NCBI GenBank assembly: GCA_035375865.1
Contig: DAOSQO010000003.1
Coordinates: forward strand, 677 to 32,676
From: Bacillota bacterium
GTDB taxonomy: Bacteria; Bacillota; Clostridia; Lutisporales; Lutisporaceae
Direction: 5' to 3'
Length of the DNA: 32,000 nt
The notes under the pieces are model-generated. The model saw nothing but the letters and a program-made list of their open reading frames with translations. It ran no database searches and had not been told where the DNA came from. This document shows positions 1 to 32,000 of this stretch, piece after piece; position 1 is the stretch's first letter; each line of letters begins with the position of its first letter. The position numbers were made by a program, and so were the translations under genes.

Positions 1-604
1 CACCAAGATAATAATAGCTTGATAGTGCATCATAATCCTCTTTTGTATCCATATCCATTATAACCGTTGGATCAAAAACAAAGACATTCGCCGAATCTTC
101 CGGAAAGCTTGAAAGTATCTTTTCCAGGCCCCCCTCCCCGGAGCCGCTTAATATTGCCTGCCTGTACTTTATGTCAATCAGGGGGGGGTGTCCCTTTTTT
201 TCGTTATAAACCGGGTAGAGTATACCTTTCCCGGATTTCAGGTATTCTTTTTTTATTAGGTTAATGGTATGTTTTTTTATCAAAGGCATGTCCACAGGCA
301 TTATAAAAAATGCCTTAACGTCCTTATCGAGTGCTTCTACCCCTTTTAATACCGAAGAATACATGCCCTGGGAATAATTTTCATTCCATAGGCATACGGC
401 GCCTGAATCCCTCAGCTTGTCTGCCACCTCGGAGCCCCTGTACCCGACTACGACGATAATTTCTTCTATTTCCGCACTTTTAAGCGTATCCACTGCTTTT
501 TCAACTGCAGTAAGCTCTCCAAATTTCAAGAAGGGTTTGAAGCTGTACATCCTTGAAGAATAGCCTGCGGCCAAAAGGATTGAAGCTATCTTACCGCTTT
601 TCAT
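1..604 (-). CDS. MobA/MocA-like NTP transferase (molybdenum-cofactor nucleotidyltransferase family). The C-terminus runs off the window start.
   Basis: Own translation of the minus strand from ATG at 604-602: MKSGKIASILLAAGYSSRMYSFKPFLKFGELTAVEKAVDTLKSAEIEEIIVVVGYRGSEVADKL...GHPPLID... This carries the LAAGxSxRM nucleotidyltransferase signature. AGGGGA RBS lies about 9 nt upstream. It overlaps the XdhC stop by 14 nt. It is absent from the ORF track because no stop lies in the window. Confidence 0.75.
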   Translation of the reverse strand, partial: MKSGKIASILLAAGYSSRMYSFKPFLKFGELTAVEKAVDTLKSAEIEEIIVVVGYRGSEVADKLRDSGAVCLWNENYSQGMYSSVLKGVEALDKDVKAFFIMPVDMPLIKKHTINLIKKEYLKSGKGILYPVYNEKKGHPPLIDIKYRQAILSGSGEGGLEKILSSFPEDSANVFVFDPTVIMDMDTKEDYDALSSYYYLG

Positions 605-1655
605 TCTGTGGTCCCCTTTTAACCATGATCAATTCAGCTGCAATACTTACCGCAATCTCCTCAGGAGTCTGGGCATGAATGTTCAGGCCTATTGGACAAT
701 ATACCCTTTCCAAATCCCCGGAAGTAAATCCTTCATTTAAAAGGCCGTTGTATACATATTCCCTTTTGCTTCTGCTTCCTATCATCCCTATATATTTGGC
801 ATCGGTTCTGAGCATCTGGGCAAGTACATCCTTATCATAGGCATGTCCTCTTGTAACAATGATAATATAGCTGTTACTGTTAATTGTATCATAATTTGCC
901 AAATTGTTAAAAGAAGGAATTACCTTGACCTCGTCAGCAGTTTTGAATCTTTCCCGATTTGCAAATTCTTCCCTGTCGTCCGTGACAACCGTATAAAAAC
1001 CCAGATTTTTTGTCAAATCAGCAAGTTTTTGCGCAACATGGCCTGCCCCATATATGTGAACACTTTCTACGTTAAAAAACGGCTCTATCATATACCTTTC
1101 TTTACCAACAAATAATTCCCGAATCCTGGTTCCACCAAAATCTTCTCTGATACCCTTGATAATCCCCAGGATTTTTTCATTTTCCGGACCGTAGAATCCC
1201 GTTTCGGTGCAAATCCACTTATCCGACCCTTTAATTCTCTTCTGGCCTTCCGGCAATCTTGTTATCATAACAAAATCAGAATCGCAGCCCTTAAGCTCGG
1301 TTGCTTTCCTGAATATATCGACCGTCTGAGTATCGCTGCAGTCAACATACTCCAGCAACACACTGATATCACCACCGCATACCATACCCAGACCTGCAGC
1401 ATCTTTTCCGGACATCACAAAATTCTCAATAATATACATCCCACTGTCAAATACCTTAGCTGAAAGCTTAATCGTCATGGCCTCGGAAATCCCGCCGCCT
1501 ATGGTTCCTCCAATTGAAAAATCCTTTCGTACCAGCATCTTTGTACCCTCTTCCCTGGGTGCCGAACCTGACTTTTTCAGGATAGTAGCCAGCACAAAAC
1601 TTTCTTTTTTATCCAATTGTTCATTAATCAGTTCATATACATCTTTCATTCTCAT
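591..1655 (-). CDS. XdhC/CoxI-family molybdoenzyme maturation (accessory) protein
   Basis: N-terminal XdhC motif (FVLATILKKSGSAPREEGTKMLV). Central Rossmann motif (VHIYGAGHVAQKLADL). The start overlaps the upstream stop (ATGA). The ATG at 1649 has better spacing to GGAGAG and may be the true start. Confidence 0.85.
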   Translation of the reverse strand: MRMKDVYELINEQLDKKESFVLATILKKSGSAPREEGTKMLVRKDFSIGGTIGGGISEAMTIKLSAKVFDSGMYIIENFVMSGKDAAGLGMVCGGDISVLLEYVDCSDTQTVDIFRKATELKGCDSDFVMITRLPEGQKRIKGSDKWICTETGFYGPENEKILGIIKGIREDFGGTRIRELFVGKERYMIEPFFNVESVHIYGAGHVAQKLADLTKNLGFYTVVTDDREEFANRERFKTADEVKVIPSFNNLANYDTINSNSYIIIVTRGHAYDKDVLAQMLRTDAKYIGMIGSRSKREYVYNGLLNEGFTSGDLERVYCPIGLNIHAQTPEEIAVSIAAELIMVKRGPQNEKR

Positions 1656-2959
1656 CTCTCCTTACGGCAATCAATAATTTTCCTTTTTATCATGCTATTG
1701 ATTATTACAGGTGCACATTCTGCTGCCGGTATAACTGCCACATCCGGCCTGCATCCCGGCTGATTCGACAATAAATCCTCCATTTCCCGCATCACCCTGC
1801 CCTTAACCCTATCAAAGGCGGCATCATTTTCTGCAGTCAATTCCAATACGAATTTATATCCGTCTTTTAAATATGCTTTGTAATCCAGTATTTCTTCAAA
1901 AGGCAGAATAATTTCATCCAATTCCCTCAGGTGTAAAAACCGGTTTTCCCCCAGAGGGATCCTGTTTTCTATTCTTCCAAGCACTTTTTTCATTGTATTG
2001 AGAAAGGTTCCACAAGCGCAATCAGATGCAGAAAAGGAAGCGATATCCCCTGTCCTGTATCGTATCAGCGGCATAGCCTGTCTTGTAAGGGTAGTAAAGA
2101 CAACCTCGCCATATTGTCCGTTTTCAACAACCTTGCCTGTATCGGGGTCAACGATTTCAAAATATATATCCCCTTCCCTCATATGGTATCCGCTTAAAGC
2201 CTCGCATTCTACTCCCCCTCCATACCCCATTTCCGTCATTCCATAGTGGTTAAATACTTTGCAGCCGAATTTTTGTGTCAATTCATTGATTATGGCATCG
2301 GGCACATAATCCGTGCTTAACAGTACCTTTTTTATATTGTTTCTGAAAACGCCGCTCTTAACCCTGCTTAGGCAAAGCACCTGTATAGGGATTCCCACAA
2401 TACATGTTATGCCCATTTCTTCAATGCACCTGGCTGCTTTTTCCGGATCGGAGAGAACCCCATGCACAATACATTCTATATGGGACAATGCCAACGCCTT
2501 TTTCAACAAATCGCCAATACTTCCATATGCGCTGCCCGGCAGAAGGACCAGCACTTTATCCCTTTCATCGGTTAGGCAGCTCATGCCGTACTTGAAAAAA
2601 TCAACGGTAAGGTCTAAATCCTCTTCGGTGAAAAATATTCTTTTATCCTCGCCGCTTGTACCGGATGTTCTCAACGTCACAATTCTTGCAACTTTTTTTT
2701 GGGGCACACATAAAAAATCAAGGGGATTTCTTCCAATATCCCTCGGAAAGGTAAAGGGAATGTCCTGAAAGCTTTCCAGAGTGTATATAGACCTCTCCTC
2801 AACTCCTTCCAGCTTTTCACCGTAGAAAATGCTGTTTTCCTTTGCATAGGCTATTGTCCCCTTTATTTTCTCCAGTTGCCAGGCATACAATGCCTTTCTG
2901 TTTCTTTCTTTCATGCCTGTTTTTTGCATAATCCATTGTTCAATGGGTGTCAGCTTCAT
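1652..2959 (-). CDS. PaaK-like adenylate-forming enzyme (phenylacetate-CoA-ligase / F390-synthetase family)
   Basis: Motifs: LRTSGTSGEDKRIFF (AMP-binding P-loop), HYGMTEMG, IRYRTGDIA. The size of 435 aa is typical of the PaaK family. Confidence 0.8.
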   Translation of the reverse strand: MKLTPIEQWIMQKTGMKERNRKALYAWQLEKIKGTIAYAKENSIFYGEKLEGVEERSIYTLESFQDIPFTFPRDIGRNPLDFLCVPQKKVARIVTLRTSGTSGEDKRIFFTEEDLDLTVDFFKYGMSCLTDERDKVLVLLPGSAYGSIGDLLKKALALSHIECIVHGVLSDPEKAARCIEEMGITCIVGIPIQVLCLSRVKSGVFRNNIKKVLLSTDYVPDAIINELTQKFGCKVFNHYGMTEMGYGGGVECEALSGYHMREGDIYFEIVDPDTGKVVENGQYGEVVFTTLTRQAMPLIRYRTGDIASFSASDCACGTFLNTMKKVLGRIENRIPLGENRFLHLRELDEIILPFEEILDYKAYLKDGYKFVLELTAENDAAFDRVKGRVMREMEDLLSNQPGCRPDVAVIPAAECAPVIINSMIKRKIIDCRKER

Positions 2960-2961
2960 AA

Positions 2962-3414
2962 TTATTCTCTGCTCCCATATTCATAGCCGTGCTCTGCTAA
3001 TATTTCCACTGCCTTCTCATAGCTTTTCATTAAAATGTCGCCGCACTTTACCATATAACCGCTGCCCCCCGCATCGCCGGCAAAGTTATAAATACCTATA
3101 ATATCCTTGCACTCCTCACTCCCAAACTCGTTTTCAAACCATTCCGTGTACTCTTTAACCATATCGGAATAATCCTGTTTCGAATGCTCCGTATCCTTCC
3201 CCTTAGCTGCATAAAGCCCTATAATTCCCAGTCCCCCTGTCAGTACACCGCAGGTTTTTTGTCTGCCCCCTATGCCCATGCATAACCCTCTTACAGCTCT
3301 GAGCAAATCCTCGTTTTCCTTTTTCTCCTCGTCCAGAGCCAGCTTAAGCATTATTTGCGTGCAGCAAAAGCCCGAAGAGGACAATTTGAATAGTTTAAAT
3401 GCCATGTCATTCAT
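2962..3414 (-). CDS. C_GCAxxG_C_C family redox-active small protein
   Basis: 150 aa with the pattern GFCCTQ...KTCGVLTGG...ECKD...VKCGD, typical of the C-GCAxxG-C-C family. There is a 2-nt gap to the next gene. Confidence 0.7.
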   Translation of the reverse strand: MNDMAFKLFKLSSSGFCCTQIMLKLALDEEKKENEDLLRAVRGLCMGIGGRQKTCGVLTGGLGIIGLYAAKGKDTEHSKQDYSDMVKEYTEWFENEFGSEECKDIIGIYNFAGDAGGSGYMVKCGDILMKSYEKAVEILAEHGYEYGSRE

Positions 3415-4141
3415 AATCAGAATCTCCTTTCCTGGTAATCATCAGGAAATAGCCCGGCTTGCAAGCCTTCAATATTTCCTGGAATTTGCAGACATCTTCG
3501 CAATTATCCGTTACTTTGTTCCAGAAAGCGCCCATTGATCCGTAAGAAAATACTACTTGAGCCATTAACGACTTCAGCAGGCCGCTGCAGTCTTCAAAGT
3601 GCATAATATTAAATCCCGCAATTTTCAGTTGTTCTTCCAAATACTTCAGGTCATGCAGTCCCCTCATAGAGGTATTAAACGGTATTCCGCTCATTCCTTT
3701 TACAAGTCCGGGATTTTTCGCATAGACATCCGAAATAACCAGCCACCCGCCCCTTTTTAACACTCTGAATATTTCCTTAAGTGCAGCATCAGTATCTTCC
3801 ATAAGGGAGAGCGTACATTCCGAAAATACACAATTAAAACTATCCTCTGAAAAGGGGATGTTTTCCCCGGTACCTATAACAAAATCGGCAAATCCATATT
3901 TTTCTTTTGCATATCCTATCAATTTTTCTGAAGGATCTACTCCTACAGCCTTGATACGGTACCTCAAATAAAGATGTCCGACTGTAGCCCCCATACCGCA
4001 GCCCAAATCAAGCACTGCATCTTTTGGTTCAAGTCTGCAGAATTGAACGCCTTTATCCGTCAGGCTAAAGCCGCCCGGTCTTAGGGTTTCGCCCAGAATT
4101 TCCTTCATATTGCCATTCTCATATGCATTATAGCATTTCAC
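3407..4141 (-). CDS. Class I SAM-dependent methyltransferase
   Basis: Motif I VLDLGCGMGATVG, acidic loop VGVDPS, post-I/II LKRGGWLVISD. It overlaps the downstream gene by 8 nt. Confidence 0.85.
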   Translation of the reverse strand: MKCYNAYENGNMKEILGETLRPGGFSLTDKGVQFCRLEPKDAVLDLGCGMGATVGHLYLRYRIKAVGVDPSEKLIGYAKEKYGFADFVIGTGENIPFSEDSFNCVFSECTLSLMEDTDAALKEIFRVLKRGGWLVISDVYAKNPGLVKGMSGIPFNTSMRGLHDLKYLEEQLKIAGFNIMHFEDCSGLLKSLMAQVVFSYGSMGAFWNKVTDNCEDVCKFQEILKACKPGYFLMITRKGDSDYE

Positions 4142-4142
4142 C

Positions 4143-4349
4143 TTATTTGTCCTCCAGCCCTTTTTCTACCTCCAGCATCTTTCCCATAGCCAGGTCTTCC
4201 TCTATAAAAACCATACTGCATACGGGGCATTTCATCAGCTCAACTTCAAAATTCCCTTCCAAATATCGCGCCTTAACTTTCCGGAGTATCAGCTCTTTTT
4301 TGCATTTATCGCAAATCCACGGCATATACTGTTTATTCTCCGCATCCAT
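4143..4349 (-). CDS. Small zinc-ribbon protein (CxxC...CxxC), function unknown
   Basis: 68 aa with CDKC...CPVC. It is wedged with 1-2 nt gaps between the redox fusion gene and the methyltransferase, which suggests translational coupling. Confidence 0.55.
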   Translation of the reverse strand: MDAENKQYMPWICDKCKKELILRKVKARYLEGNFEVELMKCPVCSMVFIEEDLAMGKMLEVEKGLEDK

Positions 4350-4351
4350 CT

Positions 4352-6652
4352 CTATTCCTCCACAATTTCCATTCTGTGACTGTAAATGCTGTTTATAAGG
4401 ATTTTATCGTCTTTTTCTTCATATCTCACCCAATAAGTTATATTGTCAAGTCTCAGCCTTGCCAAGAAGTTGCGATCCTCCGGGTTAAAAAACCTCTCGC
4501 CGCTTTTTTGGGAATTGTCTATAACCCTTTCCATATCCTCCAGTAAAATATATCTATCTTCCATTAACAGGCGCACATTTTCAGGTATTATCAGATTTAA
4601 CCCCGTTTGTTTTTCCAAATTCATATCCGGTTCTTCACCCCAAATTTCCCTCAACAGTCTTATTTTCAACAGTACCCTGTTCTTATGCCTGTCCGACAAA
4701 GTGGGCATTTTTCTGAGTGCAATGCTCTCCGTATCATTTCCGAATATTAAATCTAAAATATGGAGAGTTCTTTTACCTCCGCTTACAAACAAGTCCTTAC
4801 ACATGGCACAATAAACCAGCAGGTCATTGTCGCATTCTCTGATCCTGTCACTAATAAAAGCTGCAGACTGTTCCCTGTTGGCAAAATACACCAGGCCCCC
4901 ATATCCGCAGCATTTGGTTCTCTCCTTCGAATATTTCAATTCATGTATGCTATAACCTGATAAGGCAGCAATTTCTCTGATACTGTCGTGTATTTTCCCA
5001 TTATATCTTGTCGTGCACGCATCATGCACGCTTAAAACGCCCTTATCTGAAATTTTGTTATTCCGGGGCAAACCCTTCTGCGCAAATATCTCCCATACCG
5101 AAACAAAATCAATCTCGGGGAGGTATTTTTCAAATACGCTGCAGCAGCCGGAACAGGCCATAATAAACGTGGGCTTGCCTATATTTTCCCATATTCCCTT
5201 TATTTTTTCAATATTTTCCTTCATTAAATCCTGCCTTCCTGCCCAATCTGCAGGAGCCCCGCAGCATCCCAGGAAAATTCCCACTCCGCCCTTCATATTG
5301 GAAACCAGGTATTTGTATGCTTCCATGACATATTCCGGATATGATGCAGGCAGCTGGCATCCCGGATAAAACAGGTACTTCGTTTTTTCAGTGTCCTTGT
5401 ACAACTCCTGAAAACTTTCCGGTTGTTTTCTCACCATCCAAAACCGCATGCTGTTGCTGAATTGCATATCCCTCAGTGCAAAATCATGGGCGGAAACAGG
5501 CATTTTGCCTCTTGCCACCATGCTTTCTCTTGTTTCCTGTATTACACCCTTCATGCTTATTCCCTTGAAGCATTCTACCTTGCATAGTCCGCACATAGTG
5601 CAGGAATTTATCATCTTATTTGCATAATGGGTTCCTAATATTATTCTCTCGCTTTGATTGATTTGCCTCATGTAGCTTTTGGGAGAAATGTCAAAACCAG
5701 ATAAATGGCTGCATGACTCGATGCATTTTCTGCACCTGCACTTAAAGCATCTGCCTGCCTCTCTTATTGCCTCATCTTCGCTATATGCTGCCAATTCCTT
5801 CTTAACGGGTGCAGCCGGTTGTACATCCTCTTCCACGTATTTTAAAGGAGTCTCAAAGAATCCCTCCCTTTCCCTTGAGGCAGTTATTGAAATCTTCTTT
5901 ATATACCTGTCCATGGATATGGCTGCTCTTCTGCCTGAGCTTGCTGAGAATATCACTGAATCGTTTTTGTTTGCCAGACTTCCGCCGACAAATAATGGGG
6001 TTTCTCCTACCTGAAAAGTATCGGGATGGACTTTCAGTTCTTCGTCCCATATCCCTGTTCCCAGGTATACCGCATCATATTCCTTAATTAATTCTTCCAG
6101 TCCTTTTTTATCGACATAAGTGTTTAACTCCGTATTAATCCCCTGTTTTGCTATGATTTGAAGCTCTTCTTCTATTATTTCTTTTTTAAGATCTTCACCT
6201 GCGCAGTCCCATATTCTCCCCCCCAGCCTGCCTGATTTTTCATACAGAGTAACCCGATAGCCCTTTTTATCAAGGTCAAAGGCTGCCGTCAGCCCGCTGA
6301 TTCCTCCGCCTACAACTGCTGCCCTTCCTTTATTTTTAGCTGCGGACATGGTTCTTTTAGGCGGGGAGTAGCCAAAAATTAAGGCAGCCTTCTCCAGTTC
6401 AGATATCTCGATTGCTCCGCCGGAATCCGCCCTTACACATGCTTTTTTACAAGGATGGTCACATATGCTTCCTATAATTCTTGCAAAAGGAATCCTTTTC
6501 TCCATCACTGCATAAGCTTTGCCGAACTCCCCTTTCTCCATTTCCGTCACAAAAGCAATGACATCCATGTGAACAGGGCAGTTTGAGGTGCATGACGGCG
6601 GTTCATCATATATACATCTGTCGCTTGTTTCAAGCAATTTATCCAGATCCAT
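4352..6652 (-). CDS. Multidomain Fe-S flavoprotein: GltD-like N-terminal Fe-S plus FAD/NAD(P) domain, 2x[4Fe-4S] ferredoxin-like segment, two CCG (HdrB/GlpC-like) cysteine-rich domains, and an unknown C-terminal domain
   Basis: Motifs: CTSNCPVHMD and ICDHPCKKACVR (GltD-like clusters), VVGGGISGLTAAFDLDKKGYRVTLYEKSGRLGGR (dinucleotide fold), CFKCRCRKCIESC and CTMCGLCKVEC, GCCGAP and KCCGYGG (CCG). The start is reassigned to ATG 6652 (MDLDKLLE) because GAGGGGG lies 8 nt upstream. The track's TTG start at 6754 reads through hairpins. Confidence 0.8.
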   Translation of the reverse strand: MDLDKLLETSDRCIYDEPPSCTSNCPVHMDVIAFVTEMEKGEFGKAYAVMEKRIPFARIIGSICDHPCKKACVRADSGGAIEISELEKAALIFGYSPPKRTMSAAKNKGRAAVVGGGISGLTAAFDLDKKGYRVTLYEKSGRLGGRIWDCAGEDLKKEIIEEELQIIAKQGINTELNTYVDKKGLEELIKEYDAVYLGTGIWDEELKVHPDTFQVGETPLFVGGSLANKNDSVIFSASSGRRAAISMDRYIKKISITASREREGFFETPLKYVEEDVQPAAPVKKELAAYSEDEAIREAGRCFKCRCRKCIESCSHLSGFDISPKSYMRQINQSERIILGTHYANKMINSCTMCGLCKVECFKGISMKGVIQETRESMVARGKMPVSAHDFALRDMQFSNSMRFWMVRKQPESFQELYKDTEKTKYLFYPGCQLPASYPEYVMEAYKYLVSNMKGGVGIFLGCCGAPADWAGRQDLMKENIEKIKGIWENIGKPTFIMACSGCCSVFEKYLPEIDFVSVWEIFAQKGLPRNNKISDKGVLSVHDACTTRYNGKIHDSIREIAALSGYSIHELKYSKERTKCCGYGGLVYFANREQSAAFISDRIRECDNDLLVYCAMCKDLFVSGGKRTLHILDLIFGNDTESIALRKMPTLSDRHKNRVLLKIRLLREIWGEEPDMNLEKQTGLNLIIPENVRLLMEDRYILLEDMERVIDNSQKSGERFFNPEDRNFLARLRLDNITYWVRYEEKDDKILINSIYSHRMEIVEE

Positions 6653-6750
6653 TATCGTACCCCCTCTGCTAAAATAGGAATTGGGAGCTATATAGTTTGC
6701 GGCGAGGAAACGCCAGGGAACATTATCTCGCCGCAAAGTAAACCAAGGTA

Positions 6751-6787
6751 ACAAAATCGGTTTCAGCAGAGCTTAAACCGATTTTGT
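6751..6787 (-). terminator. Hairpin between the oxidoreductase gene and the accessory genes (possible partial terminator/attenuator)
   Basis: A 13-bp stem, ACAAAATCGGTTT / AAACCGATTTTGT, with an 11-nt loop. On the minus strand it is followed by TACCTTGGTTT. A second GC-rich 11-bp hairpin lies at 6696-6737. Confidence 0.35.
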
Positions 6788-6835
6788 ATAAGTCCCAATT
6801 CCGTATTTTAACTCTTGCTAATTTTACGTGCGGTA

Positions 6836-9565
6836 TTATTTATTAAGCTCCCTCAAGCCTGCCAGTACCTTTTCCGGATATGCAGGCAAATGCTTTATAC
6901 GAACACCGCAGGCATCATATATTGCATTTATTACTGAGGCATGGGGTGCGGAAAGGGGCATTTCCCCAACGCCGGAAGCCCCGAAGGGTCCATTGGGTCT
7001 TGGAGTCTCCTGATGGATAATAACAATATTGTCCGGTACGTCCATGACCTGGGGGATACCACAGCCTGTAAGAGTCATATGTTTTTTCAGGTCTTCGAAA
7101 TCCTCGCTCAATGCCAGGCCTATTCCCTGTGCAAGCCCGCCGTATATCTGTCCTTCTATTACCGGCTTATTTATTATTGTACCGCAGTCCGATACAATAG
7201 TCATTTTTTCCACAGTAGTTTTTCCTGTTATTGTATCCACTGCCACTTCCGTCATAAGTACCCCGTACATATAGGCAGAGAATGGGTTGCCCTGTCCTGT
7301 GGCAACATCACATGCCGTATTGGGGGCAGTCCATTTGCCTTCATGTCTTAAGGGCAATCCCTCTGCAACCATTTCATCATAAGTCCTGTAACTGCCGTCT
7401 GATTTCCTCATGGCTCCCATAAGATTTCTGCAGCCTGCCCCAATCGCATTTCCTGTAACAACATTCTGGCGGCTCCCCCCTGAGGGTCCGCTGTTGGGTG
7501 TAACCCTCATATCATTCAAAACCAATTTGATATTTTCAGGTCTTATGCCAAGAGGTCTCAAGGATTCGTAGGCATGGGTCAAAGCTCCCATATCTGCTCC
7601 CTGCCCATGGTCCTCCCATGAAGCGCCTATCGTTACCCCTTCCCTGGTCAACTCTGCCCATATCTCTGAGGAGTCGGCACCGTCAAGGCCGCAGCCATAC
7701 ATATTAAGGGATATTCCCACTCCGTACCTGATATCTCCGCCGTTCTTATTCTTCTCCCGGGCCTTTTCTTTTGCTTCTTTGTATAAGGGCCTTATTTTAT
7801 CGATGGCTTGTGGAAATGCAATAACATCAGGTGCACATCCGGTCGGAGTCGTTGAGCCTTCTCTATATACATTCAGGTATCTGAATTCCAGGGGGTCCAT
7901 TCCAATTTTTTCAGCCATCATGTCTGACAGTACCTCTGTTGCAAACAAACTCTGGGGCGATCCGTAAGATCTGAAAGCCGAGCCCCATGCATGATTCGTC
8001 GCTACGGTTCTTCCTGTGCCCCTGCTGTTTGGAATGTCATAACCGGCGCCTATGAACTGGGTACCTCTCATGGTAACAAGGTCTCCAAACTCACAATATG
8101 GCCCGTGATCAACCGACCAGTCGGCTTCCATTGCTTTCAGCCTGCCCCCTTTATCGGCTCCATACTTAAGATGGATGAAGAATGGGGATCTTTTGCCCGT
8201 GTAAGTTATTTGCTGATACATATTAAACTCAAGGAATACCGGTCTCTTGGACACCAGCGCGGCTACCCCCAGCAGTGCTTCATTGGTGGGACTGAATTTA
8301 TATCCGAAAGTGCCCCCGGTCGGATTCTGTACTATAAAAAACTTATCAGGAGCTACACCGATGCCTTCTGCCGTCATCAAATGGTGGAAATGCATTGCTA
8401 TGCTCTTTGAGTGGACAATCAGATTTCCTTCTTCATCAATATAAGCAAAGCCTACATCCGGCTCCAGTACAAGGTGCGGCTGCCTCCCAACATAAAAGTC
8501 ATCCTCTATGACATAAGGCAGGCTTTCCATCAAAGGTACGGTATCCTGACCCTTGACCCTATGAGTTTCAAAATAGATATTGGGCGTACCCGGATGTATT
8601 TCTATAGCATCCTCAGCCATGGCTTCGGGTGCGCTCATATAGGCAGGCAGCTCCTCCAGCTCAACCTTTACCATTTTGGCAGCTTCTTCTGCCTGCACCG
8701 GGGTATCTGCAAGCACCATAGCAAGTGCATCTCCAAATTGGAACACTTTCTTGTCATTGAGTATCGGCCTTTCTTTGCCGTCTCCCTTATTCTGAGGAAA
8801 TGCGAGGCCGTTGATCCGGTTTGTCCCGGGTACATCCTTATAAGTGATGACTTTGAATACACCGGGCATTTTTTCAGCTTCCGAAGTGTCTATAGACAGT
8901 ATATTGGCATGAGATACTTTTGCCTGAACTAATTTAATATGAAGAGTGTTTTCAGGAAGCTTCAGTCCTAAGTCCGCCCCGAAATCCCATGTGCCCATTA
9001 CCTTTGCAAGGGCGGAGGGGCGTATTGCGTTGGATCCCAGCATGCTTGCGCCTTCCTTCAGTTTGAACCACAGATCTTCCATCTTGATTTCTCCCCTGAG
9101 GATTTTAGCAGCATCCATAACGGCGTCAACCAACTGTATGTACCCTGTACATCTGCATACGTTTCTGTTTTTTTGGAACCATTCCCTTACCTCATTTCTT
9201 GCAGGGTTTACATTCTGGTCAAGTAAGGCCTTTGCGGACATAATGAAGCCCGGCGTACAGAATCCGCACTGCGCACCGCCGTGTACCATCCATGCCAGCT
9301 GCAGCGGATGAAGATTTTCCTGTGAGCCTATGCCTTCAATTGTAATGATCTGCGCTTCATCAGGGACATTTTTCATCTTTAGGATACAAGACCTTACCAC
9401 TTTGCCGTCCATGATGACCGTGCATGACCCGCATTCGCCTTTCCCGCAGCCGACTTTGGTTCCGGTAAGGCATAGCTGTTTTCTCACATACTGCGCCAAA
9501 GTTGTCTCCGGATCTGCAATCACGGTTCTTTCAACACCGTTGACAAATAATTTCCTCTTAAGCAT
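6836..9565 (-). CDS. Molybdenum aldehyde oxidoreductase, MOP type (xanthine-oxidase family, two [2Fe-2S] domains, no FAD domain)
   Basis: 909-aa single chain. N-terminal CGKGECGSCTV (plant-type 2Fe-2S), then GAQCGFCTPG and CRCTGY (second 2Fe-2S). The large Mo-pterin binding domains follow directly with no FAD domain. AGGAGG RBS. Confidence 0.9.
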   Translation of the reverse strand: MLKRKLFVNGVERTVIADPETTLAQYVRKQLCLTGTKVGCGKGECGSCTVIMDGKVVRSCILKMKNVPDEAQIITIEGIGSQENLHPLQLAWMVHGGAQCGFCTPGFIMSAKALLDQNVNPARNEVREWFQKNRNVCRCTGYIQLVDAVMDAAKILRGEIKMEDLWFKLKEGASMLGSNAIRPSALAKVMGTWDFGADLGLKLPENTLHIKLVQAKVSHANILSIDTSEAEKMPGVFKVITYKDVPGTNRINGLAFPQNKGDGKERPILNDKKVFQFGDALAMVLADTPVQAEEAAKMVKVELEELPAYMSAPEAMAEDAIEIHPGTPNIYFETHRVKGQDTVPLMESLPYVIEDDFYVGRQPHLVLEPDVGFAYIDEEGNLIVHSKSIAMHFHHLMTAEGIGVAPDKFFIVQNPTGGTFGYKFSPTNEALLGVAALVSKRPVFLEFNMYQQITYTGKRSPFFIHLKYGADKGGRLKAMEADWSVDHGPYCEFGDLVTMRGTQFIGAGYDIPNSRGTGRTVATNHAWGSAFRSYGSPQSLFATEVLSDMMAEKIGMDPLEFRYLNVYREGSTTPTGCAPDVIAFPQAIDKIRPLYKEAKEKAREKNKNGGDIRYGVGISLNMYGCGLDGADSSEIWAELTREGVTIGASWEDHGQGADMGALTHAYESLRPLGIRPENIKLVLNDMRVTPNSGPSGGSRQNVVTGNAIGAGCRNLMGAMRKSDGSYRTYDEMVAEGLPLRHEGKWTAPNTACDVATGQGNPFSAYMYGVLMTEVAVDTITGKTTVEKMTIVSDCGTIINKPVIEGQIYGGLAQGIGLALSEDFEDLKKHMTLTGCGIPQVMDVPDNIVIIHQETPRPNGPFGASGVGEMPLSAPHASVINAIYDACGVRIKHLPAYPEKVLAGLRELNK

Positions 9566-9593
9566 TACGTTTCCTCCTTTTTTTATTTATTTA

Positions 9594-9613
9594 CTGTATC
9601 AAGTTTGATACAG
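9594..9613 (-). promoter_or_regulatory. Perfect 20-bp palindrome in the oxidoreductase leader (candidate operator or 5'-UTR hairpin)
   Basis: CTGTATCAA-GT-TTGATACAG, located 29-48 nt upstream of the ATG at 9565. Confidence 0.3.
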
Positions 9614-9630
9614 CCCTCCCTTAGTCAAAT

Positions 9631-9671
9631 CCGCAATTTGAATATGCGGCTTTGCAATTTAGTATTGCAAA
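9631..9671 (-). promoter_or_regulatory. Cluster of GCAATTT/ATTGCAA half-sites (candidate operator)
   Basis: CCGCAATTTGAATATGCGG (5-bp stem), followed by TTTGCAAT-ttagt-ATTGCAAA (8-bp perfect inverted repeat). Confidence 0.3.
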
Positions 9672-10037
9672 TTCTATGCCATAACCATAAGCTAGTGCTT
9701 TCAACAGTTTTTGGAAACTTGAAAATGAATACTGTTCGCTATTTGCACATTTTTCTGTGCTGCTGCTCATTTTTTGAGCATCATATAATACATTGATTTA
9801 TGTCATTCAGGCAATTTGATTACGCAAGCAAGGTCGAGGAGTTTGCCCTTGTCCAATATAGTCTTTCCACCTACAACCACAGTAGGGGAGAGAATGACTC
9901 CGTCAAGAGTGCGCGCCATCAAATCTACGGTGATCAACGGCATTGAAGCAATAGCCGCAGGTATGCTTCCAAAACGTTTGACTTGACAGTATCCATTCGC
10001 AATCATTAATGGAGCTGTAGCGTTTTATAAATGCCTG

Positions 10038-10046
10038 TGTTATAAT
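10038..10046 (+). promoter_or_regulatory. Extended -10 promoter (TGtTATAAT) for the rubrerythrin-like gene
   Basis: TGTTATAAT lies about 25 nt upstream of ATG 10071. The -35 is poor. Confidence 0.45.
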
Positions 10047-10070
10047 AACGAATGAAAGGAGGGATTATGG

Positions 10071-10526
10071 ATGACTCATGAGGAGTACAAAAGAATAATC
10101 TCATATGCAATTAAAAACGAAGAAGACGCTTATTTGTTTTACAGGGATGTCGCACAAAAATCCAAGGATAAGAACATTTCCTCATTGTTTGAAGGCTTTG
10201 CAAAGGATGAACTATCTCACAAGGTTTTATTGGAAGGATATCTTTCCGGTTCGGTAAAATCATTGAAATTTGCAACCACTTCCGACTATAAGGTTGCGGA
10301 ATCAATTGATAAGCCAAAGCTTTCCATCGATATGAAACCATCGGATGCCATAGCTTTAGCTATGAAAAATGAAGAGGAAGCAATGAACATGTATATAGAG
10401 TTTGCAGGCTTAAGCAATGATCCGGATCAAAAGGAAACGTTCCTTGACTTAGCGGAAATGGAGAAAGGTCATAAGGCCAAACTGGAAGATTTATATGTAA
10501 GCGCTGCTTTCCCAGAAGCCTGGTAG
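10071..10526 (+). CDS. Rubrerythrin/ferritin-like diiron protein (no rubredoxin domain)
   Basis: Two ExxH-type helices: NEEDAYLFY...KDELSHK and NEEEAMNMY...EMEKGHK. AGGAGGG RBS. Confidence 0.8.
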   Translation: MTHEEYKRIISYAIKNEEDAYLFYRDVAQKSKDKNISSLFEGFAKDELSHKVLLEGYLSGSVKSLKFATTSDYKVAESIDKPKLSIDMKPSDAIALAMKNEEEAMNMYIEFAGLSNDPDQKETFLDLAEMEKGHKAKLEDLYVSAAFPEAW

Positions 10527-10530
10527 TATT

Positions 10531-10556
10531 AAGGGACAAGGAATACCTTGTCCCTT
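10531..10556 (+). terminator. Hairpin terminator after the rubrerythrin gene
   Basis: AAGGGACAAGG-aata-CCTTGTCCCTT, a perfect 11-bp stem. The T-tail is weak. Confidence 0.5.
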
Positions 10557-10656
10557 AACAGCTTTATTACTTCTCTGATTGCAGATTTTAATAAACTGGA
10601 CTAGAATAATAATTACAGAATTCTTGTTATATAAAAATATATTCAGGGTATTCAAA

Positions 10657-12330
10657 ATGATAGATATATATAGGAATTTATTAAACAATTTAATCTATGT
10701 AATAATATTGGCCTTTATTATTTCAAATCTTTCAATATTTAAGAAAATAATCCTTAAGGATGAGTTTAAAGGCTCCGACCTTATTGTATTATCTGTAATC
10801 TTTGCGATTTTTGGAATAATAAGCACATACGCCGGCACAGATGTGTATGGTGCGATAGCCAATACAAGAATAATAGGAATATTGGCGGGAGGTATACTTT
10901 TTGGTCCTTTTGTGGGCATTGTGTCCGGCATGATAGCCGGTCTTCATAGATTTCTTTATGATATCGGCGGCATAACCTCGATCCCTTGTGCGATATCGAC
11001 AGTTCTCGCCGGATGCCTTTCTGCTTTTATATATAAGAAAGGTATTAGGTTTGAGAAATGGCTATATGGACTTATTGGCGGAGTTTTTGTCGAAAGCCTT
11101 GAAATGCTTCTGATATTGATTATATCCAAACCTTACATTAGTGCACTTAAAATTGTGAAAAGCATATATTTCCCCATGAGTTTGACTAATGCCCTTGGTA
11201 TAAGCATCCTTATACTTCTGATACAGAAAAGCTTCAGTGAAAAAGAACAGATGGCTGCGAAACAGGCCCAATTGGCTCTTGAAATTGCGAATAAGACTCT
11301 TCCGTATTTCAGAGAGATAAACAGTGATTCCCTGAGAAAAATATGTTCAATAATAAAGGACTCTACAGGGGCCGCTGCAGTCTCAATTACTGACAAAACA
11401 ACAATTCTGGCCCATGAAGGGCTGGGTTCGGATCACCATGTCAGCGGAGATCCTATCCGGACCTCAGCAACAAAACAGGTTATTAAAGACGGTCAAATGC
11501 GCATATTGAATTCTCCGGAAGAAATTGAATGTTCATCGGAAGACTGTCAGCTAAAATCTGCACTTGTCGTACCGCTGAAAGAAAGGGAAGAGATTACAGG
11601 CACACTAAAATTATATTATGCTAAAGGGAACGGAATATCCTTTACCCATGAAAAGCTGGCCATAGGATTATCCCAATTGATATCGACTCAGCTTGAAATA
11701 AGCAAAGTCGGCAAGCTTAAGGAATTGGCTGCCAAAGCAGAAGTCAAGGCCCTCCAGGCTCAAATCAATCCGCACTTCCTATTTAACGCACTAAACACCA
11801 TAATAGCTCTTTTAAGAATCAACCCGGATAATGCCAGAGAATTGATCGTCAGCCTGTCATCCTATTTAAGGTATAACATAGAGGAAACAAGCACTTTCGT
11901 AGATATAAGCAAAGAACTTCAACAGGTTAAATCCTATGTGGAAATAGAAAAGGCAAGGTTTGGGGATAAACTTAAAGTGACCTATGATATTGATGAAAGC
12001 ATCCATGTTAAGATTCCTTCCCTTACCATACAGCCTATTGTTGAGAATTCAATAAAACATGGGATACTGAAAGGTTCCGGCTCAGGAAACGTCAGGATAT
12101 GCGTAAGAAGACACAACTCAAGTGAAGTCAAGGTTGTAATAGAGGATGACGGCACCGGTATCCCCCAGGCTATCATTGACAGAATATACTCAGGGGCGGT
12201 TTGTGAAAATAAAATAGGCATGTCCAATGTAGATGCCAGACTTCGTCATATTTATAATACGGGACTTACCATTGAGCGCCCCGAAGTCGGCACAAAAATC
12301 AGTTTTGTCCTTAGTGACAATAGTAAGTAG
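10657..12330 (+). CDS. LytS/BtsS-type sensor histidine kinase (5TMR-LYT membrane domain, GAF-like, His_kinase, HATPase)
   Basis: A multi-TM N-terminus, then the LytS-type phosphoacceptor box ALQAQINPHFLFNALNTI, the N-box QPIVENSIKHG and the G-box DDGTGI. The start is moved to ATG 10657 (MIDIYRNLL). The track's extension upstream is AT-rich leader. Confidence 0.85.
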   Translation: MIDIYRNLLNNLIYVIILAFIISNLSIFKKIILKDEFKGSDLIVLSVIFAIFGIISTYAGTDVYGAIANTRIIGILAGGILFGPFVGIVSGMIAGLHRFLYDIGGITSIPCAISTVLAGCLSAFIYKKGIRFEKWLYGLIGGVFVESLEMLLILIISKPYISALKIVKSIYFPMSLTNALGISILILLIQKSFSEKEQMAAKQAQLALEIANKTLPYFREINSDSLRKICSIIKDSTGAAAVSITDKTTILAHEGLGSDHHVSGDPIRTSATKQVIKDGQMRILNSPEEIECSSEDCQLKSALVVPLKEREEITGTLKLYYAKGNGISFTHEKLAIGLSQLISTQLEISKVGKLKELAAKAEVKALQAQINPHFLFNALNTIIALLRINPDNARELIVSLSSYLRYNIEETSTFVDISKELQQVKSYVEIEKARFGDKLKVTYDIDESIHVKIPSLTIQPIVENSIKHGILKGSGSGNVRICVRRHNSSEVKVVIEDDGTGIPQAIIDRIYSGAVCENKIGMSNVDARLRHIYNTGLTIERPEVGTKISFVLSDNSK

Positions 12331-12365
12331 CAAGTCTGTTCCGGTATTAAGATAGGGGTGAGCCC

Positions 12366-13064
12366 ATGAATTGCATTATAGTGGATGATGAATTTCCATC
12401 CATACAAGAATTAAGCTATTTTATCACAAACTTCAGTTCAATAAAAATAACAGAATTCTTTGACGACAGCATCAAAGCTCTTGAATACGTCCAAAGGCAT
12501 CCTGTGGATGTGATTTTTCTTGATATAAATATGCCAAAGCTTGACGGCATGGCATTCAGCAGGGTGATAAATACAATGGCTGCAAAACCTATATTCGTAT
12601 TTATAAGTGCTTATAGCGAATATGCCCTTGAAGCTTTTGAAGTTGCAGCTTTTGATTATATTTTGAAGCCTTATTCGGAAAACAGAATGATTAGCACGCT
12701 GCAAAGGCTTGAAAACAGCTCTCCTAAGTGCAGCAACGACAAGATGACTTTATGGGGAAGTGACAAATTAACCGTATTGAATATAAGTGATATATACTAT
12801 TGTGAAGCGCACGAGCATGAGATCCATGTATATACAAAGGATGATCGGTTTATAGTATCCTCAGGTATTTCCGGTTTCCAAAAAAGGCTGCCTAAAAATA
12901 TCTTTTTCAGATGTCACCGTTCTTATATTGTAAATATTGATAAAATAAAAGAGATTATCCCTTGGTTTAACAATACGTATATGCTTAAGCTTAAGGGATT
13001 GGATTCGGAAATTCCCGTAAGCAGAAAAAATATCATTTCATTTAAAAGACTAATGGGCATATAA
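12366..13064 (+). CDS. LytTR-family response regulator
   Basis: Receiver domain (IIVDDE...DVIFLDINMPKLDG...ISAY) plus a C-terminal LytTR domain (FFRCHRSYIVNIDKI). Confidence 0.9.
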   Translation: MNCIIVDDEFPSIQELSYFITNFSSIKITEFFDDSIKALEYVQRHPVDVIFLDINMPKLDGMAFSRVINTMAAKPIFVFISAYSEYALEAFEVAAFDYILKPYSENRMISTLQRLENSSPKCSNDKMTLWGSDKLTVLNISDIYYCEAHEHEIHVYTKDDRFIVSSGISGFQKRLPKNIFFRCHRSYIVNIDKIKEIIPWFNNTYMLKLKGLDSEIPVSRKNIISFKRLMGI

Positions 13065-13093
13065 ATGCATTTTATGTGCCCATTTTGTTATTT
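13055..13093 (+). terminator. Rho-independent terminator overlapping the response-regulator stop
   Basis: GGGCATAT / ATGTGCCC stem (one G.U pair), 11-nt loop, then ATTTTGTTATTT. Confidence 0.55.
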
Positions 13094-13232
13094 AATGTAT
13101 TTTTTAACGTAGGCATGCAAATTAGCTTTATAATTGTAGCTGAAGAAACATATCCAATCCTCGTTACAGTCAGCGTTTAAATAAGCGGAATGACACATGT
13201 AACTATACTAAATCTTAATTTAGGGGAATAGA

Positions 13233-13736
13233 ATGGAATACGAGAAATATATTGCCATATTAAAATCAAAATTCGAAAGACATTTTAATATTGATACGGA
13301 TATTATAGTATTCGGAATCAAAATTGACATGTTTGCAAGGTTCGCAGATGTCAGAGCAAGAACATTCATTACCAAAAATGACGTAATAGACAAATATGAA
13401 AACTATGAATACTGTTATATCAAGAAATACGATAATATCACCGAAGAAGAAGTATGCGCCTATGGACAGTTTTTAAAAAAAGTTGCGGATGAACGTATTG
13501 AACCGGGTAAAGACCATATGAGCACAAATGTTACGGGGGTTATGATAGGAAATAACATTAGCAGCAATGCAAAGAAACATATAGAAAAATATAGATACAG
13601 TAAAGTATATTCATTCTATTTAAAAGGTTGGTGCGACGTAAGGCTTATTTGTATAGGCCTTGACAATAATGAGGTTGTTACAAATAAAGCCGGCAAAAAA
13701 GTTAAAATGGTTTATCAATCTGCACTCTCGGAATAG
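13233..13736 (+). CDS. Hypothetical soluble protein (167 aa), no recognisable motif
   Basis: Clean ORF with an AGGGGAA RBS, between the LytTR regulator and cstA. No TM segments and no family recognised. Confidence 0.55.
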   Translation: MEYEKYIAILKSKFERHFNIDTDIIVFGIKIDMFARFADVRARTFITKNDVIDKYENYEYCYIKKYDNITEEEVCAYGQFLKKVADERIEPGKDHMSTNVTGVMIGNNISSNAKKHIEKYRYSKVYSFYLKGWCDVRLICIGLDNNEVVTNKAGKKVKMVYQSALSE

Positions 13737-13820
13737 AAGCTTTAGTAATGCTTTGTTTGAGTACCAAATGTTTCAGCATTTTTTCATTGCAGGAATCGCT
13801 GGTTTATCATTAGGGCATAA

Positions 13821-13839
13821 AGGAAATCCATGATTTCCT
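13821..13839 (+). promoter_or_regulatory. Palindrome in the cstA leader/promoter
   Basis: AGGAAATC-cat-GATTTCCT, located 29-47 nt upstream of ATG 13868. Confidence 0.25.
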
Positions 13840-13867
13840 GTGCATAATTATAAAAGGAGGTTTTTCA

Positions 13868-15505
13868 ATGAACTCATTAGTTTTATTAATTATCGGTGCT
13901 ATATTGTTTCTCGCCGCCTATGCTTCTTATGGAAGCTACCTGGCGAAACAGTGGGGAATCGACCCGGATAAGAAAACTCCAGCGTGCGCTCTCAGGGATG
14001 ATGTTGACTATTGTCCCGCAAATGCCAAAGTGCTCCTGGGGCACCATTTCTCATCCATAGCCGGTGCAGGCCCAATTACAGGCCCTATACAGGCCGCTAT
14101 ATTCGGATGGCTGCCTGTGTATCTGTGGATTGTTCTTGGAAGTATGTTTGTCGGCGGTGTCCATGACTGGGGCTCACTTTTTTCATCGGTCAGACACGGA
14201 GGTAAGTCTATAGGTGAGATAATAAGAGTGAACATCGGTGAAACCGGCAAAAAGCTCTTCAACTACTTTGCATATCTTACATTAATATTGGTTGTTGCAG
14301 CATTTACAGACATTTGTGCAGGCACCTTCGCTTTTGATCCGGCAAAACCTGAGGTACTGACAGGAGCCAGGGCAGGTACTGCGTCAATCCTCTTTATATT
14401 CCTTGCTATGGGCTTTGGCTATTTTGTCTACAGGAAAGGGGCAAGGCTGTCTGTATCTACCGTAACAGGCGTAGCTTTACTGTTCTTCTGCATATGGATA
14501 GGCTACCAGTTCCCTGTCCTTAAGTTTTCCAAATTAACATGGGATATAATAATGATTGTTTACATTTTTGCAGCTTCAACAATGCCTGTTTGGCTTCTTT
14601 TGCAGCCCAGAGATTATCTATGCTCCTTTCTGTTATATGCAATGCTTGCGGGAGCGATTCTGGGCATCCTGCTTGTAAGACCTGCAATGGCTATACCTGC
14701 AGTTACAGGCTTCAAAATCGGTGAAGGCGCAAAGGCCCAGTATCTCTTCCCAATGCTGTTTGTTACTGTAGCCTGCGGTGCAGTATCCGGCTTCCACTCA
14801 CTGGTCAGCTCCGGCACAACCTCAAAGCAGGTGGAAAATGAAAAGGATACAAAGCTTATCGGCTATGGTGCAATGCTCATTGAAGGATTGGTCGCAATAG
14901 TAGCGCTTATCTCGGTTTCTTATGTGGCGGGAGCCAAAGGAACACCTGCCCAGATATTTTCCACCGGTGTTGCAGAATTTATGAGCAAGTTTGGAATTCC
15001 CACTTCTGTTGGCAGTGTATTTGTAATACTTGCATTCTCCGCATTTGCATTGACAAGCCTTGATACCGCAACAAGAATAGGCCGTTATATGTTCCAGGAA
15101 ATGACTGTAAAAGCAGACGGTACAAAATCACCCCTGAATAATATGTATACGGCAACTGCTATAACCGTCGGCTTGTCGGCATTGCTGCTTTCATACGGGT
15201 ACCAGAAGATATGGCCTATATTTGGTTCTGCGAACCAGCTGCTTGCTGGGCTTTCACTTCTTGCAGTTTCGGCATGGCTTGCCAAGTCCGGTAAGAAGAA
15301 TCATATGACTGTAATACCAATGGTATTCATGTTTGCGGTTACGCTTACGGCTCTCATATTTGTGGCCAAAACCAACTTTGCCGGCGGCAACTTTATTATC
15401 GGAGCCTTAGCTGCTATCCTCTTTGTATTGGCAATAGTGTTGATTACAACCTCAATAAAAATATTCTCCGGAGATAAACCCAAGGATCAGAATGTAAACG
15501 CATAA
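13868..15505 (+). CDS. cstA: Carbon starvation protein CstA family transporter (peptide/pyruvate-type)
   Basis: Polytopic protein with the CstA hallmark N-terminus: ...VLLGHHFSSIAGAGPITGPIQAAIFGWLP...WIVLGSMFVGGVHD. AAGGAGG RBS. Confidence 0.9.
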   Translation: MNSLVLLIIGAILFLAAYASYGSYLAKQWGIDPDKKTPACALRDDVDYCPANAKVLLGHHFSSIAGAGPITGPIQAAIFGWLPVYLWIVLGSMFVGGVHDWGSLFSSVRHGGKSIGEIIRVNIGETGKKLFNYFAYLTLILVVAAFTDICAGTFAFDPAKPEVLTGARAGTASILFIFLAMGFGYFVYRKGARLSVSTVTGVALLFFCIWIGYQFPVLKFSKLTWDIIMIVYIFAASTMPVWLLLQPRDYLCSFLLYAMLAGAILGILLVRPAMAIPAVTGFKIGEGAKAQYLFPMLFVTVACGAVSGFHSLVSSGTTSKQVENEKDTKLIGYGAMLIEGLVAIVALISVSYVAGAKGTPAQIFSTGVAEFMSKFGIPTSVGSVFVILAFSAFALTSLDTATRIGRYMFQEMTVKADGTKSPLNNMYTATAITVGLSALLLSYGYQKIWPIFGSANQLLAGLSLLAVSAWLAKSGKKNHMTVIPMVFMFAVTLTALIFVAKTNFAGGNFIIGALAAILFVLAIVLITTSIKIFSGDKPKDQNVNA

Positions 15506-15534
15506 ACAGTCTGTTATTTAATACTTCAACAATT

Positions 15535-15587
15535 AGCCAGGAGTAATTTTGGCAAAACAACACAATATACTCCTGGCTATTTTTTTA
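15535..15587 (+). terminator. Rho-independent terminator after cstA
   Basis: AGCCAGGAGTA ... TACTCCTGGCT (11-bp stem), followed by ATTTTTTT. Confidence 0.65.
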
Positions 15588-15624
15588 ACAACCCAACTAT
15601 AACTTTCGGAGGTACAAGCACATT

Positions 15625-16644
15625 ATGAACTATTCAGAGATTTTAGAAAATGCCAGAACCAATTTGAACGGCTCCTGCAGAGTCTGCCCCGTATGCAACG
15701 GCAAAGCGTGTACCGGAGAAATTCCAGGAATGGGCGGAAAAGGCACAGGAGAGTCCTTTTTTGAAAATGTAGAAGCACTAAAAAGGTATAAGCTTAATAT
15801 GAGGGTTTTGCATAGCTGCAAGGACCCTGATACTTCCATAAGGCTGTTCGGAAAGAAGATGCGGATTCCTGTTTTCGCGGCTCCCGTTGCGGGTACGGCA
15901 TTTAACTTGGGCGGAAAGTTCACCGAGGAAGAATATATTTCGTGGATAACCAAAGGCTCCCTTGAAGGCGGAATTTACCCAATGGTTGGAGATGGCGCCC
16001 ATGACGCCCTTTTTGTCATTAATCTTAAGGAGCTTCAAAATGCGGGAGGAAATGGAATCCCAATTATTAAACCCTGGGAAAATGAGCGGGTTATTGAAAA
16101 AATACGCATGGCTGAAACGGCAGAGGTTTTTGCGGTGGGTATGGATATAGATGCAGCAGGGCTCATAACCCTTGCACTCCATGGTAAACCCGTTGGGCCA
16201 AAATCAGTGGAAGACATAAGACAAATTTGCAGAAGTACAGAGCTTCCTTTCATCTTAAAAGGAATTATGACTCCGGATGAGGCGGAGCTGGCAGTTGAGG
16301 CCGGTGTCGCTGCAATAGTAGTTTCTAATCATGGAGGCAGGGCACTGGATCATACCCCAGGAGTGGCAGATGTACTGCCTGAAATCGCTAAAAAAGTAAA
16401 AGGAAAAATAGCGATACTGGCAGACGGCGGCATAAGAAGCGGAGTAGATGTTCTTAAGATGCTTGCCTTGGGAGCCGATGCAGTCTTGATAGGAAGGCCT
16501 TTTGTCCCGGCAGCCTTCGGCGGACAATCAGAAGGGGTAAAAATCTATATAGACAACATAGCAGCCGATTTAAAGTCCGCCATGATACTTACCGGCTGTA
16601 ATTCCATCGGAGATATCAGCAGCAGGATTCTGTTCGAAGGTTAA
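15625..16644 (+). CDS. FMN-dependent alpha-hydroxy-acid oxidase/dehydrogenase family protein with an N-terminal Cys4 motif
   Basis: TIM-barrel FMN motifs: ILKGI, VVSNHGGRALD, ADGGIRSGVDVLKMLALGA. The unusual N-terminal CRVCPVCNGKAC has the spacing C-x2-C-x2-C-x4-C. Confidence 0.85.
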   Translation: MNYSEILENARTNLNGSCRVCPVCNGKACTGEIPGMGGKGTGESFFENVEALKRYKLNMRVLHSCKDPDTSIRLFGKKMRIPVFAAPVAGTAFNLGGKFTEEEYISWITKGSLEGGIYPMVGDGAHDALFVINLKELQNAGGNGIPIIKPWENERVIEKIRMAETAEVFAVGMDIDAAGLITLALHGKPVGPKSVEDIRQICRSTELPFILKGIMTPDEAELAVEAGVAAIVVSNHGGRALDHTPGVADVLPEIAKKVKGKIAILADGGIRSGVDVLKMLALGADAVLIGRPFVPAAFGGQSEGVKIYIDNIAADLKSAMILTGCNSIGDISSRILFEG

Positions 16645-16688
16645 CAAATATGGGTAAGGGCTAAATTTAAGGCAATAGATTATATCGG

Positions 16689-16901
16689 AGGCAGCCTATG
16701 TATAGACAAAGCATCATTATACAGAAATTGTCAATGACACTTGTGAACTGAGCCTTAGAAATAACCGCGTGCGAGGCATTGAGGCCGAGCAAGCTTACTC
16801 GGGTCAAGGATGGCCCGTTGGAAGCGTCCGGTTTTTCTTGGCGAAGTAAATTAGTGGAATCAATTTTTGTATACGCATACGTGGCTATACACAGGCTGCC
16901 T
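16689..16901. repeat. 213-nt element closed by inverted repeats, with a GC-rich core (candidate structured sRNA or MITE-like element)
   Basis: Outer inverted repeat AGGCAGCCTATGTATAG / CTATACACAGGCTGCCT (16 of 17 paired). Inner inverted repeat TATACAGAAATTG (16718-30) / CAATTTTTGTATA (16861-73) (12 of 13 paired). The core is markedly more GC-rich than its flanks. It lies between convergent genes. Confidence 0.35.
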
Positions 16902-16966
16902 TAATATTTACACTCTTGTTTGCAAAAGTCTACTTATAAATCCACATACGCAAGATATTCGGATCT

Positions 16967-17872
16967 TCACATTTCTCTTATTTTATCGAAATAATCCCTC
17001 AGATTTCTTGGACCCGCCAGCACTTCCCTTCCTATGAACAATGTGCCGTCGTCTTTTGCCCTGATATTCCATTTAACAAGAATTATGCAGCCATTATCAA
17101 TTTCTAATCCTGTTATGCACCTGGGATGAACGCAGCTTCCATCATTAAAATACGGCGGCTCGTCTGTTTCAGGAAACATTGGCCTGTGGGTATGACCGGA
17201 AATAAGCATACTTTTTTCTCTTATTACCCATTTAACAAGCCTTTTTTCTATAGTTTCCTTTTTCTTATAATTTTTCGCTGTCCTTGTCGGGTCGTTTACC
17301 CCAAACATAGTAAGAGGCCTCCATAAGTATCTGACCAGAAATCTGGATATCTTCCATAGTCTGTGATTCATACAGTCTGCCTGGTGTCCATGGATTAAGA
17401 GAATTTTATCACCTGTAGGCTTATACCTTAGAACCATCCCCTCATGAATCCTTATGTTTCTGAATAAAGGAAAAAATGTTTTCTCTGCTTCATCATAGTA
17501 TTGATATAAATTGCCTTTTACAAATCTATTATCTTTCTTCACCATATCATGATTCCCATAAATCAGATAAAGCCTGCCCTCCTTGTAAAATCCGGACAGA
17601 AGCCAGAAAACGTCGGAATGGGCCTGCTTGATATCCGAAAGACTTTTGTTTTCCCAAAGCTCGTCTCCATCGCCGATTTCTATATAAGTATAGTCTTTTC
17701 TATAATAATAGGTTAAAGCAGCGAAATAAAGGTTTTGATTCCTGGAAAAATCATCTGCCCAGTTTCCATCACCCCTGTGGCAATCACTCATTAAAATGAT
17801 CTTAGAAGAGTCATCGAAGAGTACTTGCTGTGCTGTTTCAGAAATTTGGGATATGCGCTTCTCTGTCTTCAT
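16967..17872 (-). CDS. Calcineurin-like metallophosphoesterase
   Basis: Motifs: SDCHRGDG, GDGDELWE, GNHD, IHGHQ, GHTHRP. The ATG at 17872 (MKTEKR) is best spaced from GAGGGAG. The track ORF begins at 17896. Confidence 0.8.
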   Translation of the reverse strand: MKTEKRISQISETAQQVLFDDSSKIILMSDCHRGDGNWADDFSRNQNLYFAALTYYYRKDYTYIEIGDGDELWENKSLSDIKQAHSDVFWLLSGFYKEGRLYLIYGNHDMVKKDNRFVKGNLYQYYDEAEKTFFPLFRNIRIHEGMVLRYKPTGDKILLIHGHQADCMNHRLWKISRFLVRYLWRPLTMFGVNDPTRTAKNYKKKETIEKRLVKWVIREKSMLISGHTHRPMFPETDEPPYFNDGSCVHPRCITGLEIDNGCIILVKWNIRAKDDGTLFIGREVLAGPRNLRDYFDKIREM

Positions 17873-17945
17873 CTTCATTCTCCCTCGCCAATACATTAGC
17901 CCCTCATATAAGGTATTCGGTCAAAGAAGAATTTGAAGCTTATCT

Positions 17946-17982
17946 GTAATAAAAAGGGACAGAGTACCTGTCTCCCTGTCCC
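17946..17982 (-). terminator. Rho-independent terminator after the 59-aa gene
   Basis: On the minus strand: GGGACAG ... CTGTCCC followed by TTTTTATT. Confidence 0.55.
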
Positions 17983-18161
17983 TATTTCTTAATCTCCCAA
18001 TAACACCGCTTCGGAGAAACTATTTTTTCCTCCTTCTTAAGCTCGCTCATTACTTTGTCGACTTCTTTCCTTTCTATACCGGTTGCAGTTGCGACCTGTC
18101 CCGCATTTACCGGTTTGTCTGCATTGTTGAAGTATTCCAGTATTACCTTATAATTATCCAT
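17982..18161 (-). CDS. Small winged-helix/HTH protein (59 aa). Below the ORF-track size cutoff.
   Basis: Own translation: MDNYKVILEYFNNADKPVNAGQVATATGIERKEVDKVMSELKKEEKIVSPKRCYWEIKK. Strong GGAGGA RBS 6 nt upstream. Followed by a terminator. Confidence 0.6.
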   Translation of the reverse strand: MDNYKVILEYFNNADKPVNAGQVATATGIERKEVDKVMSELKKEEKIVSPKRCYWEIKK

Positions 18162-18224
18162 TTTTCATCCTCCTTTTCTTTATTCCGTGTCTTATTATAT
18201 ATTATGACAACAGCAGGCTGCAGT

Positions 18225-18908
18225 CTACAAAAGCATCAATCTTTCTATCTCCAGCGGCTCAACCCTGCGCCCATTTTTGTAGGCCCTCATATTTCCTCCC
18301 GAAATCTCATCGATAAGAGCAATATGGTTATCTTCCCCTATTCTTCCGAATTCAAACTTTATATCATATAGATCCAACCCTTTTTGGGATAGTTCATCTT
18401 TAACAAATGCGGCAATCTTTTGGGTTAATCCCTTTAATATCTTATATTCGTCTTTTGATAGTATCCCAAGCATATCCAAAGCATCTTCGGTAATAGGCGG
18501 ATCATTTCTTTCATCATCCTTAAGGGTAACCTCCACAAGTCCGTCCAGATCCTGCCCTTCTTCAGCGTACTTCCCATAGCGCTTATAGAAGCTTCCTACT
18601 GCCTTGTAGCGGCATATGAACTCCAATCCTTCCCCAAATACTGAAGCCCTTTTTACAGTCATAGCGCCGGCTTCTATATCAGCATTTATGTAATGTGTGG
18701 GAATCCCAAGCTTATTCAGCTTTTCATAGAAGTATTTTGTCAGCCTGAGGCCGGCTTTGCCTGCCCCTTCAATTCTCAGTCCGACAGTATTTGCGCCCGG
18801 ATCAAACACCCCATTTTCTCCGGTAACATCATCCTTGAATTTCAGTAAATAGTCTCCATTCTCCAAAGCAAATACATCTTTCGTTTTTCCGATATAAATC
18901 AGGTTCAT
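18225..18908 (-). CDS. purC: Phosphoribosylaminoimidazole-succinocarboxamide (SAICAR) synthase
   Basis: Typical PurC N-terminus IYIGKTKDVF...LKFKDDVTG, and length of 227 aa. Confidence 0.85.
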   Translation of the reverse strand: MNLIYIGKTKDVFALENGDYLLKFKDDVTGENGVFDPGANTVGLRIEGAGKAGLRLTKYFYEKLNKLGIPTHYINADIEAGAMTVKRASVFGEGLEFICRYKAVGSFYKRYGKYAEEGQDLDGLVEVTLKDDERNDPPITEDALDMLGILSKDEYKILKGLTQKIAAFVKDELSQKGLDLYDIKFEFGRIGEDNHIALIDEISGGNMRAYKNGRRVEPLEIERLMLL

Positions 18909-19051
18909 AGCAAAACTCCCTTCTCATTCTATAGTCTATTACAAAATTTCAGTGTCTTGATAATACCATATCTTTCGCATGAAAAAAAGCGGTTGATGGA
19001 AGCACAGAGGAGTTAAGCCCACCTTAACCCCTCAGATTGTATTATTCCCAT

Positions 19052-19141
19052 TTATGTATATTTCTTTTTTTCTTTCTTTACTTTATCCGCTTTTGGTTTC
19101 TTCTTCTCCTCGCCCTTCGGTTTCGGATTCTTATTGCCCAT
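19052..19141 (-). CDS. Possible 29-aa lysine-rich micro-protein
   Basis: Own translation: MGNKNPKPKGEEKKKPKADKVKKEKKKYT. GGAGGGA RBS 7 nt upstream. A TATAAT box lies upstream. An 11-bp hairpin at 19007-19033 lies downstream. Confidence 0.35.
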   Translation of the reverse strand: MGNKNPKPKGEEKKKPKADKVKKEKKKYT

Positions 19142-19200
19142 TTTATTCCCTCCTAAATAATCTCAATTAATATTATACAACAGTTACAAAAGATATAACA

Positions 19201-19234
19201 GCAAAATAAGAGTCAAAGGGATGGTACCTTTGAC
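19201..19234 (-). terminator. Rho-independent terminator immediately after cysK
   Basis: On the minus strand: GTCAAAGG-taccatc-CCTTTGAC followed by TCTTATTTTGC. Confidence 0.7.
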
Positions 19235-20137
19235 CTATATCAGGGACGTACTGAAATACCTTTCAACTCTGTCAGGCAAAACAGTCACAACATTCTTGTC
19301 TTTGCCGTACTTCTGTGCAATTTTCATAGAGGCCCAGACATTGGCGCCTGAAGAGGTTCCTGTGAGAATGCCCTGCACTTTAGCCAAATCCCTTGCCATA
19401 CCGATTGCATCATCATCCGTAACCTGAATCACTCCGTCTATAAGGCTTACATCCAGGACTTTTGGGATAAAGCCGTCACCGATTCCCTGAATCTTGTGCA
19501 ATCCCGGCTCATGCCCAAGGAGTGCAGATACGTTTTTAGGTTCTACCGCAATTATCCTGGCCTTCGGGTTCTTTTCCTTAATAAACCTGCCGACTCCTCC
19601 CAGGGTTCCCCCGCTGCCCAGCCCCGAAACGAAAAAATCAACCTTGCCCTTCATCTGTTTCCAGATTTCCGGAGCTGTAGTAAGATAATGAATTTCAGGG
19701 TTATCGGGGTTTTCAAACTGCTGCGGAACAAAAATATTCGGGTCTCCTGCCTTGCGTCTTTCTACTTCCGACACCGAACCGCCAATGCTTTCTTCGGCAT
19801 TGGTAAGGATTAGTTCCGCCCCTAACGCCAATATAATCTTTTTTCTCTCCTCACTCATATTTTCCGGCATAACAATTGCCACCTTATATCCTTTTTGGAC
19901 GCCGACCAGAGCCATGCCTATCCCGGTATTGCCTGAAGTAGGTTCCATGATTGTCATACCTGGTTTTAATACTCCCCTCTTTTCCGCCTGTTCAATCATA
20001 TGTTTCGCGACCCTGTCTTTGATACTCCCGCCGGGATTCAGGTATTCTGCTTTGGCAAAGATATTCGACCCTGTCAATTTATTCAGGCTTACCAACGGCG
20101 TGTTGCCGATGATATCCAGTATGCTTGCGGTTATCAT
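19235..20137 (-). CDS. cysK: Cysteine synthase A (O-acetylserine sulfhydrylase), PLP-dependent
   Basis: Motifs: EYLNPGGSIKDRVA (PLP lysine), SGNTGIG, GSGGTLGGVG. Confidence 0.9.
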   Translation of the reverse strand: MITASILDIIGNTPLVSLNKLTGSNIFAKAEYLNPGGSIKDRVAKHMIEQAEKRGVLKPGMTIMEPTSGNTGIGMALVGVQKGYKVAIVMPENMSEERKKIILALGAELILTNAEESIGGSVSEVERRKAGDPNIFVPQQFENPDNPEIHYLTTAPEIWKQMKGKVDFFVSGLGSGGTLGGVGRFIKEKNPKARIIAVEPKNVSALLGHEPGLHKIQGIGDGFIPKVLDVSLIDGVIQVTDDDAIGMARDLAKVQGILTGTSSGANVWASMKIAQKYGKDKNVVTVLPDRVERYFSTSLI

Positions 20138-20170
20138 ATTATCTACCCTTTCATATAATTAATAATTCTC

Positions 20171-20179
20171 ATTATATCA
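20171..20179 (-). promoter_or_regulatory. Extended -10 promoter (TGaTATAAT) for cysK
   Basis: The minus strand reads TGATATAAT about 35 nt upstream of ATG 20137. Confidence 0.45.
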
Positions 20180-20276
20180 TATTCATACTGCCGCGAAATG
20201 CATTCATATCATCAATCGTACGATAATATACACCCGTCACAGCCATTGTCATTATCGGCATTTCATAGAAAAACAA

Positions 20277-21242
20277 TCACTTTTGATATAGCTCATCAAT
20301 CTCGGAAACAATGCTCTTATCAGGGAAAAGCCGGTCAAACTTTTCTGGCATTCTATCCTTATAGTAAGAAAACCTGACATTTGGACAGTCGACAAAAGCC
20401 CCCTCCGAGAGGCTGCTGAAAGATTTTCCGATGGTTATATTTGTAAGCCGCGGGCAGGATATAAAAGCGTTATCTAAAATGGCTCCGCACTCGTCGCTCA
20501 TCACAATGCTCTCCAGATTCCGGCAGTTGTGGAAGGCAAATCCCCCGATAATTTGAACAGATTCGGGAAGCTTCACCTCTATTCCATTTCCGTGATACTT
20601 TCTAAGCAAGCCATGATCAATTTCAAAATCCTCTTCCGGAAAAAACGCAATTGATCCGGTGAAAACCTTCTCAAGTTCCTTCTTTGTAGATGAATTCAGG
20701 TGGCATTGAGTTGGAGTGACCGTGCGTTTTACTGCCGGCTTCAGCACCGTTTCAAAGGAATATGTGTATTTGCGTCTGAAGGATTCATCGTCCATATTGT
20801 ACTTAAGAATTGCCTGCTTTGAGCCCATCTGGAGCTGAAGCCCCGGCGTCAATGCAGTATTTTTAGTATATATCGCGATAAAAGGCAGTTTTTTTGACAG
20901 TGCAAAGTTGATCTCGTTGCGCACATTGAGCGAACCAGCAGCTGCAGGCGTTATGAAAACTACAAACAGCGAACAGCGATCCAGTGCATTGGCTATCTCC
21001 TCCGGCCACTCGATGCCGGGTTCAATTCCTTCATCGTACCAAACATTGTAACCCATGTCGTTGAATTCCGAAATAATGGGATACACCGCTGGGGAATCCA
21101 CATGAGCATAGCTTATGAACATATAAGGCTCTTTGCCTTTGTACGCGGGAAACGGTATACCGGACACACTGTCGTAGTGTGTTGCTGACGGCGTTTCTAC
21201 CTGGACATTTTTTTTGTTTCTTAACTTATCAAATATACCCAT
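20277..21242 (-). CDS. TIR-domain protein with C-terminal BspA-type leucine-rich repeats
   Basis: TIR core approximately aa 38-150: PYMFISYAHVDS...YNVWYDEGIEPGIEWPEEIANALDRCSLFVVFITPAAAGSLNVRNEINFAL, with candidate catalytic Glu at residue 110. The C-terminus carries LRR_5-like repeats (LPESVQIIGGFAFHNCRNLESIVM...ILDNAFISCPRLTNITIGKSFSSLSEGAFVDCPNV). AGGAG RBS. Starts 13 nt after the upstream stop. Confidence 0.8.
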   Translation of the reverse strand: MGIFDKLRNKKNVQVETPSATHYDSVSGIPFPAYKGKEPYMFISYAHVDSPAVYPIISEFNDMGYNVWYDEGIEPGIEWPEEIANALDRCSLFVVFITPAAAGSLNVRNEINFALSKKLPFIAIYTKNTALTPGLQLQMGSKQAILKYNMDDESFRRKYTYSFETVLKPAVKRTVTPTQCHLNSSTKKELEKVFTGSIAFFPEEDFEIDHGLLRKYHGNGIEVKLPESVQIIGGFAFHNCRNLESIVMSDECGAILDNAFISCPRLTNITIGKSFSSLSEGAFVDCPNVRFSYYKDRMPEKFDRLFPDKSIVSEIDELYQK

Positions 21243-21255
21243 ATCCTAAACTCCT

Positions 21256-22983
21256 TTACTTTTTGTAAACGGCCATACCGATCCGCTCCAGCAGCAGGGG
21301 GATATTCTGCACCGGATCTCGGTCCAGCTGCTTGATATCCTCCGGTAGTTTATCATAGGGCACAAGATACGGCGTGGTCTTTTTCTCAGCATCTGCATGA
21401 TCTCCTGCCACCCATCCGGATGCGATCCGCTCAGCCATCCAGGCTTCATGTTCCTGCTCTGCAAGATACTCTACATATTCTTCCGGTATGCTCCTGACAG
21501 GATAATCGCTGCCCGCCGGGCCCATTACAAAGCCCATTTGGCGTAATTTCTCAGGTATATCCATGGCCTGACGCAGATTTGAATATTTCAATGAATCCGT
21601 CAGTTTATCAAAACCAGGATACTTGAGAGGTTTACCGGGGTAGCGTTCCAGTTGCTTTTCATTATATAGCTCGTGTATGGCCCGTGCTAATTTTTCAATA
21701 TCCTTAAGCTCAGGACGTGGTGTGATCTCATCGCCCGGTTCAGGCAGGACCGGCTTTTTCACTGATTTACAATGAACAGCAACACCATCGAACAGTGCAT
21801 CCAAATCCAGCAGCTTAAATAGAAGCTTTTTCTTTTCACGGGAAAAATCGGCTGGTAAGGATCCATTATGTGTGATTAAGGTCAAAGTAAGTTTCTCATC
21901 AGTCACTTCCAAGCCGGCCTCTGCGGCAAGGGTTCTGAGTTTGTCCTTGATCCCATAAGCTTTTCGGTTCCACTCCTGTAACTCATCACAGAGTATGAGC
22001 AGAAAAGCTATTGGATGGGTGTTTGGAGCAAGCGCACTGAGATTGAATGGTTTTTTCATCATCATGTTTTTATAGCAGTTATGCAGAAGTATTGCACTGG
22101 CACTGTCCAGCACCGGCCAGAAGAAATATTCAGGCTTATATTTTGCTGACTGAATAAGGTAACCATACCACTTCAGCACTATTATTGAACTGTAATAACC
22201 GTGATCAATAAATCCGAATCGTGCCATAACATTTACGAAGTCGTCCAGAGCAAATTTCATATCCTTCAAATCAACGCCCAGTGATGTATGCAGCTTGTGC
22301 GCCAGCAGGTCAACGGGTTTGAGCATGTCGATATAAACACTGTCCTCATAGTGGTCAAAGTAGCATTTCGTAAAAACCCGCTTAGGTATGATCTCAGATA
22401 TTCGGTTGAGCTCCTGAAAATTTTCAAAAGAAAGCTGCACGATGACCGGTTTCTCTTTGTCGCCCACGGCTGTGGCAAAATCTATGAATTTGTTGATTTG
22501 TCGGCCGACTATTTCTACCGGATAACCCACGTCATGGAAAAGGGAGGCAAGACCCCAGCGGTAGTAAAATTCCTCGTTCCTGGTATCGTAAGAAAATGGA
22601 TACTCCTTCTTGTTCATCACTGTTTGTTCAAAGGCAGAGCGGAACCTGGCATTGCCTGCATAAATGCTAAGACCAAGAAGGAAGACATTGACGGAATGGA
22701 TATAATGGTCCCGCTGCCTGTCGATAAGGACGGCGGCATTTTCCTCATAGCTTTTCAGTACATCCAGCAGGTCGATAAACGGGTTTGAACTACCCTTGAG
22801 CGTAATTCGGTAACTGTCAAAAAATGCTCTGTATACGGCAAATGCCGTTTCTTTTGTTTCGTTGTCAAAAAATTCGCGGATGGCTTGGCGCATGAAGATC
22901 TTATAGCAATGCCCACGTTCTGTATCTTCAAAAACTTCAAGCTCATCAAAAAACTTTTCAACACATTTTCGCATATCATTCAT
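21256..22983 (-). CDS. HD-superfamily-like phosphohydrolase domain fused to two C-terminal RyR (ryanodine-receptor-type) repeats
   Basis: N-terminal half: RDHYIHSVNVFLLGLSIY ... ASLFHDVGYP ... FIDHGYYSS ... LILCDELQEW, giving an H..HS / HD / H / D pattern. C-terminal repeats: LARAIHELYNEK...LKYSNLRQAMDIPEKLRQMGF and LAEQEHEAWMAERIASGWVAGD...TTPYLVPYDKLPEDIKQLDRDPVQNIPLLLERIGMAV (RyR-domain signature). Confidence 0.7.
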   Translation of the reverse strand: MNDMRKCVEKFFDELEVFEDTERGHCYKIFMRQAIREFFDNETKETAFAVYRAFFDSYRITLKGSSNPFIDLLDVLKSYEENAAVLIDRQRDHYIHSVNVFLLGLSIYAGNARFRSAFEQTVMNKKEYPFSYDTRNEEFYYRWGLASLFHDVGYPVEIVGRQINKFIDFATAVGDKEKPVIVQLSFENFQELNRISEIIPKRVFTKCYFDHYEDSVYIDMLKPVDLLAHKLHTSLGVDLKDMKFALDDFVNVMARFGFIDHGYYSSIIVLKWYGYLIQSAKYKPEYFFWPVLDSASAILLHNCYKNMMMKKPFNLSALAPNTHPIAFLLILCDELQEWNRKAYGIKDKLRTLAAEAGLEVTDEKLTLTLITHNGSLPADFSREKKKLLFKLLDLDALFDGVAVHCKSVKKPVLPEPGDEITPRPELKDIEKLARAIHELYNEKQLERYPGKPLKYPGFDKLTDSLKYSNLRQAMDIPEKLRQMGFVMGPAGSDYPVRSIPEEYVEYLAEQEHEAWMAERIASGWVAGDHADAEKKTTPYLVPYDKLPEDIKQLDRDPVQNIPLLLERIGMAVYKK

Positions 22984-23171
22984 TTATACCGCCCTCGCAT
23001 TCTCTTTCGTTTGTTGTTCTTAAGTTCAACTGTTTGCTTTCACAGATACTCAAAATCAACTTCTTTAATGCCGTTCTATATCATCAACAAAAACCTTCCT
23101 GCGATATTTAGAACACCCTTGCAAAAATACACAACATTGTTGTTTGATTTAAGTCTAATATTCATATTTGT

Positions 23172-23200
23172 ATCATACCATCACGATTTGTCTAATACAA
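23172..23200 (-). promoter_or_regulatory. Candidate sigma-A promoter for the HD/RyR-TIR cassette
   Basis: On the minus strand: TTGTAT, 17-nt spacer, TATGAT, with TGg immediately upstream of the -10. This implies a leader of about 180 nt. Confidence 0.4.
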
Positions 23201-23221
23201 GAACAAAGGCGGCTTCGCCGC
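23195..23221 (-). terminator. Small GC hairpin plus U-rich tail
   Basis: On the minus strand: GCGGC-gaa-GCCGC followed by CTTTGTTCTTG. It abuts the candidate -35. Confidence 0.35.
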
Positions 23222-23283
23222 ATTTGCCGCCCATGCGCCTTTTTCGAGTATGCGAGAAAAATATGGCGCGGGCACTTAAATCA

Positions 23284-23334
23284 AGGTTTTTTATTGTATA
23301 GGAAAGTTATACTTTCCTATACAATAAAAAACCT
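23284..23334. repeat. Perfect 51-bp palindrome (24-bp arms, 3-nt centre)
   Basis: AGGTTTTTTATTGTATAGGAAAGT-tat-ACTTTCCTATACAATAAAAAACCT. Every arm position pairs. Confidence 0.95.
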
Positions 23335-23364
23335 ATTGAAAAACGTCGAGGTTTCCAATAGGTT
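23330..23364 (-). terminator. Hairpin overlapping the palindrome arm. On the minus strand it is followed by a U-run.
   Basis: AACCTATTG ... CAATAGGTT (9 bp). The minus-strand tail TTTTTTATTG is the palindrome's arm. Confidence 0.4.
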
Positions 23365-23553
23365 GTGCCTTATATCCTTATAGCTGAAGATAGGGGCTTT
23401 ACGGCACTTTCGGCAATAGTCTGCTACCCTTGTGATTATCCACGGCAGCGGAATATCATCTGCTTATCCTGTCTCTTATTTCTGACGCCTGCCTGAATAG
23501 CTCGCAAGCGTTTCGGGGATCTCGCCCATCCTCCAAAACTGTCAATTCCTGTC

Positions 23554-24396
23554 TCACAATTGCTTCTTAATAATAAGCCGCTCCGCTGATTTCCCAAAAA
23601 AGTGGTATCCTGAACCTGCCTCGCTTATGATATCAAGAAGCTCGTCGGGTTTTGTCACTAATACACCGCCCAATACTTTAACACCATACTTAAAAAAGGC
23701 ATCCGGAAGCATACTTGCAGTTGGCCCTGTTACAATGACCTGCGCTCCGGGTTTAGACATTGAAAGCAATCCCGTAAGGGTATCATTAAGCAGAGTTGTT
23801 CCGGTGATCACCAGAAGATCGGCGTCAGGTACATATTTTGCGGCTTGGTCTGCCGGTGCATAATAAACCATTTCATGAGGTTTAAGGGTTTTTGCATCCA
23901 TTTCAAGAACATGAAAATCAGCATTTGCCTTGATGAGCTTCTTCATAATCGGTATAAGCGCCCCCACTACCACTGCTTTATGGTCAGGAATTATTTCAAT
24001 CTCATCAAATGCGTCAACACCGGTAACCAACTCATAACCTTTATCCGACATCAACTCCCAGCAGGAAGCGCTCAATGCATTAAGCACAGCAATCCCAAGC
24101 GTTTTTTTAAGTATGTTTCCGATAAACAAGTCATCGAGATATTCCCGAACCGGCCGTCCGGCTAATTTTCCTGAGAGCGGCATTTCTTTCGCCGAACTTG
24201 GACAGCAGACTGCCGCCGGGATCTCCTTAATAGGCGTAAAGCATAAACCGCCATGCCCGTCACTTAACTTTACCCCGGAAAAAAACAGTCCCAGCACCGC
24301 CCGTTCCACTGTCAGTCTGTCCAGCTTATCCTCTAGAACCCTTTCCACCTGACGGATTGTCTCTCTTAATATGATATTATCTGTCATATTCTCCAT
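23554..24396 (-). CDS. DUF4213/DUF364-like Rossmann protein (putative metal/chelate-handling)
   Basis: 280 aa. The N-terminal segment VLGLFFSGVKLSDGHGGLCFTP and the C-terminal Rossmann-like half (VVVGALIP...LLVITGTTLLNDTL) match my recollection of this family. It is the last gene of the ABC operon. Confidence 0.6.
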   Translation of the reverse strand: MENMTDNIILRETIRQVERVLEDKLDRLTVERAVLGLFFSGVKLSDGHGGLCFTPIKEIPAAVCCPSSAKEMPLSGKLAGRPVREYLDDLFIGNILKKTLGIAVLNALSASCWELMSDKGYELVTGVDAFDEIEIIPDHKAVVVGALIPIMKKLIKANADFHVLEMDAKTLKPHEMVYYAPADQAAKYVPDADLLVITGTTLLNDTLTGLLSMSKPGAQVIVTGPTASMLPDAFFKYGVKVLGGVLVTKPDELLDIISEAGSGYHFFGKSAERLIIKKQL

Positions 24397-24428
24397 GAAA
24401 AACTCTCCCTTAATTTAATTTGACTATT

Positions 24429-25508
24429 CTATTCGATGATTTCTTTTATTTGCGCATCGGTAAAATTACATTTAAAGAAGTGACTGTAGAAATATGATAC
24501 TTCTTCAGCAAGGTCTTTATCAGTCATAATTTCAGGATATATTTTGTTCATTGCCCACATGATTGTCAGAGGCTGCTCTGTCGTACGATTTCCCCAAACA
24601 TGTGCAATCCTGGGGACAATATATATTTTTTTGTCCTTGACTGCGGTAATATTGGCAAACCGTGCGTCCTCCAAGGCGGCTTTTTTCTCAGCTTTACTTG
24701 AAACCATAATAATATCGGGGTTCCATAATAGCATATCCTCCAGAGTGTAAACACGCCGTTCGGATGTTCTGCCGTCATCTGTCACGCTGATGCCGCCGGC
24801 CTTGGAAATCCACCACTCTGCAATAACATGAGGCTGTGAAAACGTGGTTATACTGCCATAAAGGACTTTTTTCCTGTCTTCTTTCTTAATGTTCTTGGTC
24901 AGTTCCTCTGCCTTTACCAGCGTTTTATCAAAATATGCGATGTAATCGGCGGCAACATCCTGTGCATCCAATACCTCTCCTAGCAGGGTGATACATTCTT
25001 TAACTTCTTCAGTTTTAGTCCATGATAGCTGGATTACATTCAACCCCTGTTCTTCAAGCTGCTTGGTCAATTCTGCGGCCATAGTCAGGCAAATGTCAGG
25101 CTTTGTTTTCAGAACTGTTTCCATAAGCACCTCACTGTCAGCGCCCTGAAATGCGGGACATTCTTTCAGCTGCGGAGTAAACAGGTATTGGTATTTTGCC
25201 CAGCTTTCGCTTTTTACAAAGGATGGCGAACCCTCGTTACATATTTTGTCGCCTGCGCCCATCGTTTCTACAAAAGCATTAAGTACTCCGATAGCTCCGA
25301 AGGTTCCTATCTTTTTAATATTTTTTGGAAGTGTAACCGTCCTTCCCGCCATGTCTGTAACAATACGCACATTTTGCTCAGATGCCTCCGTTTGTTTCGA
25401 GGCGTCCGTCCCGGTTGCTTTGCTCTGTGAACACCCGGAAATACATAGTACTATTACCACGGTTGCCATAAGCAATGCGATGATTCTTTTACCTGTCTTC
25501 ATAAACAT
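24429..25508 (-). CDS. ABC transporter substrate-binding lipoprotein, cluster A/class III (siderophore, haem or cobalamin type)
   Basis: Signal peptide plus lipobox (VLCISGCSQ). The fold resembles FecB/BtuF in length and layout. Confidence 0.8.
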   Translation of the reverse strand: MFMKTGKRIIALLMATVVIVLCISGCSQSKATGTDASKQTEASEQNVRIVTDMAGRTVTLPKNIKKIGTFGAIGVLNAFVETMGAGDKICNEGSPSFVKSESWAKYQYLFTPQLKECPAFQGADSEVLMETVLKTKPDICLTMAAELTKQLEEQGLNVIQLSWTKTEEVKECITLLGEVLDAQDVAADYIAYFDKTLVKAEELTKNIKKEDRKKVLYGSITTFSQPHVIAEWWISKAGGISVTDDGRTSERRVYTLEDMLLWNPDIIMVSSKAEKKAALEDARFANITAVKDKKIYIVPRIAHVWGNRTTEQPLTIMWAMNKIYPEIMTDKDLAEEVSYFYSHFFKCNFTDAQIKEIIE

Positions 25509-25530
25509 TCTCTCTCCTCTTCTTAAAATA

Positions 25531-26316
25531 CTAGTACATCACAGGAATACATACTTTGGTTACCATATCCCGTGAGTCTAGTCTTGCTTCTGTTACGCAA
25601 ACCTGCGTAGAATAAAGTTTTGAAAGATTCTCCGTTGTTACAATTTCATCAGGAAGCCCCTGCGCCATAATGACTCCGTCGCGCATCAGAATCGTCCTGT
25701 TGCATGCCAAAAATGCATGATCCGGGAAATGGGAAGTCATCAATATTGAATAGCCATTTTCAGACAATGTCTTAATTACCTTAAGCATCTTTATCTGATT
25801 GCAGTAATCAAGATTTGCAGTCGGTTCGTCCATTATCAATATCCTGGCTTGCTGTGCCAAAGCCCGGGCTACCAATACCATTTGCTTTTCCCCGCCGCTC
25901 ATTTCATTGAATAAATACCGGCTCATTTGAAGTATTCCGAGCTGTTCCATAGCTTCATCAACAAGTTTTTGGTCTTTTCTTGTTGTACGGCCTCCTGCTG
26001 TCAGGTGGGCTACGCGGCCCATAAGCACGACTTCCCTCGCTTCGTATGGAAAGGCCATAGTTGTAGCCTGCGGAACATAAGCCATAATTTCAGCTCTTTT
26101 TCCGGCAGATAGTTTTGTTAAGTCACGTCCATCTATTTCAATACTCCCGCACTTTATTTTATTAAGTGACAGCAGACAGCGAAGCAATGTCGTTTTACCC
26201 GTTCCATTAGGGCCCAGGAGACATAAGATATCATGGCCGGCCAGCTCAAGCGAAATATCTTTTAAAACTATTCTATCCGGATGATAATAATAGCTTAGAC
26301 CCTTAACACTTAACAT
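25531..26316 (-). CDS. ABC transporter ATP-binding protein (FepC/FecE/BtuD-like)
   Basis: Walker A GPNGTGKTT, signature MSGGEKQ, Walker B ILIMDEPT. The ATG at 26316 overlaps the permease stop (TGATG). The track starts at GTG 26325. Confidence 0.9.
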   Translation of the reverse strand: MLSVKGLSYYYHPDRIVLKDISLELAGHDILCLLGPNGTGKTTLLRCLLSLNKIKCGSIEIDGRDLTKLSAGKRAEIMAYVPQATTMAFPYEAREVVLMGRVAHLTAGGRTTRKDQKLVDEAMEQLGILQMSRYLFNEMSGGEKQMVLVARALAQQARILIMDEPTANLDYCNQIKMLKVIKTLSENGYSILMTSHFPDHAFLACNRTILMRDGVIMAQGLPDEIVTTENLSKLYSTQVCVTEARLDSRDMVTKVCIPVMY

Positions 26317-27338
26317 CACGACCACCCCTTTTTGACCTTTGAAAGCAAAAAAACAAATACGGGAGTCCCTACCAAAGCAGTCAATACGCCAAGCGGCAGC
26401 TCAACCCCTTTGACTCCGCGGATAATATTGTCGATAACCAGCAAAAACATTCCGCCGATAAAGAATGAAGCGGCCGAAAGCTTCGAAAAATTCGCACCGG
26501 TAAGCATTCTTGCGATATGAGGCACAACCATTCCAACCCAACCGACAATTCCGCAAATGCTTACCGAAGTAACTGTCATAAGCGTCGAACTGCTGACAAC
26601 AATCAGCTTTACAAGTGAAACATTCACCCCCATTGTCCTGGCCTCATCTTCCCCTGCCGCTAAAGCATTAATCTGATTACGATAGATGAATATCAGTAAA
26701 AGGGAGAAACTTAAAGCCGGCAGCATAATCAAAACATCTTTATTTGTACCTTTTCCCAGGCTGCCCATTAACCAAAAAGTTATGGCAGGGAGTGCGTTTT
26801 CTACGTCAGCCCATGTTTTCAATATTGAAAGCAGCGACTGAAACAGGCTTGAAACCACAATTCCCGCCAGGATCAGCACAGTTATTGCTTGCCTGCCAAA
26901 AGCATAAGCAATTAAGTATGCAGATATTACCGCAACCATACCGAAAACGAAAGCAAGCATTTGAACACTCCACCACTTAGCATTGTTTATCATGGCAAGT
27001 GCCGCTCCAAAGCCTGCTCCTGCCGAAACACCCAAAATGTCGGGTGATACCATTGGATTTTTAAACAGTGTCTGGTAAGAAGCTCCTGAAACTGAAAGAG
27101 ATCCACCCACCAGAATTGCAAGAACTATTCTCGGAAGGCGTACCTGTAAAACAACCGTTGCAAGGGTTTCTTCCCAATACTTCTGTATATCAAAAAATTG
27201 TGAAAGGATTATATCTATAACCGTTTTTGGGGATATTGAATATCGTCCTACCAAAAATGACATAAAGAACAAAGCTATCGTGAAGCAAGCAAGCGTAACT
27301 ATTTTTACAGTAAATGAATCATTGCTTTTTATTTTCAA
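26316..27338 (-). CDS. FecCD-family iron-chelate/cobalamin-type ABC permease
   Basis: A protein of about 10 TM segments with FecCD-typical segments (RLPRIVLAILVGGSLSVSGASYQTLFKNPMVSPDILGVSAGAG). TTG start with an AGGAGA RBS. Confidence 0.9.
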   Translation of the reverse strand: MKIKSNDSFTVKIVTLACFTIALFFMSFLVGRYSISPKTVIDIILSQFFDIQKYWEETLATVVLQVRLPRIVLAILVGGSLSVSGASYQTLFKNPMVSPDILGVSAGAGFGAALAMINNAKWWSVQMLAFVFGMVAVISAYLIAYAFGRQAITVLILAGIVVSSLFQSLLSILKTWADVENALPAITFWLMGSLGKGTNKDVLIMLPALSFSLLLIFIYRNQINALAAGEDEARTMGVNVSLVKLIVVSSSTLMTVTSVSICGIVGWVGMVVPHIARMLTGANFSKLSAASFFIGGMFLLVIDNIIRGVKGVELPLGVLTALVGTPVFVFLLSKVKKGWS

Positions 27339-27384
27339 AGTACTGTTCTCCTATTTAATATTCTGATCTTCTCAATGCCAATTT

Positions 27385-28587
27385 TCAGATCTTTTCTAAA
27401 CCACATAACAATTCAACTTCAATTTCATCTCCGGCCTGGTACCCTGAAATGCCAACAGGAGCTATGAAAAGCGCGTTAGACTTAGTCAAAGCGTATGGGA
27501 TGCTTTTATTGCTGTCAACAGGAGAAGCTATGTAACCGTATTTTTGCGCTGTTAAAATAAGTCTGGTATATGTTTCAAAATCAGGCCTCTTTTTTAGTGA
27601 TTTATCCAATCTGGCTTTGATTTTTTGGCGTACAGGAATTGTCAATCCAAAATAGTGATGAATCAGGCCAGACACGCACCAATCCATGGAAAGGAAGGTT
27701 CCAACAGTCGGCCCCGGCAAATTAACCACAGGTTTCCCGTTAATTATTGCAACAGCCACTGGTTTACCCGGAACCATCTTGATACCATGTTGGAATATGG
27801 AAGCCCGTTTCTGCAGCAGTCTTGCATTGAAGTCCTCCATCCCCTTTGAGGAGCCGCCGTTGATCAATACTATATCCGCAACAGCCAGCGCCATATCCAG
27901 AGCATGTTCCAGCTCATCAGGGTTGTCTTTAATAATCGGATAGCAAATTGGTTCTGCTCCCCACTGCTGCAGAAAAGCCGAAACCATAATGCCATTCGAC
28001 TCAACGTTTTGACCGCGCTCCGGTTTTACACCAATTGAAACAAGCTCATTTCCAGTCGGAATATAGACAACCTTCGGCTTTCTGATTACTTCCAATTGAA
28101 TAATGCCACCCATACCCAGCGCTGCCAAATGCACCGGAGTAAGACAAACATGCGCCTCTACCAGTAAATCTCCTTCTTTAACCATAGTTCCCGGCTGCCG
28201 CACGCGGTCACCTTTGACAAATGAAAAACCATCGGAAAAATGCAGCTTTCCATCGTCATCATAATAAATATTTTCCACTGCAATAACAGTGTCGAACCCA
28301 TCAGGGAAATCATCACCAGTATCCGCCTGGATATACTCTATACCCTTTACCCATCCTGTAGTGTCCGGCAAGCCGCTGGAAAAATACCCGGAACGGACGG
28401 CAATACCATCAGCCATAGATATACGGTATGGCGGCAATGTATTTTGCGAATACACATCTTTTGCAGTAATGCGGCCCAGTGCCTGCTGAATCTGTATCAA
28501 TTCAGTTCCGGCCTTTAAAGGCCAATTCTCCAGCAGTAACCCTAACGCTTCTGCCCTTGTAACTGAAAAATCATTATTTTGATTCAT
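27385..28587 (-). CDS. moeA: MoeA-family molybdopterin molybdotransferase paralogue
   Basis: N-terminal ALGRITAKDVYSQNTLPPYRISMADGIAVRS (MoeA signature, with MADG in place of the usual MDG). MoCF-binding domain INGGSSKGMEDF. C-terminal beta-barrel domain. Confidence 0.8.
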   Translation of the reverse strand: MNQNNDFSVTRAEALGLLLENWPLKAGTELIQIQQALGRITAKDVYSQNTLPPYRISMADGIAVRSGYFSSGLPDTTGWVKGIEYIQADTGDDFPDGFDTVIAVENIYYDDDGKLHFSDGFSFVKGDRVRQPGTMVKEGDLLVEAHVCLTPVHLAALGMGGIIQLEVIRKPKVVYIPTGNELVSIGVKPERGQNVESNGIMVSAFLQQWGAEPICYPIIKDNPDELEHALDMALAVADIVLINGGSSKGMEDFNARLLQKRASIFQHGIKMVPGKPVAVAIINGKPVVNLPGPTVGTFLSMDWCVSGLIHHYFGLTIPVRQKIKARLDKSLKKRPDFETYTRLILTAQKYGYIASPVDSNKSIPYALTKSNALFIAPVGISGYQAGDEIEVELLCGLEKI

Positions 28588-28631
28588 AAATACTCCTCCA
28601 TATATAATTAATTAGGATTGTATTGCTGCAA

Positions 28632-28722
28632 ACATAACATAACACAACATAAGATTAAAAGATATTATAGTTGACATAAATGAGATATATATACAATTTT
28701 GCTATGTTTTGTTATGTTATGT
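28632..28722. repeat. Imperfect inverted repeat of about 20 bp, built from ACATAAC repeats, bracketing the divergent promoter region
   Basis: ACATAACATAACA (28632-44) pairs perfectly with TGTTATGTTATGT (28710-22). Pairing continues for 6 more bp after one mismatch. The 65-nt spacer contains TTGACA. Confidence 0.6.
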
Positions 28723-28725
28723 ATC

Positions 28726-28754
28726 ATTATAATATAACATTATGGCATTTACAA
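28726..28754 (-). promoter_or_regulatory. Candidate sigma-A promoter of the moeA-ABC operon
   Basis: On the minus strand: TTGTAA, exactly 17 nt, TATAAT. Confidence 0.5.
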
Positions 28755-28869
28755 TACTCAAAATATTTTTGGATGTCGCTTCCACAATGGCGAATGAATA
28801 TTTGAAGAGGATAGCGGACGGATTGCAGTCAAATCTCAGGAGATGCTAATGGTGTAATTACCGGTAGGA

Positions 28870-28878
28870 TGCTATAAT
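28870..28878 (+). promoter_or_regulatory. Extended -10 promoter (TGcTATAAT) for ddh
   Basis: TGCTATAAT lies 43 nt upstream of ATG 28921. Confidence 0.5.
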
Positions 28879-28920
28879 TGAATTAATTGTGTATACTATT
28901 TAAAACAATGGAGGTATAGT

Positions 28921-29898
28921 ATGGAAAAAATAATCAGAACCGGAATAGTAGGCTATGGAAATTTGGGAAAAGGAGTAGAATTAGCTCTTAAGCAGAATCC
29001 GGATTTTGAACTGAAGGCTATATTTACCAGAAGGGATATTTCTTCATATAGCGGGGATGCAAAACTGGCAGGTATTTCCGATGTTTGGGATTATAAAAAC
29101 GATATTGATGTAATTATACTATGCGGCGGATCAGCTAATGATCTTCCGGTGCAAGGCCCTATGTTGTCTGCCGGATTCAATACTGTTGACAGTTATGATA
29201 ATCACAGTAAAATTCCGGAATACTTCAGCAAGGTAAATGAAGTCGCATTGGCCTCAAACAGAGTAAGCCTTATATCCGTGGGATGGGATCCGGGGTTGTT
29301 CTCTCTCAACAGGCTGTTGGCAGAAGCTATTTTACCCCAGGGGAAGAATTATACTTTCTGGGGCAAGGGAGTCAGCCAAGGGCATTCTGATGCCATAAGA
29401 AGAATTAAAGGAGTAAAAAAAGGGATACAGTATACTGTCCCTGTGGAAAAAGTCGTTGAAAAGGTAAGGGCCTGCGAGAACCCGGATTTATGTGCCCGTG
29501 ATAAACACAAACGAATTTGCTATGTGGTAGCGGAAGAATCTGAGGATTTAGGCAGAATTAAAAAGGAAATTATATCTATGCCTAATTATTTTGCGGATTA
29601 TGACACGGAAGTGTATTTTATCAGTGAAGAAGAAATGTTGAAAAATCATTCTAAAATGCCCCACGGCGGTTTTGTAATACATACAGGCACAACAGGAAAC
29701 TACAATAAACAAAGGATGGAATTCAGCTTGACATTGGAGAGCAACCCGGAATTCACATCATCTATACTTGTTGCATACGCCCGGGCTGTTTATAGATTGT
29801 CTTCGGAAGGAAAAAAAGGAGCTTTCTCTGTATTTGATGTGCCATTTTCTTATTTGTCACCAAAAACAGGGGAAGAACTGAGAAAAGCATTATTGTAA
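28921..29898 (+). CDS. ddh: meso-Diaminopimelate D-dehydrogenase
   Basis: N-terminus IRTGIVGYGNLGKGVELALKQNPDFELKAIFTRR, and a length of 325 aa typical of Ddh. GGAGG RBS. Confidence 0.85.
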   Translation: MEKIIRTGIVGYGNLGKGVELALKQNPDFELKAIFTRRDISSYSGDAKLAGISDVWDYKNDIDVIILCGGSANDLPVQGPMLSAGFNTVDSYDNHSKIPEYFSKVNEVALASNRVSLISVGWDPGLFSLNRLLAEAILPQGKNYTFWGKGVSQGHSDAIRRIKGVKKGIQYTVPVEKVVEKVRACENPDLCARDKHKRICYVVAEESEDLGRIKKEIISMPNYFADYDTEVYFISEEEMLKNHSKMPHGGFVIHTGTTGNYNKQRMEFSLTLESNPEFTSSILVAYARAVYRLSSEGKKGAFSVFDVPFSYLSPKTGEELRKALL

Positions 29899-29900
29899 TA

Positions 29901-29920
29901 AGGCGGGGATGTCCCCGCCT
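29901..29920. terminator. Bidirectional terminator hairpin between convergent genes
   Basis: AGGCGGGGA-tg-TCCCCGCCT. Confidence 0.6.
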
Positions 29921-29931
29921 CTTTCCATTAT

Positions 29932-30465
29932 TTACAATCCCCGTATATCTATCTGACACATCTCCATTGCATCAAGAGCATTATTATGGCTCTCAGGGGT
30001 CACCCCTGCACAGCAGGAAGCATCAACCCTTATCCTGACCTCAGGCAGGAAGGCTTTTATTGTGAGGGCATTGGAAATAACACATATATCAGTGCATAGT
30101 CCAATCAGCTCAATTTCTTCAATGGCCTCGGCCGCATACAGTTCCTTAAGGTATTCCGCCAGTTCCCTTGAACCGAAGGTATTTTTGTCAAACATCTTGC
30201 AGTTGTTATTAACTGCAAGCACTTTTATGTCTTCCTGCAGCTCCCATCCGAAAGTGTCCTCAATGCAATGCACTACAGGCAGATTACGCCCTTCCTGGGT
30301 TGAGAGATAAGCCTCGCTATGGGTATCCCTTGTAAAAATTACAATACCTTCATACCCGATTATTTTTTCAACTACTCTTCCGACTATTGCCTCGGCCTCT
30401 TTTGTACCCAAAGCTCCATCAATGAAATCATTCTGCATGTCGACAACAATCAATACCTTGCTCAT
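29932..30465 (-). CDS. Isochorismatase-family cysteine hydrolase (nicotinamidase/pyrazinamidase-like)
   Basis: Motifs: LIVVDMQNDF, catalytic GLCTDICV. 177 aa. Confidence 0.8.
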   Translation of the reverse strand: MSKVLIVVDMQNDFIDGALGTKEAEAIVGRVVEKIIGYEGIVIFTRDTHSEAYLSTQEGRNLPVVHCIEDTFGWELQEDIKVLAVNNNCKMFDKNTFGSRELAEYLKELYAAEAIEEIELIGLCTDICVISNALTIKAFLPEVRIRVDASCCAGVTPESHNNALDAMEMCQIDIRGL

Positions 30466-30739
30466 ACTATCACCCCTTATTTTTGTAAGACAGATGGAAC
30501 GGTTCCTAAAAAACCGCCCCTTGCCTAATTACGGCAATAATCCATACCCTCGGGATTTCTGATCAGATTTAATGCATATCGGTTCATTAAAATCAATGCT
30601 TCATTATACTGCTTTGACCTGACGGTAAGTGAATGCAAGTCTATGCCATCTGCAAAGGCGTAATTACCGAGGCTCGCCAGCTGTTCTTGATAATTCTTAT
30701 TCCAGGCAATGGCAAGTGCGGTTTCTATAGCATCATAGA

Positions 30740-31342
30740 CTATAAGGGAAATTGCAGGTTAAGAGCCGCAAAGTCAATATTAATCGGGTCCTGATCAACA
30801 AAAGAGTTATTTCCAAAGAATAAGCCGGGGTTGTTTTCGAGTCTGTTTAAGACAAAAAGTATATAGTAGTTCAGAGCCGTAATATTCAAAGAACGAGTAT
30901 ATAATGGAATAATTGCATTTGAATGCGATATTATCAGGGATAAGGTAGTCACAATATTTGTTTTGATCTGTGGTGGATTCTGCAGTGTCTGATGTATAAA
31001 TTCATCTGCTGTTTTATTTGAGTGAATGGCGCTGGTCTTATCATATTTGATTTTGCCAAGCTGTATTTGGTTTATATATAATCCAACAATGAATGTGGTT
31101 AGGCTGATCTGGAGGTTCGACGATGTAAAGGGTTCCTCAGTAATTGGAGTTGTAGTTTCCGGCTCTCGGGGATAAATAACGGCTCTGTTGTCGAGAATTG
31201 TACTAATGAAGAAGTATACTCTATTTTCATTTCTATATATAACTTTACCATCTTTTATTATAGGATCAATATTACCCAAGTAAGCGCTGCAGGGGGGGAC
31301 TTCCCCTCCTGCATATGGGTTGCAGCCGGAATTCTGATTCAT
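30740..31342 (-). CDS. Hypothetical protein (200 aa as called), probably the N-terminal part of a frameshifted gene
   Basis: No motif recognised. A 77-codon stop-free frame continues downstream in another frame (see findings). Confidence 0.5.
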   Translation of the reverse strand: MNQNSGCNPYAGGEVPPCSAYLGNIDPIIKDGKVIYRNENRVYFFISTILDNRAVIYPREPETTTPITEEPFTSSNLQISLTTFIVGLYINQIQLGKIKYDKTSAIHSNKTADEFIHQTLQNPPQIKTNIVTTLSLIISHSNAIIPLYTRSLNITALNYYILFVLNRLENNPGLFFGNNSFVDQDPINIDFAALNLQFPL

Positions 31343-31390
31343 AGTTCTACACCATCCAAAGTTATTATCAATATATTATATGTGGCTTTT

Positions 31391-31415
31391 ATAAGTGAGT
31401 GCCGGATAAGTGAGT
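31391..31415. promoter_or_regulatory. Tandem direct repeat ATAAGTGAGT x2 (15-nt period) upstream of the 200-aa gene
   Basis: ATAAGTGAGT-gccgg-ATAAGTGAGT. On the minus strand it sits just upstream of a TATAAT box at 31375-31380. Confidence 0.3.
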
Positions 31416-31477
31416 ACATGGCATTATGGACTTGTTACAAGCTTGTATATAGATTGCTTTGAGATAATAATGTCATC

Positions 31478-31537
31478 GGGGTCAGGCCTGAATTAGAATA
31501 TTTCAAGCCTGACCCCATAGTTTTGTTTTACTTTTTC
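31478..31537. terminator. Terminator hairpin downstream of the stalk-domain gene
   Basis: GGGGTCAGGC ... GCCTGACCCC (10 bp, 19-nt loop). The T-rich tail (ATAGTTTTGTTTTACTTTTT) is on the plus strand. The minus-strand tail is weak. Confidence 0.45.
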
Positions 31538-32000
31538 ACTTTGTTTTTATGATGACTTTCCTCAAGGCACCGTCCCAGCTCACATCCGCATTTAATGCCT
31601 CAGCTACAAACCTTATTGGAACAAGGGTCCTCCCGTCTACAATCCGGGGAGGAACATCGGGTATAATTAGCTTGCTGCTTACATAAATTTTAAGGCTTTT
31701 GTCCGTTACCGGGGGATCAACCTTATCGGCCCCTTTGGGAGTAATGATTACCGTATTGTCTGTCCCCCTCCAGTCTACAAGACAATCCAGTGCTTCCGCC
31801 ACAAAACGGATAGGTACCATGGTCCTGCCGTTTATAATAATGGGCGCCACATCCCCTCTGACCAAAGAGCTGTTAACCTCAACCTTTATTTCACTGGAAT
31901 CGGATTGGGCAACTGGCTGTATATCTTTCTGAGCGGGTATTCTTGAAATATCGTTATTCAGCATTGCCAGGTAATTATCCAGCTGGGTATAAACCTCGCT
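31536..32000 (-). CDS. Protein with copper-amine-oxidase N-terminal ('stalk') domain repeats. The N-terminus lies beyond the window end.
   Basis: Two repeats: INGRTMVPIRFVAEALDCLVDWRGTDNTVII and VDGRTLVPIRFVAEALNADVSWDGALRKVII. The frame stays open upstream of the track's ATG through to position 32000. Confidence 0.8.
   Translation of the reverse strand, partial: SEVYTQLDNYLAMLNNDISRIPAQKDIQPVAQSDSSEIKVEVNSSLVRGDVAPIIINGRTMVPIRFVAEALDCLVDWRGTDNTVIITPKGADKVDPPVTDKSLKIYVSSKLIIPDVPPRIVDGRTLVPIRFVAEALNADVSWDGALRKVIIKTK

Follow-up and report, generated by a model that had tools for sequence, protein, structure and literature searches.

Two adjacent genes in a genome of the Lutisporaceae (Bacillota), gene A, encoding a protein that joins an HD-like domain to an RyR Repeat12-like domain, and gene B, encoding a TIR protein with leucine-rich repeats (LRRs), look like an undescribed Thoeris-like immune signalling system. 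We regard it as an even call that A and B together work as a TIR signalling module of the Thoeris-like kind, with an HD-like effector of a new, RyR-sensing type. The more specific proposal, that the RyR Repeat12 is a native bacterial receptor of TIR-made cADPR isomers and that A is the first host immune effector to use it, in this case as the switch for a new HD-like enzyme, is offered more tentatively. What the messenger is, which way the signal travels, what the HD-like domain acts on and whether the pair protects against phages are matters of inference here. The pair lies within a 32,000-nt stretch of contig DAOSQO010000003.1 (hereinafter the window) and shows the following features.

20277..21242, minus strand: gene B, TIR-LRR protein of 321 aa (open reading frame; Pfam TIR_2 and LRR_5)
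20343..20630, minus strand: BspA-type LRRs of B, about aa 205-300 (Pfam LRR_5, E 4e-14)
20808..21119, minus strand: TIR_2 domain of B, aa 42-145, with the predicted catalytic Glu110 (Pfam, E 4e-17)
21251..21255, minus strand: AGGAG ribosome-binding site of gene B, 8 nt ahead of its ATG (read from the sequence)
21256..22983, minus strand: gene A, 575 aa, with an HD-like domain, a small alpha/beta unit and an RyR Repeat12-like domain (open reading frame; AlphaFold2)
21259..21711, minus strand: RyR Repeat12-like domain of A, aa 425-575 (Pfam, PDB profile match, Foldseek)
21754..21936, minus strand: small alpha/beta unit of A made of three strands and a single helix, about aa 350-410, pLDDT about 80-97 (AlphaFold2)
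21949..22983, minus strand: HD-like all-alpha domain of A, aa 1-345 (invariant columns; weak PF01966; hhalign)
22984..23553, no strand: 570-bp spacer upstream of the cassette, palindrome-rich, with several terminator-like hairpins

The open reading frame calls and the reading of the sequence agree with the first-pass annotation in placing both genes on the same (minus) strand, separated by a 13-nt gap at 21243-21255 (AGGAGTTTAGGAT) that contains the AGGAG. Judging from this arrangement, A and B are a co-transcribed pair in which gene A is encoded first; in related loci, the spacing between A and the TIR gene is often 2-6 nt, or the two overlap by 4 nt. The spacer upstream of the cassette is as rich in palindromes as had been described, with hairpins and, at 23284-23334, an inverted repeat of 24 nt without a mismatch; it matches no Rfam family and probably combines the terminator of the upstream operon with the leader and promoter of the cassette. 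The suggestion that the cassette is an inserted accessory island survives in part: the flanks of related genes are not conserved, but the composition of the window shows no anomaly, and no defence gene was found there within 10 kb of the cassette.

The architecture proposed for gene B, a TIR core followed by BspA-type LRRs within 321 aa, is fully borne out. The motifs FISYAHVD (aa 42-49), WYDE (aa 68-71) and SLNVRNEINFA (aa 104-114) are all present, the last of these including E110, which falls within an S-x-x-V-x-x-E-I motif, and Glu110 is kept in 37 of the 40 TIR proteins of related loci. The TIR_2 and LRR_5 scores, like that of RyR in A, exceed the Pfam gathering scores (for LRR_5, PF13306, 52.9 bits against a cut-off of 27.7), and the repeats match the BspA-type LRR proteins 4gt6 and 4fs7 in the PDB with E 1e-19.

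With respect to gene A, the AlphaFold2 model, built on a 94-sequence alignment, has a mean pLDDT of 88.3 and a pTM of 0.80, and a word-indexed search puts the family at no fewer than 1193 relatives, with 2469 representatives at 50% clustering for the N-terminal HD-like domain alone. All motifs originally quoted for this protein are found at the residues given: HYIHS (93-97), FHDVG (149-153), DHG (260-262), CDE (332-334) and EHEAW...LDRD (511-556). Of the two RyR repeats reported at the C-terminus, the second passes the Pfam threshold (PF02026, E 2.8e-16, 59.9 bits against a cut-off of 27.4), and the weaker one (about aa 425-500) is backed by the PDB profile search and by Foldseek. Specifically, the A-family profile matches the Repeat12 chains of RyR1-3 in the PDB in two stretches, with E down to 4e-28, and the model of A aligns over about 200 columns with human RyR3 848-1055 (6uhh; E 2e-6, 24-25% identity), the matches to 6uhh and 6uhi having probability 1.00, E 2e-6 to 1e-5 and target TM-scores of 0.55-0.63. 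In the model, where pLDDT is about 85-90 across aa 425-575, this region is a two-repeat Repeat12 fold, with H437, S468 and Q472 in repeat 1 and E511, H512, W515, W524, K535 and D554 in repeat 2.

RyR proteins of phages act on 2'cADPR and 3'cADPR, either by nanomolar-affinity binding or by cleavage (PMC13232231; 10.64898/2026.06.04.730250), and it is because the RyR family binds cADPR isomers that the sensor-effector idea for this pair can be made concrete. In the alignment with a homologue of the phage protein RyR Tad, H129, W132 and D171 correspond to H512, W515 and D554 of A, which are invariant or near-invariant in the A family. The phosphate-contacting H154 of RyR Tad is T537 in A and Ser or Thr across the family, and K147 is A530 in the window protein, the family consensus being Lys.

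The six candidate metal ligands of the N-terminal domain, H96, H150-D151, H261, H301 and D333, are all invariant in the 94-sequence family alignment and vary little or not at all in 28 distant homologues that stand alone. A Pfam search with A itself gives no match to an HD family; PF01966, the only recurrent subthreshold Pfam family among diverse homologues of A, matches 5 of 28 such homologues colinearly with the motifs (E 0.004-0.2, below the 22-bit cut-off), and hhalign against 12 canonical HD domains gives a probability of 85% (pairwise E 6e-6), a match that the HD motif drives. Sequence comparison of this domain with the PDB yields no match and no detectable solved relative. In the Foldseek search with the whole model, the top 50 PDB matches are all RyR entries, the confident BFVD matches are RyR-domain proteins, and RyR matches take up the result lists to the point that none is left for the HD-like domain. 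Support for the initial HD claim, and for the assignment of a divergent HD-like domain, is moderate and indirect: it comes from the colinear invariant motif, hhalign and the weak PF01966 matches of homologues, and A itself stays below the Pfam threshold. Compared with HD phosphohydrolases (PF01966), A likewise has the colinear H...HD...H...H...D pattern and a predicted all-alpha fold, with LFHD(I/V)GYP as the family version of the canonical LFHDIGKP; it differs in the score under the Pfam gathering level, in some 100 extra residues inserted between motifs II and III and in the additional invariant residues R91, D92, H93, N302 and E334.

The genomic neighbourhoods of A homologues tie this family to TIR proteins. 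Across 80 loci from Clostridia, Chloroflexota, Actinomycetota, Bacteroidales and one archaeal metagenome-assembled genome, a TIR gene lies within 6 kb in 40 and is adjacent or overlapping (within 150 nt) in 27, and TIR_2 is the commonest family among the nearest flanking genes (26 of 127, with LRR families in 14-15 and unrelated families in 3 or fewer), so that the check proposed at the outset, whether a TIR gene is the conserved neighbour of homologues of the 575-aa protein, has a positive outcome. Moreover, TIR domains are fused to the A architecture at either end and in several orders, as HD-like-RyR-TIR (P0094, P0096, P0117), TIR-HD-like-RyR (P0289) and versions with two TIR domains (P0277, P0280, P0296), an N-terminal TIR being present on 7 of the 150 representatives taken at 50% identity. 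TIR genes are neighbours of HD-like homologues without RyR as well (P0218, P0276, P0291 and, faintly, P0250). A DUF4062-STAND-repeat gene is found in 14 of the 80 loci and replaces the TIR gene in 13. The sensor modules of the TIR partners vary between LRR_5, LRR_4, PASTA, SBP_bac_5/OppA-like and STAND with TPR or WD40, and such variable sensor modules are typical of immune receptors.

A scenario that would accommodate these findings makes B both the sensor and the signal generator. A trigger, for which a phage protein is the most plausible candidate, would be recognised by the LRRs, and this recognition would license the TIR domain (Glu110) to turn NAD+ into a messenger of the cyclic-ADP-ribose type. 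A would be the receiver: the messenger would bind in the pocket of RyR repeat 2 (His512, Trp515, Asp554) and turn on the HD-like domain at the N-terminus, a phosphohydrolase or phosphodiesterase that probably uses two metals, and the active enzyme would then degrade an essential nucleotide or nucleic acid, so that the infected cell is arrested. A second RyR-bearing protein (transmembrane, TrkA_N, RyR) lies in 16 of the same loci, so that RyR behaves as a shared receiver module, and the near-absence of the HD-like domain from phage and plasmid records (see below) points to a host gene. Eleven loci in which A is paired with a SLATT-type membrane protein alone, with no TIR gene within 6 kb, fit poorly with a simple chain that leads from TIR to A. 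The orphan homologues described below, the replaced phosphate contacts in the RyR domain, the subthreshold HD score and the lack of defence genes and of a compositional anomaly around the cassette also count against the scenario.

Could A instead switch the signal off? Under this alternative, which we consider unlikely, A would be a signal processor whose RyR domain captures the TIR product and either cleaves it as a glycosidase, like the phage RyDEP, or passes it to the HD-like domain for hydrolysis; A would then limit autoimmunity or convert the signal, and toxicity would stem from NAD+ depletion by the TIR protein or, where present, from SLATT-type or TrkA_N-RyR effectors. The catalytic dyad of RyDEP, His75/Asp117, does correspond to the invariant H512/D554 of A, yet sponge-type phage homologues keep the dyad without catalysis, so the dyad does not predict cleavage (PMC13232231). 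Additional effector-like genes also lie beside A: SLATT-type genes in 22 loci, SLATT being a validated Thoeris effector type (10.64898/2025.12.03.692087), and the TM-TrkA_N-RyR gene in 16 loci. However, the minimal two-gene modules, consisting of TIR and A or of TIR and the HD-like protein alone, offer no other candidate effector, a fully conserved six-ligand HD-like site within 575 aa exceeds the needs of a sponge, and the TIR/HD-like/RyR fusions look like sensor-effector fusions.

Less likely again is a non-immune NAD/ADPR signalling or housekeeping module of anaerobes, for instance in stress or envelope sensing, in which A would be a metabolite-regulated phosphohydrolase that sometimes recruits a TIR protein. 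Housekeeping genes flank the cassette in the window, as they do in two related loci (L096, L097), two close homologues of A (P0022, 82% identity; P0077, 71%) are orphans amid housekeeping genes, and among the 52 loci whose flanks reach 3 kb or more in each direction, 13% contain none of the recurrent partners. The HD-like domain occurs in 1 of 50,697 phage records (itself unannotated) and in none of 72,556 plasmids, and a pattern scan of IMG/VR for this domain found none; the RyR query matches 173 phage records. That animal Repeat12 domains bind ATP and ADP (PDB 6uhh, 9l9b) also suits a metabolic role. Nevertheless, related loci have conflict-type partners (STAND, SLATT-type) even though their flanks are mostly housekeeping, and the swappable LRR, PASTA, SBP, TPR and WD40 sensors on the TIR partners, the STAND NTPases that replace TIR and the SLATT-type proteins are hallmarks of conflict systems; the patchy, cross-phylum distribution of the A family, with flanks that are not conserved even at 90% identity, argues in the same direction. 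Finally, we hold it to be quite improbable that signalling runs in reverse, with A sensing a nucleotide cue (such as a phage- or stress-derived adenine nucleotide) through RyR and then regulating a TIR-LRR NADase effector: A comes first in the operon, and many TIR proteins of bacteria serve as effectors that deplete NAD+ instead of making a signal (reviewed in 10.64898/2025.12.03.692087), but it is the TIR protein that carries the variable LRR, PASTA, SBP and STAND-repeat modules, which mark it, rather than A, as the trigger sensor, and the conserved, predicted catalytic site of the HD-like domain would be left without a role.

If A is indeed the receiver of a TIR-made signal, the pair would represent a Thoeris-like system with a Repeat12 receiver and an uncharacterised HD-like enzyme family, and would provide the host counterpart, so far missing, to two findings of 2026, namely phage RyR proteins that sponge or cleave cADPR immune signals. 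The phage sponges and glycosidases (RyR Tad, RyDEP) would then be captured copies of a host sensor. Repeat12 as a sensor of cADPR isomers would become testable in animals as well as in bacteria, which would give the much-debated connection of cADPR with the ryanodine receptor a concrete molecular starting point. More generally, TIR proteins whose LRR, PASTA, SBP-like and STAND-repeat sensors are interchangeable would feed common receivers, HD-like-RyR, TM-TrkA_N-RyR and SLATT-type. The cultured Lawsonibacter faecis NSJ-52, which carries a homologous pair, is a practical entry point.

How does the pair compare with known systems? PADLOC, NCBIfam and the searchable literature contain no name for it, in keeping with the earlier view that it may be a new architecture; A by itself matches nothing in PADLOC or NCBIfam, its Pfam content being RyR only, and the Thoeris models of PADLOC and NCBIfam detect nothing in the pair beyond generic TIR similarity. 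ThsB proteins are mostly bare TIR domains, whereas the TIR domain of B has an LRR sensor of its own. Thoeris combines a ThsB TIR protein with a signal-activated effector, in types I-XI (Yirmiya et al. 2025, 10.64898/2025.12.03.692087). Like A/B, it is a two-gene operon in which a TIR protein with a catalytic Glu is accompanied by a partner with a nucleotide-binding domain and an enzyme (in A, both predicted), and in both cases the TIR gene is constant and the effector types are swapped, SLATT-type proteins being found in A-related loci as well. The effectors described for Thoeris, SIR2-SLOG, Macro-TM, caspase-like, DUF2270, DUF6650, SLATT, CMP hydrolase-TPR, TIR-SLOG, ion channel and HIT hydrolase, are unlike A, in which the presumed sensor is the RyR Repeat12 and the enzyme a divergent HD-like domain; in the accessible text and tables of the same source, none of the described effector families (ThsA, ThsC-ThsL) carries an RyR or HD-like domain, and A was rejected as a member of any of them.

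TIR-NLR and TLR receptors and the bacterial STAND (Avs/NACHT) sensors resemble B in joining TIR to a repeat-based recognition module, and in 14 related loci a DUF4062-NACHT/AAA-TPR or -WD40 protein replaces or joins the TIR-LRR gene; B differs in having no NTPase domain and in being a short (321 aa), cytosolic protein made of a TIR domain and about three BspA-type repeats. The phage anti-Thoeris proteins RyDEP (PMC13232231) and RyR Tad gp68 (10.64898/2026.06.04.730250) have the PF02026 fold in common with A; in the core of repeat 2 the identity is about 50%, and the His, Trp and Asp contacts are kept. They are, however, small (gp68 has 183 aa), anti-defence proteins consisting of a single dimerising RyR unit with a phosphate-contacting His where the A family has Ser or Thr, whereas A is host-encoded and TIR-linked, with two repeats per chain fused to a 345-aa HD-like domain; at 575 aa and with a chromosomal location, A is ruled out as a small phage-encoded RyR protein. 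The best structural match to aa 425-575 of A is the animal Repeat12 (human RyR3 848-1055; 6uhh, 9l90), which likewise is a two-repeat pseudo-dimer with an adenine-nucleotide pocket but belongs to a 5000-residue Ca2+ channel, whereas that of A would form the C-terminus of a soluble bacterial enzyme.

Protein A (575 aa), which combines an HD-like N-terminal domain, a small alpha/beta unit and a C-terminal domain resembling the ryanodine-receptor (RyR) Repeat12 domain, and the TIR-LRR protein B are encoded by adjacent genes that form the cassette.

The cassette and its upstream spacer (window positions)
20277..21242, minus strand: gene B, 321-aa ORF
21256..22983, minus strand: gene A, 575-aa ORF
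22984-23553: spacer upstream of the cassette, 570 bp, with terminator-like hairpins

The 13-nt intergenic gap (AGGAGTTTAGGAT) places an AGGAG 8 nt upstream of the ATG of B. The two ORFs match the first-pass annotation exactly, and all the motifs quoted there were found, with matching residue numbers. Its assignment of a TIR domain and BspA-type LRRs to B and of RyR to A is borne out by Pfam matches above the curated cut-offs, namely TIR_2 at aa 42-145 (E = 4e-17) and LRR_5 at aa 222-290 (E = 4e-14) in B, and RyR at aa 501-572 (E = 2.8e-16) in A. The possibility that B is a truncated pseudogene was rejected because loci L001, L013, L015 and L018 have partners of comparable size (312-325 aa); a PDB match labelled 'TIR domain-containing protein' (8suf) was likewise discarded, being C. 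elegans TOL-1 with generic LRR similarity. Inside the spacer, a perfect 24-nt inverted repeat (23284-23334, loop of 3 nt) is flanked by two more terminator-like hairpins (~23319-23375 and ~23205-23242). Together they probably terminate the upstream ABC/DUF364 operon and precede the cassette leader, and they fit the cassette as a separate transcription unit. An Rfam scan of the window was negative for RNA families; the palindromic spacer thus corresponds to neither a riboswitch nor a leader of a known type.

A word-indexed search yielded at least 1193 relatives of A, and the N-terminal domain alone has 2469 representatives at 50% clustering. We surveyed 80 genomic loci containing A homologues, with ORFs called by our own script and partners within 6 kb identified using local profile HMMs (E up to 1e-5).

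Recurrent partners within 6 kb of A homologues (80 loci)
TIR gene: 40/80 loci; 27 within 150 nt, 10 of these overlapping the A homologue
SLATT-type membrane protein: 22/80 loci
Transmembrane-TrkA_N-RyR protein: 16/80 loci
DUF4062-NACHT/AAA-TPR or -WD40 protein: 14/80 loci
No recurrent partner: 12/80 loci; 7/52 among those extending 3 kb or more to each side

Thus, a TIR gene is a conserved neighbor of the 575-aa protein, a point the first-pass annotation had raised as a question, and in an independent Pfam census TIR_2 is the commonest family among the 127 nearest flanking genes (26 genes, followed by ThsB_TIR with 20, LRR_4 with 15, LRR_5 with 14, TrkA_N with 7 and RyR with 6, unrelated families accounting for at most 3 each). 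Since bacterial genomes generally contain few TIR genes, their presence beside A homologues represents a very strong enrichment. The link is confirmed by fusions of TIR to the HD-like/RyR architecture, either as HD-like-RyR-TIR (P0094, P0096, P0117) or as TIR-HD-like-RyR, including two-TIR versions (P0289, P0277, P0280, P0296); an N-terminal TIR is present in 7 of 150 representatives, including P0319, which has no RyR. Furthermore, HD-like proteins without RyR adjoin TIR genes: P0276 follows a 241-aa TIR protein at a distance of 6 nt, P0291 lies next to a ThsB_TIR gene and P0218 in a locus with three TIR genes, and P0250 has a faint ThsB_TIR neighbor. The core association is therefore that of the HD-like domain with TIR, and RyR is an add-on in the subfamily of the window.

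The catalytic Glu (E110 in B) is kept in 37 of the 40 TIR proteins of related loci. The remainder of these proteins differs, consisting of BspA-type LRR, LRR_4, PASTA, an OppA-like solute-binding domain or none of these, and at other loci STAND NTPases with TPR or WD40 repeats stand in place of the TIR gene; by analogy, such variation of the putative sensor module resembles the pattern of immune pattern receptors. At L033 (3134-5488, minus strand), TIR is fused to an OppA/SBP_bac_5-like solute-binding domain, and at L087 (176-1555 and 4250-5851) to PASTA domains, three TIR genes surrounding one HD-like gene at the latter locus. A 752-aa homologue of A (44% identity) in a Methanobrevibacter sp. 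MAG (L073, WRMT01000004.1) points to inter-domain transfer or to a contaminated assembly bin. The cultured isolate Lawsonibacter faecis NSJ-52 carries a homologous A-B pair (L064), which provides an experimental entry point.

The AlphaFold2 model of A, for which an alignment of 94 sequences (43-78% identity) was the input, has a mean pLDDT of 88.3 and a pTM of 0.80; with 14 sequences only, pLDDT was below 50 over aa 152-296 of the N-terminal domain.

Domains of A in the AlphaFold2 model
aa 1-335: all-alpha domain
aa 355-407: small alpha/beta unit
aa 426-575: helical two-repeat domain

In Foldseek searches, aa 426-575 matches the Repeat12 domain of human RyR3 (6uhh, E = 2e-6), the Bacteroides/human chimera 6uhi and, among viral models, phage RyR proteins. 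In the 94-sequence alignment, H437, S468 and Q472 of repeat 1 and E511, H512, W524, K535 and D554 of repeat 2 are invariant, and W515, K551 and R555 of repeat 2 are kept in >90% of the sequences. According to two 2026 preprints, phage RyR-domain proteins counter Thoeris (PMC13232231; 10.64898/2026.06.04.730250), and one of these, RyR Tad gp68, has a Kd of 43 nM for 1''-3' gcADPR (10.64898/2026.06.04.730250). Its contacts were mapped by aligning A to the 183-aa RyR Tad homologue of Pectobacterium phage CB3.

RyR Tad contact residues and their counterparts in A
H129: H512, invariant in the A family
W132: W515, >90% in the A family
D171: D554, invariant in the A family
K168: K551, >90% in the A family
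K147: A530, A-family consensus Lys
H154: T537, Ser or Thr in the A family

Could A itself be a phage or plasmid gene? This was rejected given that the HD-like domain is found in 1 of 50,697 phage records and 0 of 72,556 plasmids, and that none was found in a pattern scan of IMG/VR. The RyR query matched 173 phage records, and this distribution fits a host sensor whose ligand-binding module is also carried by phages. The sole phage-collection match to the HD-like domain (MT836912.1, 4768-5871; 26% identity, E = 3e-22), in an unannotated 8.3-kb 'Bacteriophage sp.' sequence from human faeces, may represent bacterial DNA that was misclassified, or else a copy of the kind that phages rarely carry.

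The HD call of the first-pass annotation fared less simply. The Pfam scan produced no HD match in A itself, the N-domain profile matched 0 PDB sequences at E up to 10, and Foldseek with the full model against PDB and BFVD returned RyR matches only. On the other side, PF01966 HD is the sole family matched more than once among 28 distant stand-alone homologues of the domain (26-46% identity), with weak matches in 5 of the 28 (best E = 0.004) that are colinear, H96 to H150-D151 covering profile positions 2-40 and H301 to D333 positions 51-114. Comparison of the N-domain family with 12 canonical CCA-type HD domains by hhalign gave 85% probability (pairwise E = 6e-6), with hRDHYiHSV falling on the first His motif and LFHDIgYP on LFHDIgKP; an alternative alignment sets DHG and LLHN opposite the later His motifs, and an insertion of ~100 residues lies between motifs II and III. 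Invariant in the 94 sequences are Q90, R91, D92, H93, H96, H150, D151, D260, H261, H301, N302, D333 and E334; two-metal HD enzymes share the succession H, HD, H, H, D. Judging by these alignments, the N-terminal domain is probably, if not provably, an HD domain. Two large proteins, P0327 (1271 aa) and P0352 (1366 aa), have the HD-like domain N-terminally and a canonical PF01966 HD C-terminally, and the ~700 residues in between match no Pfam family.

The SLATT-type partner (~500-575 aa; for example, L055:7712-9262, L036:7801-9528, L048:4494-5954 and L087:2783-4240) starts with a conserved domain without a Pfam match (motifs VGVTGHR, SLAxGxD and GGCGTA), which from these motifs we suspect to be SLOG-like; behind it lie SLATT_3 and SLATT_4 membrane domains in tandem, both below threshold; hhalign of this N-terminal domain against TIR/DUF4062 gave no match, nor did the positive control, DUF4062 against TIR. 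The TrkA_N-RyR protein (~590 aa), with N-terminal transmembrane segments and a C-terminal RyR, adjoins the HD-like/RyR gene, mostly in Anaerolineae (L029:2096-3877, L030, L031, L035, L066, L068 and L070, among others). RyR may be a receiver module common to different effectors. In agreement with the view that the pair lies outside the named systems, PADLOC, which the first-pass annotation had proposed, and NCBIfam called no system for A, B or the partners: A has zero matches in either, B shows weak, mostly generic TIR-domain similarity in PADLOC and weak TIR matches plus one LRR-adhesin match in NCBIfam, and for the set as a whole PADLOC reports generic TIR similarity only, NCBIfam adding subthreshold SLATT and generic TrkA and OppA-type matches.

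The cassette is bordered on one side by an iron/cobalamin-type ABC transporter and a DUF364 gene and on the other by cysK, purC and a metallophosphoesterase. DUF364, purC and metallophosphoesterase genes are absent beside A homologues in 80/80 loci, including the 90%-identical Lutispora locus L001, which indicates that the cassette moves between contexts. To this extent the suggestion of an inserted island holds; against it, no G+C anomaly was seen at the cassette and the window contains no further defence-type gene within 10 kb of it. The window has a cysK-like (PALP) gene directly downstream of the cassette (19235-20137). Others, 46-48% identical to it, adjoin the A homologue at L037 and L038 and lie ~5 kb off at L021; this recurrence may be coincidence. 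Elsewhere in the window, G+C dips to 0.33-0.40 at a strand switch (9500-14000), across a LytTR-type two-component system, a DUF8052 gene and cstA. In L001, the gene upstream of the cassette encodes an Imm5-like putative immunity protein (5044-5577, E = 2e-37), a hint of a polymorphic-toxin or conflict setting at that locus.

The best supported scenario, to which we give about an even chance, is one in which the LRRs of B would sense a trigger, its TIR domain would make a cADPR-type messenger, and this presumed ligand would be bound by the Repeat12 domain of A, activating the putative HD-like phosphohydrolase or phosphodiesterase and arresting the cell, presumably against phage. Of this scheme, the analysis establishes what domains the proteins contain, how the operon is built, the coupling to TIR and which residues are conserved; the ligand, the way the signal runs, the substrate and a role against phage are inferred. 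The main alternative is that A clears or processes the signal; conservation of H512 and D554, the equivalents of the dyad of the phage RyR protein RyDEP (PMC13232231), and the separate SLATT-type or TrkA_N-RyR effectors in many loci speak for it, and we consider it unlikely. Still less probable is a non-immune signaling role of the pair, which would accommodate orphan A genes (such as P0022 and P0077), the 11 loci that have the SLATT-type protein alone as a recurrent partner and lack a TIR gene within 6 kb, and the housekeeping genes around the window cassette.

If B signals to A in this manner, the pair would, by analogy, resemble Thoeris in coupling a TIR protein to a presumed signal-activated effector. 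It differs in that A fits none of the effector types described in the available parts of the literature: the part presumed to act as sensor is a RyR Repeat12 domain, and the enzyme part is from a divergent HD-like family. A host effector with either domain is not described in the two phage studies (PMC13232231; 10.64898/2026.06.04.730250) or in the accessible portions of the Thoeris survey (Yirmiya et al., 10.64898/2025.12.03.692087), and RyR, HD and the TIR motifs of the window are not among the entries listed from Table S1 of the latter. As far as the literature searched extends, neither component has been reported in host TIR systems. [quoted passage not shown]
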